Made by a program: the position numbers and the translations under genes. The notes under the pieces are model-generated. The model had not been told where the DNA came from and searched no databases. It saw nothing but the letters and a program-made list of their open reading frames with translations. Source: a virus. Taken from it: a stretch of 64,000 nucleotides of DNA. Every line of letters starts with the position of its first letter. The first letter of the stretch is position 1. This document shows positions 1-64,000 of the stretch, piece by piece. Where the stretch lies: positions 32,001 to 96,000 of IMG/VR virus record IMGVR_UViG_3300038620_000126; one strand, given 5' to 3'.

Positions 1-282
1 GATTATGAAGTTCAAAAAGTAACAAAAATTAAATCACCATCTCAACTTAAAAACTTTAATCTTCAAGGTTTCGGTGGAACGGATATGAATCCTGCACTTC
101 GAAATATTGAAAGCGACAAACAATTAAAGGGCAATCCTACTGTTGTAATAACAGACGGTATGTGTCCTATGATTGACTTTAATGGGATTAAAAATGGTTT
201 ACTTATTTATACGGAGTGTGAACCGGAAGTAACAAATGATGTTGGTATAAGCAAAACTTACGTTGACCCCGAAAATGTTTAA
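1..282 (+). CDS. VWA-domain protein, C-terminal part (5' truncated by window edge)
   Basis: Frame is open from position 1; GFGGTDM and VVITDG motifs typical of phage VWA/metallopeptidase-associated proteins. Confidence 0.7.
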   Translation, partial: DYEVQKVTKIKSPSQLKNFNLQGFGGTDMNPALRNIESDKQLKGNPTVVITDGMCPMIDFNGIKNGLLIYTECEPEVTNDVGISKTYVDPENV

Positions 283-305
283 CAATCAGATACAATTCCG
301 ACATT

Positions 306-384
306 AAATCCTGAAGCCTTTCAAATTTGTTAAAAAGTTGTAGTAAGAACAACTAAAGTTAAGGTTTGAAAGATTTCAGGATTT
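306..384. other. Long imperfect hairpin (about 80 nt), intergenic
   Basis: aaatcctgaa/ttcaggattt, ctttcaaa/tttgaaag and agttgt/acaact pair around loop agtaaga. Confidence 0.7.
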
Positions 385-441
385 TTACTATTTTATTACA
401 TAACTATTTAACATAGAAAAATAAATACATAAAAAAACACT

Positions 442-1107
442 ATGGCTTCTGTCCACAATCAAATACTAGTAAGTATGGTTTCACATTTTACTGGTATAAA
501 AAATTTGAATGTTTCATGGGATAATGAACTACAAAAGTACAATTGGAGATCACTTGATTCAAACCCCCAAACAAATGTAAACGGTGTAATAGAAAAATCA
601 ACAAAAGGAGGATGGATTATATATTCTAACTATGAAAAAACATCAAATATTGAATACTTTATTGAAGAGAACCTTATGAATGCAGCAACAAAAGTAATAG
701 AAATAAGTAGATTAGAATCAAAGTATGAATTTGAGTTAATTTCTAAAGAGGATTTTAAAAACCAACTTATACAAACAATAGCAGAATTTCGTGTTATTGA
801 AACTTCTATAGTTTCTAATACGTTAAAGCTTTTGTCATATGACTTTTATAAAGAATTATCAATGCATTTTTATGATTTGGTTACAAACCTGTTATATGAT
901 AAAGGTGAATTTATTGAAATAGAAGACTTTTCAGATATTGAAGAAGATTCTAATTCGACAGAAGTTTATACATTAGAAGAACTTGCCGATAACTTTAGTG
1001 ACTATGCTTCACACGAACACGAAATACCATATGGCCATAGTTTTATATTGGAAAATACAGAAAACGTAATAACAGAAACAGGAACTTATTTTATTAATTT
1101 AAACTAA
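442..1107 (+). CDS. Hypothetical protein (acidic C-terminus)
   Basis: 221-aa ORF; ATAAATA at 421-427 upstream. Confidence 0.75.
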   Translation: MASVHNQILVSMVSHFTGIKNLNVSWDNELQKYNWRSLDSNPQTNVNGVIEKSTKGGWIIYSNYEKTSNIEYFIEENLMNAATKVIEISRLESKYEFELISKEDFKNQLIQTIAEFRVIETSIVSNTLKLLSYDFYKELSMHFYDLVTNLLYDKGEFIEIEDFSDIEEDSNSTEVYTLEELADNFSDYASHEHEIPYGHSFILENTENVITETGTYFINLN

Positions 1108-1121
1108 AAAAAGTATATAAT

Positions 1122-1712
1122 TTGAGTATATTAGGATTAAGAGAAAATTCATTTAAGATAAGGCTTCCAAAAGATTTCTTTTTTGAAGAAGTTGAAAATT
1201 TTTGGAAACCAAATATTAAAAATATTGGAATTGATTTTGATAGCTTAACTGAGTTTATGAACTCTCAAATTCAGTCCATTACGGTTCCTGAATTTAATAT
1301 GACAAACTTACCCGAACAAATTCGAGAAGGTGGAAGAACTTACAAGCATGCCAGTTCAACACCTCCAATGAACTTTTTTGAAAAAAGTATTAATCTTTCA
1401 ATAAAGTCTACTGAAGGGCTACTTACCTATTGGGTAATGTTTGATCAGTTAACGCAATACCTTTCACACGTTGAAAACACTCCTTATTTGCCACCCCTAA
1501 CAGTAGATATTCTTGATAATAAAGGTTATGCTTATTATACAATGATATTTGAGCAAATAATATTTCAGGGGCTATCTACTATAGAACTTTCAAAAGATTC
1601 AAATTCACCCACATTTAAATCTTTTACATCCACTTTAAGTTACAACAAAATTAAAATCAATTTTAGAAACGGAACTCAAAGTTCTAATTACAAAGATATT
1701 TTTAAAAACTAA
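1122..1712 (+). CDS. Tail-tube-like / baseplate-tube structural protein
   Basis: IQSITVPEF...LTVDILDNKG...FQGLSTIELS...FTSTLSYN pattern of gp19/gp54-like tube fold; TTG start. Confidence 0.55.
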   Translation: MSILGLRENSFKIRLPKDFFFEEVENFWKPNIKNIGIDFDSLTEFMNSQIQSITVPEFNMTNLPEQIREGGRTYKHASSTPPMNFFEKSINLSIKSTEGLLTYWVMFDQLTQYLSHVENTPYLPPLTVDILDNKGYAYYTMIFEQIIFQGLSTIELSKDSNSPTFKSFTSTLSYNKIKINFRNGTQSSNYKDIFKN

Positions 1713-1723
1713 TTATTTGTTTT

Positions 1724-2158
1724 ATGCAAGAAGAAACACAAAAAATTGAAAATTTAGTTTATAAAACCTATAATGAATTTAGTGAAAATGATATAACTGG
1801 GTTTAGGCACTTTGTTATAAACAAACTTGATGAATTAAAAGAAACTTTTTCACATGCTGGTGAAAACTTTTTAAATTTGATACTTGAAAAGGCGGAGGAG
1901 TTTGAAGAGTATGAAGTTTGTGAAGCCATTATAAGAGTTAAACAGGAAATAAAAAATTACTACGGATTTAATAGTGGTGAACAAAGTGTTAGTAATGAAC
2001 TTCTTGAAAGTTATAAAAAAATTATAAATTCAAGTAGTAAAATTGAAAACGATGAAAAGCCAGCAATTGTTCAATTATATGTAACAATTTCTATTATGAT
2101 CATAGTTTATAAAACTGGAATTGATGTAATTTTCACATACTTCAAAAACTTTGAATAA
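1724..2158 (+). CDS. Hypothetical protein (UVR-like helix pair AEEFEEYEVCEAI)
   Basis: 144-aa ORF in operon. Confidence 0.65.
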   Translation: MQEETQKIENLVYKTYNEFSENDITGFRHFVINKLDELKETFSHAGENFLNLILEKAEEFEEYEVCEAIIRVKQEIKNYYGFNSGEQSVSNELLESYKKIINSSSKIENDEKPAIVQLYVTISIMIIVYKTGIDVIFTYFKNFE

Positions 2159-2161
2159 ATA
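2154..2161 (+). promoter_or_regulatory. T4-type late promoter (AATAAATA), representative of more than 20 copies in window
   Basis: TAAATA 10-25 nt upstream of portal and most structural/cargo genes; resembles T4 late TATAAATA. Confidence 0.7.
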
Positions 2162-2178
2162 AAAAAAAACACAAAAAA

Positions 2179-3858
2179 TTGGCAGGATTTTTAGATAATA
2201 TAACATCTGGAATTGTAAAGCCTATATCTGATGCGTTTAAGCGCCTTAGTTCTGCTGGGCTTCAATATAAAGATCAAGTAATACAAAATTCTATTACGCT
2301 TGAACAAGAACCTGGAAGTGCAGGAAATAGAACGAATCGTTTTAACTTTGGAGACAACCAAAATGATATTGATCCATCATATGCAGAATTTCTAAACAAT
2401 GCCGCACTAGCAGATTATAACTTTAAAAAGTATGTTCCCTTTTTTGATAATGACTATGCATCAAAACGAAGTGAACTTCAAAGATTTTCAATGAATGGTG
2501 AAATTGATTTTATTCTTTCTACATTATCAAATGATTCAATCGTATTTGACACAGAAAACAAATTTTGTTATGTTGATACTTCAAAATTAGAAGACTATTC
2601 AGAAGAGGTTCGAGAAAGTGCCAGAAACAGGTTTGAAGAAATTTATACTTTGTTTTTTGGTTATTCAGATATGCCTTATAGATATTATCGTCAATGGTTA
2701 ATAGAGGGTGTTATTGCTTTTGAAATTGTTTATGACGATATAGCAACCCCCAGTCAAATTATCGGTTTTCATGAGGTTGACCCCGTTACATTAAAACCCG
2801 AAATCCGACAAGAAAATGATGGTAGTTTTTATAAGGTTTGGGTACATGATCAAAATAGTTCAAATTATGGAAACGCACGTAGTACAGCAAATCAAAAAGA
2901 ACTTTATGACAGTCAAATAATTTTTATTTCTTTTGGAACACCGAACCAAACAACTCGTGTTTCATATGCAGAAACCCTTGTACGTTCTTATAATCTTCTT
3001 AGAATTATGGAACACAGTCGGGTTATTTGGAACTTGATGAATTCAAGTTTTCGATTAAAAGCTGTTGTTCCAACGGGTTCCGTTTCTGGTCATAAGATGC
3101 GTCAAAAAGTTTCCGAATTTAAAAATGAATGGAAAGAAGATATTCACATAGATGATGATTCAGGTGAAATATCTGTTAATGGACAGCCCAACTTTCCATT
3201 CCATAAAACATTTGTAATACCCTCAGCAGGTGGTGAACAAGTTGAAATTGACTCTATGAATTTTGAAGGGCCTGATCTTTCAAATATGGAAGCGGTTAAA
3301 TGGTTTCGTGATAATCTTAGACGTGATTCAAAAATTCCCTTTGAACGTTTTGAACGTGAACAAGGTGGCGGAGAATATACAATGAACGTCGAAGGCATTG
3401 CACGGGAAGAAATGAGATATAACCGTTTTATAAACCAACTTAGAAGTACATTTGAAGAAATTATACGTAAACCTTTGTATCATCAAATGTTGCTGGATTA
3501 CCCTCAACTTCAAGATGATATGACTTTCCAAAGTAAGTTGGGCATTAAATACAACAGAAATAATCTTTTTGAAGAAATGAAAAAAGCTGAACTGGTTAAG
3601 AGGGAAGTTGAAACTATATCAACAGTTCAAAATAATTTAATGGAAGAAGGTGGTGAGCAACCTTATATTCCAACAGAATGGGCAATAAACAAATTCTTAA
3701 ATCAGTTTACAGAAGAAGAAATGGAAGACCTCAAAGAAGCCAGAAAAAATCGTGAAATACGAAAGAAAAAAGAAGAACAAGGTGAAGGCGAAGGAGAAGC
3801 TGGAGCCGGAGCTGAAGATATGGGGGGTGATGAAGGAGGCTTAGATATTGGACTTTAA
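2179..3858 (+). CDS. gp20: Portal vertex protein (T4 gp20-like)
   Basis: YRQWLIEG, YNLLRIME, VKWFRDNLRRDSKIPFERF, IAREEMRYNRFINQLRSTF motifs; acidic Gly-rich tail. Confidence 0.92.
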   Translation: MAGFLDNITSGIVKPISDAFKRLSSAGLQYKDQVIQNSITLEQEPGSAGNRTNRFNFGDNQNDIDPSYAEFLNNAALADYNFKKYVPFFDNDYASKRSELQRFSMNGEIDFILSTLSNDSIVFDTENKFCYVDTSKLEDYSEEVRESARNRFEEIYTLFFGYSDMPYRYYRQWLIEGVIAFEIVYDDIATPSQIIGFHEVDPVTLKPEIRQENDGSFYKVWVHDQNSSNYGNARSTANQKELYDSQIIFISFGTPNQTTRVSYAETLVRSYNLLRIMEHSRVIWNLMNSSFRLKAVVPTGSVSGHKMRQKVSEFKNEWKEDIHIDDDSGEISVNGQPNFPFHKTFVIPSAGGEQVEIDSMNFEGPDLSNMEAVKWFRDNLRRDSKIPFERFEREQGGGEYTMNVEGIAREEMRYNRFINQLRSTFEEIIRKPLYHQMLLDYPQLQDDMTFQSKLGIKYNRNNLFEEMKKAELVKREVETISTVQNNLMEEGGEQPYIPTEWAINKFLNQFTEEEMEDLKEARKNREIRKKKEEQGEGEGEAGAGAEDMGGDEGGLDIGL

Positions 3859-3886
3859 TTTTTTTGGAACTTAAATTTATATAAAA

Positions 3887-4276
3887 ATGAGTTTTTATCA
3901 GGAAAAAACCAAAACTGTAGAAAATCTTGATAGTTCTACTTGGGATAAATTAGTAGAAGATGTTGCAAACAAAGTAATGGAAAAAATTGAAATTGTAAAC
4001 GAAAATCAGGATGAGCAAAGTGAAGAAGCATCTAATTCTGATAACAAACGTAAGTATCCACTTAACTTTCTTAACAAAAAACTTAAACTAACTTATAAAG
4101 ATAGGCATGATCCAAACCTACTATTAGTTATATTTTTAATAGAAGTATTAGAACGTGAGTTTGGAAAGGGACATGATTACTTGTCTCGTCTTAGAGACAA
4201 CTATAAATTTGAATTTGATGATGAAACGCTTTATTCAAGACTGGAGCAAGTATTAACAAACCAATCAAAAAAGTAA
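3887..4276 (+). CDS. Hypothetical protein
   Basis: 129-aa ORF after portal. Confidence 0.7.
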   Translation: MSFYQEKTKTVENLDSSTWDKLVEDVANKVMEKIEIVNENQDEQSEEASNSDNKRKYPLNFLNKKLKLTYKDRHDPNLLLVIFLIEVLEREFGKGHDYLSRLRDNYKFEFDDETLYSRLEQVLTNQSKK

Positions 4277-4282
4277 AAAACT

Positions 4283-4612
4283 ATGTCAACTGAAAATCAA
4301 GAAGAACAAAATCAAAATAGTTTAGAAAATCTTACTGATTTAATATCGGAAAACGAGTATAATGAAATCATGGATTTAATAAATCGCTATCAACAAAATT
4401 ATCAAGATGCCACTAAGCTTAATAATGATGCTAATGAAATTCAGCAAAGGTATCAAAAGCTTCAAGACAAAATACTTAGGGACAAGAGGGATGAAGAAGA
4501 GCTTTTAAGCAGATTAAAAAGTAAGTATGGAGATTTTAATATCAATATAGAAGATTTCGCACAAAATAGTGAAAATGAAAATTTAGAAAGCTATGAACAA
4601 AATGATGGTTAA
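4283..4612 (+). CDS. Acidic coiled-coil protein
   Basis: 109-aa ORF with heptad-like segment. Confidence 0.7.
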   Translation: MSTENQEEQNQNSLENLTDLISENEYNEIMDLINRYQQNYQDATKLNNDANEIQQRYQKLQDKILRDKRDEEELLSRLKSKYGDFNINIEDFAQNSENENLESYEQNDG

Positions 4613-4645
4613 TCATTTAATTGAAATAAATATATAAAAACTAAA

Positions 4646-5368
4646 ATGGCTCAAATTATACCATCTACAACTGGAGATATAGTTCTTAATCAAATTAATA
4701 ATAAGTTAATTCTATTTGATAGGAATTTAAGTACATATGCTCCCTATATTAATGAAGAAATTATAGATACATCAACTGGTGATGTATTATATACTATAGA
4801 TCAATCAACTCCCCCAATTGCAGGAAAACTTCAAAATTTATCATTAGTTCCTGGTTTTGATAATCTAGGCAATCCTACAAGATTTGATACTATAAAAGGC
4901 GAATTTGTATTTGATGCCGATAACGGAACAATTTACAACTTATATGGTCTCCCAATAAATTATTTGTACTTTATATCCGATAATTTTGTTGCACATCCTG
5001 AAACAATTTTTAATGCTGGCTATAATCAAATAAAGTTAAACAGCAGTGAACCAAATACACAAACAAAAAGTTTTAAGCAGTACATTGTAACTGAAAACAG
5101 TTCAACTGCAACAACTACTGTTAATAAACTCTATAATCCCAACAACCAAGAAGTTACAAATTCAGGAATTGTAACTGTTAGCTCAGGTGGTTCTGTTTCA
5201 ATTTCTAGTTTTCGAACAGAAATAACAGTTGAATTAGATTTTGATAGAACCCAACTTGATGATTTAATTGAAGGTGGTTGGACGGCTGAAATAAAAATAG
5301 AGTTTAACGGTGATTTTATACTTTATAATATTCCATTTTCCAGTAAACGGCAGATTAGCCAACCATAA
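4646..5368 (+). CDS. Putative virion structural protein
   Basis: Late promoter upstream; T/N/S-rich beta-type composition. Confidence 0.6.
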   Translation: MAQIIPSTTGDIVLNQINNKLILFDRNLSTYAPYINEEIIDTSTGDVLYTIDQSTPPIAGKLQNLSLVPGFDNLGNPTRFDTIKGEFVFDADNGTIYNLYGLPINYLYFISDNFVAHPETIFNAGYNQIKLNSSEPNTQTKSFKQYIVTENSSTATTTVNKLYNPNNQEVTNSGIVTVSSGGSVSISSFRTEITVELDFDRTQLDDLIEGGWTAEIKIEFNGDFILYNIPFSSKRQISQP

Positions 5369-7065
5369 TGAAAATCAAAAAGATTCAATTTAAGAATATA
5401 GCGTCTTACGGAGAGCGTCTTCAAACAGTAACATTTCCAGAATCTTCTAATGGATTTTATCTTATAACCGGAGAAAATGGTTCGGGAAAATCCACAATAG
5501 GAAATGTTATTGTTTTAAGCATGTATGGAAGAATAGGGAAAACTGGCATTAAGAAGGACGACATATCAAATCGAATTAATCAAAATGGATATACTTATAT
5601 CGAGTTTGAAACTCAAAGTAATGAAGTAGCAATTGAAAGATTTTTTAATCCACATAAAGAGGCCAATATTTATGTAGACGGCGTTAACATTAAAGATAAT
5701 TTGCCTTCAAGCAAAAAAGAAAGAGAAAAATACATTGAAAATGAACTACTTAATTTCCCTTTTTATCTTTTTAACAGCTTAATAACACTTTCTGTTAATG
5801 ATTTTAAGTCATTTGTAAAAATGTCAAAAAGTGATAAAAAAATGATTTTTGATAAAATATTTGGATTTGGAATCATTAACGAAATGCAGGAACTGGTTAA
5901 CACTAAATTAAAAGATGAAAGGTCTCGCTTAGATCAGTTAAACAGCGAAATAAAAACAACAGAACATAATATTGAAAAAACACAAGAAAAACTTAATCGG
6001 TTTTTTGAAAAGGTTAGTGAATCTAATGCACAAAAAATAGAGGAACTTAAAAGCAAAGCCAAAGAGTTAAAAGATCAAAAAGAAAATTACATTTCCAAAG
6101 TAAATCAATTAGAAAAAGAAGTTGAAAATAAAGATTACGAAATATCAGATATAAAAGAGAAAATATCAGCCCTAAAAAATAGAATTGATAATAACAACAA
6201 ACAGTTAAAACTTCTTAATAATGATAGATGTCCAGAATGTGAAAGTGATCTTAACACCAATTATCATATAAGCAAAAAAGAGGAATTAAACCTAAGTCTT
6301 GAAAATGATAAAAAAAGACTAGAAACTTTAGAAACGAATCTACAAGAAATTAAAGATACCAAAAAAGAAATAAAAAGCCGTTATTCTGAATCGCTAAACT
6401 ATCTTAATGAGTTAAAGTCTCAAGTAAAAAGTTATATTGATAAAATTAAAGAATTAAAAAGCAGTTCTGAAAACGATGAAAACACGCAAAACTTAAAGGA
6501 TATTATTTCATCCTTAGAACAGGAAAATAAAGAAAAAAGAAACAAACACAAAAATATTAATTACAGACTAAACTACTTAAAGCTATTAAATGATGTTTTA
6601 AGTGATGGTGGAGTAAAGACCGAAATGATTAAAAGTATTTTGCCACATTTAAACAACGAACTTAAAATAAACACATCTCTTTTAGAGTTGCCCTATGATA
6701 TAATCTTTAATTATCAGTTTGAAACAGATGTTTATCAAATGGGATACGCAATAGATGTAAATACACTCTCAACTGGAGAAATGAAAAAGTTAGATTTTGT
6801 GTGTTTACTTTCTGTTATAAAAATTCTTAAATATAAATATCCTAAAATTAACACATTGTTTCTTGATGAAATATTTTCAAGTTTAGATAGCGAATCAATA
6901 AAGTCTGTCTTGCATATACTTTACACAATAACAAATGAATTTGATATTAACATAATGGTTATTAGTCATTATAGCTTACCCGATGACCTATTCACAGAAA
7001 CTTTAGAAGTTTCTAAAGACAAGGGGTTTAGCGAAATAAACTTCAAAAGCAAAAAAAAGAATTAA
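5368..7065 (+). CDS. gp46: Recombination ATPase, gp46/SbcC/Rad50 family
   Basis: Walker A GENGSGKS, coiled coils with CPEC zinc hook, LSTGE signature, Walker B FLDE, ISH. Confidence 0.93.
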   Translation: MKIKKIQFKNIASYGERLQTVTFPESSNGFYLITGENGSGKSTIGNVIVLSMYGRIGKTGIKKDDISNRINQNGYTYIEFETQSNEVAIERFFNPHKEANIYVDGVNIKDNLPSSKKEREKYIENELLNFPFYLFNSLITLSVNDFKSFVKMSKSDKKMIFDKIFGFGIINEMQELVNTKLKDERSRLDQLNSEIKTTEHNIEKTQEKLNRFFEKVSESNAQKIEELKSKAKELKDQKENYISKVNQLEKEVENKDYEISDIKEKISALKNRIDNNNKQLKLLNNDRCPECESDLNTNYHISKKEELNLSLENDKKRLETLETNLQEIKDTKKEIKSRYSESLNYLNELKSQVKSYIDKIKELKSSSENDENTQNLKDIISSLEQENKEKRNKHKNINYRLNYLKLLNDVLSDGGVKTEMIKSILPHLNNELKINTSLLELPYDIIFNYQFETDVYQMGYAIDVNTLSTGEMKKLDFVCLLSVIKILKYKYPKINTLFLDEIFSSLDSESIKSVLHILYTITNEFDINIMVISHYSLPDDLFTETLEVSKDKGFSEINFKSKKKN

Positions 7066-7116
7066 ACTAATTTAAAAATATCATAAACGTTATAAGATAG
7101 TGATTTCTTTTCACTG

Positions 7117-7145
7117 CCATCAAAAAATTAAAAATTTTTTGATGG
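7117..7145. terminator. Perfect 13-bp inverted repeat after gp46 and just upstream of an early promoter
   Basis: ccatcaaaaaatt-aaa-aattttttgatgg. Confidence 0.55.
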
Positions 7146-7151
7146 TAACTC

Positions 7152-7180
7152 TTGACAAGAGTTCTCCTTTTGCCTATATT
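7152..7180 (+). promoter_or_regulatory. Host-RNAP early promoter
   Basis: TTGACA-17 nt-TATATT. Confidence 0.75.
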
Positions 7181-7247
7181 GCGGCTAGAAAGTTGATAAC
7201 AAAAGAAAAGACTAACTTTAATTAAACCATTAAAAACTTTTTCTACT

Positions 7248-7502
7248 ATGTATTATCTGGGAGTTTACCAGCAAGATGAAGAAAGGAATGTTTTTTACTT
7301 CACCAGCAACCAGCGCGACCGAGATCAGGCGGTTGCTGCGGCTAAATCAGAAGGCTATAGTACGGCTTTTCCAACTACTAGAGAAGAGGTTATCACCCAA
7401 CAGGGTGGAGATCAAGTTTATCATTGTTCTTTCGTTACTCCCTCCGAAAATCGGCAAAACTCCTTCGCTTTTTGGACGGCCGGTTTTGCACGTGTCCTTT
7501 AA
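7248..7502 (+). CDS. Small early hypothetical protein
   Basis: ATG after early promoter; GC-richer than flanks. Confidence 0.65.
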   Translation: MYYLGVYQQDEERNVFYFTSNQRDRDQAVAAAKSEGYSTAFPTTREEVITQQGGDQVYHCSFVTPSENRQNSFAFWTAGFARVL

Positions 7503-7593
7503 AAACGTTTTTCTAGGGGGTCAAAAATTGCAAATTTTTGGCATAACCTGTCTTAGCAGTAAGCAATAAAACATTTACTCAACTTAAACTTTT

Positions 7594-8094
7594 ATGATTA
7601 TGAATCCTTTGGAAAAATTAGAACAAGCACAACAAAATTTAAGTGCCGCTCAAGAAGAAGTAGTAGAATCGTTTTTAGATTATGCCTTAGCGGAAGGGCG
7701 AGAATTTTCCAGCAAACATTATATGGACGAAATTGAACCCCACGACTGGATATTTTACGCTATCACCCGTAGGCAGGTGGTGCAAACCTTAATTGAGCAT
7801 TACGACTTGCTGGCACCCCAGATTAAAAACTTACTGGCTAAGCGTGTGCCTCGATCAGATATGCATACAAAAAAGATGTTTGAACTTTTCCAGCGAAGTG
7901 ATCTGAATGATGGTTATCAACAAGGTATTGAGGCATCCGAATTGCACGATATGCTGGAATATAACCGAATGGCCAGCAAAGTAGATAGCCCTGCATGGGC
8001 CATTGATTTGCTCCGAGCCCGATTGGGTTATTTGCTTATTTTGCAGGAAAGAGAAGATGAAAAACTAGCAAGCAGTTTTATTTTTAGTAAGTAA
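7594..8094 (+). CDS. Early hypothetical protein
   Basis: 166-aa ORF followed by terminator. Confidence 0.75.
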   Translation: MIMNPLEKLEQAQQNLSAAQEEVVESFLDYALAEGREFSSKHYMDEIEPHDWIFYAITRRQVVQTLIEHYDLLAPQIKNLLAKRVPRSDMHTKKMFELFQRSDLNDGYQQGIEASELHDMLEYNRMASKVDSPAWAIDLLRARLGYLLILQEREDEKLASSFIFSK

Positions 8095-8119
8095 AGTGAT
8101 AAATGCTAGTTAAGCATTT

Positions 8120-8150
8120 AATCGGGGGCAAAACGTCTCCGATTTTTTTT
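8120..8150 (+). terminator. Intrinsic terminator
   Basis: aatcgggggc-aaaac-gtctccgatt followed by T run. Confidence 0.75.
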
Positions 8151-8199
8151 AACACTTCTATTGTAAAAATTTCAAATTATTATAACTTTGTAACTCCCT

Positions 8200-8631
8200 A
8201 TGACAACAAAAGTAACAATTATAGCAAAAGAAGAAGATGATGGTACAATTAAAGGTTTTACTTGCCTTGGTAATGAACCTATTAATACAAGGGGTTTAGT
8301 TCTTTGTGATTATTATTCTGATGAGAACAAATTAAATGACTTAATTAAACTTGGAACTTCGCAACACTTAAAAGAAGAAAGAAAAAATTGCAATCTAACT
8401 AAAAGTTCTCAGGGTATAGCTTATTATTGGAATAACAAATTAGAACTACTTTCCGAAGCTAGAGAATCTTTTATATTTGATTATGTATACTTGTATGATA
8501 GTAGAAAAAGATGGCTAGTTTATAATAAAAAAAGAAAAAAACTTTTATCTTTAAATAGAGTTCTAAATTTTATATACCCCAAAAGAGTTATGTTCAAACA
8601 ACTAAAAGCCTCGATTGAATCACGTCGTTAA
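8200..8631 (+). CDS. Hypothetical phage protein
   Basis: G-x-L-x-x-YY..LIKLG...DYVYLY..W pattern common in small phage proteins; TAACTTTG box upstream. Confidence 0.7.
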   Translation: MTTKVTIIAKEEDDGTIKGFTCLGNEPINTRGLVLCDYYSDENKLNDLIKLGTSQHLKEERKNCNLTKSSQGIAYYWNNKLELLSEARESFIFDYVYLYDSRKRWLVYNKKRKKLLSLNRVLNFIYPKRVMFKQLKASIESRR

Positions 8632-11600
8632 TTAAAAACTGTTATCCACTTCTTTTTAAATGTTACATCATCATTATAATTCGTATCAAAAATTCTAACT
8701 TCTACACTGTATTGTCCACTACGTTCAAATGTGTAGATAAAGTAATCTAAGTTGTTTACTTGAGCAATAAGCTCACCATTTAGTTCTTCATCAAACAGTT
8801 TCCAAATTATGTTGTGCCTCCCCGGTATTTTGCTTTTATCTGGAACCAATACTATTGGAGCCATAGTTGGTATAGAAATAGTGTTATCATAAAATCTAGT
8901 TTCGCCTAGATTAAATGAATTATCTAACGCTTTTGCAAATTCAAAACTTTCAAGATGGTCAACTCTTACATTCCAGTTCTGAATTTCAAAATCCAAACTT
9001 TCTATAGGTTCGTTTCCAAGTGAATTAAAACCCCTTATGTTAATGGGGCCTTTTAGTCCAATAAAGGCACTTCCTTTAGTTCCAGTATATCTAGCAACTG
9101 CATGAATGTAAGTTGATATATCCTCTTGACTTTTGGGTTCAGCTATAGGTCTCGCGGTGTATTCAAAATCTTTTATACCATCTGCTTGTGAGTCAGATAG
9201 TATTTTTGCAATGGTGGTATAGTCATTTTGTTTTACATTATAAACAGGGAAACCATTAAATGTATTTGAAGATCCATTATAGGCTTTGAACCGTCCATTG
9301 TTGTTAATGTAATATTTTTCGGGTATTGTATAAGGTTCTTTCCCACCGACTTGAATAGATGCACCACTGGAAATATTATCTACTTCAAATCCAGCGGCCG
9401 TTTCACCATGTATATCAAAATATTCAAAACTTACATGTTTTAAGTTGTTAATGGGTGCTCTAAAAAATTCATTAATTTCAAATCCAGTTCCAAAGTTTTC
9501 TGGTCTGTTTTCAATAGTATTTGAAAATATGTAATTAACTCCATTCAAACTTTCGGTTTGAATACTACTTGGAACTTCGCGATTTTCTGGATCTTGTAAT
9601 GGTTTATTTAGTGGTGAAAAAAGTTCTCTAATAGGATAATCATTATTTTTAATAGTATTGATTTCTGGTTTGAAAAATCTAGTAAATGCAAGAAAATCGG
9701 CTTGCTTTGATGAAACATCAATATAGTCATATTTTGTTTTATACGATGTTCCCCCATATCCATTAAACAGTTTTAATGTTACAGTATATTTTCCTTCATA
9801 CGGAAGTATAACCATATAATCTCTAAGATCGTAAATTGTGCCTCGCCTGCTAAATGAAAATGATTTGTTTGGTTCATTTGGAAATGTTTTTTCTACTATC
9901 CATTCCATTTCACGAAAACTACCAATACCAATATTTTCAATACTTGCAAGGTTGGAAAGTGGAAAACTACTATAAACTTCTACCAAACTGTTTTGATCTG
10001 GTTGAGTATCTATAAATATTGTTTCCTCATTTGGCCTTAGTCTAAATTCATATACTATATAGTCTCCACTAATTTGATTTCCATTTTCGTCTATAGCTGG
10101 ATCGGTTACTGGTGTAGTGGTTCTGTCATAAAGGTTAAAATACAGAACACTACCATTTACAAACCACCGTAAAACCGCAGGATCAGTATTGGGTTGAAAT
10201 AAAGAACTATTTTGATTACTAACATTTAGATCTTCCCATCCACCTGCAAACGGAGGTGCTCCAGAAGGCTGTGGAAATTCAATAAAAGCTTTTACAATAG
10301 TAAAGTTACCATTACTATCTTTGAAAGGTTTTGAAAAGTTAATTCCGGGTCTAAGGTTACCAAATGTTTCTGTAAGACTTTCTATGGGTGATGTTTCATT
10401 TTCAACAAGATCAGCAAGTTGAATAAAACTCATATCCAAATCTTTTATAGGAACTTCAAAAGTTGTATTTTTTAGTTTTAGTGGAAAACCGACAGGGATT
10501 CCTTTTTCATTTTGTAATTCAACTGACTCTTTGTTTATATTGTTATAAAATGCTATCCGATCATCTGAAACTCTACTTAACGGAAAATCAAAAATAGGTT
10601 TTTTTTCAATTAATTGTTCTTTGGAATTAACTTTTAGTATATAATTTGATGGTATTCCCTTAAATTTGTTAGAATAGCCATACTGACTTTTCAATAAATC
10701 TGAATTTGGTTCAATTAATTCAATAATATAGCCCTGCCCATCTTTTTCAATAACTTCTGGATATAGTGGTGAGAAAAATTCACTTTGCACGTAATCTTTA
10801 TACTCAAAATTTGTTCTAAACTTTAGGTTAGTCCATTCTGAAAGCGTTCCACTATAGTTTACTCTAACGCGAACTGTTAACCCCCTATCTGATGGAAGAT
10901 TAGAAATTGCAAACTTTGTTTGTGTAGAACTTCCTGATGCAACCACAAGTCCTTGATTATCTATAACTTCGTATTCATAATTTGTTACTGTATTAGCATG
11001 AGAATAATTTTTAAGTTTTAAAGTTAGTTTATAATTTGAGTTAGTTTCTATCAATTCAAATATTCTAAGATTTTGAATGGGTGGATTCGGATCATTTAGT
11101 ATTCCATCGTATAATAAAAGTGATGTAGGTGGTGATATAAAACTATTTTTTCCAGATCCGAATTCTGCTTTTAGTGTTACTTCATTGAATACAACACCAG
11201 ATTCTAAATTAACTTTAATTTTATTATTTGGATACAATTCTGTTTTACCTGATAGATTAGGTGTTGTATTAATCGTGTTAATACCTTCAAAAATTGGTCT
11301 TAAATCTTGAATATATCCATCAGTGCTTTCAGCATGAAACTCTGGATTAAGCGACTGATCAATTCTTGATACTCTATTGTTTGAAGTCCATTTTCTTTGA
11401 TTATAACTTGAAAAGTAAATTGCTTCACCAGTTATGTTAATTATTTGAGCATTTAATGGTAAAAACTGTTCCTGTAACTTTTCTCTAAGGCCATAAAGTT
11501 TTATGAGAACTTCCTCGTTTGTAAAGTCAAATGCTTCTTCTGTTTCTGGAAGACCGAACCGAGTAAATTCACCATCCACAACTCTATTAATATCATAAAA

Positions 11601-12914
11601 TAAACCAAATTTTGAAGTTTTTTTATATTTACTGTTTGGTAAAAAGTTGAAGTTTTCAAAATCTAGTCTTTCATTCAGTACAATATCTTGAATAAGAAAC
11701 TTTTTATAATTTTCATCCTGCATATCCACGTTTAACCAGTACTCTTTAAGGGATAAAGATTCATTATAACCAAAAAAGTTTATTGCATTTAGAACACCTC
11801 TATAACTACCTAAGTATGAATAAATGTTTTCAAATTCAAGCATTAACTCCTTTCTTTTCTGGTTAATAAGTTCATAGTCTGGCTTTGATTCCCAAACATC
11901 TGCATCGCGAAATATATAAGATTCATCTTGAGGTAGTTCTTTTCCAAAATTACTTAAAAGTGTTTTAAGTCTTTCATCTTCATCTACAGTTTGACAGTAT
12001 ACATCAATTTCAGCAATTCGTTTTCCATTATTTTGGTCTTCTATAACTAATGTTCTTGAAAACTCATTTTCAACTTCTGAAGTAAATCCTAAGTTAATTT
12101 GAAGTGGTTGTGTTCTTAAATTACTTATGCTTTTTATTACTTCATTGGAACCACATTCATCATTATAAACAAATTGTAAATTCCAATTTGGATCATAATC
12201 TAATTCATAATCCACTTCTTGAAATTTTGAAATTATCGGACCAACACCAGCCTGTTCAACACATTGTATATTTTCCGTGGTCGGTGTAACATCTAAAATG
12301 GGGTTCAATTGTTCGGATGTTATATCATAGAAAAAGAAGTTATCTTTATTTTCTTCTTCAAGGAAATAAACTTTTATCATTTGAGTTGTATGGCAATTAT
12401 GAATGTGAGGATACCCCCAATCAAACTGTTCATTAATGTCAACAAAGTTTGGGTTATCAACAATTCTTGGATTTTGAACAATATCAACACTTACATTGCC
12501 ATTTGTACAAGCTTTAAGTTTAAAGGTTCCATTTGAAATATCATTTAGTGTTTTTCCAAATGGTATATGAAATTCATCTGCAATAATTACAAAACGATTA
12601 TCATTACGAATAACATTAGCAGCTAGATTAAATTCTTGTGATATACGTTCACGAACTTTTTTTAGATAATCTGTAAAGGATTCACCCGCCTGCCAAAGCA
12701 CACCTTCATTTGGACCAATAGATGGACATGGCATTCCCTCAGGAACTAATGTAAAACCCGTGTTTACTTGACTGGGAAAATTGCCTATTGGATCTACTTG
12801 TATTGTAAATGAATAGTATCTTTTTCCACTTGTGCTACTTGGAGTATAAACAATTTGTTGATCTAAACATACCTCTATATTGTCAGTATGTAATAATTGA
12901 AATTCGTTTGCCAA
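8628..12914 (-). CDS. Large virion (baseplate-associated) protein with FN3-like and PKD/Ig-like domains
   Basis: 1428 aa; YLGSYRGVLNAINFFGY..LKEYW baseplate-wedge-like segment; GKYTVTLKL and GQYSVEVRI PKD-like strands; late promoter and TTG start. Confidence 0.7.
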   Translation of the reverse strand: MANEFQLLHTDNIEVCLDQQIVYTPSSTSGKRYYSFTIQVDPIGNFPSQVNTGFTLVPEGMPCPSIGPNEGVLWQAGESFTDYLKKVRERISQEFNLAANVIRNDNRFVIIADEFHIPFGKTLNDISNGTFKLKACTNGNVSVDIVQNPRIVDNPNFVDINEQFDWGYPHIHNCHTTQMIKVYFLEEENKDNFFFYDITSEQLNPILDVTPTTENIQCVEQAGVGPIISKFQEVDYELDYDPNWNLQFVYNDECGSNEVIKSISNLRTQPLQINLGFTSEVENEFSRTLVIEDQNNGKRIAEIDVYCQTVDEDERLKTLLSNFGKELPQDESYIFRDADVWESKPDYELINQKRKELMLEFENIYSYLGSYRGVLNAINFFGYNESLSLKEYWLNVDMQDENYKKFLIQDIVLNERLDFENFNFLPNSKYKKTSKFGLFYDINRVVDGEFTRFGLPETEEAFDFTNEEVLIKLYGLREKLQEQFLPLNAQIINITGEAIYFSSYNQRKWTSNNRVSRIDQSLNPEFHAESTDGYIQDLRPIFEGINTINTTPNLSGKTELYPNNKIKVNLESGVVFNEVTLKAEFGSGKNSFISPPTSLLLYDGILNDPNPPIQNLRIFELIETNSNYKLTLKLKNYSHANTVTNYEYEVIDNQGLVVASGSSTQTKFAISNLPSDRGLTVRVRVNYSGTLSEWTNLKFRTNFEYKDYVQSEFFSPLYPEVIEKDGQGYIIELIEPNSDLLKSQYGYSNKFKGIPSNYILKVNSKEQLIEKKPIFDFPLSRVSDDRIAFYNNINKESVELQNEKGIPVGFPLKLKNTTFEVPIKDLDMSFIQLADLVENETSPIESLTETFGNLRPGINFSKPFKDSNGNFTIVKAFIEFPQPSGAPPFAGGWEDLNVSNQNSSLFQPNTDPAVLRWFVNGSVLYFNLYDRTTTPVTDPAIDENGNQISGDYIVYEFRLRPNEETIFIDTQPDQNSLVEVYSSFPLSNLASIENIGIGSFREMEWIVEKTFPNEPNKSFSFSRRGTIYDLRDYMVILPYEGKYTVTLKLFNGYGGTSYKTKYDYIDVSSKQADFLAFTRFFKPEINTIKNNDYPIRELFSPLNKPLQDPENREVPSSIQTESLNGVNYIFSNTIENRPENFGTGFEINEFFRAPINNLKHVSFEYFDIHGETAAGFEVDNISSGASIQVGGKEPYTIPEKYYINNNGRFKAYNGSSNTFNGFPVYNVKQNDYTTIAKILSDSQADGIKDFEYTARPIAEPKSQEDISTYIHAVARYTGTKGSAFIGLKGPINIRGFNSLGNEPIESLDFEIQNWNVRVDHLESFEFAKALDNSFNLGETRFYDNTISIPTMAPIVLVPDKSKIPGRHNIIWKLFDEELNGELIAQVNNLDYFIYTFERSGQYSVEVRIFDTNYNDDVTFKKKWITVFN

Positions 12915-13000
12915 TTTTTTTATATTTATTCAAATAAAAACTTTACTATATTCTTAAACCAAAACTACCATTAATACGCTTTAAATATTCATCAACTTTA

Positions 13001-14365
13001 TTAAACTATTACTCTACCTTCAACATCAGAAACAGCTTTAACATCTTCTTTTGTGAAATCTTTTTTATTTTCATCACAAATAAAATCACCCCCAACTTTT
13101 TCAGGAGCACCTTCAAGGGATGTTAAATTATTACCAAAACAATCAAAATCACCCCCAACTTTTTCAGGGGCACCTTTAAGAGATGTTAGACTATTACCAA
13201 GACAATTAAATTCACCCCCAACCTTTTTAGGTGCATCTTCAAGGGATGCTAAATTGTTATGGGAACAATCAAAATCACCCCCAACTTCTTCAGGTGCACC
13301 TTCAAGTGTTGTTAATTTATTACCAGAACAATCAAAATTACCACTAATATATTTAAGCCTGTAATTGTTTATAATTTTTTTATAATTTTTAGGGTTGAAC
13401 TTTAAATTTACATTACCTTTAATGTTAACTATATTTCCATCTATTTCAAATGTCCCATCAACAACATAATTTAATGTTTCTTTTGGGCTTGAAGAGAAGC
13501 TATTTATATCATAAGATTTAAATTTATCAATAACATCTTTCTTAAAAAATACGGCTTGTTCAGGTTCATTGGGATGAATAAACCAGTCTTCACCTTTATC
13601 AATAAAACCTTCAATATCCAAGTCCAAGTAAATTTTTGTTTTAAATTGTATACTTTTATCTTCTCGTAAAGCTAAATCAACATAGTTATTTACAAAAAAC
13701 CAAAGTGTTTCAACCGTTGGTTGATAATTTTTAGTATTACGCATTATAGTATGACTTAATTCATTCCATTTTGCTGAATATTTTCTGGAATATGTTAAAC
13801 TATTTAAATTAGTTTTCATTTTTTTAAAACTTTCTTTTCTTTCTGATTTATTATTTGATTTCATAGCTTTTATATAGTTAAACAATAAATCGAAAGCATC
13901 TTGTGGAAGATTATTTTTTAATTTCTTGTTAGACTTACAAATTTTGTAGAACTTTTCAATATGTTTAAGAACTTCAGAATCATGAGTTAAAATTTTACCT
14001 TTTTGAATTTTGTTTTCTTTAATTTTAAATAAGTGAATTACATTAGACATATTAGGAATAAAAGGATAAAATCGTTCTAATCTTTCTTTAATTTTTTCAT
14101 TAGGAGTACTATTTGTAAAACCTGCTGTTATCCTATTATAATCTTCTTTGTTAAAAGGGTAAGCATAATATCCAGCGGGTGTATTATAACCAGTAAAAGG
14201 ATTTATAAATGTTACAGTATTTTTCCGTCGAAATGAAATAAACCAATTATCTAAACTGTCATTTCCAATAGTATTTTTAATAAATTCAACAATGTTTATA
14301 TCTCTATTGACTTCAGGGTTTCTTCGCTTTTCCGTTAAGTAATTTTGAAAAGACTTTAAACGCAT
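13001..14365 (-). CDS. Capsid-tagged protein: putative ART-like domain + 22-aa leucine-rich repeats
   Basis: N-term MRLKSFQNYLTE; TPAGYYAYP and EGFID..IHPNEPEQAVFF; four FDCxxNxLTSLEGAPEKVGG repeats. Confidence 0.7.
   Translation of the reverse strand: MRLKSFQNYLTEKRRNPEVNRDINIVEFIKNTIGNDSLDNWFISFRRKNTVTFINPFTGYNTPAGYYAYPFNKEDYNRITAGFTNSTPNEKIKERLERFYPFIPNMSNVIHLFKIKENKIQKGKILTHDSEVLKHIEKFYKICKSNKKLKNNLPQDAFDLLFNYIKAMKSNNKSERKESFKKMKTNLNSLTYSRKYSAKWNELSHTIMRNTKNYQPTVETLWFFVNNYVDLALREDKSIQFKTKIYLDLDIEGFIDKGEDWFIHPNEPEQAVFFKKDVIDKFKSYDINSFSSSPKETLNYVVDGTFEIDGNIVNIKGNVNLKFNPKNYKKIINNYRLKYISGNFDCSGNKLTTLEGAPEEVGGDFDCSHNNLASLEDAPKKVGGEFNCLGNSLTSLKGAPEKVGGDFDCFGNNLTSLEGAPEKVGGDFICDENKKDFTKEDVKAVSDVEGRVIV
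13080..13340 (-). repeat. 66-bp tandem coding repeats (LRR units, about 4 copies)
   Basis: aaaatcacccccaactttttcagg(a/g)gcacctt... recurs at 66-nt spacing. Confidence 0.9.
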
Positions 14366-14377
14366 TTTTAATTTTTT

Positions 14378-14650
14378 TTATTTATTTAAGTTATATTCTT
14401 TTATTACATTTTTAGTATCATAGTTAACATTATTAAAAATCTTATTGTCATCTAAATCAAAAGCTTTAAGTTTTCCTTTTATATTATAACCGAATTGTTC
14501 TGAATGGGCATTTCTACCTGAACCCCCACGCCTCAAAAAAGTTAATTCTTTTTTATTGAGATTCATTTGTGATTTTAACCAATCAAGAAAAGGTTTATAA
14601 TCTGTTTTCTTTTTTGATTTTACATAATCTTTGAATTTTTCTAGTTCCAT
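14378..14650 (-). CDS. Small basic protein, possible degenerate capsid tag (MELEKFKDYVKS)
   Basis: 90-aa ORF between the two LRR paralogs. Confidence 0.65.
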   Translation of the reverse strand: MELEKFKDYVKSKKKTDYKPFLDWLKSQMNLNKKELTFLRRGGSGRNAHSEQFGYNIKGKLKAFDLDDNKIFNNVNYDTKNVIKEYNLNK

Positions 14651-14664
14651 TAAACTGATTTTTA

Positions 14665-16326
14665 TTAAGTGTCAATAAATCCACTAACATCTATAACATT
14701 TTTAATTTCTTCTACTGTAAATTCTTTTTTATTATCCATGATCATAAAACCACGGACCTTTTCGGGTGCGCCTTTAAGAGATGTTAAGTTATTATGAGAA
14801 CAATCAAACACCTTTTCAACTTCTTTGGGGGCACCTTCAAGAGATGTTAATTGATTATTAGAACAATCAAAACCTTTTCTGATATAATTAGGAGCACCTT
14901 CAAGTGTTTTTAATTTATTATCAGAACAATTATAGTCACCTCCAAAGTTAAATCCTTTTTGCTCAAATCCAACTTCCTTCGGCCCCCCCTTTAAACTTGT
15001 TAATTTATTATCAGAACATACAAAATTTCCAATAATTTTTTGGGGACAACTTTCTAAAGATTTTAGTTTATTATTAGTACAGTCAAGATCACCACCTATT
15101 TCATTTGGTAAACCTTTTAATGTTTTTAGATCATTAGATTTACATTTTACATTTGTCTTTACAGTTGAAATGCCTTCTAATGTTTTGAGTTCGTTTAAGT
15201 TACATACAAATTCACCATCAACTTTTTTGGGGCATCCTTCTAAAGATTTTAATTTATTATTAGAGCAGTCAAATTTTCTTCCTACATATTCAGGAATTCC
15301 AATTCTTAGAAGAGATGTAATACCGATTGCTTTACAAATAAAACTTCCAGTAACATTACCAAATTTATACTTTTCTGTAATTCTATAAAAATCTGCTTTA
15401 CTATTAAAAAATACATCTCCATCAACATTAATTACATTGTTTTCTTTTATTTCATATCTTCCACGTATTACTTTATTAAGTAAGTTGTTTATGTTACCCA
15501 CAAAATCTATTATGTCGTAGGAATAAAGATTTTCAATAACATCTCTAGTAAAAAATATAGCCTGTTCGGGTTCATTGGGATGAATAAACCAGTCTTCACC
15601 TCTATCAATAAAACCTTCAATACCTAAATCCAAATAAATTTTTGTTTTAAGCTGCGCTCCACCAGTTTTCACTAAGTCAACATAATTATTTATAAAAAAC
15701 CAAAGCATTGAAACCTTTTTCTGTTTTTTAATAACAAGTTTTAACTTACTCCACATTTGATCCATTTCATAATCATTTGGTTTTATATTTTCAATTAATT
15801 CACTGACTTTATTATAGTCTTTTTCTTGATTCACAACAACTTCTAACAAGTCAAAAGCAGCCTGCGGAAGGTTATCTTTTAATATTTTCTTTGTTTTACA
15901 AATTTTATAGAATTCTTTAATATGTTTAAAAGCTTTTGAATTTCTTGTTAATATTTTTCCACTTTTAACTTTTTCTTGTTTGATCTTGAATAGATGAATT
16001 ATGTTAGAACCCCTTGGAAAAAATGGGTAAATATCTTTTATTTTAGTTTTAACTGAACTGTTATCGCTACTTTCATCATATTTACTTAGTAATTCATTAT
16101 AGTCTTCTTTATTAAATGGATATGCATAATATCCAGCAGGAGTATTATATTCGGTAAAAGGGTTTACAAATGTTACAGTATCTTTTTGTCGAAATGAAAT
16201 AAACCAATTATCCAAACTATCATTTCCAATAGTATTTTTAATAAACTCAATTATGTTTATATCTCTATTAACTTCAGGGTTTCTTCGTTTTTCTGTTAAG
16301 TATTCATAAAAATTTAATAACTTCAT
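14665..16326 (-). CDS. Capsid-tagged ART-like + LRR protein, paralog of 13001-14365 with about 9 repeats
   Basis: MKLLNFYEYLTEKRRNPE; near-identical first ~75 aa to paralog; IHPNEPEQAIFF; longer LRR array. Confidence 0.7.
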   Translation of the reverse strand: MKLLNFYEYLTEKRRNPEVNRDINIIEFIKNTIGNDSLDNWFISFRQKDTVTFVNPFTEYNTPAGYYAYPFNKEDYNELLSKYDESSDNSSVKTKIKDIYPFFPRGSNIIHLFKIKQEKVKSGKILTRNSKAFKHIKEFYKICKTKKILKDNLPQAAFDLLEVVVNQEKDYNKVSELIENIKPNDYEMDQMWSKLKLVIKKQKKVSMLWFFINNYVDLVKTGGAQLKTKIYLDLGIEGFIDRGEDWFIHPNEPEQAIFFTRDVIENLYSYDIIDFVGNINNLLNKVIRGRYEIKENNVINVDGDVFFNSKADFYRITEKYKFGNVTGSFICKAIGITSLLRIGIPEYVGRKFDCSNNKLKSLEGCPKKVDGEFVCNLNELKTLEGISTVKTNVKCKSNDLKTLKGLPNEIGGDLDCTNNKLKSLESCPQKIIGNFVCSDNKLTSLKGGPKEVGFEQKGFNFGGDYNCSDNKLKTLEGAPNYIRKGFDCSNNQLTSLEGAPKEVEKVFDCSHNNLTSLKGAPEKVRGFMIMDNKKEFTVEEIKNVIDVSGFIDT

Positions 16327-16370
16327 TAAACAAACTTTTTAACTATTTATTTAGTAATTGCATTTTTAGT

Positions 16371-17930
16371 TTAGTTGTTAGTCATTTTCCACTTAATTTT
16401 ATCAGTACTATAAATTTTTTCATATCCCATTTTTTTCATGATTTCAGATTCTGTATTATTACTTACAAAACTTTGATCTAGCTTAAATTTTTGTTGTATT
16501 CTTTTTTTAGAAAATGCAGATTTATGAATACGTTTATCACTTTTATAATATGAATAATCTGGTTTAGTTTCATACACTTTTTGAAAACCTAACTTTTGAT
16601 ACATATCTCCTGTAAACATTGAACTATCAGAAAAACTAATAATTTTTTCTGGATTATAATTTTTAACAAAATAATTAAATAGCTTACTAGAACCACCAAT
16701 AACATTTGTGTTAAGAATCGTAGCATATCGAGTAAGTTCCCAAACATCTTCTTTGTTTTTTGATGTTGATATATTTCTAGTTCTTTTGCTAAAACTCATA
16801 CAAGCTACCAGTCTTGTTTTATAATAAAGACCAAAATTTAATTCATAAAAAGAATTTAAACCTTGAATGTGATTTAATTTATAAAACTTTTTGATTTCTT
16901 TTGGATTGACTTTTAACACACTACATTTTCTAGCATATACTTTATTTTCGGTTTTACCAATTGCATTTTTTATAAGCGACTTTACTATATCTGTTTTGTA
17001 TTGCCAGTCATCTTCCCATACATGTATTAACCTGTATCCAGCTTTTTTGCAAAGATCTGTTTTTCTTTTATGGTAATATTTGTCATTTAAAAACTTATGT
17101 GAATGATAGTATAATCCATTGAATTCAATTGCTAATTTATAATTTGGTATTACAATATCAAGTTCATAAGGACTGATAAGTTTTTTATCATTAAAAAGTA
17201 ATTCATTATAATTTATTAAAGAAGTAATATAATTTTTTAGTTGCATTTCGCCCTTAGAAGTATATCTTTGACGTTTGTTATAACAAAGTGGAACACCATC
17301 ATTTAACAACTTATTAACTTGATTTTTATTAATAGAAAATTGATTCTGTGTGCAACTACAATCATGACACTTTAATGTAATAGAGTTGGATTCATTTTTT
17401 AAAATTTTATAATTATCTTTTAATTTTTCATAATTATTTTTTACCCATTCACTTAACACTTTTTCTTTTATATACTTTGATTGAGATGGTACTTTTGTGC
17501 CATATTTTTTAAGATTTGTGTTTTCTCTTTTTGCTTTAATTTCTTCAATTTGGTTGGGATTCTTAACTCCATACTTTTTAAGCAGTGTGTTTTCTTTAGA
17601 TTCTTTAACCGAATTGTCTTGAGAAATATTAGTAACATTATAACGATTTTGATTTGTTGCTTCTCTTTTTTTGTTTGTTATATTCTTTCCTTTTTTACGG
17701 CAATCTGAACTGCAAAATTCAGCAAATTTCTTTTTTTCGTTTATCCACTTTGTTTTTAATCCACACCATTTACATGTTGGTAAAGACTTTAATCCGTTTT
17801 TATACAAATAAAACTTTTGTGAAGTTGTTAAATCTTCAGATTTTTCTACATCACTAAAGTAATCTTTTGTATTATCTTCAAAGTATTGTCTATGCTTTTT
17901 ATATCTAAAATCCAGATTATCCATTTTCAT
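16371..17930 (-). CDS. Free-standing homing-endonuclease-like protein (Zn finger, KKYGV repeats, Vsr/PD-(D/E)XK nuclease, GNAT-like C-terminus)
   Basis: CKWC...FCSSDC; KKYGVKNPNQ repeats; ELDIVIP.YKLAIEFNGLYYHS; IHVWEDDW; ELTRYA..GGSSKLF. Confidence 0.75.
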   Translation of the reverse strand: MKMDNLDFRYKKHRQYFEDNTKDYFSDVEKSEDLTTSQKFYLYKNGLKSLPTCKWCGLKTKWINEKKKFAEFCSSDCRKKGKNITNKKREATNQNRYNVTNISQDNSVKESKENTLLKKYGVKNPNQIEEIKAKRENTNLKKYGTKVPSQSKYIKEKVLSEWVKNNYEKLKDNYKILKNESNSITLKCHDCSCTQNQFSINKNQVNKLLNDGVPLCYNKRQRYTSKGEMQLKNYITSLINYNELLFNDKKLISPYELDIVIPNYKLAIEFNGLYYHSHKFLNDKYYHKRKTDLCKKAGYRLIHVWEDDWQYKTDIVKSLIKNAIGKTENKVYARKCSVLKVNPKEIKKFYKLNHIQGLNSFYELNFGLYYKTRLVACMSFSKRTRNISTSKNKEDVWELTRYATILNTNVIGGSSKLFNYFVKNYNPEKIISFSDSSMFTGDMYQKLGFQKVYETKPDYSYYKSDKRIHKSAFSKKRIQQKFKLDQSFVSNNTESEIMKKMGYEKIYSTDKIKWKMTNN

Positions 17931-18076
17931 ATGTTTTTGTATTTATTTGACCTTTGACGTTAAAGATAATAAAAAGAAAAGTATTTTACAAAAGTTTAAA
18001 AATAAAAAACCCGTTCAACAATAAAACTAAACTGGTTTTTAGGTTTAGTGGTGGTTAGATTAGAGGAAATCAACAC
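17923..18076. repeat. 154-bp direct repeat, copy 1 (degenerate copy of MCP 3' end + terminator + late promoter + ATG)
   Basis: Matches 18673-18826 at exactly 750-bp offset. Confidence 0.92.
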
Positions 18077-18155
18077 TAGTGCTAGGCAATTTGAAAATTT
18101 GAACGATCTTAGAAAGGCTATTAACAATTTTTCTATTACTTTTATTTTAATTTGT

Positions 18156-18186
18156 TTGACAATTTACAACCATTTCTGTATATTTG
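18156..18186 (+). promoter_or_regulatory. Host-RNAP early promoter
   Basis: TTGACA-17 nt-TATATTTG (also fits Bacteroidota TAnnTTTG). Confidence 0.75.
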
Positions 18187-18279
18187 AAGTTTAAATCACT
18201 TAAAACTTATTTAAGTGGTGGTCGCTATTTTTTAATTTCAAAATTATTTTCAATTATGTAAAATCGAGTGAGAACAACT

Positions 18280-18670
18280 ATGAAGTACAACGCAAAGAAT
18301 ATTCTAGAAAAAATTAAAATCTTTTATTATAAATTAAAGGAGTGCTGGTTCATTTTGAAACAGCCTTATGAAGAAGAAAATCAACCTGAAGAACCAGACG
18401 TTATTGATTGGTTAGAAGTAATTGATAATCATATAGATTGTGCAAGACACCATACAATGCAAGCAAAACAAAAAAATAGAAGCGCTAGAAAACTTACATA
18501 ATAATAATGTAGTAAAAATATATCTATATAAACTATATGGTAAACGTCTAACTGATATAGCGACAAATCTTTATGATCCAGCATATACTACACTTGATAA
18601 AAACAATTCGGAGTTAATTGAAATAAAAAATCAACAATTTGACGCACAAAAGAAAGAACAAAACTATTGA
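18280..18670 (+). pseudogene. Frameshifted hypothetical gene (ORFs 18268-18501 and 18440-18670)
   Basis: Removing one A from the A7 run at 18470-18476 joins the frames as ..QAKQKIEALENLH.. Confidence 0.6.
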
Positions 18671-18672
18671 CA

Positions 18673-18826
18673 ATTTTCATATGTTTTTGTATTTATTTAA
18701 CCTTTGACGTTAAAGATAATAAAAAGAAAAGTATTTTACAAAAGTTTAAAAATAAAAAACCCGTTCAACGATAAAGCTGAACGGGTTTTTAAGTTTAGTG
18801 ATGGTTAGATTAAAGGAAATCAACAC
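18673..18826. repeat. 154-bp direct repeat, copy 2 (native MCP 3' end)
   Basis: Matches 17923-18076. Confidence 0.92.
18754..18790 (-). terminator. Intrinsic terminator of major capsid gene
   Basis: aaaaacccgttca...tgaacgggttttt. Confidence 0.85.
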
Positions 18827-20630
18827 CACCAGCATCAGATGTTACGTCGAACGTAAGATAAGAAGTTTCTGGATACTTACCTGCCTCCGTGATAGCAGCG
18901 CGAGACTTAACTGCAATCTTTGGAGCCATAGTACCTTCAGCAATAGTGCTAATCGATTCTGCCATAAGGTATGGCATAAACTTAATTCCAGGTTCTTCAT
19001 CGCTTCCCTTACGCATAACGCAAACGCGAGAATCATTCCACTGCATGTTAGCATCACTATAAACAGTAACACCGAATACAGTACCATGAGGACTTACACT
19101 TGAGTTAGCTTGATCAAATGTATTTTGGAAGCTTGATGGCATGTAACCAGCAACATCTACCATACTCTGAGTTAAACGTCCACTCATAACAGCGCAATTA
19201 CCAGGTCCAATACGGTTGCGGTGATGCAAGAAACTTGCAACAGCACCAATGGTTCTTGGAATTCTCCGTTGAATGGTTTCTTGGTTTTCATACAAGGTTG
19301 TGGTACCAGTGAAACCCAAAGCGTTTGCAGGTTGACCTGCACTAGTTGGGAACGTTGCTAGTGTATTATCTTTACCCGGGTAGGTTGAATAAACACCATT
19401 ATTACCAATGTGTAAGTTGAAGTCCGATCCTTCAGTTTTGTAACTGTTAATATGGTTAGTCCAACCTAGTGCCATTGCGCGTCCAATCAGTGCTTTACTA
19501 AAGCTTTGAGTAAGCTCATTAACACAAGCACTTTCAGACATACCAACAGCATCAATACCCCAAATGGATTGATAGTCTTGGATTTGTTCAGTCTTCAATG
19601 GTAAAGCAATTTGGAAAGTTTCTGCTTCTACCAAACGGCTGAACATTTCCATGCCCAGTTCGCGATAATAGGTATTTTCACCAGTTTCGCGACTCATTGG
19701 GGAAGCATATGGACCTGCGTTAGCACCACTTGCATTACTGTTTGTGTATTGGCCAGCTTCAAAACCTTCAAAGTTAAGAGTAAAATCATCATTGTCTTGA
19801 GAACCAGCACCACTAAATCCGGGAATGTGGTTAGTAAGTGCAGTTGCCAGTTCTGCTCTAACGCCACCAAGCGCATTACTATCAGCAACAACACTACCAC
19901 CACTAGTCGGATCAAACAACCGATAACTTGTAGTGGTTCCCGTAAATACATCACTAATAGCCAAATTACCTGCGTTATTAGTGTATTGCACACGGAAAAT
20001 TGGATCAGGAGTAATACGATGCTTACCTAAGAAAGTCAAGGTCATAACTGTTTGGTTACTACCACTGCTTTCTTGAACTTCGTATTGCCGACCTTTAACC
20101 AAGCTATCAATAGTGCTTTGAGAAAGGTTATTGACAGCAATAACATAAGGAGCATTTTGTTTGCCCTGACCACGAATTTGACCACCAGCATAATTGTACT
20201 CTAGATAAGGCAACATAATTGCAGGCTTATCCATAGGGATAACAGGGAAAAGATCAAAAGCTGGTGTTTCAGCAGCAACCTGAATTGATACAGGAAGGGC
20301 AGCAGGGAAAACATCACCAGACCCCGTGTTACCACGATAAAACACATTTTGTGTAGAACCTTGTGGACCTGCAATTGAATTACCAGCACCATATTGTGCG
20401 GGGTTTGAAGGAGCTTGAACAGCACCAATACCATTAACATTACCCAAGGAAGCAGAAGTTTGACCAGCTTCGTTCAAAGGACCCATTGCACGTTTTGCAT
20501 GGTTATGGCAATATTGGTACAGCCACTGCCTACGGGATTCAGATAGTTGACTAGTATCAATGTTCATACTTTGCAACACTGGATCCCATGTTTCTTTTAG
20601 TTTTTGACTACTGAAGTCTTTAATAAACAT
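18810..20630 (-). CDS. gp23: Major capsid protein (T4 gp23-like)
   Basis: LKETWDPVL N-arm, LNE cleavage site, FPVIPMDKP, GIKFMPYL..TMAPKIAVKSR; follows prohead protease. Confidence 0.93.
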   Translation of the reverse strand: MFIKDFSSQKLKETWDPVLQSMNIDTSQLSESRRQWLYQYCHNHAKRAMGPLNEAGQTSASLGNVNGIGAVQAPSNPAQYGAGNSIAGPQGSTQNVFYRGNTGSGDVFPAALPVSIQVAAETPAFDLFPVIPMDKPAIMLPYLEYNYAGGQIRGQGKQNAPYVIAVNNLSQSTIDSLVKGRQYEVQESSGSNQTVMTLTFLGKHRITPDPIFRVQYTNNAGNLAISDVFTGTTTSYRLFDPTSGGSVVADSNALGGVRAELATALTNHIPGFSGAGSQDNDDFTLNFEGFEAGQYTNSNASGANAGPYASPMSRETGENTYYRELGMEMFSRLVEAETFQIALPLKTEQIQDYQSIWGIDAVGMSESACVNELTQSFSKALIGRAMALGWTNHINSYKTEGSDFNLHIGNNGVYSTYPGKDNTLATFPTSAGQPANALGFTGTTTLYENQETIQRRIPRTIGAVASFLHHRNRIGPGNCAVMSGRLTQSMVDVAGYMPSSFQNTFDQANSSVSPHGTVFGVTVYSDANMQWNDSRVCVMRKGSDEEPGIKFMPYLMAESISTIAEGTMAPKIAVKSRAAITEAGKYPETSYLTFDVTSDAGGVDFL

Positions 20631-20675
20631 AATTTTAGTTTTTTTTATTTTTTGTTTTTTTGCGTTTTTTTGTTT

Positions 20676-22982
20676 TTAACGCGAACGGTACTTTAGATTT
20701 TCTTTTAATAGTTTGAGACCATCTTCATATCCCAATTCATTAGTGCTTTGCTCTTGTGCACTTTCATAAATACCGTTGTTACGACTTAGTCCTTGAAAGT
20801 TTTGCGATGATTTTGATTTTGTATCATTCACAATTGAATTAGACTTCCAGAACTTGTTAATTTTGTTTTGAGAATCGAAATTCCAAATTTTTGCCTGATT
20901 GTGAATTTGATTACGTTCACTCTCAGATAAGTTGTTCCAAACATTTACATATTGCTTGGGCATATTTTTTATGTAGCTTGGGGCATTTTGATCGCTTTCA
21001 TAAACCCTTCTACAAACTTCATAAATTTGATTTGGGTGATAAACTTGATTCTTAGCAATCTCATCTGAAACAATTTGCTTTTGTGCACTGGACAATCCAT
21101 AGAAAAACTGTTTCTGATTTTCTGAAAGCATTCTAACAAATGGATATAGTTCATCAACTGATTCTGAATAATGCCTTGAATAAGTTTGATTTGCTGCTTC
21201 TAATGCATTATCTACAGTTTCATCAATACTTTCAATTTCAATTGAATCACCCAATTGATAGTGTTCCGTAATACCAGATTCATTCAGTGATTCTGCTATT
21301 GTTTCCGTATAATTAATGCTACTTTCAACACTAGGTTGTATTACATCTTCCATGTAACTTCCAATTGCTTCAATATTTTCTTTTAGTTTATCTGAATAAT
21401 TAATGCTACCTTCTAGGTATGGCTTAATTTCATCTTGTGTATAATCAATCAAATCATTAGTTCTTTCTGCAATGAATTCTGAATAATCTCTATTGCCTTG
21501 AATATTTTCACGAAGTTCTTCAGTATAATCAACAATGTGGTTTACATGTTCTGCAATGTTTTCGCTATAATTAATAGCACTTTCAACATTGGGGCGAAGT
21601 TCACCGTCCATATATTCACGGTTGTTGTGTATACCTTCTCTTAATTCGTTTTGGGTATAATCAATAAGTTGATTGGTTGTTTGACCAATAGCTTCGGTAT
21701 AACTAACTAGTTTATTGAATTTATTTTCAAGTGTATCAAAAGCATTTTTTATCTGCTTCGAATAGGCATTAATTTCATTTTTCAACTCTTTTATAGAGTT
21801 GTCATTTTCGAAAGTGTTGTTTTCTGCATAACCTGCAACACTATCAATTTTATTTTCAATATCTTCAAACGCTTCATTAATTTTTCTACTATGTTCTTCC
21901 AAATAGTTTGAAATTTGTTCAATTTTGCGTTGTTGATATGAATTTTCTGGAACTTTAGAACGTAGGTTTTTAATTTCTTTTTCTACATTTCTAAAATTTT
22001 TGTTGTGGGCTTCTGCGAGCCTGTCAACTTTTTGCTTTAATTTGTTTGTGGTTTTTTCAGTTTCGTAACCCATTTCTTTTAGTTTATTTTTTGTTTTATT
22101 TATTTCATTTGTTTTATTTATTTCATAATTTAAATTTTCTTCTTCAGATTCATATTCTTCATCTTCAAAGTTTTCTGATTCAAAGTTTATACGATCTATC
22201 ATTCTTTGAACCCTATTAACTTGTGATTCATTTAATGTATAGATAATTTGATTTCCATAGTCAGAATCCAAACCAAAATCTTCATTTATAATGGTAAGGT
22301 CATCTGCATCATTTACAACACCCAATCTTGGTTCATAGTCAAAGCTTGAATAAAGTGAACTATAGTTTTTATTGTTCTTTTCAGCAAGTCTTTGAAGTTG
22401 ATTATCAAGTGTTTTATAATATTCTCTATATTTTTGGCGGAGTTCTTCTCCCTCTTGAACTTGAGAAAGTTGAGCGCCCGAAAAACCGGGAACTGATACT
22501 AAATCATACGTAAAAATCTTTTTAATTTTTACTTTTTTATCATTTCCAACTTGACCTGCTGCTCTCGATGATATGTATAGCGGAACACCAGCATCAACTA
22601 AGTTTCTAGCCTGCTCCCCGTATATAGTGGGGAGTAAGCGAATTCTACCTTCAATTGTATTATTTTTCTTATTATACCAAACATTTTCAACTTTATGAGA
22701 TGCATTTTGAAGTGAAATATCAAAACCTTCTGGGTGATCCATTTCACCCAACAAAGCATTCTTTTTAGCCCTTTCTTGAAGTTGCCCTAACTGGTTTAAG
22801 TATTCCTGTTTTTCATAAATTCGATTATTATCGTTTTCTTTATCAAGTTCTGCAAAAGTACCTTCTAAAATGTAGTCTTTTGTCTTTTTATTTTCATTGT
22901 TACCTTCATTTACAAGCTCAATGTTAGAACTACTTTTTTCCAGTAAAAAAATCCATTGGTTATCATTTGTCTTATTAGACAT
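20676..22982 (-). CDS. gp21: Prohead protease (gp21-like) fused to long scaffold/core domain
   Basis: NDNNRIY, LLGEMDHP, ISSRAAG, TYDLVSVPGF; C-terminal repeated NxLIDYTxxE helices with many L/I-x-E sites. Confidence 0.9.
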   Translation of the reverse strand: MSNKTNDNQWIFLLEKSSSNIELVNEGNNENKKTKDYILEGTFAELDKENDNNRIYEKQEYLNQLGQLQERAKKNALLGEMDHPEGFDISLQNASHKVENVWYNKKNNTIEGRIRLLPTIYGEQARNLVDAGVPLYISSRAAGQVGNDKKVKIKKIFTYDLVSVPGFSGAQLSQVQEGEELRQKYREYYKTLDNQLQRLAEKNNKNYSSLYSSFDYEPRLGVVNDADDLTIINEDFGLDSDYGNQIIYTLNESQVNRVQRMIDRINFESENFEDEEYESEEENLNYEINKTNEINKTKNKLKEMGYETEKTTNKLKQKVDRLAEAHNKNFRNVEKEIKNLRSKVPENSYQQRKIEQISNYLEEHSRKINEAFEDIENKIDSVAGYAENNTFENDNSIKELKNEINAYSKQIKNAFDTLENKFNKLVSYTEAIGQTTNQLIDYTQNELREGIHNNREYMDGELRPNVESAINYSENIAEHVNHIVDYTEELRENIQGNRDYSEFIAERTNDLIDYTQDEIKPYLEGSINYSDKLKENIEAIGSYMEDVIQPSVESSINYTETIAESLNESGITEHYQLGDSIEIESIDETVDNALEAANQTYSRHYSESVDELYPFVRMLSENQKQFFYGLSSAQKQIVSDEIAKNQVYHPNQIYEVCRRVYESDQNAPSYIKNMPKQYVNVWNNLSESERNQIHNQAKIWNFDSQNKINKFWKSNSIVNDTKSKSSQNFQGLSRNNGIYESAQEQSTNELGYEDGLKLLKENLKYRSR

Positions 22983-23017
22983 AGTTTTATTTTTTCTTTA
23001 TTTATTTATTATAAAAT

Positions 23018-23041
23018 AAAAAAGCGGCTTTGTAGCCGCTT
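23018..23041 (-). terminator. Intrinsic terminator
   Basis: aagcggct-ttgt-agccgctt with adjacent A run. Confidence 0.75.
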
Positions 23042-23080
23042 AGAATTTGACTTTTAGTAAGTATTTCATTAAAGTGTTAA

Positions 23081-23479
23081 TTAATCATCATCTTCTTCAC
23101 CCAAACCATATCTATCCTCTAACTCTTCCGCTGCTCCTTCTATTCCATAACTATCTTTCATTTCAGCCGTTTCAATAACATGTTTCATAACTTTTTCTTT
23201 TAATGAACCACCATCTTTATCTTCTGCAGCATCTAACAGTGCCATTAAGTCATTTTCAAATTCTAAATCAAATTCATCTGCTGCATCTTTCATAGCATAT
23301 TCAAGTGCATCATCTTTTACATTGTCTGCCACTGCGTCTGCTATATCATCAATATCAAATTCGGAAAATGCTCTGTTAGAACTTAAATTAAATTCAAGTT
23401 CTTCATTTATCTTCTTTTTATTTTTTGAAATTTTATTTTCTTTGATAAATTCATTAAATGTAGGTAGTTTACTTCTCAT
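23081..23479 (-). CDS. Capsid-tagged highly acidic internal protein
   Basis: MRSKLPTFNEFIKEN...INEE then D/E-rich body. Confidence 0.8.
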   Translation of the reverse strand: MRSKLPTFNEFIKENKISKNKKKINEELEFNLSSNRAFSEFDIDDIADAVADNVKDDALEYAMKDAADEFDLEFENDLMALLDAAEDKDGGSLKEKVMKHVIETAEMKDSYGIEGAAEELEDRYGLGEEDDD

Positions 23480-23538
23480 AATTATTGTTTTTGTTATTTA
23501 TTTAATAAAAAAAAATCCCACTTCAAAAGTGGGATTTT
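23445..23538 (-). repeat. 94-bp cassette header copy A (terminator + late promoter + codons for MRSKLPTFNEFI)
   Basis: Two mismatches versus 24260-24353. Confidence 0.93.
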
Positions 23539-23580
23539 ATAAAATGTTTAATTTATTTTTGTAGTTTAGTAAAAACTTAA

Positions 23581-24294
23581 CTACAGTATAGTTTCCATCA
23601 TATTCTTAACATCTTTTTTGTTTTTAACAGGTTTATTGTAACCTGTAATTGCTTTAATATACTGTATAGAGTGTTTGTTATCAGGATCCAGTAAATCTTC
23701 AAGTCCAGGATCGCCCATTTTATATCTATTGTACAATTTACTTGAAAAATACATAAACGCATCACCAACTGCATTTTTTACTTTTGCTCTTATGGTGTTT
23801 ACTTTATCTTTTATAATGTTATCTACATCGGGTTCATTTTTTATTAATTTACTACTTACCTTTTTAACTGCATCATTAAGTGCAATAATAACTTCAGTTG
23901 CAACTCGTTTCTTAGCAAAGTCTTGAATAATACTTTCAACTTTATCTTCATTATCACCAAAAATTTCAGGCTTTGTTTTTTTATGCCGTTTTGCAATACT
24001 CTCAAAGAGATCGTTAAAAAAATCTATTGTTACTTTTTCAGTAAAGCTTTTAATAAGGTCATTCAATTTTTCAACTTTGTCTTCAGATCCACTTCTTTTA
24101 ATTCTAGTTACTTCATCTTTATAAACTGATAATAAAGATACGTCACCAGAATCAAGTGACTGTAACATATGCTTTGGTGCATGTTTTAGTAATGGATGAT
24201 TAACTGCATCTTGTATAACATCTGGCATATCACTTTTAGCCATGTTTTGATTTTCAGTAATAAATTCATTAAATGTAGGTAGTTTACTTCTCAT
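23581..24294 (-). CDS. Capsid-tagged helical internal protein
   Basis: MRSKLPTFNEFITEN; body unrelated to neighbour. Confidence 0.8.
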   Translation of the reverse strand: MRSKLPTFNEFITENQNMAKSDMPDVIQDAVNHPLLKHAPKHMLQSLDSGDVSLLSVYKDEVTRIKRSGSEDKVEKLNDLIKSFTEKVTIDFFNDLFESIAKRHKKTKPEIFGDNEDKVESIIQDFAKKRVATEVIIALNDAVKKVSSKLIKNEPDVDNIIKDKVNTIRAKVKNAVGDAFMYFSSKLYNRYKMGDPGLEDLLDPDNKHSIQYIKAITGYNKPVKNKKDVKNMMETIL

Positions 24295-24353
24295 AATTAT
24301 TGTTTTTGTTATTTATTTAATTAAAAAAAATCCCACTTCAAAAGTGGGACTTT
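24260..24353 (-). repeat. 94-bp cassette header copy B
   Basis: Matches 23445-23538 at 815-bp offset. Confidence 0.93.
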
Positions 24354-24356
24354 AAA

Positions 24357-25019
24357 TTATGGATTTAACCGTTTTCCGATTTCAATAGCAGAACGTTTTT
24401 CTGACATTGAAAGTCCACTGATAGTTATTAGCCTTTCGTTAGGAATAATGGATTCGAATATAAAAGGACGGTTATTTACTGTAGAATGCATTTTTCCATC
24501 TTTACCGAATTTTGGGTAACCTACTTCTTTAATAACGCCCTTTTTACCTCTACCCGGATAACCATCTCGACACTCATTAGTGCTAATTAGGTAATATTTA
24601 CCTCCAGCGTCAGCAAAAGCTACAGAATCTTGTTTAAAGTATTCACCCAGTTTTGTTAAGGTATCTAGTAAATCTCCCGTATTTTCCTTATCAACTACAA
24701 AAAAGGATTCTTCTAATTCTTCTGGTTTTTCGTCCTTTTTTGGAGGATAATTTTTATAAAAAAGTCCTTTAATTGGCGTAACACCATAGTTCAAATACAA
24801 TAGCCTTTGTTTTAGTGTTGAATTGCGGATTTTATTTTCTTCTTTTGTATAGGGATCTCCACTTTGACAATCATCAGTTTCACGAAACGCGGTTATAACA
24901 CCGGTATCGTGATTTTTATAGTGTGTCCACAACCTAGATAATCCTGATTCGTTAATCTGATCAGATTTGCTAATTTTCTTTGCCATTGTAACGCTGTTTT
25001 TTTGATTCAATCGACTCAA
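24357..25019 (-). CDS. SAM lyase (T3 SAMase)-like protein; true start possibly ATG at 24986
   Basis: ITAFR..ENKIRN..L..G-x-F..EESF..LG..FKQDSV parallels T3 SAMase VSAFR..N..R..GCY..EE..EQDCV; INE/S processing site. Confidence 0.55.
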   Translation of the reverse strand: MSRLNQKNSVTMAKKISKSDQINESGLSRLWTHYKNHDTGVITAFRETDDCQSGDPYTKEENKIRNSTLKQRLLYLNYGVTPIKGLFYKNYPPKKDEKPEELEESFFVVDKENTGDLLDTLTKLGEYFKQDSVAFADAGGKYYLISTNECRDGYPGRGKKGVIKEVGYPKFGKDGKMHSTVNNRPFIFESIIPNERLITISGLSMSEKRSAIEIGKRLNP

Positions 25020-25100
25020 CTGTTAAACATTGTTAAGATCAAACAAGTTCCATGAACTATCCAAGATTGATGAGTTTATGCTTCATTTTATAAAAACAGT

Positions 25101-25682
25101 TCAATTAACACCAAGAACTTTTTTGATATCCTTAACAATTTTTTTAACTTTTTTGGGAACCTCTATTTTAATTTTGTCAACATCTAATTCACGTTCTACC
25201 TTTGCTGCTGTGTTTGTGTATAAAGTTTTCATTGTTTTAATATTTTTGTTAAGTTTACTGGAATTCACTGCTTCTGATGCTTCATCAGGATCAACAACAT
25301 TAATAAAAACTTCATAAACGTTTTCATTTTTATGATAAATAACTTCACTATAAAGAGCTGCTTTCTTTTTTTCAATTTTATCTAAAAACTCTTTTACTTT
25401 ATCACCTTTAGATGATTCATCAATTAACTTTTTCGTTGATTTTTGAGAAAGAATTCCAACATAGCTGTATGCATGTTTGTTTCGCTCAAGTCTTAAATTT
25501 TCTTTTTCAACAGTTTTAATTTTGTATTGTTCTTCATAAATATTTATAATACTTCTCATAATTAATGAAGCAAATTCTTCTGTAGGTGCTTTCATATTTG
25601 TAAGCACGCTATCATAAAGACCTTCTTTAACATTTTTATTTTCTTTAATAAATTGACTAAATGTAGGTAGTTTGTTTTTCAA
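25101..25682 (-). CDS. Capsid-tagged basic internal protein
   Basis: MKNKLPTFSQFIKEN; late promoter; TTG start. Confidence 0.78.
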   Translation of the reverse strand: MKNKLPTFSQFIKENKNVKEGLYDSVLTNMKAPTEEFASLIMRSIINIYEEQYKIKTVEKENLRLERNKHAYSYVGILSQKSTKKLIDESSKGDKVKEFLDKIEKKKAALYSEVIYHKNENVYEVFINVVDPDEASEAVNSSKLNKNIKTMKTLYTNTAAKVERELDVDKIKIEVPKKVKKIVKDIKKVLGVN

Positions 25683-25694
25683 AGCTGTTTTTTT

Positions 25695-26216
25695 TTATTT
25701 ATTTACTAGGAAAAATTCTACTGCATTTTTATAGTCTTTAGGAACAGAATTTTCAATTGTATCATGTATCCATTCCGATGCAAGCCATGTTAAAATTACT
25801 ATTTTTACTTCAGATTTAGTTAGTTCTTCAAATTTCATTTTTCCCTTTTCAGTTTTAAAAGTTTGATTATAATCTATTATTTCATTTTTTATGTAAATGT
25901 AAAAATCTTTAATTTTATTTCTACTAACTTCATATTTTTTATCAACTCTTTTTCGCATTATATCGTCTATTTCACTAAACATGTAGTCAAACGCCTCGCT
26001 GGGTTTTGGTAACTTTGAATCTTTTTTGTAGGTTTTTCCGTGTTTTGTTCGCTGCTTTTCTTTCATATGTTCTATATCATCAATAACAATAGAAGCGGTT
26101 TCTCTTAATCCACGTTTTATAAATCTTTTACTTTTATTTGTAATGTTAAAGGGGTTATCGTCGTATTCAAACGCTTCAAATAAAAATTCAGAAAAAGTTG
26201 GAATAAAGCTTGACAT
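25695..26216 (-). CDS. Capsid-tagged internal protein
   Basis: MSSFIPTFSEFLFEA; late promoter. Confidence 0.78.
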   Translation of the reverse strand: MSSFIPTFSEFLFEAFEYDDNPFNITNKSKRFIKRGLRETASIVIDDIEHMKEKQRTKHGKTYKKDSKLPKPSEAFDYMFSEIDDIMRKRVDKKYEVSRNKIKDFYIYIKNEIIDYNQTFKTEKGKMKFEELTKSEVKIVILTWLASEWIHDTIENSVPKDYKNAVEFFLVNK

Positions 26217-26243
26217 TCCTAGTTTTTCTTATTTATTTAGAAC

Positions 26244-26837
26244 GTGAAACCAAAGCACATCGGTTTCTGTTCTTACAGTAGGAGGTTAAACATTAAACTT
26301 AGAAAAAAAATGAAAGACAACGTAAAAAAGTTCCAAAAAAAATCCGAAGCTCTAGATTTTATTGTTGGGGACAATTCCCTTTTCACAATTAAAAACATAA
26401 AAACGGGGAATCGCTTAACTTATAGGGTTAAGCGCCCCAAAAAAATTATTGATCAGAATAAAGAGCTTTACTTTGTTGAAGTTCTTAATTCTGAAAATTC
26501 GTATGAATATATTGGTTGCATGCAACTAAATCAAACCAATAATTTGTACTTTTTCAAACTAACAAAAAAGAGTCCTCGGCCATTAGATGATGCGGGTGTA
26601 AAGCCTATTCAGTGGCTTATAAAATACCTTCAAACAGACGGTAATGAACTTCACCCGTCATTGGAAATTTGGCACCACGGAATGTGTGGTAAATGTGGAC
26701 GGGAACTAACCGTTCCCGAATCCATAAAAGTAGGATTTGGACCACATTGCTATAAACTTGTTAAACCACAAGTTGAAGCAGAACTTAAATCTAAGCTCAA
26801 AAATTTGAGTAAAGAGCAAATAGAAACATTGCAATAA
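26244..26837 (+). CDS. DUF6011-like zinc-finger protein
   Basis: CGKCGRELTVPESIKVGFGPHC. Confidence 0.75.
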   Translation: MKPKHIGFCSYSRRLNIKLRKKMKDNVKKFQKKSEALDFIVGDNSLFTIKNIKTGNRLTYRVKRPKKIIDQNKELYFVEVLNSENSYEYIGCMQLNQTNNLYFFKLTKKSPRPLDDAGVKPIQWLIKYLQTDGNELHPSLEIWHHGMCGKCGRELTVPESIKVGFGPHCYKLVKPQVEAELKSKLKNLSKEQIETLQ

Positions 26838-28742
26838 TCAATTTCCCATCTTTCCAAAAAGCCCACCGTTTTCGCGAACATAGTTTCCAATCTTTTCTAT
26901 TTCGCCTCGGTGGGTTCTTTTATATTGCTCAGAAGTTTCTGCACCTTCAATTATACCATTGTGAATGGATTCAATATAATTTGAAGGTGTTTGACTGTAA
27001 TCCCGCTTTTCAATTCCATCGCCCCTGTCTTCAAATTCACCACGACTGGGGTTTGCTTGTTCACCAGCAAATTTTTCACTTGGTAATGTTCTATAAAGTT
27101 TACCAGTTCCTCGGTTAAACATAGATTGAATTTCGGCGCCATCTCGTGGTCTTCCATGTGCAAGTTCAACTTGTACACTCATTGATGTTGGAAAATCTTC
27201 AGCCCCCAAATCATCTGAAAATTGAAATATAGCCTGTTCACAAATTAAGTTACCAATCATCATAATTGGATTCATTGGATTTCCAACAACTAAATGCCAA
27301 TTACCAACTGGATTACCAGATATTAGTGATGGTAAAATAATAGCGTCTGGACGAGACTTTGCACTTTCCATATCAAGAAACATTTTAAGCCCACCACCAA
27401 TCATGCTTTTAATTTTATTCATGGTTTCTTTGGGGTCTGAAGACGGATCAAACATTGCTTGAAGATCCGTTTGTATAGAATCCGCAATATTTGAAACATC
27501 AGAACTTAAGGTTCTAAAGTATTCTTGATAATCACCAGCATAAAAACTTGACCAATCACCAAGAAATGGAACTTGTGGAACATCAGGAAAAAATCTTACA
27601 TCACCACCCCACCAAGGTGCATAATCATAACACAAAGCCAACATATTAGCAAGAACATCAAGCATTCCAACTTTTGGACTGATATTACCTCCTGCTGTAA
27701 GATCAAATTGAAAATTAATTTTTAAATTTTGTTGTTCAAATTCAAGACCTTTTTGCCGCTTTTTTGTGTTTTTAATAACATTTACGGGGCCATAAACAGC
27801 ATTAGGATGGGTTTTTTCGTATGCATCTTTACCATAAATTTGTTGAGCCTTTTTTGATCTTTGTGCAAGATCGCCCGAACCAGATGCTTGTCCAGAATAA
27901 AATGCAGTAACAGTTCTCAATGCACCTGAATTCGAAACAGAACCTGGCAGATCCGAAAAACCCGGAATTTTACCATCCTCTTCCCATACGTCTGATTCAA
28001 TATCCTCCCAATTGTACTTAGTTGAAAATTGCATTATTTCACTCAACTTATTTTCAGTCTCTTCACCAAAATAAGTTACAGCTTTTGCAACAGGAGGCAT
28101 ATATTTAACACCTTGAATTTCTGCATTTTTGTTAGTTACTGTAACAGGGCCTAAAGCATCTGTTGTTGGGTAAAGAAATCTTCTTAGTGTTATTAATCGG
28201 TTGTTTGGTATTTCGCCAAAATATCTTGCATAAACAAAATCTTTAGGTTGATAAGCAAATATTGGCCCAACCTTATCACCAAGATTATCAGAGCTAAAAT
28301 AGTTTAATATATTTTTTAGTGTTGGTTCAACATATTCTGGTTTTTGTATATCATTACCAGCTTCTTCTGAAGTATTATTGGGGTTTAGAAAGAAGTCATT
28401 AATTGAATGATAAGCATTTTTATCTTTTGCAAGACTAAAAATAGCAAAGTTGTTCATCATTGCTTTGCCACCCTTTACAACTACTCTGCCTTTTGCACCA
28501 GAACCCGAAACTTGATTCTTTACATCATCAAGACTATTAATTTGAATTATTTTATAAACTTCACTTGAACCGTATTGTTCATATGCTCCCTCGAACACTT
28601 CTTCGGGTATAATTCGTGGATTGACTTCATTTTGAAGGTCTTCATAACTATCAACATTTAATGCATCCCCATTAACACCCGGAAATACTACAGGCTCAAA
28701 CGAACTATTGCTTTCTCGTGCTTGGCTAAGTGATCCCTGCAT
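26838..28742 (-). CDS. Conserved virion structural protein (baseplate hub/tube-initiator-like)
   Basis: Late promoter; IPNNRLITLRRF, WHLVVGNPMNPIMMIGNLIC, FPTSMSVQVEL tube-like strand. Confidence 0.55.
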   Translation of the reverse strand: MQGSLSQARESNSSFEPVVFPGVNGDALNVDSYEDLQNEVNPRIIPEEVFEGAYEQYGSSEVYKIIQINSLDDVKNQVSGSGAKGRVVVKGGKAMMNNFAIFSLAKDKNAYHSINDFFLNPNNTSEEAGNDIQKPEYVEPTLKNILNYFSSDNLGDKVGPIFAYQPKDFVYARYFGEIPNNRLITLRRFLYPTTDALGPVTVTNKNAEIQGVKYMPPVAKAVTYFGEETENKLSEIMQFSTKYNWEDIESDVWEEDGKIPGFSDLPGSVSNSGALRTVTAFYSGQASGSGDLAQRSKKAQQIYGKDAYEKTHPNAVYGPVNVIKNTKKRQKGLEFEQQNLKINFQFDLTAGGNISPKVGMLDVLANMLALCYDYAPWWGGDVRFFPDVPQVPFLGDWSSFYAGDYQEYFRTLSSDVSNIADSIQTDLQAMFDPSSDPKETMNKIKSMIGGGLKMFLDMESAKSRPDAIILPSLISGNPVGNWHLVVGNPMNPIMMIGNLICEQAIFQFSDDLGAEDFPTSMSVQVELAHGRPRDGAEIQSMFNRGTGKLYRTLPSEKFAGEQANPSRGEFEDRGDGIEKRDYSQTPSNYIESIHNGIIEGAETSEQYKRTHRGEIEKIGNYVRENGGLFGKMGN

Positions 28743-28778
28743 TTAACTTTTTTATATTTATTCTAATAACAAAAACAA

Positions 28779-29231
28779 TTAATTTTTTTCTACATTATCA
28801 TTTAAGCTTGTTTCTACATTTTTTAATTTCTTTTTCATTTTTTCAGGAAACATTTCTAATTCTTCATTTACCACTTTAAGGGGGATTTCTCGCTTCTTTG
28901 CATAATATAATTTTATCTCGTATGAAGGTTCCCAATCACTTTTTTCTTTTTCTGATTTTACGGTTTTTGATTTTGCAAATATAAATTTAGGGGTTCTTTT
29001 AAATTTTCTTTTTAGGGTAAAGAACCATGCAAGTGTAGCTTTATCTGGCTTAACATGTTTATTGTTTAATGCATTAGATTGAAGGGGATAACCCTTAGCC
29101 AAAAATCGATTTAACATAAACCAATTTTTTGATAACTCACTAAAAGACTTATTTTGAAAATTTTTAGGATTTTCAAAAAAATCTTTAATGTAAGCCATTA
29201 AATCATCGGACTTTTGATTTTGTTTTGCCAT
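28779..29231 (-). CDS. Putative clamp-loader small subunit (gp62-like)
   Basis: FMLNRFLA..ALN..KFIFAK pattern. Confidence 0.45.
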   Translation of the reverse strand: MAKQNQKSDDLMAYIKDFFENPKNFQNKSFSELSKNWFMLNRFLAKGYPLQSNALNNKHVKPDKATLAWFFTLKRKFKRTPKFIFAKSKTVKSEKEKSDWEPSYEIKLYYAKKREIPLKVVNEELEMFPEKMKKKLKNVETSLNDNVEKN

Positions 29232-29243
29232 AGTTTTTATATA

Positions 29244-29831
29244 TTAAATGTGCAATGTCATGTCTTTAGGAGCTGGTATTTTTCCCCCAAAATAAGGATA
29301 CAGGTCGTAAGTCAGTAACTTGTCATACCAACTTACAGGAAAATCCAATTCTTCATAGGATTCAAAATCATTAATATCATTAATATTGAATAATGGTTTG
29401 TTTATTCTAATTTTATATACTTTGAATCGAACTTTTTTTACTTCTGTATTAACTTCTATAACAAAGTTGTAAAGTTCATTAACATTGATACTAGTTAAAT
29501 ATTTATGAATAAAACTGTTACTTAATTCTTTGTTGTAGTAATAAGCAAATATATCTATTTTGTTGCCATTAGGTCGCCATCCGAATCTAAGAGATTTGTA
29601 GTGATGATGAATAAAAGCTACACCAAAAACTTTGTTTATTTGTGTTAACAAATATTGTTTTTCTTTATTCGAAAAATCAGATAGCACTTTATCACTTATT
29701 AAACAGTTTTCATCAAATCTAACAATTTTATGGTATATGAAATTATTCTTAAAACTGTCAAGTAAAATTTTAAAGTTTATTTTAGATGAATTTGATCTAT
29801 GGGTGTGTTCTTTTATAATATGTTTTGACAT
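29244..29831 (-). CDS. Hypothetical protein (beta-sandwich-like; LYPYFGG..PAP)
   Basis: 195-aa ORF. Confidence 0.7.
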   Translation of the reverse strand: MSKHIIKEHTHRSNSSKINFKILLDSFKNNFIYHKIVRFDENCLISDKVLSDFSNKEKQYLLTQINKVFGVAFIHHHYKSLRFGWRPNGNKIDIFAYYYNKELSNSFIHKYLTSINVNELYNFVIEVNTEVKKVRFKVYKIRINKPLFNINDINDFESYEELDFPVSWYDKLLTYDLYPYFGGKIPAPKDMTLHI

Positions 29832-30412
29832 GATTGTTTTAGTGTTTCTGGTCTTTGTTTCAAAAAAGAATACAAGTTACTTAGCTTTTTAGAGACGGTG
29901 CTCTTATCTAAATGAAGTTTTTGAGATATTTCAGTTATCGTATAATCGTTTTCAAACATTAAAGATAAAATATATGTAGAATTTTCTATATCAAATTTGG
30001 ATCCCAAAAGTAATAATGTTAACTTTTCTTTGAATTCATTGTAATAATAACTTTCTTCATCTGTTAAATGGTTTTCAAACTCGTTCATTTCAAGTAAAGC
30101 GCAGTAAACTGATGCGCTTTTATGTTTCAATACTTTTCTCTTTGTACAGACAATAGCCCAGTTAATAAAATTCAACTTTTTCCAGTAATTAATAACATTG
30201 TGAAGATTTCCCATAAATTCTAAATAAGCATCACTTGTATCTTCAGTATTAAAGTTGTAATCTTTACAAATCTTATTTACAACCAAGTTTTTGTTATTAT
30301 GTGGACTTCCTAGTGCATAATATAATTTGTTAAAGTTTTTATCAGTTTTTTCAAGTTTATAATTTTCAGCTAATTCATTAATATATTGAATTTTTTCTGT
30401 TTTTTTACTCAT
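29813..30412 (-). CDS. Sigma-factor-like protein with C-terminal HTH
   Basis: Region-2-like helices (DAYLEF..FINWAI) and YTITEISQKLHLDKSTVSKKL HTH. Confidence 0.6.
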   Translation of the reverse strand: MSKKTEKIQYINELAENYKLEKTDKNFNKLYYALGSPHNNKNLVVNKICKDYNFNTEDTSDAYLEFMGNLHNVINYWKKLNFINWAIVCTKRKVLKHKSASVYCALLEMNEFENHLTDEESYYYNEFKEKLTLLLLGSKFDIENSTYILSLMFENDYTITEISQKLHLDKSTVSKKLSNLYSFLKQRPETLKQSCQNIL

Positions 30413-30457
30413 TTTTTGTTTTTAAATTATGTGTTTACATGGAATAAATAAATTGAT

Positions 30458-30736
30458 ATGATCAAAGTTACAAAAACATATCTAGAAATAAAAGTCTGTA
30501 AAACAAAATATAGGCTTTTTCCTGCGTGGGTTAACAGCAAAAGACTTAAATGGCATGTTGACTTAGAAAGTAGACTTGTTCAGGTTTTAAATGGTAGGAT
30601 GTGGAAAATACAATTTGATAATGATATACCTAGATTTCTTTATAAAAACAAAACAGTTTACATTCCCAAAAACCACTATCATAGATTGTTAAAAGGTGAT
30701 GGGCACCTAGTAATTAAAATAAAAGAAATTAATTAA
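30458..30736 (+). CDS. Small basic hypothetical protein
   Basis: 92-aa ORF with AATAAATA upstream. Confidence 0.6.
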   Translation: MIKVTKTYLEIKVCKTKYRLFPAWVNSKRLKWHVDLESRLVQVLNGRMWKIQFDNDIPRFLYKNKTVYIPKNHYHRLLKGDGHLVIKIKEIN

Positions 30737-30739
30737 CTT

Positions 30740-31618
30740 TTACTTATCTTCTGGATAATCAAAGTCATCCAAATCAACATCATAATCCCAATACTTAACC
30801 TTATCAAACTTTTCTTTATCTCTTAATAATGTTCTAAACGATTGTGGAGCATACTTTTTTTGAAAAAATCTACACCACTCATCATGTGGATTACAAAAAG
30901 CACTTGCTTCATCTACTTCTTCTGAAAAGGTTACTTTTTGTGGTTGATAGCGCGTTGAAATTTTGAATTCTGCAAAACCAGCAGGGGTTACATGTACATC
31001 TTCATTTGTGTGTTCAACCTTTTTCATGTACTTGCTGATTTTATCAATAAGGAATGGTTCTTCATCTGTTCTGCTTTCAAACCCTATCATATAAACACTT
31101 AGTTGGCGAACTTTTTTAAGACTTTTTATATAAATAATATGATCTTCAAATGGTTTTATAACATTATAAATTTTTTCTGGAAGTTTATCTTTTGGGTTCT
31201 TAACTTTTACTAAATATTCATTAAGTGTTTCTGGTACATAACCCTCACCAAGTACATGTTCATAATCTTCATAATTATCTTCTTCATCTTCGTCGTCATA
31301 CATTTTATCATTATATCCAAGGGGTGTGAGTATATCACCACTTCCAGTTTGTCCAGTATAAAAATCACCAGATGGTGCTTGAACTGGCCCCATACCACCT
31401 ACATTTGAAAGTGTTGCTTCATATTCACTAAGTTTCTTAGGCAGACCTTTTCTATCGGTTTCTGCATATTCTCTAGCTGTATCCATAGATACACCATCTG
31501 CTATATTTTTAACTTTTTTAGCTAAGCTATCACTTAATTCATCAAGATCCAATTCTCCTTGTTTATAAGCATATACCATTCCAAATAATCTTTGTTGTTC
31601 TTTACTCTTTGCTGGCAT
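30740..31618 (-). CDS. DUF3008-like N-terminus + capsid N-arm-like peptide; putative head protein
   Basis: MPAKSKEQQRLFGM...GLPKK; ATLSNVGGMGPVQAPS..FYTGQTGSGDI. Confidence 0.7.
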   Translation of the reverse strand: MPAKSKEQQRLFGMVYAYKQGELDLDELSDSLAKKVKNIADGVSMDTAREYAETDRKGLPKKLSEYEATLSNVGGMGPVQAPSGDFYTGQTGSGDILTPLGYNDKMYDDEDEEDNYEDYEHVLGEGYVPETLNEYLVKVKNPKDKLPEKIYNVIKPFEDHIIYIKSLKKVRQLSVYMIGFESRTDEEPFLIDKISKYMKKVEHTNEDVHVTPAGFAEFKISTRYQPQKVTFSEEVDEASAFCNPHDEWCRFFQKKYAPQSFRTLLRDKEKFDKVKYWDYDVDLDDFDYPEDK

Positions 31619-31631
31619 TAATTACTTTTTT

Positions 31632-32480
31632 TTATTTATTATTTTTATTTGATGACAAGTTATTTTCATCTAATTTTGAACTACCTAAATCTCTAGGCTT
31701 ATCATTATACAATCTATCTTTATATAGGGGATATGGAGTTTCTGCAACTTCTGGATCAACAAAAATTCTTGGTTTAATACCATCTTGCATTCTATGGCCA
31801 GAGTGTCTAGATTCTGTTGGATCAAAAGATGGTATATAAGATTCTACTTCAAAATTAATCTCCATACTGATTTCATCTTCTATTGGATAACTAAACTCAG
31901 AACGGGTTTCTCTACTAAAGTCTTCTTGAAGCCCCATTTGAACAGGGATATTCATGTTTTCAAAATTTATGTAAAACTCTTGAACTTTATAATAATTTCT
32001 GTAAATCATTTCAAAAAGTTTAAAAACTTCAATATCTGTATTTGACTTTATAGTAAGTGTAAATTGCAAATCAACTGGTAAAATTTTAACATAACTCATA
32101 TAAGTTTCAAGTTTATATCCTTCATCTTGTTCAATTTCTATAGGTACATTAGCACGAGCATATTCATTTGTCAATTTTTCGGAACTTATAGATAAACTGT
32201 TTAATGACAATATGCCACGTGGAAGAGCATCAATATTTCCTTCAACTTTTTTTGCCATATCTTTATCGCAATAATGCATTTTGTAAAGATTGAAGTTGTT
32301 TCTAAGCCAGTTTTCATCTTTTGAAATAGAATAAAAAATAGGAACATTAACTTCAACTTCTTTATCTTTCCAAACCTGATAATAAGACATGCGCTGCATG
32401 AGTTCAGCAAGCATTCCCACTATTATACTTCTAACAAATATATCGTCGGAGTTATGTCGCGATAGGTAAGGGTTTGGCAT
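31632..32480 (-). CDS. Tail terminator / sheath stabilizer (gp15-like)
   Basis: VNVPIFY, LPRGIL, LPVDLQFTLTI, INFEVESYIP. Confidence 0.75.
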   Translation of the reverse strand: MPNPYLSRHNSDDIFVRSIIVGMLAELMQRMSYYQVWKDKEVEVNVPIFYSISKDENWLRNNFNLYKMHYCDKDMAKKVEGNIDALPRGILSLNSLSISSEKLTNEYARANVPIEIEQDEGYKLETYMSYVKILPVDLQFTLTIKSNTDIEVFKLFEMIYRNYYKVQEFYINFENMNIPVQMGLQEDFSRETRSEFSYPIEDEISMEINFEVESYIPSFDPTESRHSGHRMQDGIKPRIFVDPEVAETPYPLYKDRLYNDKPRDLGSSKLDENNLSSNKNNK

Positions 32481-32490
32481 TTTGTTTATT

Positions 32491-33462
32491 TTAATATTTG
32501 AATGAAAGCATTACTAAATTGTCATCATTATTAAGTCTCATATTCATAACATGCATTCTGGTTGTAGGCTGTATAGTAATTTCATCGTTGGTAGTATTAT
32601 AAGCATCAGAATATACATCAAATACACCCCCCGTACTCGTGTCAATTTCACTTGATTCAAAAGCACCAGATGCATTAATTAAAACAATATCTTCACTGCT
32701 TTCAGGATGACCCATAAGCCAAAATACTTCACCCTTTTCTAAACTTGTTTTATCAAGTTCAATATACTGTGGGGTTCCTGTTGTGTTTTTTACAAATACA
32801 ACTCTACCATAGGAATTAGGTTGAATTGAAAGTGCACTTGCAGATGATGCTGCACTTGTAACATCAACTACATTAAATTGATTTCCATTAACCTGCCCCC
32901 CATTGTTTGACCATATTTCACGCTTTGTAAATTGAACGTTATTTAAACGCATAACTTGTGATAAAGTTCCACCATTTGCGGGTGCTTTGTAAAGGTCTAA
33001 ATTTGGTGATATAGCCTGCATTAATGAATTGAGACTGTTGTTTCCAGATGGAAAATACATTTCCGCTAAGTAACCAGAACTATCTGAACTGATATTTGTA
33101 TCAGTTGGATCACCAAATCTTGTTACTCCCTTAATATAGTTGTATTCCTGTGGATTTTGAGATGACCATTTTCCTTCACTTTGAAAAAACTTCAAAGTTT
33201 TTGCTGAACCCATCTCATTAATTTCAAAAGAATTTGTTTGGTTAGTATTAATAATTAAAGGTTTGTTGTTTCCTGTGGCATTTATTGTTATACCCCCCTG
33301 ATTAACACTTATATTCTTAATGGAAAGTTGATTAGAAACTATATCAAGATTATTTTCAAGATCATTTATATAGTTACTTATAGCTTGAAAATTTGAATTG
33401 TAAACATCAGGTATTTGGCTGGCAGATTGTGTTGGATCTAAATTTTTGAGAGTAATTGGCAT
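32491..33462 (-). CDS. Putative tail fibre/appendage protein
   Basis: N-term YNSNFQAI attachment-like motif; late promoter. Confidence 0.55.
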   Translation of the reverse strand: MPITLKNLDPTQSASQIPDVYNSNFQAISNYINDLENNLDIVSNQLSIKNISVNQGGITINATGNNKPLIINTNQTNSFEINEMGSAKTLKFFQSEGKWSSQNPQEYNYIKGVTRFGDPTDTNISSDSSGYLAEMYFPSGNNSLNSLMQAISPNLDLYKAPANGGTLSQVMRLNNVQFTKREIWSNNGGQVNGNQFNVVDVTSAASSASALSIQPNSYGRVVFVKNTTGTPQYIELDKTSLEKGEVFWLMGHPESSEDIVLINASGAFESSEIDTSTGGVFDVYSDAYNTTNDEITIQPTTRMHVMNMRLNNDDNLVMLSFKY

Positions 33463-33556
33463 TGCTTTTTTCTTTATTTATTTATGTATTTTCTTTAGTT
33501 ATTTATTTTTTTAAATTTAATGTTTGTATTTTGAATAAATATAAAAAACACAAAAA

Positions 33557-34657
33557 TTGTCTACTCCACGCCCCTTTATTATTAATCTTCCAGAAAGAGA
33601 AAGCCCCAATGAAGTTGAAAGTATAAATCCACAAGATAGTTATTCATTTCTTTTTCAAAGAATAAATGAAAATTTTGAGCGTGTTCAGTTCTCATTAAAT
33701 GATATAAGAGAATGGCAAAATCTTGCTTACGACTATCAAAATGGCCCCTTAGGTGTTTTGAACCTTCATTCAGATGTTGATCATTCTGTACCACCTAAAG
33801 ATTATGATGTTTTAACATGGATTAACAACCAGTGGACTAACTTTAATTTACTTAATTTAAATGGTGTTGGAATAGAAGCAAAAACATTAAATCAATTAAA
33901 CAATGTTGAAACAGTTACACCAAAAGAAAATCAAGTTTTAATATATGATCCAGACTTAGCACTTCAACAACAAAATACACTTAGAAATACTGGAACACCT
34001 AATAACAACGGCGATGTACTGTACGACGATGGAAATCCAATTCCAGACACACTCTCTACAAACCCTAATGATCCAAATTTTGTTCAGCCTTGGATTTCTC
34101 GTTACTTACGTTTGTCTGATTTAATAGATGTAACTGCTAATATCAACTTAACTGAAAACACATCTTTTGATAAAAATTCAAAACACTTACTTTTCTTTGA
34201 TCCAACAAGCACTGAAAAACAAAACATAGGTAAAACAACTACAGGTATATGGGACACCATTAAAGTTCCAAATTCGCGAATAACTCAAGTTCTTTCATCA
34301 GATAATATAAATGGTTTATATTGGTCAGAACTTACAACATCACTTACAGGCGCTAAAAAACTATTTGAACTTGAAGATATGCTTCCAAATCCACTTGATA
34401 TTGGAACAGAATCTTGTGGAACAGATACATTAGAATTCGGTCAAGAATATAATCTTAAGGTTGTAGATAATCTTGGAAATGGAACACCATTCTATAAATT
34501 CACTTTAGATAATTCTGCACAAAAATGGAAATTAAATCAAAATGAACGTTTAGTATTATGTACTAATGATAGATATCATGCAATTGGTGGTATAGAACTT
34601 AGTGCTTTTTCAGAAATAAATCTGGATTCATTAGCCGAAATAGTTATACAAAATTAA
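33557..34657 (+). CDS. Putative tail fibre/appendage protein
   Basis: RINENFERV; repeated L..L.DV...VLxW/Y fibre repeats; late promoter, TTG start. Confidence 0.6.
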   Translation: MSTPRPFIINLPERESPNEVESINPQDSYSFLFQRINENFERVQFSLNDIREWQNLAYDYQNGPLGVLNLHSDVDHSVPPKDYDVLTWINNQWTNFNLLNLNGVGIEAKTLNQLNNVETVTPKENQVLIYDPDLALQQQNTLRNTGTPNNNGDVLYDDGNPIPDTLSTNPNDPNFVQPWISRYLRLSDLIDVTANINLTENTSFDKNSKHLLFFDPTSTEKQNIGKTTTGIWDTIKVPNSRITQVLSSDNINGLYWSELTTSLTGAKKLFELEDMLPNPLDIGTESCGTDTLEFGQEYNLKVVDNLGNGTPFYKFTLDNSAQKWKLNQNERLVLCTNDRYHAIGGIELSAFSEINLDSLAEIVIQN

Positions 34658-34668
34658 TAAAATATTTG

Positions 34669-34740
34669 TCGAGTGGGCAGGATTCGAACCTGCGTGATCT
34701 AGCTCCCAAAGCTAGTGCCTGACCTCTAGGCTACCACTCG
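34669..34740 (-). tRNA. tRNA-Pro (UGG)
   Basis: Acceptor CGAGTGG/CCACTCG, anticodon arm CTAGC-TTTGGGA-GCTAG, T arm GCAGG-TTCGAAT-CCTGC; no encoded CCA. Confidence 0.93.
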
Positions 34741-34777
34741 TAGAAACATTTTTTACATACTAAAATTTTTAAAAACG

Positions 34778-35269
34778 TTATATCATTTTATCAATTTGCT
34801 TGTAAAGACTTGGAAATCTTTTATTTATATCAACCAAAAGAGAACGGTTTAAAGTATTAGAAAATATAGAATCTAAAAACTTAAGTAACTTTTTTTCTTT
34901 AGTAGATTCACTTTTAGTGTTTATTATAGTAGCTGCTTTTTTATATAAATTTTCACTTTTTCTTCCATCTGGAAGCTCACCATTCATAAATCCATTTACA
35001 AACTCATGAAATCCCATATAATCTAACTCATGAAAAAGAACACGAAGTGCTATAATAGAATATTCATCTAAAGAATTTTTTTGTAAAGCATCAACAACAT
35101 GTGTTACTTTTTTATACCTATTATCTATGTTTGGCTTGTGAAGTATAGTATTGTAATATTTTACTATTTTGTCAACAATATTATTAGATTTAATTTTACT
35201 GTTATTTTCATTAATTCCACTTTGACTTTCATTAACAAATTGATTAAATGTGGGTAGTTTGCTTTTCAT
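34778..35269 (-). CDS. Capsid-tagged internal protein
   Basis: MKSKLPTFNQFVNES..INEN; header similar to 23445/24260 repeat. Confidence 0.78.
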   Translation of the reverse strand: MKSKLPTFNQFVNESQSGINENNSKIKSNNIVDKIVKYYNTILHKPNIDNRYKKVTHVVDALQKNSLDEYSIIALRVLFHELDYMGFHEFVNGFMNGELPDGRKSENLYKKAATIINTKSESTKEKKLLKFLDSIFSNTLNRSLLVDINKRFPSLYKQIDKMI

Positions 35270-35290
35270 AATCGTTGTTTTTTTTATTTA

Positions 35291-37297
35291 TTAGTAATTT
35301 CTACCAAACTTAGGTAAATTATATATTGGCTTAGCATTATCTAATATCCATGCAAGGTGTGCATCTTTAACAGTGTTATAGTTTAAAAATGTGCTTTGTT
35401 TTTCAACCTCAATGGGTTGTTTCATTAATCTTATTGCTGTTTGCCAAAAGGGACCTGACCATAGTTTCCAACCACTCTCTAAACTGAAACTAAATTTATT
35501 AATTTCAACGGTGTTTTCATATATTTGTTTTAATTCAGTGCTTTGTTCACGAGCTTTAACATCAGGATATGCAGATGGTCTCCATAGCGAAAGTTGCAAT
35601 TGTTCATAATCGTTTATTATTTGAAAAACCATTGCATACCATTGTTCTTCTGGAAGTAACTTTTCTCCAATATCCCATGTAAATTCTGAATTGTTTATAA
35701 AAGCTTTAACTATTTGTTGCTCAAACAAATAGATTTCTAATCCCATTTTGTTATTTATATCACCAAATAGCTTAGACGGAATAACCTGTTGAATGCCGGT
35801 TCCTGTAAGATCCGATGGGATATTTACATCAATGTTACGGGTATCAACCTCAAGTGTTTTATTATCTGTGTTAATAACTTCAAAGTAATCATTGCTTATA
35901 CCAAAAAGTTTAATCCAGCCATTTACAGGAAACTTATGATTTTTATTTAAGCTAACAACAATTTTTCCATCGTTTTTGGAAATCGAATTTATAAAATCCG
36001 ACGGAAATTCATTGGGCTTATAATTTTTATTTAGTTCTTGCAATCTAAACCATGTTGTAAATGTAAGGTTTTGATCCTGATTCAGTGTTGCCTGTTTTTC
36101 ATATTCAACTACTGGAACAGGTGCTTTAAATTGATTATAAACAGAATAGTTTTGATAAACATTTTGGGTTATCGTAGTGTAGTTATTAATTAAGTGTTCA
36201 TTAGTTATAACTAAATTATCTTCAACTGCACTTCTTTGTATAGTTTTTGAAAATGTTTCAATTTCTTGCTGTTTGGGGTTTGTAACATCTTCAATTTCTT
36301 CTGTTTTTTCTGGCTCTACAACATCTTCAGTTCCTGTTGTCTTTTCATCAAGAAAATCTAAAACATTTTCGGGTTTTTTAACATTAGAACGTTCTTCATA
36401 TTTCTTACAACTAAGTTTCCACCACCCTGGTTGAAGCATAAGCCATCTATATAAATAAACTGATGTAACTTCATAGAGTCTGTTATTTAAGCTTGCATAT
36501 ATAAAGTCATGACGATTAGGCTGAGCACCAGCACCAAACACTTCTTGAAAATAATTATATTCTATTAAAAGCTCTAACTCCCCTTCAAAATCAATTCCAA
36601 AAGGATTAAAATTAAAACGGGATTCTGGGTACTCATTACTATCCGTTAAAACACGTATACATTGATTTTCAACGGTTTCATAAATACCATACTGTTTTAA
36701 TATGTTATCTGTACTTTGGGCATCTGGCTCAACTTTAAAGTAAGAAACATCTAAGCCATACATTTTATTTGTAAAATTGTTCAATGTTTGCCAACTATCC
36801 ACAAAGCATTGAACATCATCAGGTTCTATTTTATTCATCTCTCCTATTTCAATGGTTTGATCACCGAATACCAACGTATCAGTACAATCAACATAATAGC
36901 CACATGATATACATTCGTTTGGCTTTTCTGGTGGAACTTCTGGTTTATCTTTGTTTAGTGTTTCTGCATCAATTTCATACGAATCCAATGTAAGTTCACC
37001 CGATAGGTTTTGCTTAAGAAGAATTTTAATTTCTAAATAAAACTTTTTACCTGTAAAATTAATGTTATAAAGTTTATAAAGTGGAATCCATGTTGAAAAG
37101 AAGTTATTATCCCATGAATATCGAAACTCAAAATTAAAAATTTCTTCTGGATTACTTAATGTTTTACCGTTTTTATCACTAAAATTAAACTTAATATCTT
37201 TAAATACTTTAATTGAATTAAAAGGTTCCTCAAATCCAAAAATAAATTTATCACCTGTTTCTACAAACTTAACATTAAAGTTTATTTGTTTTATCAA
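35291..37297 (-). CDS. Neck/head-closure protein (gp14-like) with extra N- and C-terminal domains
   Basis: YGLDVSYF, FNPFGID, P..DFIY..LYEV..WKLSCKKYE. Confidence 0.7.
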   Translation of the reverse strand: MIKQINFNVKFVETGDKFIFGFEEPFNSIKVFKDIKFNFSDKNGKTLSNPEEIFNFEFRYSWDNNFFSTWIPLYKLYNINFTGKKFYLEIKILLKQNLSGELTLDSYEIDAETLNKDKPEVPPEKPNECISCGYYVDCTDTLVFGDQTIEIGEMNKIEPDDVQCFVDSWQTLNNFTNKMYGLDVSYFKVEPDAQSTDNILKQYGIYETVENQCIRVLTDSNEYPESRFNFNPFGIDFEGELELLIEYNYFQEVFGAGAQPNRHDFIYASLNNRLYEVTSVYLYRWLMLQPGWWKLSCKKYEERSNVKKPENVLDFLDEKTTGTEDVVEPEKTEEIEDVTNPKQQEIETFSKTIQRSAVEDNLVITNEHLINNYTTITQNVYQNYSVYNQFKAPVPVVEYEKQATLNQDQNLTFTTWFRLQELNKNYKPNEFPSDFINSISKNDGKIVVSLNKNHKFPVNGWIKLFGISNDYFEVINTDNKTLEVDTRNIDVNIPSDLTGTGIQQVIPSKLFGDINNKMGLEIYLFEQQIVKAFINNSEFTWDIGEKLLPEEQWYAMVFQIINDYEQLQLSLWRPSAYPDVKAREQSTELKQIYENTVEINKFSFSLESGWKLWSGPFWQTAIRLMKQPIEVEKQSTFLNYNTVKDAHLAWILDNAKPIYNLPKFGRNY

Positions 37298-37310
37298 AGT
37301 TTTTTCTTAT

Positions 37311-38474
37311 TTATTTTATGTAACTTTTAACTTTTGAAATTTTGTTTTTAGTTTGCAACCTTTTCAGTTGATTAAAAATAGTTTTTTGATTTGAAAACAT
37401 ATGGGTTTTAAGACTTGGTCGCATCAAAAAATTGTAAAAGTAATAATCATATGATGTTCCCGATCCTAATGTTTTAAGGTTTTTTGGTTTAGTAATTATA
37501 GCGGGTCTTTTACGATGGTGGATCAATCCATACATATAATGAATAACAAAACTACTTTTAGTTATTGTATTTGAATTTAGATCAAAGCAATAAGATTGAA
37601 TAGCTGGCATACTGTTTACATCATGTATTTCTCCTTTATGTGTGTAAATGTAAAGAATACTTTGAAATTTTTTATATGTTTTAATACTTATTATAGATGG
37701 TTTAGAACTATCTTCTCTGCCAATATATCCGTTTTGAAAATAAAAATAAACTTCCTCTTTTTTAAGTGTGTTGTAAACAGAATCGGGATCAATTCCATAA
37801 TTAACAATTTTAACTGCAGGGGTATCATTAAAACTATGAAACTTTTTTACATTGGATTCAATAAATCCTCTAGTATATTTTTGATCTGATAGTAGCCATT
37901 TTGTTTTAGCATTATTAGTTTTATAACTGTTAGACTGAATAGAACCAACTTCGTTTAAGTTAATTTTTCCATCAGCATTTAAATACTCTCCTACACATAT
38001 TGCGCTAAAAAGTTCTGTACAATACAGAACATTAAATGAATAAAAGTTAGAATAAAGCCAATGGTTATAACTTGGCTCATCATGGTTTTCGTTTAATATA
38101 CTAAAGTAAACCTCGGTTTTAGGGCCTGTGATTTCATGTTCTATGCGTTTTCTAGTATCATTAGAGCTTTTTAATTCGCGCTTTTCTATGGCGTTAAATA
38201 ATTTTGAAAACGGTATTTTTTCACAGTAATAACTAAAAAAGTTTTCTAAAGCATCTGATTCAAAAAAGATTAAATCGTCTTCTTCTTTTTTAGATAGTTT
38301 AACTCCTCTAGTAGTCAATTCTATCAAATCAAAATAATACCTACAATTTTTAACATTAGTAACTAATGGTTGCATTATTAGTTTATTACTAAGATAAGCA
38401 GAAATGCGCCTAGAATAATCTAACCATTCACTTATACTTTTACTTTCAAAATTTACAGACATATAAATTATCAA
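37311..38474 (-). CDS. Hypothetical protein with H/R-x-D-x-PA repeats
   Basis: HSFNDTPAV, GYIGRED..PSII, GEIHDVNSMPAI, GLIHHRKRPAII. Confidence 0.65.
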   Translation of the reverse strand: MIIYMSVNFESKSISEWLDYSRRISAYLSNKLIMQPLVTNVKNCRYYFDLIELTTRGVKLSKKEEDDLIFFESDALENFFSYYCEKIPFSKLFNAIEKRELKSSNDTRKRIEHEITGPKTEVYFSILNENHDEPSYNHWLYSNFYSFNVLYCTELFSAICVGEYLNADGKINLNEVGSIQSNSYKTNNAKTKWLLSDQKYTRGFIESNVKKFHSFNDTPAVKIVNYGIDPDSVYNTLKKEEVYFYFQNGYIGREDSSKPSIISIKTYKKFQSILYIYTHKGEIHDVNSMPAIQSYCFDLNSNTITKSSFVIHYMYGLIHHRKRPAIITKPKNLKTLGSGTSYDYYFYNFLMRPSLKTHMFSNQKTIFNQLKRLQTKNKISKVKSYIK

Positions 38475-38482
38475 CGTTTAGT

Positions 38483-39259
38483 TTACAAAAGTTCTTTATA
38501 AAAGCTTTTAGCTAATTTATAAATTTTATTTTTGTTATAATTTATAACAGTTGAATCTACCCGATCTACTAATATTTTCATTTGTTTTGTATTAGTTAAA
38601 GGTGAATTTTCAAAAATATCTCTAATATTTTTATCTAATTTCTGTAATTCTTCTGCATCTTTTAGATCAAGTATAACTTTTCTGCTTTTGCGATTAAGTA
38701 AATGATTTAGCATGTTGTTATAATTTTGAAATTTAAGTTTTACGATGTGAAGATTGTTTTTATAATCATTATTATCAATCCATAAATTAGAAAATGTTGC
38801 TAATCCTTTTTGATCTGTTTTATAAAGTTTAACAGATCCCTTTAAATTTTTACCAATAAACTTTTTTAATTCATTCAAATACGGATAACCAACAAAAACA
38901 GGTATTATTTCACCATTAACTATAATGCATGTACATAGTACACATATATTACCCCACATTTCCCAATTATCTCTATGTCTTAATAATACTTTAATAACGT
39001 TATCTAACTTTCTTTCTGAAAACTTAACTATTTCAAAAGTATCTTTAACACTGTTAACTTCTGGAACTTCAGAATACATACAAGCATATTTCTCTCTATA
39101 ATATACATCACATACTACTTCAATTTATCTTTCAGATATTGTTTTTTGTTTCTCTGTTAAAAATTTTTCGATAACTTTTTGACCAAAGCTAGACTTTATA
39201 GAGTTTTCTAAAGCTTCTTTTAGAAGGGGATAATTTTCCTTTGCCTTTTCTAAGTCCAT
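38483..39259 (-). pseudogene. Hypothetical gene with a single in-frame TAA (39125-39127); ORF 38483-39079 is the distal part
   Basis: 44-codon ORF from ATG 39259 continues in frame past TAA into the 198-aa ORF. Confidence 0.55.
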
Positions 39260-39287
39260 AATTGATAACTACTGTACCTTTACTAAA

Positions 39288-39803
39288 TTAAATTACCGAA
39301 TACGTAAAATCTTCTGGTACACAAAAAGCTGTATCTAAGTTAAATATAACTGTAAATTGATTTGCATTTCTAAAGCTATTTTCAAAACCAGTAAAGCTTT
39401 GTATTTTTCTTAAAATTTCATCTAAAAATGTATTATCAGAATTAAAATCACTTCTTTCTACTTCAATAGGAAGTGCATTACAAAGAACCAATTTAACAGT
39501 TCCTTGTGGATTTTGCAAATCAAAGTTAAGATTTAGTGTAAAAATGAACTTTCCAAACCCCTTTTCTAATCCCGTTTCTGAACTGGGAAAATTGTAGTCT
39601 CTTTCATTATCTGCTAAAAACTTTTCAGTAACAAATATATGTTCATTTTCTATAAGCCCAACACTAACTTCGGGTAAGTATATTCCACCTTTCCAACAGT
39701 CAGATTTTTCATCCCAACGCAAATTAAGAAGTTCGCCGTTCTTATTAAAAAAATGCCAGTTTTGATAGGGACGTAGTATAGGCTTTCCTTTTTTTCCTTC
39801 CAT
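39288..39803 (-). CDS. Structural protein; probable detached N-terminal part of 8628-12914 protein
   Basis: FFNKNGELLNL..WKGGIYLPEVSVGLIENEHIF; late promoter. Confidence 0.6.
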   Translation of the reverse strand: MEGKKGKPILRPYQNWHFFNKNGELLNLRWDEKSDCWKGGIYLPEVSVGLIENEHIFVTEKFLADNERDYNFPSSETGLEKGFGKFIFTLNLNFDLQNPQGTVKLVLCNALPIEVERSDFNSDNTFLDEILRKIQSFTGFENSFRNANQFTVIFNLDTAFCVPEDFTYSVI

Positions 39804-39864
39804 ATTTGTTATGTTATTATTTGTTATTATTTATTCAATCAAAAATAAATATAAAAAAATAATA

Positions 39865-40395
39865 GTGCGAATAAAATCTTTCCAAGAATACAATAAAAGT
39901 AAATACTCTGAAAAATTTAACTGGGTTGTTGAAAGTGGAATTCCACTTCAAGAATCATTTAGAATGCATTCAGAATCTTATTCACAGGTTTTGCGGGAAG
40001 CAAGAACTGCATACATTCGTGGTTACTATTTTCCCCAAAATGAAAATGAAAGATTCATATTAGAAGACTTAGATACTGGAGAAAAAGCCGTTTACAATGG
40101 TGAGGAAGTAACGCTTGACTTGCCAGAAGAAACCCCAAGAGGGGATGAAAAACAATTTCAAGTTTACGTTGACACTGGTAAAAAGGACAAAGAAGGAAAT
40201 AAAATTGCTAAAAAAATTAAGTTTGGGAGTGCAGATTACGATATAAAAAATTGTGATGACGATGCCAGAAAGAGTTTTCTAGCTCGCCATCAATGTGATA
40301 AGGAAGATACCAGCGATAAAGATGCTGGATTTTGGAGCTGCAACATTCACCGCTTTGCGGATGAACTTGGACTTGAGTGCGATAAGCCGTGGTAA
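39865..40395 (+). CDS. Capsid-tagged conserved phage protein (KIKFG..ARKSFLARHQC..AGFWSC); GTG start
   Basis: AATAAATA near 39844 then GTG-RIKSFQEY. Confidence 0.7.
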   Translation: MRIKSFQEYNKSKYSEKFNWVVESGIPLQESFRMHSESYSQVLREARTAYIRGYYFPQNENERFILEDLDTGEKAVYNGEEVTLDLPEETPRGDEKQFQVYVDTGKKDKEGNKIAKKIKFGSADYDIKNCDDDARKSFLARHQCDKEDTSDKDAGFWSCNIHRFADELGLECDKPW

Positions 40396-40401
40396 TTTCT
40401 A

Positions 40402-40800
40402 TTATTGAATCTCACGCTTTTTTATTTCCTCCATTATGTGTGAATAGTAAGAAGAAATTTGTTCATCTGTGCAATCTTTAAATGGATTGGGCGGTTCCAT
40501 ACCCAACTGCTGGTTTATAACTTCTTTTATCGTTTCTATTTGTTGTGGATAATCAAGTTCTTTTACCTCTTGAAGTTCACCCCCTTCCACTTTTTTAACA
40601 ATACCTTGTAAACCGCCACGAGTTCCCCCAACAAAAAGAAGAACATCACCTTCATTTAAGCGATTTTCTCCTTCCTTTAAGAAGAACCCTTCAAAGGCAT
40701 AGCCATTACTTTTTTCGAGATTAACTTTGTCAATCTTTTTTGTCCACTGCTTATTAGCTTTTTCATTGCCGTGGTGCTTAATGTAAATTACTGTTTTCAT
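40402..40800 (-). CDS. Hypothetical protein
   Basis: 132-aa ORF; W.K.I..V....NGYAFEG.F motif. Confidence 0.75.
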   Translation of the reverse strand: MKTVIYIKHHGNEKANKQWTKKIDKVNLEKSNGYAFEGFFLKEGENRLNEGDVLLFVGGTRGGLQGIVKKVEGGELQEVKELDYPQQIETIKEVINQQLGMEPPNPFKDCTDEQISSYYSHIMEEIKKREIQ

Positions 40801-40838
40801 GATTAAGTAGTTTAATGATTAAAGTATTGTACAAATTT

Positions 40839-41558
40839 TCAACCAGATTGTAGTCTTTTAGAACTACTTTTATTATCTAGTCCGTCCTTAAAAATGGAAA
40901 CGTTTTTCCCTGCTTCTTTCCCTTGTTTATAGGCAAATGCATTATTTACCTGTAAGCGTCTTCCTTTTCTAATGTTAAAGTTTTGAAATATCCATTCATT
41001 AACTTTATACTTAGATGCCAACACAATATCTTTGGGCTTATTGTCATGATCTTTGTTCATTTCACTCATTAGTTCCTTAATACGAACATCTATTTCACTA
41101 CAAGCTCCATACAGAAAGTTTTTCCTGTAATTGCCATAAGGAATTCCCATTTCTTTTGCATTTCTTTTCCAACTCTTTTTTACTGCATCTAACAGTTGTT
41201 GGCTAAGAGATTGAGTAATAAGTATAAAACGGTCAACTCGTTCAGGTGTCCCAATAAAAAGAATTGCTTTTCCACTTTTGCCGGACTTTTTAATACATCC
41301 ACACAAACAATAATCTGATAATATGTTTGCAAGAATAGGAGCAAATTCTCCATCCTGGGTTGTCTGAAAATTACTAACTGGATATTCAACACTTACAAAC
41401 TCATTATCATCATTTTCAATAGTTTCATAATTTACCTCATGCTCCATTGACAATTCAATAGCTTTTGAAGCAAATGCTTTGGCTTCTTCGGTAGAACCAG
41501 CAGATTCGGCACTTTGTGCATGTTCTTTAAGTTTTTTAATTTTTTCTTTTATTGTCAT
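40839..41558 (-). CDS. DUF2786-family protein
   Basis: KIKKL..A......EEAKAF..KAIEL..EH; FIG; YRKNFLYG; AYKQGKEAG. Confidence 0.75.
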   Translation of the reverse strand: MTIKEKIKKLKEHAQSAESAGSTEEAKAFASKAIELSMEHEVNYETIENDDNEFVSVEYPVSNFQTTQDGEFAPILANILSDYCLCGCIKKSGKSGKAILFIGTPERVDRFILITQSLSQQLLDAVKKSWKRNAKEMGIPYGNYRKNFLYGACSEIDVRIKELMSEMNKDHDNKPKDIVLASKYKVNEWIFQNFNIRKGRRLQVNNAFAYKQGKEAGKNVSIFKDGLDNKSSSKRLQSG

Positions 41559-41589
41559 GATTATGCAGTTTAAAGTTTGAAAAAAATAG

Positions 41590-41662
41590 AACCCCCGCCC
41601 AGATTCGAACTGGGATTAACGGATTAGAAGTCCGTGGTTTTATCCGATTAAACTACAGGGGC
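41590..41662 (-). tRNA. tRNA-Arg (UCU)
   Basis: Acceptor GCCCCTG/CGGGGGT, anticodon arm ACGGA-CTTCTAA-TCCGT, T arm CCCAG-TTCGAAT-CTGGG. Confidence 0.92.
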
Positions 41663-41681
41663 TTTATTTAAAATTAAACAA

Positions 41682-41708
41682 AGCGGGAAAGCCTATAACT
41701 TTCCCGCT
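41682..41708 (-). terminator. Stem-loop/terminator upstream of tRNA-Arg
   Basis: agcgggaaag-cctataa-ctttcccgct. Confidence 0.7.
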
Positions 41709-41719
41709 GAGTGGCTTTG

Positions 41720-41932
41720 TTAGGAATTCAGGTGATTTTGAATAGCAGTCTTCAGGCTTTCCAAATCTTTTGTTTGTGGTGTGTCCACCTTTAGGCAGAT
41801 GGTTTTCCCGCTAACAAGTTGAATAGTAAGAACTTTAGTTGAAAGCTCTGTTTCATAGTAAACCCGCTCTATATTGTTTGGATTTACCAATTCTTCTTCT
41901 CCGTTTACGGTCGTGACTTTTAAAAACTTCAT
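41720..41932 (-). CDS. Small early protein
   Basis: 70 aa; own early promoter and terminator. Confidence 0.75.
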   Translation of the reverse strand: MKFLKVTTVNGEEELVNPNNIERVYYETELSTKVLTIQLVSGKTICLKVDTPQTKDLESLKTAIQNHLNS

Positions 41933-41964
41933 AGTAACTTGGATTAATGTTTAACAATTCACTA

Positions 41965-41995
41965 CAAATATAAAACAAAACTTTAGCTGAGTCAA
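41965..41995 (-). promoter_or_regulatory. Host-RNAP early promoter
   Basis: TTGACT-17 nt-TATATTTG on minus strand. Confidence 0.72.
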
Positions 41996-42003
41996 GGACA
42001 AAT

Positions 42004-42363
42004 TCAAAAAATAAAACGCTTAATTTCTTCCGTGGTAGAAGAAAACGGATTAGACGTTATTATTTGACTAATGGGGAATATAATTGATTCTGGCTTTTCT
42101 GTTGTAGAACTATTAGTTGTAAACCGAATAATTTCAATCTGCTGATCGTTTATTTCAATATTATACGAAAATTCTTTATGTTTCCATTCTACATCAATTA
42201 TTCCATCTCCAGGTGAAATCAATGGAGTAACAGTAGAATTTTCAAATAGCGAATATAACAGTGATTTGGCTGTTTCTGTTAAGTGTGCAGGTGAATTGCA
42301 TTTACCATTATACCAACCGTCTTCTAATTCTTCAATTTCATTTAATTGTGATTCTATGCTCAT
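42004..42363 (-). CDS. Hypothetical protein (LEDGWYNG motif)
   Basis: 119-aa ORF. Confidence 0.7.
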   Translation of the reverse strand: MSIESQLNEIEELEDGWYNGKCNSPAHLTETAKSLLYSLFENSTVTPLISPGDGIIDVEWKHKEFSYNIEINDQQIEIIRFTTNSSTTEKPESIIFPISQIITSNPFSSTTEEIKRFIF

Positions 42364-42382
42364 TTTGTAATTTTTTTATAAA

Positions 42383-42970
42383 CTAGATATTATCTGGTTT
42401 ATATATTTTTGGCAAAGTATCATTTTTTTTCGTATTGTAGTTTCCATTATCATGATAACCATTAGGAAATATTAAATCAGTTTTGTGAAGATTGTTTATT
42501 CCTATATTAGCATATTCATCATCGGAATCAGTTGTAGAATAATACAAAAGTTGAGCAATTCTCATATTTGAATACACACGATAAGGCTTTATACAGTGCA
42601 TTTCTAGTGTCCAATAACCACAAAATCCTTCATCACCAATTCCGGCTGTTACATGTACAGATAAGCCACCACGCCCAATAGTTGACCTTCCTTCAATCAT
42701 TGGAACAAAAAAGTGTGTTTCTGTATATTCAACAGTTTTACCTAAATACAATTCTTGTGGATTTAACACTAATCCACTTTCGGGGATTTCTATAATTTCG
42801 TAACTTGGATTATCTTTTAATGGATCAATAACCGTATCTGTATAACGAATTAAGTATTTATCAAGTCTTACATCATAACTATTGTATCTTAATTGCGAAT
42901 AATAAAAAGGCTCTATTTGAATATTTCCTTTTTTATGTTCTTTATGTATTTCTGTCCAGTTCAGTATCAT
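42383..42970 (-). CDS. dcd: dCTP deaminase
   Basis: NSYDVRL, LGKTVE, EGRSTIGRGGL..HVTAG.GD.GF.G..TLE, RIAQL. Confidence 0.92.
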   Translation of the reverse strand: MILNWTEIHKEHKKGNIQIEPFYYSQLRYNSYDVRLDKYLIRYTDTVIDPLKDNPSYEIIEIPESGLVLNPQELYLGKTVEYTETHFFVPMIEGRSTIGRGGLSVHVTAGIGDEGFCGYWTLEMHCIKPYRVYSNMRIAQLLYYSTTDSDDEYANIGINNLHKTDLIFPNGYHDNGNYNTKKNDTLPKIYKPDNI

Positions 42971-43397
42971 AAAAATAATTATTAAAAGTTTTTTGTTTTG
43001 TGGCTTGCTTTAAAATTTTTCTTTTCAAATCTAACATTTTTAATTCTCTAGCAACTTCTTTAGCCCTTTCTAATGCACCTTCATGAGATGATGACGATGC
43101 GTTAAATCCGATAAGCGTCCAATTATCTAGTATGATTTTTGGATTAATTGAATTCATAGTATCAGCATATATTTTACTTGTGTATTTAATGTTTTTTCCA
43201 TTAGACGCATAAGTTATAGATTGATAAAGATTTCGAGAAAAGTGTAAGTTTAATTCACCGAGGTTACAATCTTTTAACATATTATTTGGATAAAGTGCAA
43301 CAAAACCACAGTAACTATATGTAGTTACTTCAACTCCTTGTACTTCACTACACTTAGGCACTTTTACAACAAACGGAATAAATTTAGAATTTTCCAT
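42942..43397 (-). CDS. Hypothetical protein
   Basis: 151-aa ORF. Confidence 0.65.
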   Translation of the reverse strand: MENSKFIPFVVKVPKCSEVQGVEVTTYSYCGFVALYPNNMLKDCNLGELNLHFSRNLYQSITYASNGKNIKYTSKIYADTMNSINPKIILDNWTLIGFNASSSSHEGALERAKEVARELKMLDLKRKILKQATKQKTFNNYFYDTELDRNT

Positions 43398-43418
43398 AGG
43401 AAACTGATGGTTAGAATT

Positions 43419-43571
43419 TTACTTATTTCTAAAAAAATCTGTTACACGATCAATTCCTTCAACAACAGCTACAGGCAAAGCAGCCGCAACCATAAATTTC
43501 CACTTATTGTTATCCCACCACTTTATAAAACTTGATGATTCTTTCTTATGTTCTTTTTTGGTATTTGGCAT
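43419..43571 (-). CDS. 50-aa small protein with hydrophobic segment (not in ORF track)
   Basis: MPNTKKEHKKESSSFIKWWDNNKWKFMVAAALPVAVVEGIDRVTDFFRNK. Confidence 0.6.
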   Translation of the reverse strand: MPNTKKEHKKESSSFIKWWDNNKWKFMVAAALPVAVVEGIDRVTDFFRNK

Positions 43572-43585
43572 AATTTTATGTTTTT

Positions 43586-45823
43586 TTATAATCCGTAATT
43601 TGTTATATCGAATTGAAGATTTTGCTTACTAGTACAGATTATATCAAAAAATCCACTTTTGTTTATAGGTTCAATAACACCTATGTTGGTTTGATAGTTT
43701 CCGTTTCCATCATTTTCTGTTAGCAATATAATAGAATTATTTTGGAATTCAACAGGTGTTTTAATTTTTATCCGAACAAGCTGTCCAGTTGACCATGATT
43801 GATTATTATCATCTAAGTAAATATAAATGTTATTCGTTGCTGTAAGTTCGATATCAGATTCATGAATAATATAATTATTAAAGGGTTTAAGTGAAAATAT
43901 ATTTCTTGTAGTTGATATGCCTGTTACTGTATCAAGTTTAACTTGTTCAATATTTGAATAATGTTCTTTATCATTGTTAATACGTATTGTATTATTATCA
44001 TTGCGATCAACAACAACACCACGACCACCTCTTATTGGGTCAAGGTTGTAGGTAATTTGTGCACTTGTTTCATTGTTTAGTATATTAATAATTTCTTGAT
44101 AATTTCTTTCAACAAGTGACATAAGTTCACTAACATTTTCAAAGTTAGCACGATTTGCATCAATAAAACTTTCAAGTTTGTTAATCCTGTTAAGAACATC
44201 TTGTTGGGTTTCACCAGTTAACACTATATCTTTTAATGTTTCAACTTCTGTTCTTAATGAATCAATTTCACTTATACTTTCATTGATATCAGTAGTTGCT
44301 TTTTGTAAATATTTAGCTGCATCCATGTAAATGTCAAATGAAAATGTATTGTAATCATTAACATTTGTAACAATATCACTCTTAAATTGTGTTGTATCAA
44401 ATCTAAGGTTTTGTTTTAGAGAATAAGAATTCCCATTTTGACGATTGCCACGAGTTCCTGCTGGCTTGTACTTTGTAAAACACTCAAATTTAAAACCAGT
44501 ATTTCCAGATGGTCTGGGTTCCTCTAAAAATAAAACACCATACAAGTTGGTTGCAAAATTTTCAGGATTATCAGCTTCGTAAATATCATAGTAAATTGCT
44601 ATTGCATTAAATTCAAAAGAACTTGACCCAGATGTTTGATTTAACTCAGGGAAACTTTCTAAACGCCTGTCTTGAAATAATCTATAGTTATTTTCATTGA
44701 AGTCAATTGTAATACCGTCTAAACGACTTCTAAGATACCAATCTTCTTTTTTGATATTTGTTGGAGCAGTCCATTCTTTGTAAATTAAGTCATTCGTAGC
44801 ATCACCAAATTCTTTATCCGTATAATAAGCATATGGCCCACTTGATGCAATATTATAGTTTGAATTTTGAAACCACCGAGAACCGTTTTGTGGCGTTGGA
44901 AGTGGATCACCCGGTGCATCAATTCCACCTTCATAATACTTAAAAGCAAGGGTGGGTGTTCCTTGTTGATTTAATGATTGTGCTGGGTTTAATCTATGGT
45001 CATAAAAAGCTTCATAAAAAAGTTCTGGTGTTGGGTTTTCATTTGCATCTCTGCCCGCTATAAATGGGTTATTAGTATCTGATGGAATCACAAAACTTTC
45101 TTCATAAACATTTTCAACTGCTTGAGACTTGAACATTACATAAGGCGTAGAACCATGATCATTAGGAATATGAATGTAAACCTCTGTAAATGAATTATCA
45201 GAATGCATTACGTTATTAGTAACATCAATTTCCCCAACATACTTAACAACTCTTTGGTACCAGTTTTTACTTAAACCAGAATCTGCCTCCTTTTCTTCTA
45301 AAAAACGTTTTTCACCATTTTGAAAAGCTTGGGAATCAGTGCTAAATTCGGCGGGCGATGCTTCTTCAAAACGTATAGCACCAACTTCTTTTAATGCTTT
45401 GAAAAATATACGTTCTGCTGGTGATTCTAATTTGGTGTGATCAAAATCTGGTTTTGAACGCGTTAAAACCTCAGCATTTAGTACATAATTTTGAAAGAAT
45501 TCAGCAAATCTATAATTATGTCTTGTGTTACCAGGTGATGTACTAGCGCTTGAACCATCAGCCCAAAGATATCTACCCTCTACTGCATCGTAATGAAAAT
45601 AGTTAGAACCATTGAAATCTCTGGTATCATACACCCACCTTGTTGAATCATTAGGGTCTTGTTGAGCATTAACAAGCTTTGGAATATCTAAAGCAACAAA
45701 CTTAGAAAAACGAAACTTTCTATTTGAATTGTTAAACGTAGCAGCTAAATCATTTTCAGTTGATTGAAAGGTATATAATGTTCCTTCTTGACCTTTAATT
45801 GGATATAATAGTGGTGTTATCAA
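43586..45823 (-). CDS. Conserved virion structural protein with coiled-coil segment
   Basis: 745 aa; late promoter, TTG start; GTLYTF..FSKFVALDIP, FEFNAIAIYY. Confidence 0.65.
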   Translation of the reverse strand: MITPLLYPIKGQEGTLYTFQSTENDLAATFNNSNRKFRFSKFVALDIPKLVNAQQDPNDSTRWVYDTRDFNGSNYFHYDAVEGRYLWADGSSASTSPGNTRHNYRFAEFFQNYVLNAEVLTRSKPDFDHTKLESPAERIFFKALKEVGAIRFEEASPAEFSTDSQAFQNGEKRFLEEKEADSGLSKNWYQRVVKYVGEIDVTNNVMHSDNSFTEVYIHIPNDHGSTPYVMFKSQAVENVYEESFVIPSDTNNPFIAGRDANENPTPELFYEAFYDHRLNPAQSLNQQGTPTLAFKYYEGGIDAPGDPLPTPQNGSRWFQNSNYNIASSGPYAYYTDKEFGDATNDLIYKEWTAPTNIKKEDWYLRSRLDGITIDFNENNYRLFQDRRLESFPELNQTSGSSSFEFNAIAIYYDIYEADNPENFATNLYGVLFLEEPRPSGNTGFKFECFTKYKPAGTRGNRQNGNSYSLKQNLRFDTTQFKSDIVTNVNDYNTFSFDIYMDAAKYLQKATTDINESISEIDSLRTEVETLKDIVLTGETQQDVLNRINKLESFIDANRANFENVSELMSLVERNYQEIINILNNETSAQITYNLDPIRGGRGVVVDRNDNNTIRINNDKEHYSNIEQVKLDTVTGISTTRNIFSLKPFNNYIIHESDIELTATNNIYIYLDDNNQSWSTGQLVRIKIKTPVEFQNNSIILLTENDGNGNYQTNIGVIEPINKSGFFDIICTSKQNLQFDITNYGL

Positions 45824-45869
45824 TTTTTTTAATTATTTATTTCTGATTAAATAAATAAAAAAATTAACA

Positions 45870-46946
45870 ATGCGTTTGAAGTCTTTTCAAGAATACATTA
45901 ATTCGAGTTCCATTAATGAAGATATATTTAACATAGTTAGGCATCAAGAAGTTGAAAAATTACTCCAGCAGATAAAAGATTGGTGGAAAAATTTTGATTC
46001 ATATAAAACTGTTAAAAATTATTGGGGAGAAAAGAAAGAAATAAAAAATAAAGATTATCAATTTTTTATGTTAAGGAAAAAAACAGAAGATAATGTTACT
46101 TTGCAGAAAACTGGTGGTTTAGTTAATGATAATAAAGAAGTTAAAGAATTTACAATTTCCATACCTAGTAACATTAAAAATAAACAATTGGATGAATTTG
46201 CCGGATTAAAAATTCATTTTAAAAGTGAAAAGGGTTATAAAAAAGGTGCTAAATACAATCCTAGAGAAAAGGTAGTTAAAGTTTATCAAGCAGACTTTAA
46301 TAAAAGAAATCCCATAGCAATGCTATACACCGAAATTGTACACGAGCTTATGCATTTTCTTGACCATAAGCGTTATAAGGATTCAGATGAATTTTACAAA
46401 AACACATATAGTAATGTGGAAAATTTTGAAAAGTACATTAATTCACCTAAAGAATTGTTTGCTTTTGCGGCTTCTAATTTTTCAACTGTTTATGAAGTAA
46501 TTATGATGATGAACAAAAATAAAATAACTTTTAATCTCTTTATGAAGTTTGTATTTGGTTCTGATAACTATGAAAAATATTACAAAAGTCTTAATGATAG
46601 AAATAAAAAGAAAATTAAAAAAGAAATTTACAAAACTTATCAAAAAGTAGTTAATAATTATGAAGCTTACGGTTTTACCAACATATTTGAAAGAAGTCCA
46701 AAAGAAATATCAAAAGAAAGTAAACATGATGAAATACTGTTGCAGGGTTTAAAACAACTAATAAAAACAGATGCTAAAGACTTAGTTGAATGGAGACAAA
46801 AAAATTTAAATGATATTATTACTTTAATTGAAAAAAGATTTAAAAATACTCCCGAAAATAAACCCGCCTTTCAAGATTTTGAGTCCGATAAAGATTTATC
46901 TAATGAATTTTCTAATGTTTTAGAAGAACTCAAATCCTTAAAATAA
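45870..46946 (+). CDS. Capsid-tagged zincin-like metallopeptidase
   Basis: MRLKSFQEYIN..INED; GAKYN..EIVHELMHFLD..YINSPKELFAF (HExxH plus downstream E). Confidence 0.75.
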   Translation: MRLKSFQEYINSSSINEDIFNIVRHQEVEKLLQQIKDWWKNFDSYKTVKNYWGEKKEIKNKDYQFFMLRKKTEDNVTLQKTGGLVNDNKEVKEFTISIPSNIKNKQLDEFAGLKIHFKSEKGYKKGAKYNPREKVVKVYQADFNKRNPIAMLYTEIVHELMHFLDHKRYKDSDEFYKNTYSNVENFEKYINSPKELFAFAASNFSTVYEVIMMMNKNKITFNLFMKFVFGSDNYEKYYKSLNDRNKKKIKKEIYKTYQKVVNNYEAYGFTNIFERSPKEISKESKHDEILLQGLKQLIKTDAKDLVEWRQKNLNDIITLIEKRFKNTPENKPAFQDFESDKDLSNEFSNVLEELKSLK

Positions 46947-46961
46947 AAAAAAACAAAGTCA

Positions 46962-47825
46962 TTGAAAAATAACCAAAGAAAAATACCAAATTTTTCTGAA
47001 TTTCTTAATGAAAAACAAAATAATAATTTTGAAAGGTTATATGAATTTTTGAATACAGAAATGTTAGCGCTTAAAAATTATCTTACTTTAGACAAAGAAA
47101 AACAAAAAGATGATTTAGCTAATACATTTCCATTTTTATGGGAATATTTTGCAAAGGAACATAATTACGATCCAAATAAAGTACAAGACTTTGATGATAT
47201 AGATGAACTTACAAGTGAAGAGAAAAAAAAGTTCAAAGATTGGTTATATAAACAAATTGTGAAACTTGGTGGTGGTCATTTACCAATAATGGATGCTGAT
47301 ATTCCAAGTTGGTTCTATTTTGATTATATAAAAATTGTTAAAAATCAATGGTTGGTTCATTTAACTGACTATCCATTTGAAATTGTAAAAGATGGTTTTA
47401 CAAAAGGTGTAATGGCAGTAGATAAATTGGGATTAACTACAGCATTTGGGGGTAGTATAAAAGAATTTGGGGGCTATAACTTTGCTTATGATATTGATGA
47501 TGTCGAAAGATACGGTAGGGCATCTAGAAACAGTATGAGAGATGAATACAACTATGGTGATGAAGCAGTTTTCTTTAGGGGGTCAGGTGTAAAAGTATAT
47601 CATTATGGTGATGAAGAAGATCAAGTTATATTTTTTGGTAAAAGTGTTACAAACAGAATAGCAGCTGTAAAAGATGATGAAGTTCCTGTGTGGGAAGATA
47701 GTAAATGGGCTTTAATATCTAATAAAACTGATAGGCCGATAGTTAAAAAAGATACATTAGGTGAGTTAGGTTATTGGCTCCAACAAAATGAACAACAGTA
47801 TAAAAGTCATATTTCAAATAAATAA
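46962..47825 (+). CDS. Capsid-tagged protein with putative ADP-ribosyltransferase-like fold
   Basis: KIPNFSEFLNE; WLVHLTD..GF..GYNFAY..EEDQVIF. Confidence 0.55.
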   Translation: MKNNQRKIPNFSEFLNEKQNNNFERLYEFLNTEMLALKNYLTLDKEKQKDDLANTFPFLWEYFAKEHNYDPNKVQDFDDIDELTSEEKKKFKDWLYKQIVKLGGGHLPIMDADIPSWFYFDYIKIVKNQWLVHLTDYPFEIVKDGFTKGVMAVDKLGLTTAFGGSIKEFGGYNFAYDIDDVERYGRASRNSMRDEYNYGDEAVFFRGSGVKVYHYGDEEDQVIFFGKSVTNRIAAVKDDEVPVWEDSKWALISNKTDRPIVKKDTLGELGYWLQQNEQQYKSHISNK

Positions 47826-47833
47826 AAAAAATT

Positions 47834-48475
47834 ATGGAAGAAAAGTCTAAAGAAGATGTATTAAAAGTTTTAATGGATTATAAAGAAAACCCATCAGCAG
47901 GAGATACTGAAAAAATAAAAAATGCAAAAAAATTACTTCTTAATACAGACGCAGGACAAGAAATAATTAAAAAATCACAAAAAGAAGTAAAAAAGTCAGT
48001 TAAAAAACGAAATGATGAAATATGTTGCTTCGGAACTAATAATAAAGCTGTTGTTTTTAGAGGGGGTTCAAATGTAGGATTTGAAAGTGATGCTGGTTGG
48101 ACTTTAGATGCATTTACAGCTTCAAGATTTGCAGTTATGTTTGGAAACCCAGAACCAGGTGTATATGAAGGTGAAATTGGTATTGGAATGGTGAATATTG
48201 AAGATATAGTGTTTTATGATGTAGCATTTGAAGATTACATAAAAAGTAAAAATCCTACAGTTATAGAACACGAAATAATAACAAAAAAATTAGGTGATGT
48301 GAAACCTTTAAGTGATATAGAATATATAACTGTTGAAGGTGATGAAGATGGTTTTCCTACAGAAGAATCAGAAGAAAAAATTAAATCAACAGTAAAAAAG
48401 TATGTTAAAAATATTAATGAATCGAAAAAAATTCTTACTTTTTTTGAATTCTTAAATGAAAGAAAACAACTATGA
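47834..48475 (+). CDS. Putative ADP-ribosyltransferase (R-S-E type) with C-terminal capsid tag
   Basis: VFRG..GWTLD..ASRFA..EHEII; ends INESKKILTFFEFLNERKQL. Confidence 0.62.
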   Translation: MEEKSKEDVLKVLMDYKENPSAGDTEKIKNAKKLLLNTDAGQEIIKKSQKEVKKSVKKRNDEICCFGTNNKAVVFRGGSNVGFESDAGWTLDAFTASRFAVMFGNPEPGVYEGEIGIGMVNIEDIVFYDVAFEDYIKSKNPTVIEHEIITKKLGDVKPLSDIEYITVEGDEDGFPTEESEEKIKSTVKKYVKNINESKKILTFFEFLNERKQL

Positions 48476-48647
48476 AACTAAAATCTTTTGAAAACTACAT
48501 AACAGAAAAACGAAAAAAACCAGATAAAAATATACAAGATAAATTTTTACCTTGAAGATGATTTTAATTGTATTGCTAATAAAAAAAGATTTTACAAAAG
48601 AAGATGTTAAAGCTGTTTCTGATGTTAAAGGTAAAATAATAGTTTAA
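48472..48647 (+). pseudogene. Internally deleted remnant of an ART-LRR gene
   Basis: MKLKSFENYITEKRKKP..* followed by DFTKEDVKAVSDVKGKIIV*, matching both termini of 13001-14365. Confidence 0.85.
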
Positions 48648-48707
48648 TAAAATAAATACTAAAAGTAAAAAATCAGTTGAAATTTCAAATGATTAAATTA
48701 ATTAAAG

Positions 48708-64000: not shown

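Follow-up and report, generated by a model that had tools for sequence, protein, structure and literature searches.

T4-like N-terminal tags, an ART-like predicted domain and variable LRR arrays in two putative head-packaged proteins of a huge uncultured phage

Two neighboring paralogous genes of a huge uncultured phage, here called A and B, probably encode cargo that is injected into the host together with the DNA, because their products combine a T4-style N-terminal tag, a predicted fold that is like that of ADP-ribosyltransferases (ARTs), and a variable LRR array. In the complete form of this proposal, to which we give somewhat better than even chances, A and B would be late-expressed effectors that are packaged in the head, clipped by the prohead protease and injected, and whose ART-like domain is guided by the LRR array. 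The analysis shows the structure of the genes, the tag and its enrichment, the families of the protease and the portal, the size and conserved residues of the N-domain family, the resemblance of its predicted fold, and the anatomy and unit turnover of the LRR arrays; that the proteins are packaged, cleaved and injected, that they are catalytic and what they act on is inferred. The window that was analyzed (64,000 nucleotides) is part of a 110-kb fragment of the phage genome, in which A and B are located immediately downstream of T4-like head genes (Table 1).

The proteins A and B are 52% identical over 459 alignment columns (E 2e-154). When the amino acid identity is calculated in 25-codon windows, it is 80-92% for residues 1-75, falls to 20-64% in the helical middle and is back up to 92% in the EGFID.GEDWFIHPNEPEQA.FF block (residues 242-266 of A), in agreement with the initial annotation, which described nearly identical first ~75 residues, a divergent helical insert and a conserved EGFID block. 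In the first 75 codons, 65 residues are identical, and for 16 of these 65 the codons differ synonymously, which indicates that the conservation of the N-terminus reflects selection and not recent gene conversion alone.

Table 1. Positions of the features in the window
Feature	Position	Strand	Description or basis
Paralog A, CDS	13001..14365	-	454 aa; tag, ART-like domain, four-unit LRR array and tail; ORF list
Tag of A, residues 1-12, MRLKSFQNYLTE	14330..14365	-	CTS-like putative propeptide ending in L-x-E
ART-fold-like domain of A, residues 13-290	13496..14329	-	helical insert at ~117-235; fold predicted from the homologous domain of B
LRR array of A, residues 342-425	13091..13342	-	four 21-aa units
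Terminal half LRR unit and conserved tail (KKDFTKEDVKAVSDV..) of A	13004..13090	-	sequence comparison
AATAAATA late-promoter-like motif	14379..14386	-	21 nt ahead of the start codon of A
Small ORF, 90 aa	14378..14650	-	between A and B; corresponds to a protein of 275 aa in a related phage, but is shortened
Paralog B, CDS	14665..16326	-	553 aa; tag, ART-like domain, nine-unit LRR array and tail
Tag of B, residues 1-12, MKLLNFYEYLTE	16291..16326	-	ORF list and tag pattern
ART-fold-like domain of B, residues 13-290	15457..16290	-	AF2 model
LRR array of B, residues 327-525	14752..15348	-	nine units, diverged, partly irregular
Terminal half unit and conserved tail of B	14668..14751	-	alignment with A
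AATAAATA motif	16344..16351	-	25 nt ahead of the start codon of B
Major capsid protein, gp23 type	18810..20630	-	Pfam Gp23 3.6e-12; PLNE|AG near residue 54
Prohead protease, Peptidase_S77, T4 gp21 type	20676..22982	-	fused to a long C-terminal region
T4-like portal (gp20)	2179..3858	+	Pfam Portal_T4 1.6e-63
Remnant third paralog	48472..48647	+	first 27 codons joined to last half LRR unit and tail

The N-domain family and its predicted fold

The N-domains of A and B have no match in Pfam and PHROGs, and their family is not in Pfam. Only A, B and one relative are found in a word-indexed protein search with the N-domain, and the ESM Atlas search gives no usable match; an exhaustive HMMER search identifies 699 cluster representatives, which are metagenomic. 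When family members are compared by tblastn with 50,697 phage records, the N-domain is seen solely in the uncultured 735-kb phage LR756501/LR756503, the remaining matches in these records being with the C-terminal repeats, and the family is thus essentially absent from cultured phages. No informative fused domains are detected by Pfam in the longer family members and the other tagged genes of the related phage.

The single-sequence AF2 prediction of A is unusable for the N-domain (pLDDT <50). The AF2 model of the B domain, calculated with a 118-sequence alignment, has a pLDDT of 89.4 and a pTM of 0.83, and its strands are predicted at residues 41-46, 66-70, 109-115, 238-242, 254-258 and 264-271. 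The most conserved segments of the family, GYYAYP and E..Q..FF, are strands 2 and 5 of the six-stranded core. These are the strands for which the initial annotation had suggested an ART fold, and this suggestion holds in so far as they are conserved and the modeled core matches ART folds, but the scores are weak, the sequence tests are negative and the catalytic triad is not kept.

Among the best 30 Foldseek matches of the model in BFVD, eight are named ART-PolyVal-like or PolyVal ADP-ribosyltransferase (E 1.3e-3 to 0.1) and one further match is a "large polyvalent protein associated domain"; the ART-PolyVal domains (PF18760, of the Tox-ART-HYD2 clade) are the best named structural neighbors of the model among viral proteins. 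The PDB matches that span the beta core all belong to the ART superfamily, except for one cyanophage ejection protein. The VIA Z-scores are 5.3 for ParT (109 residues aligned), 5.3 for NatT, 5.2 for Xre-RES, 4.8 for MbcT, 4.5 for PARP1, and 3.7-4.1 for PARP2, PARP4, PARP12 and tankyrase, and all structural Z-scores are below 6.5, a range that, as the tool warns, may mean merely a common arrangement. The best PDB match overall, chain 9k3a_B of the cyanophage A4 pre-ejectosome (Z 6.3, rmsd 4.7 A), is spread over ~660 residues of the chain, a region left undescribed in its paper, and is suggestive only. When considering RES, ParT, MbcT and the PARP catalytic domains together, 100-118 residues are aligned over the beta core (Z 3.7-5.3, rmsd 3.5-5.4 A), the catalytic residues are not common to these structures and the N-domain, and these structures, unlike the phage proteins A and B, are of toxin-antitoxin or eukaryotic proteins.

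With Foldseek there is no PDB match at E <= 1e-3, and a profile search of the PDB sequences with the N-domain gives chance-level matches only. The ART-PolyVal model PF18760 (E <= 10) and the RES model PF08808 do not match the contig, and Pfam at E <= 10 finds no recurring ART family in 118 family members. A small, six-sequence ART-PolyVal alignment, whose sources are RPP1, three related roseophages' vRNAPs, Pseudoalteromonas Y3, EspM4VN and cr130_1, gives no significant match by hhalign (P 0.099) and no match by hmmsearch --max; a word-indexed search with the RPP1 domain finds no standalone ART-PolyVal proteins. The order of the motifs is similar in ART-PolyVal and the N-domain, with a G-aromatic-Y strand 2, a G-[YI]-D-G strand and an x-V-[VF]-F strand, whereas the N-domain differs by the absence of an HMM match, by a triad that is not kept and by a helical insert of ~120 residues. 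Taken together, the resemblance of the modeled fold to ADP-ribosyltransferases is weak but consistent, the scores being low yet agreeing.

The set of residues that is invariant across the family consists of S44, Y67, Y69, D241, H249, E252 and Q255 (B numbering), and the invariant polar cluster of the 118 very diverse members consists of D241, H249, E252, Q255, T62, N55, R14 and N20. Strand 1 has the sequence F-[IV]-S-F-[TR], in which S44 is present in 98 of the 118 members and position 46 is a threonine in 80 and an arginine in 30; a conserved histidine or arginine is absent from this strand across the 118 members. In strand 2, Y67 and Y69 are kept, and strand 5 starts with an invariant glutamine, where ART-PolyVal has an aspartate and the PARPs have a glutamate. 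The ART-PolyVal triad consists of a histidine in strand 1, a tyrosine in strand 2 and an aspartate in strand 5 (Iyer et al. 2017). When mapped by motif order and secondary structure, without superposition, the canonical H-Y-D/E triad is not kept in the N-domain. The missing histidine of strand 1 and the apparent replacement of the acidic residue of strand 5 by glutamine make classical ART catalysis doubtful.

It is conceivable, although we regard it as unlikely, that A and B are packaged and injected but have an N-domain without catalytic activity, a pseudoenzyme that serves as an ART-like scaffold. Together with the LRR array, it would bind and block a host factor, or bind molecules derived from NAD or ADP-ribose, with no transfer of ADP-ribose. 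Such a scaffold would agree with the properties of strands 1 and 5 and with the finding of no sequence similarity to any ART family, but an invariant polar cluster in 118 diverse members points more to an active site than to a binding scaffold, and it is general knowledge that some PARPs without the glutamate still act as mono-ARTs.

The N-terminal tag and its setting among head genes

Residues 1-12 of A and B follow the pattern aromatic-x-x-aromatic-L/I-x-E, ending in a gp21-type L/I-x-E cleavage site. When the pattern [FYW]xx[FYW][LIVM]xE, starting within the first 21 residues, is searched in 174 ORFs, it is found at the N-terminus of 15, as compared with 1.3 expected (Poisson p 1.5e-11), and 13 times in the remaining ~36,000 residues; the N-terminal tag of the initial annotation is therefore real and specific. 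It is borne by about a dozen genes of the contig, whose bodies are unrelated beyond the tag and cluster with the head genes. The T4 CTS is MKTYQEFIAE, in which residues 4 and 7 are needed for targeting and residues 8 and 10 for processing, and gp21 cleaves after L/I-x-E (PMC8442874, PMC9026906). The spacing of F6, Y9, L10 and E12 of the tag is identical to that of these four CTS residues. The tag can be read as a short signature by which a whole group of candidate cargo genes is recognized in this phage and, if confirmed, it would allow the prediction of cargo from metagenomes for phages with T4-like heads.

The prohead protease (Pfam PF03420, 36.3 bits with a cut-off of 27; phrog_207, 4e-38), the gp23-type capsid protein, which has its relatives in Lak and other huge phages, and the T4-type portal form one block. 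This Peptidase_S77 protease is presumed to be the processing enzyme for the tags.

The AATAAATA motif is present at -15 to -29 of 41 of the 104 genes, among which are 11 of the 13 tagged genes and many structural genes. The T4 late promoter TATAAATA was considered as the promoter here and rejected, as it is not enriched, whereas AATAAATA is. A 94-bp cassette consisting of terminator, promoter and tag is duplicated, with 92 of 94 positions the same, ahead of unrelated bodies.

The tag reading is also favored by the conservation of the presumed cleavage site: of 118 family members, 113 keep E12, 95 of 109 have L, I or V two positions ahead of it, and 94 have A or K directly behind it. The tag residues are, on the other hand, part of a longer conserved region, in which E12, R14, N16, N20 and K22 are conserved across the N-domain family and are modeled as a helix on the domain. 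The tag region could therefore be structural, instead of being a removable propeptide. This would fit a rather improbable explanation, in which A and B are not packaged and act late in the infected cell, the shared N-terminus being a conserved first helix and/or belonging to a movable cassette for expression, made up of terminator, late promoter, leader and first codons. It agrees with the modeling of the tag residues within the longer family N-terminus, at pLDDT 75-81, and with the duplication of the 94-bp cassette, which copies promoter and leader DNA as well as the tag. It is at odds with the amino acid pattern of the tag, which is retained despite the DNA differences between A and B and across metagenomic relatives, with the presence of the tag in front of some dozen bodies that are unrelated and whose genes cluster with those of the head, and with its fit to both the four functionally mapped T4 CTS positions and the specificity of the encoded protease family.

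The initial annotation also described A and B as a receptor-effector pair, for which no support is found, A and B being part of the larger set of tagged genes. The remnant third paralog has retained the tag and the EKRKKPDKN.. start, has two frame changes and a deleted middle, and matches the 3' end of A with 89% identity over 89 nt (blastn). The related phage has three LRR genes, with two different N-domains among them. This third copy and the three genes of the related phage indicate that A and B are not a special pair. When compared by tblastn with the related-phage region L006:7895-8722, the 90-aa ORF between A and B matches at residues 1-45 (91%) and 205-271 (55%).

The LRR arrays

In A, Tandem Repeats Finder detects a period of 63 with 4.1 copies and 80% matches; this period and the unit spacing correct the repeat unit from the earlier 22 aa (66 bp) to 21 aa (63 bp). 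The earlier count of about four and about nine copies agrees with the four units of A and the nine regular or irregular units of B, and the relative has seven. The unit spacings in B are 23, 21, 20, 21, 21, 30, 21 and 21, with a half unit at the end, and the DNA identities between its units are 35-76%. One unit pair is 97% identical in DNA, which points to a recent duplication. The conserved tail is common to A, B, P0002 and the remnant copy.

The sequence entropy has its peaks at unit positions 2, 4, 6, 7 and 9, which are the x's of G-x-F-x-C-x-x-N-x-L, and at positions 18-19, so that the repeats vary mainly around the FxC strand, as had been noted previously, and additionally at 18-19. These variable positions are the canonical concave-face positions of an LRR, and this variation, together with unit numbers that differ between relatives, is in line with the earlier proposal of a diversifiable surface. 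In the single-sequence AF2 model of A, the array has a pLDDT of 80-92, with one strand for each F-x-C-x. With phmmer, the LRR region matches InlJ (3e-7), YopM (1.6e-6) and SspH2 (1.4e-5), and LRR families are the sole Pfam and PHROGs matches of A and B, Pfam LRR_4 scoring 23.2 bits, under its 27-bit cut-off. By these matches and the model, the C-terminus is a predicted bacterial-type LRR solenoid.

A different N-domain precedes the same LRR array in the related phage, and other members of the N-domain family end in Ank, WG, HEAT, DUF4116 or LRR repeats; such varied C-terminal repeats fit a constant module with exchangeable binders. It is very improbable that A and B are external virion proteins (capsid decorations or adhesins), with the LRR array binding the cell surface and the N-domain anchoring the protein to the particle. 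In favor of such a role, their genes lie between the capsid gene and the gene of a protein of 1428 aa, which looks structural and matches PKD weakly, and LRRs act as adhesins in internalins. Against it, the tag resembles the targeting signal of internal proteins, the N-domain is similar to enzymes and toxins that act inside cells and to a domain present in ejection and polyvalent proteins, and family members have, in place of the LRR, Ank or HEAT repeats, as is typical of intracellular binders.

Proposed mode of action and comparison with known systems

[quoted passage not shown] Inside the host, the LRR solenoid would bind a host protein via its variable concave face, placing the ART-fold-like module on this target, which the N-domain may then modify, by ADP-ribosylation or other NAD-linked chemistry, or block. 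It is the head-packaged proteins that encounter the host defenses before any other phage molecule, yet to our knowledge few have been characterized outside T4, P1, N4 and the phiKZ group. The combination of an enzyme-like domain with a variable LRR is familiar in bacterial secreted effectors and, as far as we know, has not been described for phage cargo.

A wider and more tentative reading, possible but clearly less probable, is that the N-domain represents a large clade, not described before, of ART-fold enzymes that are targeted to the capsid and have a non-canonical active site. Phages would fuse it to exchangeable repeat binders (LRR, Ank, WG, HEAT), and in this lineage the gain and loss of LRR units and the transfer of arrays from one N-domain to another would retarget the injected enzyme at host, possibly defense, proteins. 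The active site might comprise Ser/Arg of strand 1, Tyr of strand 2 and a His-x-x-Glu-x-x-Gln loop and strand 5. The unannotated family of 699 representatives has a confident model that points toward the ART fold, with a putatively unusual catalytic constellation. If confirmed, it would widen the range of NAD-linked or ART-like chemistry in phage-host conflict, and the clade, if true, would be a phage counterpart of the secreted LRR effectors.

A close parallel for the proposed delivery is T4, which, like this phage, has a gp21-type protease, a gp20-type portal and a gp23-type capsid protein. [quoted passage not shown] Alt is a head-packaged, injected ART of the R-S-E type without an LRR. The bodies of A and B have no sequence similarity to those of the T4 internal proteins and Alt, and the putative cargo proteins A and B are two-domain proteins of 52-63 kDa. 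It is well established that ARTs packaged in the head can be encoded beside head genes (PMC5512222, PMC9503650). The ART-PolyVal domains belong to phage polyvalent proteins, in which they are predicted to act as early effectors delivered by the virion, and these proteins are many-domain, whereas A and B are two-domain.

The type III effectors IpaH/SspH and YopM have, like A and B, a short-period (20-22 aa) bacterial LRR, and by analogy the logic of a delivered LRR substrate binder with an enzymatic domain may be the same. The LRR of A and B is C-terminal, unlike that of IpaH/SspH, and delivery would be by phage ejection and not by a secretion system. Pfam finds no NEL E3 ligase in A and B, and only the LRR part of the IpaH/SspH chains is matched.

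The same 21-aa unit (..F.C..NNLTSLEGAP..V.G..) is present in the hypothetical protein WXB48033.1 of the Vibrio phage VB_VaC_SRILMA, with 46.6% identity over 177 aa. This protein of 211 aa consists of LRR only, without the ART-like domain, and starts with MCTFEEWFGE, which likewise agrees with the tag pattern. The phage LRR families phrog_7816 and phrog_21719 likewise have this 21-aa LRR unit.

Tagged head-cargo candidates and their setting

It is on balance probable that the paralogous minus-strand genes A and B encode tag-targeted, protease-clipped, head-packaged and ejected proteins, in which LRR binding is combined with an ART-like domain modifying or blocking a host protein. Both proteins would be expressed late and directed by the tag (residues 1-12) to the prohead core, where the S77 protease would clip them after E12; the clipped proteins would stay in the head and then be ejected into the host, where a host protein would be bound by the LRR and modified or blocked by the ART-like domain (N-domain, residues 13-290). 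That the N-domain catalyses ADP-ribosylation specifically is rather doubtful. ARTs packaged in heads and encoded close to head genes have precedents (PMC5512222, PMC9503650); new are the N-domain family, its atypical conserved residues, its fusion to variable LRR arrays and, for a huge phage this distant, a clear T4-like tag.

The IMG/VR virus contig (110,246 bp, of which the window is bases 32001-96000; G+C ~29%; CheckV completeness estimate 41%) encodes three T4-type head proteins. Its closest capsid-protein relatives, none of which reaches 35% identity, belong to uncultured huge phages, to Lak phages and to phages infecting Tenacibaculum, Flavobacterium and Chryseobacterium; Bacteroidota are among the hosts of these relatives. 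The contig is therefore a piece of a large, uncultured, myovirus-like phage whose head is assembled by a T4-type system. The protease domain comprises the first ~210 aa of its protein and is followed in the same chain by ~550 aa that may be a scaffold; in T4, protease and scaffold are separate genes. The homing-endonuclease-like gene separates paralog B from the capsid gene.

Features of the window and of related contigs (window coordinates unless marked; L006 is a locus of a related phage)
Feature	Position	Strand	Basis or remark
gp20-type portal	2179-3858	+	Portal_T4, 1.6e-63
Paralog A	13001-14365	-	ORF, 454 aa
ORF between paralogs, 90 aa	14378-14650	-	shortened 275-aa protein of related phage (L006:7895-8722): residues 1-45 + 205-271
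Paralog B	14665-16326	-	ORF, 553 aa
Homing-endonuclease-like gene, 519 aa	16371-17930	-	phrog_3339, 1e-108; DUF7487, DUF559/Vsr-like
gp23-type major capsid protein	18810-20630	-	PLNE↓AG near residue 54
gp21-type prohead protease, N-terminus of 768-aa protein	20676-22982	-	Peptidase_S77 36.3 bits (cut-off 27); phrog_207, 4e-38
Tagged gene	23081-23479		N-terminal tag pattern
Tagged gene	23581-24294		N-terminal tag pattern
Tagged gene	25101-25682		N-terminal tag pattern
Tagged gene	25695-26216		N-terminal tag pattern
Tagged gene	34778-35269		N-terminal tag pattern
Tagged gene	46962-47825	+	N-terminal tag pattern; tagged region also listed as 45870-47825
Tagged gene	51104-52096		N-terminal tag pattern
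Three tagged genes outside window	contig 11553-11980, 12676-13388, 24530-25636		N-terminal tag pattern
Third-copy remnant	48472-48647	+	first 27 codons (MKLKSFENYITEKRKKPDKN..) joined to last half LRR unit + tail; two frame changes
P0005	L006		ART-like domain alone, 318 aa
P0002	L006		ART-like domain + LRR
Two related-phage genes	L006:2461-4224, L006:8734-9984	+	other unannotated N-domain, then same LRR type; tag MRLKSFQEYIN..

The 174 contig ORFs of >=60 aa were searched for the pattern aromatic-x-x-aromatic-[LIVM]-x-E starting within the first 21 residues, which was found in 15, compared with 1.3 expected (Poisson p 1.5e-11); the other ~36,000 residues contain it only 13 times. The shared tag of the initial annotation is thus supported as specific to N-termini. 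About 12 of these ORFs, A and B among them, are plausible genes. The tag takes the form M..KLPTF.EF[IL].E and variants, and past the first ~16-26 residues no similarity exists among the bodies; these otherwise unrelated genes form a candidate head-cargo set. In the T4 capsid-targeting sequence (CTS), MKTYQEFIAE (PMC8442874), targeting depends on residues 4 and 7 and processing on residues 8 and 10, gp21 cleaving after L/I-x-E (PMC9026906). Both paralogs have F6, Y9, L10 and E12, at exactly the spacing of these four T4 residues, and the putative cleavage site itself, L/I-x-E↓A/K, is kept across the N-domain family. The PLNE↓AG of the capsid protein is a further feature in favour of this reading of the tag. 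The tag may also mark cargo in cultured phages, because two of their proteins fit the CTS-like pattern: a standalone ART-PolyVal-like protein of the Enterobacter phage EspM4VN (Ackermannviridae; gene_89, L014:418-906, start MKTFLEYFRE) and an LRR-only protein of Vibrio phage SRILMA (L007:3959-4594, start MCTFEEWFGE).

The sequence AATAAATA, a candidate element of late promoters, is found 15-29 nt upstream of 41 of the 104 predicted genes of the whole contig, most of them structural or tagged; the T4 late-promoter motif TATAAATA shows no enrichment on the contig. Since AATAAATA precedes both paralogs, as it does 11/13 tagged genes and many structural ones, A and B resemble late genes, each with its own promoter. 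A 94-bp cassette, consisting of a hairpin terminator, AATAAATA, an A-rich leader and the first 12 tag codons, is present in two copies (23445-23538 and 24260-24353, minus strand; 92/94 positions alike), which precede unrelated gene bodies, both upstream of the protease gene.

The N-domain and its proposed ART-like fold

The two paralogs are 52% identical. As initially described, they are nearly alike at the start (80-92% over residues 1-75), diverge in the helical middle (20-64%) and share the EGFID.GEDWFIHPNEPEQA.FF block (92%); both end with the conserved tail ..KK.FT.E..K.V.DV.G... The conservation of the 5' part is selective, because synonymous differences are present inside it.

Residues 1-300 of A and B have no Pfam or PHROGs match, and a word-indexed search with the N-domain gave one relative. 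Exhaustive searching by HMMER, from a profile of three sequences, recovered 699 cluster representatives at E <= 1e-3 and 63 at E <= 1e-10. The ten family members checked are all metagenomic 'hypothetical proteins', and among 50,697 phage records the N-domain is present only in the 735-kb uncultured phage LR756501/LR756503. Five blocks are common to the family: [LI]-x-E-[AK]-R-R-N-P-E-x-N-P-K; F-x-S-F-[TR]...G-I-N-P...Y-x-T-P-x-G-I-Y-x-Y-P; P-F-A-G; F-W; and L-G-I-D-G-F-x-D...I-H-x-N-E-P-x-Q-A-V-F-F. In 118 aligned members (B numbering), Q255 and P63 are invariant, and each of T62, D241, I248, E252, G65, Y67, Y69 and H249 is retained by 116-117. The C-termini vary in repeat type (Ank, WG, DUF4116, HEAT, LRR, pentapeptide).

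A single-sequence model of the N-domain was unusable; with the 118-sequence alignment, AlphaFold gave for B residues 1-300 a model (pLDDT 89.4, pTM 0.83) with six strands (41-46, 66-70, 109-115, 238-242, 254-258, 264-271) and a helical insert (117-233). When compared with 48,161 PDB chains by VIA-align, the highest-scoring chain comes from the cyanophage A4 pre-ejectosome (Z 6.3), and the remaining matches across the β-core (model residues ~37-273) are ART-fold toxins (ParT 5.3, NatT 5.3, Xre-RES 5.2, MbcT 4.8, VPA0770 4.7), the helical insert being matched by generic helix bundles. Re-scoring of Foldseek's top 624 PDB chains adds PARP1, PARP2, PARP4, PARP12, tankyrase and RCD1 (Z 3.7-4.5). 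Foldseek itself gave nothing below E 1e-3 against the PDB. In BFVD, three unnamed proteins come first (E 9e-7 to 1.6e-4), followed by a 'large polyvalent protein associated domain' protein, and 8 of the 30 best matches carry the name ART-PolyVal-like or PolyVal ADP-ribosyltransferase (E 1.3e-3 to 0.11). The structural signal for an ART fold, as modelled, is coherent and weak in absolute terms; an ART-like fold is the best structural reading, short of proof.

ART-PolyVal is defined by a His in strand 1, a Tyr in strand 2 and an Asp in strand 5 (PMC5512222). In the N-domain, strand 1 (F-[IV]-S-F-[TR]) is without the conserved His, strand 2 retains two tyrosines, and strand 5 opens with an invariant Gln, an invariant His-x-x-Glu being located in the preceding loop. 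The motif order of collected ART-PolyVal domains (YHG[TS], G-F-Y-F-T, G-Y-D-G, x-V-V-F) resembles that of the N-domain, and hhalign aligns G-I-D-G with G-Y-D-G, though at a non-significant P of 0.099. HMM tests for ART families were all negative for the contig and the 118 members. The H-Y-D triad is not kept, and on the tested criteria the N-domain does not qualify as a member of an ART family. The initially proposed ART-like domain is retained at the level of fold matches, with triad and HMM tests against it, and the N-domain is best regarded as an uncharacterised ART-like family of its own.

The LRR array as a mobile module

The arrays have a period of 63 bp (21 aa), correcting the 66 bp (22 aa) first reported; the estimate of about four and nine copies agrees with the units counted, four regular ones and a final half unit in A and nine, several irregular, in B. 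Matches by phmmer to PDB sequences are confined to the LRR parts of InlJ, YopM, SspH2 and IpaH. In the unit G-x-F-x-C-x-x-N-x-L-[TK]-[ST]-L-[EK]-G-A-P-x-x-V-G, the residues F, C, N, L, L, P and V are near-fixed, and entropy peaks at positions 2, 4, 6, 7 and 9, followed by 18-19. Each F-x-C-x is modelled as a short strand, and in standard LRR geometry the strand x positions point to the concave surface. By this geometry the variable positions would face that surface; the variation initially noted around the FxC-x-x-N strand is borne out by the entropy peaks at strand x positions, its concave placement being taken from standard geometry.

Units of A and its related-phage orthologue P0002 (seven units) are 73-90% identical in DNA, and one adjacent pair is 97% identical, which points to recent duplication; within B the identity is 35-76%. 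From these identities, unit number changes through local duplication and deletion; no sign of a dedicated diversification mechanism is seen in the units of A, B and P0002.

The related contig (L006) carries nine consecutive tagged genes, two of which have the same array behind a second N-domain, and this shows shuffling of the LRR module between N-domains. A cultured Vibrio phage encodes a 211-aa protein that starts like the tag and has eight repeats of this LRR type, without the N-domain. Because of these arrangements and the third-copy remnant, the LRR is taken to be a C-terminal module that moves between proteins; A and B are not the paired receptor-effector proteins of the initial annotation, but two members of a larger turnover-prone family of candidate cargo.

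The ATG of the remnant and the stop codon of ORF 47834-48475, which lies upstream, overlap. For this ORF and the adjacent 46962-47825 (both plus strand), Pfam, PHROGs and ESM Atlas gave nothing for ART; short ART-strand-like motifs (..VVFRGG.. and ..IEHEII.. in 46962-47825; ..GGYNFAY.. and ..DQVIFF.. in 47834-48475) give no more than a motif-level impression of likeness to ART strands.

Follow-up and report, generated by a model that had tools for sequence, protein, structure and literature searches.

A repeated header with a capsid-targeting-like tag precedes unrelated genes beside the prohead protease gene of an uncultured giant phage

Why do two neighbouring phage genes share nearly the same DNA, from a terminator-like hairpin through the first codons of the reading frame, while the remainders of their products are unrelated? 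Such a pair is found in a window of 64,000 nucleotides, comprising positions 32,001 to 96,000 of the IMG/VR virus record IMGVR_UViG_3300038620_000126 (110 kb; below, G0). The shared segment could be a remnant of gene duplication, a module for expression, a set of elements kept alike by selection, or the constant part of a cassette that directs varying proteins into the phage head.

A repeat search of the window yields a 116-nt direct repeat with 92% identity and a spacing of 815 nt (the header copies in Table 1), in which the longest stretch with at most two mismatches covers 95 nt (23445-23539 vs 24260-24354; 2 of 95 positions differ), in agreement with the preliminary description, which gave 2 of 94. 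Both copies also have the anatomy described there: on the minus strand, a hairpin with a T-run is followed by the promoter-like motif AATAAATA, a short A-rich leader lacking a Shine-Dalgarno sequence and, at the 3' end, the codons for MRSKLPTFNEFI. Diverged versions had been noticed near 25641-25704 and 35231-35292, and these are real (25634-25673, 92.5% identity over 40 nt; 35237-35292, 87.5% over 56 nt); a fifth, more diverged copy precedes position 26216. An assembly artefact is ruled out: the main copies can be told apart by two bases and by their flanks, and a usual read is longer than the repeat.

Table 1. Features of the header locus and its surroundings (window coordinates)
Feature	Coordinates	Strand	Description
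Gp23-family major capsid protein	18810..20630	-	family match
gp21-type prohead protease (aa 15-207) fused to repeat-built scaffold domain	20676..22982	-	scaffold holds DYSEFIAE
Trailer hairpin H2	23022..23041	-	after c1; same hairpin after two cassettes in relative G1
Cargo c1	23081..23479	-	132 aa; tag MRSKLPTFNEFIKE; acidic body, pI 4.1; homologue in G1
Header copy 1	23431..23546	-	in front of c1; hairpin, T-run, AATAAATA, A-rich leader, tag codons
AATAAATA, late-promoter-like motif	23495..23502	-	15 nt before c1 ATG
Terminator-like hairpin H1	23512..23538	-	12 pairs and T-run; ends c2 transcript (predicted), starts header copy 1
Cargo c2	23581..24294	-	237 aa; tag MRSKLPTFNEFITE; no homologue found; header copy on each side
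Header copy 2	24246..24361	-	in front of c2; 2 mismatches to copy 1 in 95-nt core
AATAAATA, late-promoter-like motif	24310..24317	-	15 nt before c2 ATG
Terminator-like hairpin H1, second copy	24327..24353	-	follows SAM-lyase-family gene
Untagged array gene, S-adenosylmethionine lyase family	24357..24986	-	PF23780, 1.4e-9, above cut-off
Cargo c3	25101..25682	-	193 aa; TTG start; tag MKNKLPTFSQFIKE; diverged header
Cargo c5	25695..26216	-	173 aa; tag MSSFIPTFSEFLFE; most diverged header of the array
Dispersed cargo c4	34778..35269	-	163 aa; tag MKSKLPTFNQFVNE; diverged header

The array adjoins the prohead protease gene, as had been noted earlier: the stop of c1 at 23081 is followed by the start of the Peptidase_S77 ORF at 22982 (family matches in this region: Peptidase_S77 PF03420, 5.3e-9; phrog_207, 4e-38; Gp23 family PF07068, 3.6e-12). 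The description of the locus as a cassette array applies to c1, c2, c3 and c5, which are tagged, but not to the ORF at 24357-24986, which has neither the tag nor AATAAATA.

The simplest origin of the pair would be a tandem duplication, followed by divergence of the bodies beyond recognition; c1 and c2 are indeed neighbours that point the same way and have their 5' ends in common. However, the identity of 98% over 95 nt stops at codons 12-17, falling to background within approximately 15 nt, and the proteins differ in length (132 vs 237 aa). BLASTP of the tag-stripped c1 and c2 bodies gives nothing at E<=10, and in the hhalign comparison of the c1-family profile with c2 residues 1-16 alone are aligned. 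We therefore reject simple duplication, whose probability is negligible; the bodies are unrelated, as the preliminary description had it, and the homology that would speak for a duplicated gene was not found by either method. The same holds more broadly, as there are only two homologous families among 32 tagged bodies of G0 and two related header-bearing contigs, G1 and G2. None of c1-c5 belongs to a Pfam or PHROG family, and no body is homologous to a described internal protein (Ip). A search of 5.8 billion proteins yielded no homologue of c2, whose ESM Atlas model has pLDDT 0.54, and the sole match of the c1-family profile in IMG/VR is the G1 copy.

The shared peptide itself is of a familiar kind. 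[quoted passage not shown] A leader shared by unrelated Ips is standard knowledge (PMC3012670, PMC12373910). The window tags have the CTS pattern, aromatic-x-x-aromatic-[I/L/V]-x-Glu, and align as T-F-N-E-F-I-x-E, against TYQEFIAE in T4; FGSFLTE in T4 gp23, a predicted gp21 cleavage site, conforms to this pattern as well. As in T4, a short N-terminal leader stands on otherwise unrelated small proteins, its end is the L/I-x-Glu motif at which gp21-family proteases cut, the phage has a gene for such a protease, and the cargo genes are non-core and variable. Unlike in T4, the leader comprises 12-17 residues rather than 10, and about 12 tagged ORFs (c1-c5 and some seven more) are dispersed over the 110-kb record, with the main array directly upstream of the protease-scaffold gene; moreover, the clade of this phage is a distant one, made up of uncultured giant phages, and packaging is predicted here from the sequence.

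The motif is strongly concentrated at protein N-termini. In the 110-kb record, 12 motif occurrences start within the first 15 residues of an ORF and 12 elsewhere, yielding an enrichment ratio of 20 (p = 2e-12); the ratios are 33 in G1, 12 in G2 and 23 in a further relative, L089. The tag leucine is encoded by CTA in 10 of 12 class-1 tags, compared to 11% usage in the genome, and such sharing of a rare codon points to copying of DNA or common ancestry, not convergence. When metagenomes were scanned with a degenerate pattern of the class-1 tag, the nine matches were all due to chance: none began an ORF or followed the promoter motif.

As the leader is A-rich and lacks a Shine-Dalgarno sequence, and Bacteroidota are the hosts of the nearest cultured phages, one might suppose that the leader and the conserved first codons are a module serving translation initiation or expression in a host that does not use Shine-Dalgarno sequences, the peptide having no targeting role. 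We consider this very improbable: a second class of tags (e.g. MRLKSFQNYLTE) retains the peptide pattern with different codons, and this pattern is also that of the T4 CTS, of the motif cut by the protease and of the repeats in the scaffold.

The non-coding part of the header combines two signals. The two H1 hairpins are among the top three terminator-like sites listed for 20000-30000, with folding energies of -14.6 and -15.2 kcal/mol (z-scores -3.3 and -3.6). The motif AATAAATA occurs 37 times in the window (22 +/- 4.8 expected). Of 112 ORFs, 42 have it at a distance of 7-24 nt upstream, one of these being the protease-scaffold gene; it precedes 11 of the 14 ORFs tagged according to a regular expression, that is, 11 of about 12 credible ones. 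Hence it is a general upstream signal of the phage and is not specific to the header. A scan with the sigma-70-type promoter consensus showed no excess (46 sites vs 46.2 expected). A T4 gp55 query gave no match to a gp55-type late sigma factor in the window's record, a result that is uninformative because the record is only ~41% complete; the designation of the motif as late therefore relies on its position and its likeness to the T4 motif TATAAATA; the genes with AATAAATA are presumed to be late. Related composites of a hairpin and AATAAATA are also present in G1 and G2.

We suggest, with a probability of about 0.7, that this giant phage, whose head is of the T4 type, has here a cargo locus of the internal-protein kind, and that the header also provides homology for the exchange of cassettes; packaging, cleavage and mobility are the interpretative parts of this reading. 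Each cargo gene would be a self-contained unit formed by the terminator of the preceding gene, AATAAATA, the A-rich leader and, at the N-terminus of the product, a propeptide 12-17 residues long. This propeptide would bind the scaffold core, so that the protein becomes enclosed in the prohead; the gp21-type protease would then cut after Glu, and the mature protein, released but kept in the head, would probably enter the host along with the DNA. In T4, exchanging Glu for Asp at CTS position 10 blocks cutting. The header may act as portable homology, because it is conserved as DNA. If a small circular DNA made up of one header and the c2 body recombined by a single crossover with a header already in the genome, the order header-c2-header-c1 would result; in the opposite direction, the event would remove c2 in the form of an 815-bp circle. 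Other routes to this order might be unequal crossing-over or gene conversion over short tracts.

Some of the tagged proteins could be parts of the core or scaffold instead of delivered cargo. In the extreme case, all of them would be prohead core or assembly components similar to T4 gp67 and gp68, degraded and expelled rather than injected. The tag equals the repeat unit of the scaffold: scaffold domains of the clade contain approximately 13 tandem 14-residue units with YSEYLAE, to which DYSEFIAE corresponds in the window. The array is next to the protease gene, where T4 has gp67 and gp68, and c1 is very acidic, as is T4 gp67. On the other hand, the bodies are diverse, mostly have no homologues and vary between relatives, as befits accessory genes; one relative has tagged an enzyme of the PolyA_pol/CCA-adding family; and four of the five KLPTF-type cargo bodies (three of four in the array) are basic, like T4 IPII and IPIII. 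The extreme variant thus seems quite improbable.

To see whether the header is indeed followed by different cargos, as had been suggested, it was compared with related genomes. The header sub-family common to G0 and its relatives sits on at least four unrelated bodies, and it precedes other cargos in two related contigs. Adjacent pairs of near-identical headers with unrelated bodies are observed in three genomes (c1/c2 in G0, two pairs in G1 and one in L089). In G1, c1 lies in a different genomic context while retaining both the header and the trailer hairpin, and two cassettes of that contig share a header and an 84-nt trailer around unrelated bodies. Thus, the relatives do not show the fixed gene order with constant cargo that would contradict a change of cargo.

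The protease-proximal slot is variable as well. In L089, 13 consecutive ORFs with tag-like N-termini, seven of them with the strict motif, lie directly upstream of the protease, whereas in most relatives there are no tagged ORFs at this place. A search for the protease in G1 and G2 gave no match, both being fragments (23-31%) that do not include the head module. The genomic contexts of capsid homologues were taken from IMG/VR, where the capsid protein has no close relative, the nearest capsid proteins being ~40% identical; it is ~28% identical to those of the Lak, PAU and Tenacibaculum phages, and in the Flavobacterium phage MaF61 the gene order of the capsid region differs. Since the collections searched contain no close relative with the same protease-proximal slot, presence/absence polymorphism at the locus is not seen directly.

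These comparisons also bear on the possibility that the high identity of the headers could be kept by purifying selection on the promoter, leader and propeptide, together with gene conversion between neighbours; the header would then move no genes, and the array would have grown by ordinary insertions and divergence. The leader-plus-tag part is clearly constrained, being 86-97% identical between G0 and G1, compared with 67% for the orthologous c1 body, and AATAAATA, as shown above, is a general signal; the same figures also fit a common DNA ancestry of the headers. However, the identity between the c1 and c2 headers also covers the hairpin stem, the loop and the spacer, where the exact sequence should matter little. 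The displaced c1 cassette of G1 with both its ends, the unrelated bodies enclosed by common ends, and the rare leucine codon also argue against this explanation, which we regard as unlikely.

The reading as a cargo locus with exchangeable cassettes has precedents. PeSL cassettes, consisting of an early promoter and a stem-loop, are known from RB49/phi1 and other T4-like phages (Arbiol 2010; Comeau 2014). Similarly to them, the header is a composite repeat of a (predicted) terminator and a promoter flanking small accessory ORFs, and its direct repeats, a few hundred base pairs apart, could yield deletions or mini-circles; unlike them, it carries AATAAATA instead of a sigma-70-type early promoter, and the repeat runs into the coding sequence, namely the tag codons. 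PeSL cassettes are further marked by detectable mini-circles and by repeats at the ends of the insertions, deletions and replacements that separate close relatives (Arbiol 2010); for the header, the evidence on exchange is indirect and comes from the G1 cassettes with common ends and the displaced c1. Closer still are the polymorphic internal-protein loci of T-even phages, for which Arbiol et al. 2010 (PMC2839356), citing Repoila 1994, describe PeSL-like elements; the loci of Repoila et al. 1994 are also described in PMC4122927 and PMC12373910. According to these papers, unrelated cargo genes there share, as here, a leader and flanking promoter/stem-loop elements, proposed to drive the shuffling of cargo between related phages. 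The T-even elements consist of T4 early promoters and weak AT-rich stem-loops (Arbiol 2010), whereas here we observe the late-like AATAAATA and a hairpin with the shape of a good intrinsic terminator. PeSL-like modules for virion cargo, put forward as new in the preliminary description, are therefore an already published concept (Repoila 1994; Arbiol 2010, PMC2839356), and the header locus adds a new, distant case to the internal-protein cassettes known from T4-like phages.

Among giant phages, phiKZ, 201phi2-1 and SPN3US have many head-internal proteins cut after Glu by a gp21-related protease (PMC9026906), as may be expected for the tagged proteins here. Unlike the sites in the window, the phiKZ-like ones are defined by S/A-x-E and little else, and the propeptides in front of them are long and differ from one another (PMC9026906); no shared DNA header has been described for these phages.

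A bolder version, which we consider doubtful but somewhat less so than the explanation by selection and conversion, would have the tag be one unit of the 14-residue scaffold repeat, so that a cargo co-assembles with the scaffold and the cut that shreds the scaffold also sets the cargo free, and would have the header be an integrase-free, integron-like capture site for header-bearing circles. If true, it would mean plug-and-play loading of new injected proteins across a clade of giant phages, likely with Bacteroidota hosts. Apart from this, the header-cargo-header footprint and the likeness of the tag to the scaffold repeat provide ideas on how cargo is recruited and cargo sets are exchanged.

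The logic of an address tag, with almost the same peptide, reaches a very distant, uncultured lineage of giant phages, and the short tag could be used to search phage genomes from metagenomes for packaged proteins. In T4, the injected Ip1-3 inhibit host defences, acting against GmrSD-type enzymes (PMC12373910). In the present phage, the tag marks about a dozen proteins without homologues as candidate packaged anti-defence or take-over factors. Standing among these tagged candidates is the gene of the SAM lyase family. SAM lyase is a known anti-restriction activity.

The genes of the array region all lie on the minus strand and are listed in their order in the first seven rows of the table. A repeat search detected a family of four direct repeats. 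The best two copies (23431-23546 and 24246-24361; 116 nt, 92% identity) are spaced by 815 nt; allowing no more than two mismatches, they align over up to 95 nt (23445-23539 vs 24260-24354). On the minus strand, each copy (the header) comprises a hairpin with a T-run, the motif AATAAATA located 15 nt ahead of the start codon, an A-rich leader with no Shine-Dalgarno sequence, and ATG followed by the codons of an N-terminal tag, MRSKLPTFNEFI. The repeat is as located and described in the preliminary description. The header hairpins have 12 pairs each (-14.6 and -15.2 kcal/mol; z-scores -3.3 and -3.6) and, together with a third hairpin after c1, are top-listed among ten terminator-like sites in 20000-30000. 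The identity between the c1 and c2 headers falls to the background within approximately 15 nt past codon 12. Diverged copies precede c3, c4 and c5.

Features of the window and of related contigs
Feature	Position	Strand	Remarks
c5, tagged	25695-26216	minus	
c3, tagged	25101-25682	minus	
S-adenosylmethionine (SAM)-lyase-family gene, untagged	24357-24986	minus	PF23780, 1.4e-9
c2, tagged	23581-24294	minus	
c1, tagged	23081-23479	minus	
Protease-scaffold ORF, 768 aa	20676-22982	minus	first 207 residues gp21-type prohead protease (PF03420; phrog_207, 4e-38), rest repeat-rich
Gp23-family major capsid protein	after protease-scaffold ORF	minus	
c4, tagged	34778-35269	minus	
Tagged paralogues	13001-14365; 14665-16326	minus	weak LRR signal
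Large homing/HNH endonuclease gene	16371-17930	minus	phrog_3339, 1e-108
DUF6011 protein gene	26244-26837	plus	PF19474, phrog_20259
213-aa ORF	47834-48475	plus	ILTFFEFLNE, 5 residues short of stop
Second-class tag MKLKSFENYITEKRKKPDKNI	48487-48570	plus	stop ~22 codons on
Relatives with protease-scaffold fusion	L024:7927-9961; L062, L093, L070, L085		~13 repeats with YSEYLAE, the pattern of the cargo tag and of the T4 sequence
Tagged ORF of G1, MKIKSFYEFVNE...	L009:9550-10743		PolyA_pol/CCA-adding-enzyme family (PF01743, 2.4e-33)
Terminase-like ORF of G1	L009:4512-5111		...SSRQMGKC, then intein-like continuation

A simple gene duplication, which would make the bodies of c1 and c2 homologous, is excluded, as the bodies have no detectable similarity beyond the tag: with the tags removed, BLASTP yields no match between them at E<=10, and the alignment of the c1-family profile with c2 is confined to residues 1-16. 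The tagged bodies of the array belong to no family in Pfam or PHROG, and c2 has zero homologues among 5.8 billion proteins and no useful Atlas neighbour.

The capsid targeting sequence (CTS) of T4 is MKTYQEFIAE (PMC8442874), in which residues 4 and 7 play a role in targeting and residues 8 and 10 in processing; L/I-x-Glu is the site behind which the gp21 protease cleaves (PMC9026906). The window tags, T-F-N-E-F-I-x-E, carry the T4 residues in identical register. The window covers positions 32001-96000 of its parent record (IMG/VR virus, 110,246 bp, 30% G+C; completeness approximately 41% by CheckV). In all six frames of this record, the strict tag pattern has 15 matches, 12 of them (about 11 credible) N-terminal in a long ORF. 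With a looser pattern in the called ORFs, 12 matches begin within residues 1-15 and 12 at any other position, a 20-fold excess (p = 2e-12). There are two sub-classes, KLPTF(N/S)(E/Q)F(I/V)xE (class 1) and (L/I)KSFxxY(L/I)TE, the latter demonstrating that the peptide pattern is kept despite different codons. The second-class tag at 48487-48570 is probably a remnant of a lost cargo gene. The 213-aa ORF has a tag-like motif at its C-terminus, possibly a propeptide of the kind reported for T4 Alt. The tagged paralogues (51% identity) have ...TEKRRNPE in common behind the tag; homologues occur in both G1 and G2, two related contigs described below.

More than 576 IMG/VR loci, many on contigs of 200-430 kb, encode a capsid protein approximately 40% identical to that of the window; the nearest named phages (Lak megaphages, Sphingomonas phage PAU, Tenacibaculum/Flavobacterium/Chryseobacterium phages) are at 26-29%. 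In the capsid relatives the protease is fused to the scaffold as well, and the scaffold part consists of about 13 tandem 14-residue units, each with Y-S-E-Y-L-A-E. The window's scaffold is less regular, yet contains DYSEFIAE, INYSENIAE and INYTETIAE. The presence of the tag pattern in these repeats argues that the cargo tag is one scaffold repeat unit including the cut site. This suggests that cargo would join the core via the contacts that hold the scaffold repeats together, and that the cut freeing the repeats would also free the cargo. T4 gp22, unlike the scaffold of this clade, lacks the aromatic repeats, whereas the T4 gp23 site FGSFLTE, a predicted gp21 cleavage site, fits the tag pattern.

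The motif AATAAATA is found 10-18 nt upstream of 11 of the 14 ORFs tagged by the regular expression (11 of approximately 12 credible ones), and also ahead of 31 untagged ORFs, including the protease-scaffold gene and the largest ORFs. It occurs 37 times in the window vs 22 +/- 4.8 in shuffles. As judged from this excess and from the untagged ORFs, it is a general promoter-like signal of the phage. Thus, the late promoter previously assigned to the header is present as a motif, but is not private to it. AATAAATA resembles the T4 late motif TATAAATA, and this resemblance, along with where it lies, makes it a presumed late signal. A gp55 homologue was not found in the record, itself about 41% complete. 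Two AATAAATA copies lie within the protease-scaffold ORF (22071-22122, minus), 23 nt ahead of an in-frame ATG (Met304, 22073), and may give rise to a scaffold-only product (465 aa) nested in the ORF, similar to the arrangement of herpesvirus UL26/UL26.5.

A class-1 tag pattern, degenerate at the DNA level, retrieved only two other IMG/VR contigs, G1 (60.9 kb) and G2 (81.7 kb), both from one sample; a metagenome scan produced chance matches only. N-terminal tags (G1, n = 11; G2, n = 6) are preceded by AATAAATA and the leader as in the window. The tag Leu codon is CTA in 10 of 12 class-1 copies, CTA constituting 11% of Leu codons in the genome, which argues for common DNA ancestry of these tags rather than peptide convergence. 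The c1 body has an internally duplicated homologue in G1 (54-57% amino-acid and 67% nucleotide identity); the headers, at 86-97%, are better conserved. The G1 copy retains the header and the trailer hairpin that follows c1 in the window, and adjoins ribonucleotide reductase and terminase genes, not a protease gene. As had been proposed, different cargo follows the header in relatives: the sub-family MRSKLPTF... with the leader ...caataatt precedes four or more unrelated bodies in the window's record and G1 taken together, and two G1 cassettes whose bodies are unrelated have both ends in common, a header at 93% identity and an 84-nt trailer at 87%. The tagged PolyA_pol/CCA-adding-family protein of G1 may be a packaged tRNA-repair enzyme.

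Adjacent genes whose bodies are unrelated and whose headers are almost identical are observed in the window's record (98%/95 nt), twice in G1 (93%, 92%) and in a distant relative, L089 (98%/42 nt). A header-bearing circle could recombine with a resident header, producing the order header-new body-header-old body; by the reverse recombination between header copies, c2 would be lost as an 815-bp circle. Unequal crossing-over and gene conversion are possible sources of the c1/c2 header arrangement as well, and we consider the specific recombination history only slightly favoured. In L089 (IMGVR_UViG_3300010167_000012; 218 kb, 28% G+C), 13 consecutive small ORFs with tag-like N-termini (691-7822; e.g. 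MKQRILTFEQFITE), 7 of them matching the strict motif, immediately precede the protease-scaffold gene; most clade members have no tag-like ORFs in this slot.

Taken together, these sequence comparisons favour, with a probability of roughly 0.7, cargo cassettes of the CTS type in which the header would serve for exchange as well; confidence is greater for the part on tag and protease. The preliminary description, of a PeSL-like (early promoter plus stem-loop) module for expression, capsid loading and cassette swap, seems largely right as a model, but the concept is not new. According to reviews, the internal proteins of T-even phages vary widely and have the CTS alone in common (PMC3012670; PMC12373910). 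In the passages on their polymorphic loci, Arbiol et al. 2010, citing Repoila et al., describe PeSL-like elements (PMC2839356; also PMC4122927) that may account for the plasticity of these loci (PMC2839356); hence, the cassette idea is already the published T-even model. What differs here is the lineage, an uncultured clade of giant phages that branches deeply and probably has Bacteroidota hosts; the promoter type; the repeat, which includes the terminator and reaches into coding sequence; the adjacency of the array to the protease; and how many ORFs are tagged and how widely they are spread, one relative tagging a PolyA_pol/CCA-adding-family enzyme.

The SAM-lyase-family gene lies inside the tagged array yet has neither a tag nor AATAAATA; Q-I-N-E at the N-terminus of its product is a possible protease site. 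The SAM lyase of phage T3 counteracts restriction, which fits an anti-defence theme for the locus. The DUF6011 gene is the sole plus-strand gene between the array and a 634-aa ORF. The endonuclease gene is immediately downstream of the capsid gene, similarly to T4, where segD adjoins gene 23.

Follow-up and report, generated by a model that had tools for sequence, protein, structure and literature searches.

The 64-kb stretch of viral DNA analysed here (hereafter the window) is part of a 110-kb, AT-rich fragment of an uncultured phage, which carries a T4-type head module and whose completeness was estimated by CheckV at 41%. On the minus strand of the window we find a major capsid protein (MCP) of the T4 gp23 family (18810-20630; PF07068, E = 3.6e-12; phrog_28442, E = 2e-58), a prohead protease of the S77, T4 gp21 type fused to a helical scaffold region (20676-22982; PF03420, E = 5e-9; phrog_207, E = 4e-38), which is presumed to be the enzyme doing the processing discussed below, and a gp15-like neck protein (31632-32480). 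At least four genes adjoining the protease start with a T4-like capsid-targeting tag. Tag-like N-termini are also seen in further minus-strand genes at 13001-14365, 14378-14650 and 14665-16326, two of them with leucine-rich repeat C-terminal parts. Huge uncultured phages are the GenBank neighbours closest to the window MCP, LR756500.1 (462 kb) sharing 34% identity, and the identity with Lak megaphages and with genomes of 630-735 kb is 28-29%. A search of the 110-kb contig for the gp23/gp24 family (PF07068) returned the MCP gene as its sole match, and no truncated MCP paralogue (a likely penton protein, see below) was found in the fragment.

The gene of interest (30740-31618, minus strand; P0001) starts 13 bp past the gp15-like neck gene, and a T4-late-promoter-like AATAAATA box lies ~20 nt ahead of its start codon (31619-31650, minus strand), overlapping the gp15-like stop. 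Judging from its sequence, the encoded 292-aa protein is made of three putative modules: a DUF3008 leader, an MCP maturation site followed by a copy of the MCP fist and arm, and an orphan domain of ~150 residues joined through an acidic linker; a match to the HK97-fold body of capsid proteins is missing from it. The N-terminal DUF3008 domain (residues 3-62; 31433-31612) is a three-helix module recognised by Pfam, PHROG, homologues and AF2, with pLDDT values of 96-98 at residues 11-50. It covers positions 1-56 of the 57-position PF11450 model, scores 21.8 bits (E = 2e-4) in hmmscan, just below the cut-off of 24, and 25.2 bits, above that cut-off, in the genome search, and it also matches phrog_10538 (E = 3e-8) and is backed by homologues of 62-65% identity. 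The N-terminal tag pattern of the four neighbouring genes is absent from the protein, whose N-terminus is a canonical DUF3008 start. The tripeptide L63-S64-E65 (31424-31432) that follows this part is a candidate prohead-protease site, placed relative to the copy as L-N-E54 is in the MCP, and we infer that the protease may cut there. Residues 66-97 (31328-31423) form the N-fist/N-arm copy, detected by BLASTP, shuffling and profile search and predicted by AF2 to be disordered (pLDDT ~30). A strongly acidic linker is evident in the sequence at residues 104-121 (31256-31309), followed by a short amphipathic motif (residues 128-140; 31199-31237) that contains L-N-E134 and that, on sequence comparison, resembles the capsid-targeting tags of the window and the C-terminal helix of the small arm-copy proteins described below, being too short for statistics. 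The remainder is the orphan C-terminal domain (residues 141-292; 30743-31198), for which AF2 gives a low-confidence fold. Other protease-type sites, LGE, LNE and FSE, do occur as first reported, at residues 123-125, 132-134 and 231-233.

Homologues of the 292-aa protein share 47-65% identity with its DUF3008 part only, their C-termini being unrelated; full-length homologues were looked for and none was found. Residues 60-292 have no homologue among 1.84 billion representatives, and a word-based search with residues 60-105 as query returned the self-match only. For the C-terminal domain, a PDB sequence search, a BFVD fold search and the protein atlas yielded nothing usable, and its AF2 model is poor.

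The initial annotation had noticed in this ORF, at 31331-31420 (residues 67-96 of the product), a peptide matching the mature N-arm of the MCP, and both peptide and coordinates proved correct. BLASTP aligns residues 65-97 with MCP residues 57-108 over 33 positions (19 identities, 32.3 bits, E = 2e-5) with a single gap of 19 residues, which coincides with a variable insert of the MCP. The similarity also withstood shuffling of the 46-residue local segment alone with its Gly/Ser-rich composition retained, as none of 5000 shuffles reached the Smith-Waterman score of 73 (26.1±4.8 in the shuffles; z = 9.8; Gumbel p = 2e-6), and a profile of the segment (A3) finds the copy with 56.6 bits (E = 3.5e-16). 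As was also observed at the outset, an L-x-E tripeptide precedes both segments, L63-S64-E65 in the 292-aa protein and L52-N53-E54 in the MCP.

The original of the copy spans MCP residues 55-110 (20301-20468, minus strand), directly behind the L-N-E54 maturation site. A profile search against solved structures, taken with the T4 sequence, places it in gp23 from about the cut site to residue ~97, a stretch that takes in the N-fist (66-91) and the first part of the N-arm (PMC7136217 for the gp23 N-fist). The N-terminal motif (GMG … GSGD) is visible in 120 MCP homologues, and residues N53, E54, G67, G69, V71, G103-S104-G105-D106, F108 and P109 are invariant across 16 diverse MCPs, the conserved blocks G-M/I-G and G-S-G-D being present in remoter MCPs as well (PAU, MA9V-2, LR7565xx); no part of the MCP N-region is better conserved than the copied motif. 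Within the unexpanded T4 head, the N-region of gp23 is internal and disordered and probably contacts the scaffolding core (PMC9546572), and upon head expansion it moves to the outer surface to become the N-fist and arm, binding four subunits (PMC9546572, PMC9958956). Mutations altering T4 head length (A66D, A94V, G97S) fall in the same gp23 N-region (PMC9546572). The N-fist is disordered in the five portal-facing subunits, and the vertex protein has none (PMC9958956, PMC7136217). When the 110-kb genome was searched with the profile, a partial third match to the second block of the motif (F-Y-x-G … G-S-G-D; E = 7.8e-4) came up at 27870-27902 (minus strand), within a 634-aa ORF (26838-28742, minus strand); it may be due to chance. 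The product of that ORF belongs to the core genes kept across the phage group and is annotated throughout as hypothetical.

Arm copies outside the capsid gene are a recurrent trait of related phages, which bears out the conservation of the motif in homologous settings: there are 21 of them in 19 related huge-phage genomes, Lak and phages above 600 kb included, and in each of the six relatives with a completeness of at least 90% the MCP is accompanied by exactly one further copy, carried by an ORF of 149-167 aa. A profile search of 20 long relatives found 13 non-MCP copies, of which 11 sit in small ORFs of this kind and the other two are fused to DUF3008. LR745206 and LR756502 each encode two copies, and LR756501, LR756504 and Lak-A1 a single one. 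A hydrophobic-x-E site is situated 8-25 residues upstream in 20 of the 21 copies, and several of the proteins begin with a T4-type capsid-targeting tag immediately ahead of the copy. The small proteins of 149-167 aa belong to no Pfam or PHROG family and share a layout of modestly folded N-domain, disordered arm, Lys-rich stretch and terminal helix. Within this family conservation peaks in the arm copy, which holds most of the invariant columns, and hhalign links the family to the MCP family with a probability of 98.2% (E = 3.5e-14). No copy was detected in PAU and MA9V-2, whose MCPs carry the same motif, so the function would be dispensable in some relatives.

An equivalent arrangement is found in T4 itself. 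The product of gene 61.1 (54 aa; phrog_1823), annotated as hypothetical, opens with a targeting tag, continues with a stretch copied from gp23 residues ~58-96 and ends in a Lys/Glu tail (E = 1.4e-5 against gp23 in a T4-wide search; z = 12). The window protein shares with this gp61.1-like class the similarity to the own MCP, the upstream hydrophobic-x-Glu site and the best match to the own MCP, and departs from its usual size and layout (~50-180 aa, a tag or small N-domain and a Lys-rich tail), being with its 292 aa an atypical, fused form. Profiles phrog_1823 and phrog_2086 failed to match the 292-aa protein, whole or as residues 60-140, at E values up to 1 (the gp61.1 control gave 3e-33), because each protein matches its own MCP. 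In the literature searched, gp61.1 appeared in genome descriptions only, with no functional study found, and the term DUF3008 did not occur.

The match to the own capsid gene goes beyond general resemblance. The window copy scores 73 against its own MCP and at most 50-55 against any other, and when copies were compared with 12 lineage-representative MCP arms, the own arm was the top match for 10 of 14 (binomial p = 1e-8), the arm of a sister lineage scoring best for the other four. Lineage-specific wordings are common to MCP and copy in Lak and LR756500.1, and in Lak the G-M-G block is replaced in both. In this regard, codons are informative about how the match is kept. Copy and MCP of the window use the same codon at 8 of their 19 identical residues, with 8.9 expected from codon usage, which rejects a recent duplication or gene conversion in the window phage, and in the window, LR756500.1, G007, G009 (both relatives) and Lak alike the sharing of codons at identical residues is not above the codon-usage expectation. 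Synonymous sites have thus been randomised, so that in these phages the match is old and has been maintained at the protein level. A different situation is met in LR756502.1 (L162 versus L155), where one copy and the MCP share the codon at 22 of 27 identical residues, along with a lineage-specific insert, a pattern that indicates recent gene conversion between capsid gene and copy; in LR745206, the sister of LR756502, that insert is present only in the copy. Recombination can therefore keep copies matched besides selection. Altogether, the copy is homologous to the MCP segment, is kept at the protein level and belongs to a class of the T4 superfamily that recurs and is matched to the own MCP.

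A second association concerns the DUF3008 domain. In LR756500.1, a 127-aa DUF3008 protein copies its own, differently worded MCP arm (E = 4.5e-7), and the IMG/VR relative G009 provides a third fusion, so that the combination is known in three lineages, that of the window included. Moreover, each of the ten main-clade genomes has one DUF3008 gene and, 1-16 kb downstream of it on that strand, the copy gene; these fusions together with the ten-out-of-ten linkage tie DUF3008 and arm copy functionally. The arm copy as a general trait of DUF3008 proteins was considered and rejected, since it is absent from 21 homologues and from the cyanophage protein, and hhalign gave no significant sign of a degenerate copy in the DUF3008 tails of the main clade (E = 0.23 with the MCP family, 0.037 with the small-protein family). 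Among homologues of the DUF3008 part (P0005, P0008, P0010, P0011), the domain is joined to many unrelated C-terminal modules, DUF5661 included, the module borders carry tag-like amphipathic motifs ending in Glu, and in roughly half of all homologues the domain closes with a hydrophobic-x-E site. To judge by these sequences, the architecture looks like a cleavable leader or polyprotein design.

Other detached or reduced versions of the MCP were encountered in the relatives. A truncated paralogue of ~300 aa, found in G007 (L142:785-1690, plus strand) and also in G001, G002, G004, LR756500.1 and MA9V-2, keeps the HK97 core and is devoid of propeptide, N-fist, N-arm and insertion domain, from which it is a likely penton protein. 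The possibility that the copy serves such a truncated penton as an N-fist in trans was discarded on account of imperfect co-occurrence, MA9V-2 having the paralogue without a copy and the window contig a copy without the paralogue. ORFs of 114-116 aa in G007 (L143:643-987, plus strand) and G004 (L144:416-766, plus strand) copy the next MCP segment, from past G-S-G-D to the first strand, and similarity to the MCP propeptide is seen in ORFs of LR745206 and LR756500.1; several pieces of the MCP N-region are thus free-standing in these phages. The MCP gene of Lak-A1 (MK250016.1, 46859-48763) contains a single in-frame TAG, which fits the stop-codon reassignment reported for Lak phages.

The initial annotation had interpreted the match as capsid-arm mimicry by a processed polyprotein that docks in the shell lattice, for example at vertices or the portal. 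The mimicry has gained ground, in that the similarity is specific for the segment behind the maturation site, is preceded by hydrophobic-x-Glu in nearly all copies and tracks the own MCP; polyprotein cleavage and docking at lattice, vertex or portal stay putative. The explanation that we prefer, with confidence and doubt evenly balanced, is that the gene encodes a late, head-associated, prohead-resident protein whose trimmed copy presents an MCP-like N-terminus to the partner of the MCP arm. The 292-aa protein would enter the prohead and be cut after E65 by the S77 protease, as the MCP is after E54, and the new N-terminus would imitate that of the mature MCP and occupy a site made for the MCP arm. 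This site would most likely be the contact of the MCP N-region with scaffold core or inner shell in the unexpanded head or, alternatively, the N-fist pocket of the expanded shell, and docking would tether the C-terminal domain to the head. As the gp23 N-region of T4 is internal and probably in contact with the core, docking in the lattice is no more likely than docking on the scaffold side. The genomic context is favourable, with an S77 protease, a gp23-type MCP and tagged cargo genes in the window and the gene itself behind a gp15-like gene with a late-promoter-like box, but the 292-aa protein is twice the size of most members of the class and has neither their N-terminal tag nor their basic tail.

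A transient assembly regulator, unlikely in our view, would also use the copy inside the prohead, where it would compete with the MCP N-region for scaffold, protease or chaperone, tuning nucleation, head size or maturation timing without being retained. The T4 head-length mutations cited above fall in the same, probably core-contacting segment (PMC9546572), small cleaved peptides generally exit T4 proheads (PMC9546572, PMC9958956), with which a transient role fits better than an anchored one, and the copies are predicted to be disordered when alone. Huge capsids need tight size control, and in the relatives the next MCP segment and the propeptide also exist as free copies. However, such a regulator leaves the fused 150-aa C-terminal domain, the basic tails and the targeting tags of the others unexplained, and copy number shows no link with genome or capsid size.

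The docking in the outer lattice originally put forward, by which a peptide would fill, after expansion, arm-less N-fist pockets beside pentons or portal to staple or decorate them, has somewhat poorer prospects. It can draw on the T4 head, where the N-fist touches four subunits, is disordered in the five that face the portal and is missing from the vertex protein (PMC9958956, PMC7136217), and on the likely penton paralogue of the relatives, which has neither N-fist nor arm. On the other hand, a free peptide made within the prohead would need to pass through the shell, MA9V-2 encodes the truncated paralogue and no detectable copy, the 110-kb fragment is devoid of a penton paralogue, and the Lys-rich tails and internal-protein-type tags of most copies point to the interior.

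It is very improbable that the copies have no function and arose as a by-product when the MCP gene recombined, or underwent gene conversion, with other late genes. The conversion signature of LR756502 (22/27 shared codons) is what such a process would leave, and the protein context of the copy does vary among lineages, but T4 and every complete relative have a copy, conservation within the small proteins is highest in it, and in the window, LR756500.1, G007, G009 and Lak the invariant MCP residues are kept while the synonymous sites are randomised.

Harder still to credit is a decoy role against host defence, in which a peptide resembling the MCP, perhaps injected together with the DNA, would block or saturate capsid-sensing host immunity. 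Host systems that sense MCPs are known (Lit with the Gol peptide of gp23, CapRel), but the Gol region of gp23 presumably sits downstream of the copied segment, an MCP-like peptide would be likelier to trigger a sensor than to block it, and no result of the analysis points to an anti-defence role; in favour, internal proteins of T4 that are loaded by the same tag act as anti-restriction factors (PMC3012670). Finally, a chance resemblance of two short, Gly/Ser-rich, low-complexity stretches that need a 19-residue gap to align has virtually no probability left, as it is refuted by the composition-preserving shuffles and the matching to the own MCP, and 19 other genomes, as well as T4, show this relation independently.

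A more speculative explanation may be added, which we hold as less likely than not. The fist/arm copy would be a portable docking code of the T4 superfamily, used from gp61.1 to Lak and phages above 600 kb as a second means, alongside the capsid targeting sequence, of bringing proteins to the shell-core interface, with DUF3008 as a cleavable leader; in the window phage it would anchor a novel 150-aa domain, cargo or structural, to the capsid, and the match between copy and MCP would record a co-evolving interface of peptide and pocket. In any case, the sequence data point to the arm-copy proteins as an unstudied kind of head protein with a putative role. T4-type head assembly is a textbook system, yet free-standing copies of the MCP fist and arm have no assigned role. 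In T4, this segment governs contact with the core, the length of the head and the bonding between capsomers. Their maintenance from T4 to the largest known phages, matched to the own MCP and fusable to other domains, suggests an unrecognised element of assembly or cargo anchoring, which, if it were a docking tag, could serve to load proteins into phage heads.

Several known systems share features with the window protein. In T4, the internal proteins IPI-III and Alt are head cargo loaded into the prohead core through a capsid targeting sequence, with gp21-type trimming at L/I-x-E (Mullaney & Black 1996, as cited in PMC9958956). At least four genes tagged in this way adjoin the protease of the window, but the T4 proteins carry a tag and no MCP-arm copy, whereas the 292-aa protein carries an MCP-arm copy and no N-terminal tag. 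The N-fist/N-arm of T4 gp23* (66-91 onwards) is the counterpart of the copied segment, which is predicted to be disordered alone as the former is in the unexpanded T4 head (PMC9546572); in the window protein, the segment is detached from the HK97-fold body and set in another protein. The T4 vertex protein gp24 is likewise a second MCP-derived gene, with the whole fold and no N-fist, while here ~33 residues of the N-region and nothing more have been copied. The DUF3008 (PF11450) protein of cyanophage S-ShM2 (gene 108) has the same N-terminal domain and the same position after a gp15-type neck gene (beside gp15/gp16), but no copy of its own gp23 arm, and its C-terminal part is unrelated. Closer are the small arm-copy proteins of 149-167 aa, which belong to the same MCP clade, copy the same segment behind a hydrophobic-x-E site and are linked to a DUF3008 gene; they differ in a Cys-containing N-domain, a Lys-rich stretch (which most copy proteins of the relatives have where the window protein has its acidic linker) and a C-terminal amphipathic helix, and are free of a DUF3008 fusion or a large C-terminal domain. 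T4 gp61.1 is also a free-standing copy of the cut site and N-fist of its own MCP behind a hydrophobic-x-E site. This protein is tiny, has an N-terminal tag and is encoded beside the primase gene, in contrast to the DUF3008 leader, acidic linker, additional 150-aa domain and neck-gene neighbourhood of the window protein, and gene 61.1 offers a tractable case for direct testing.
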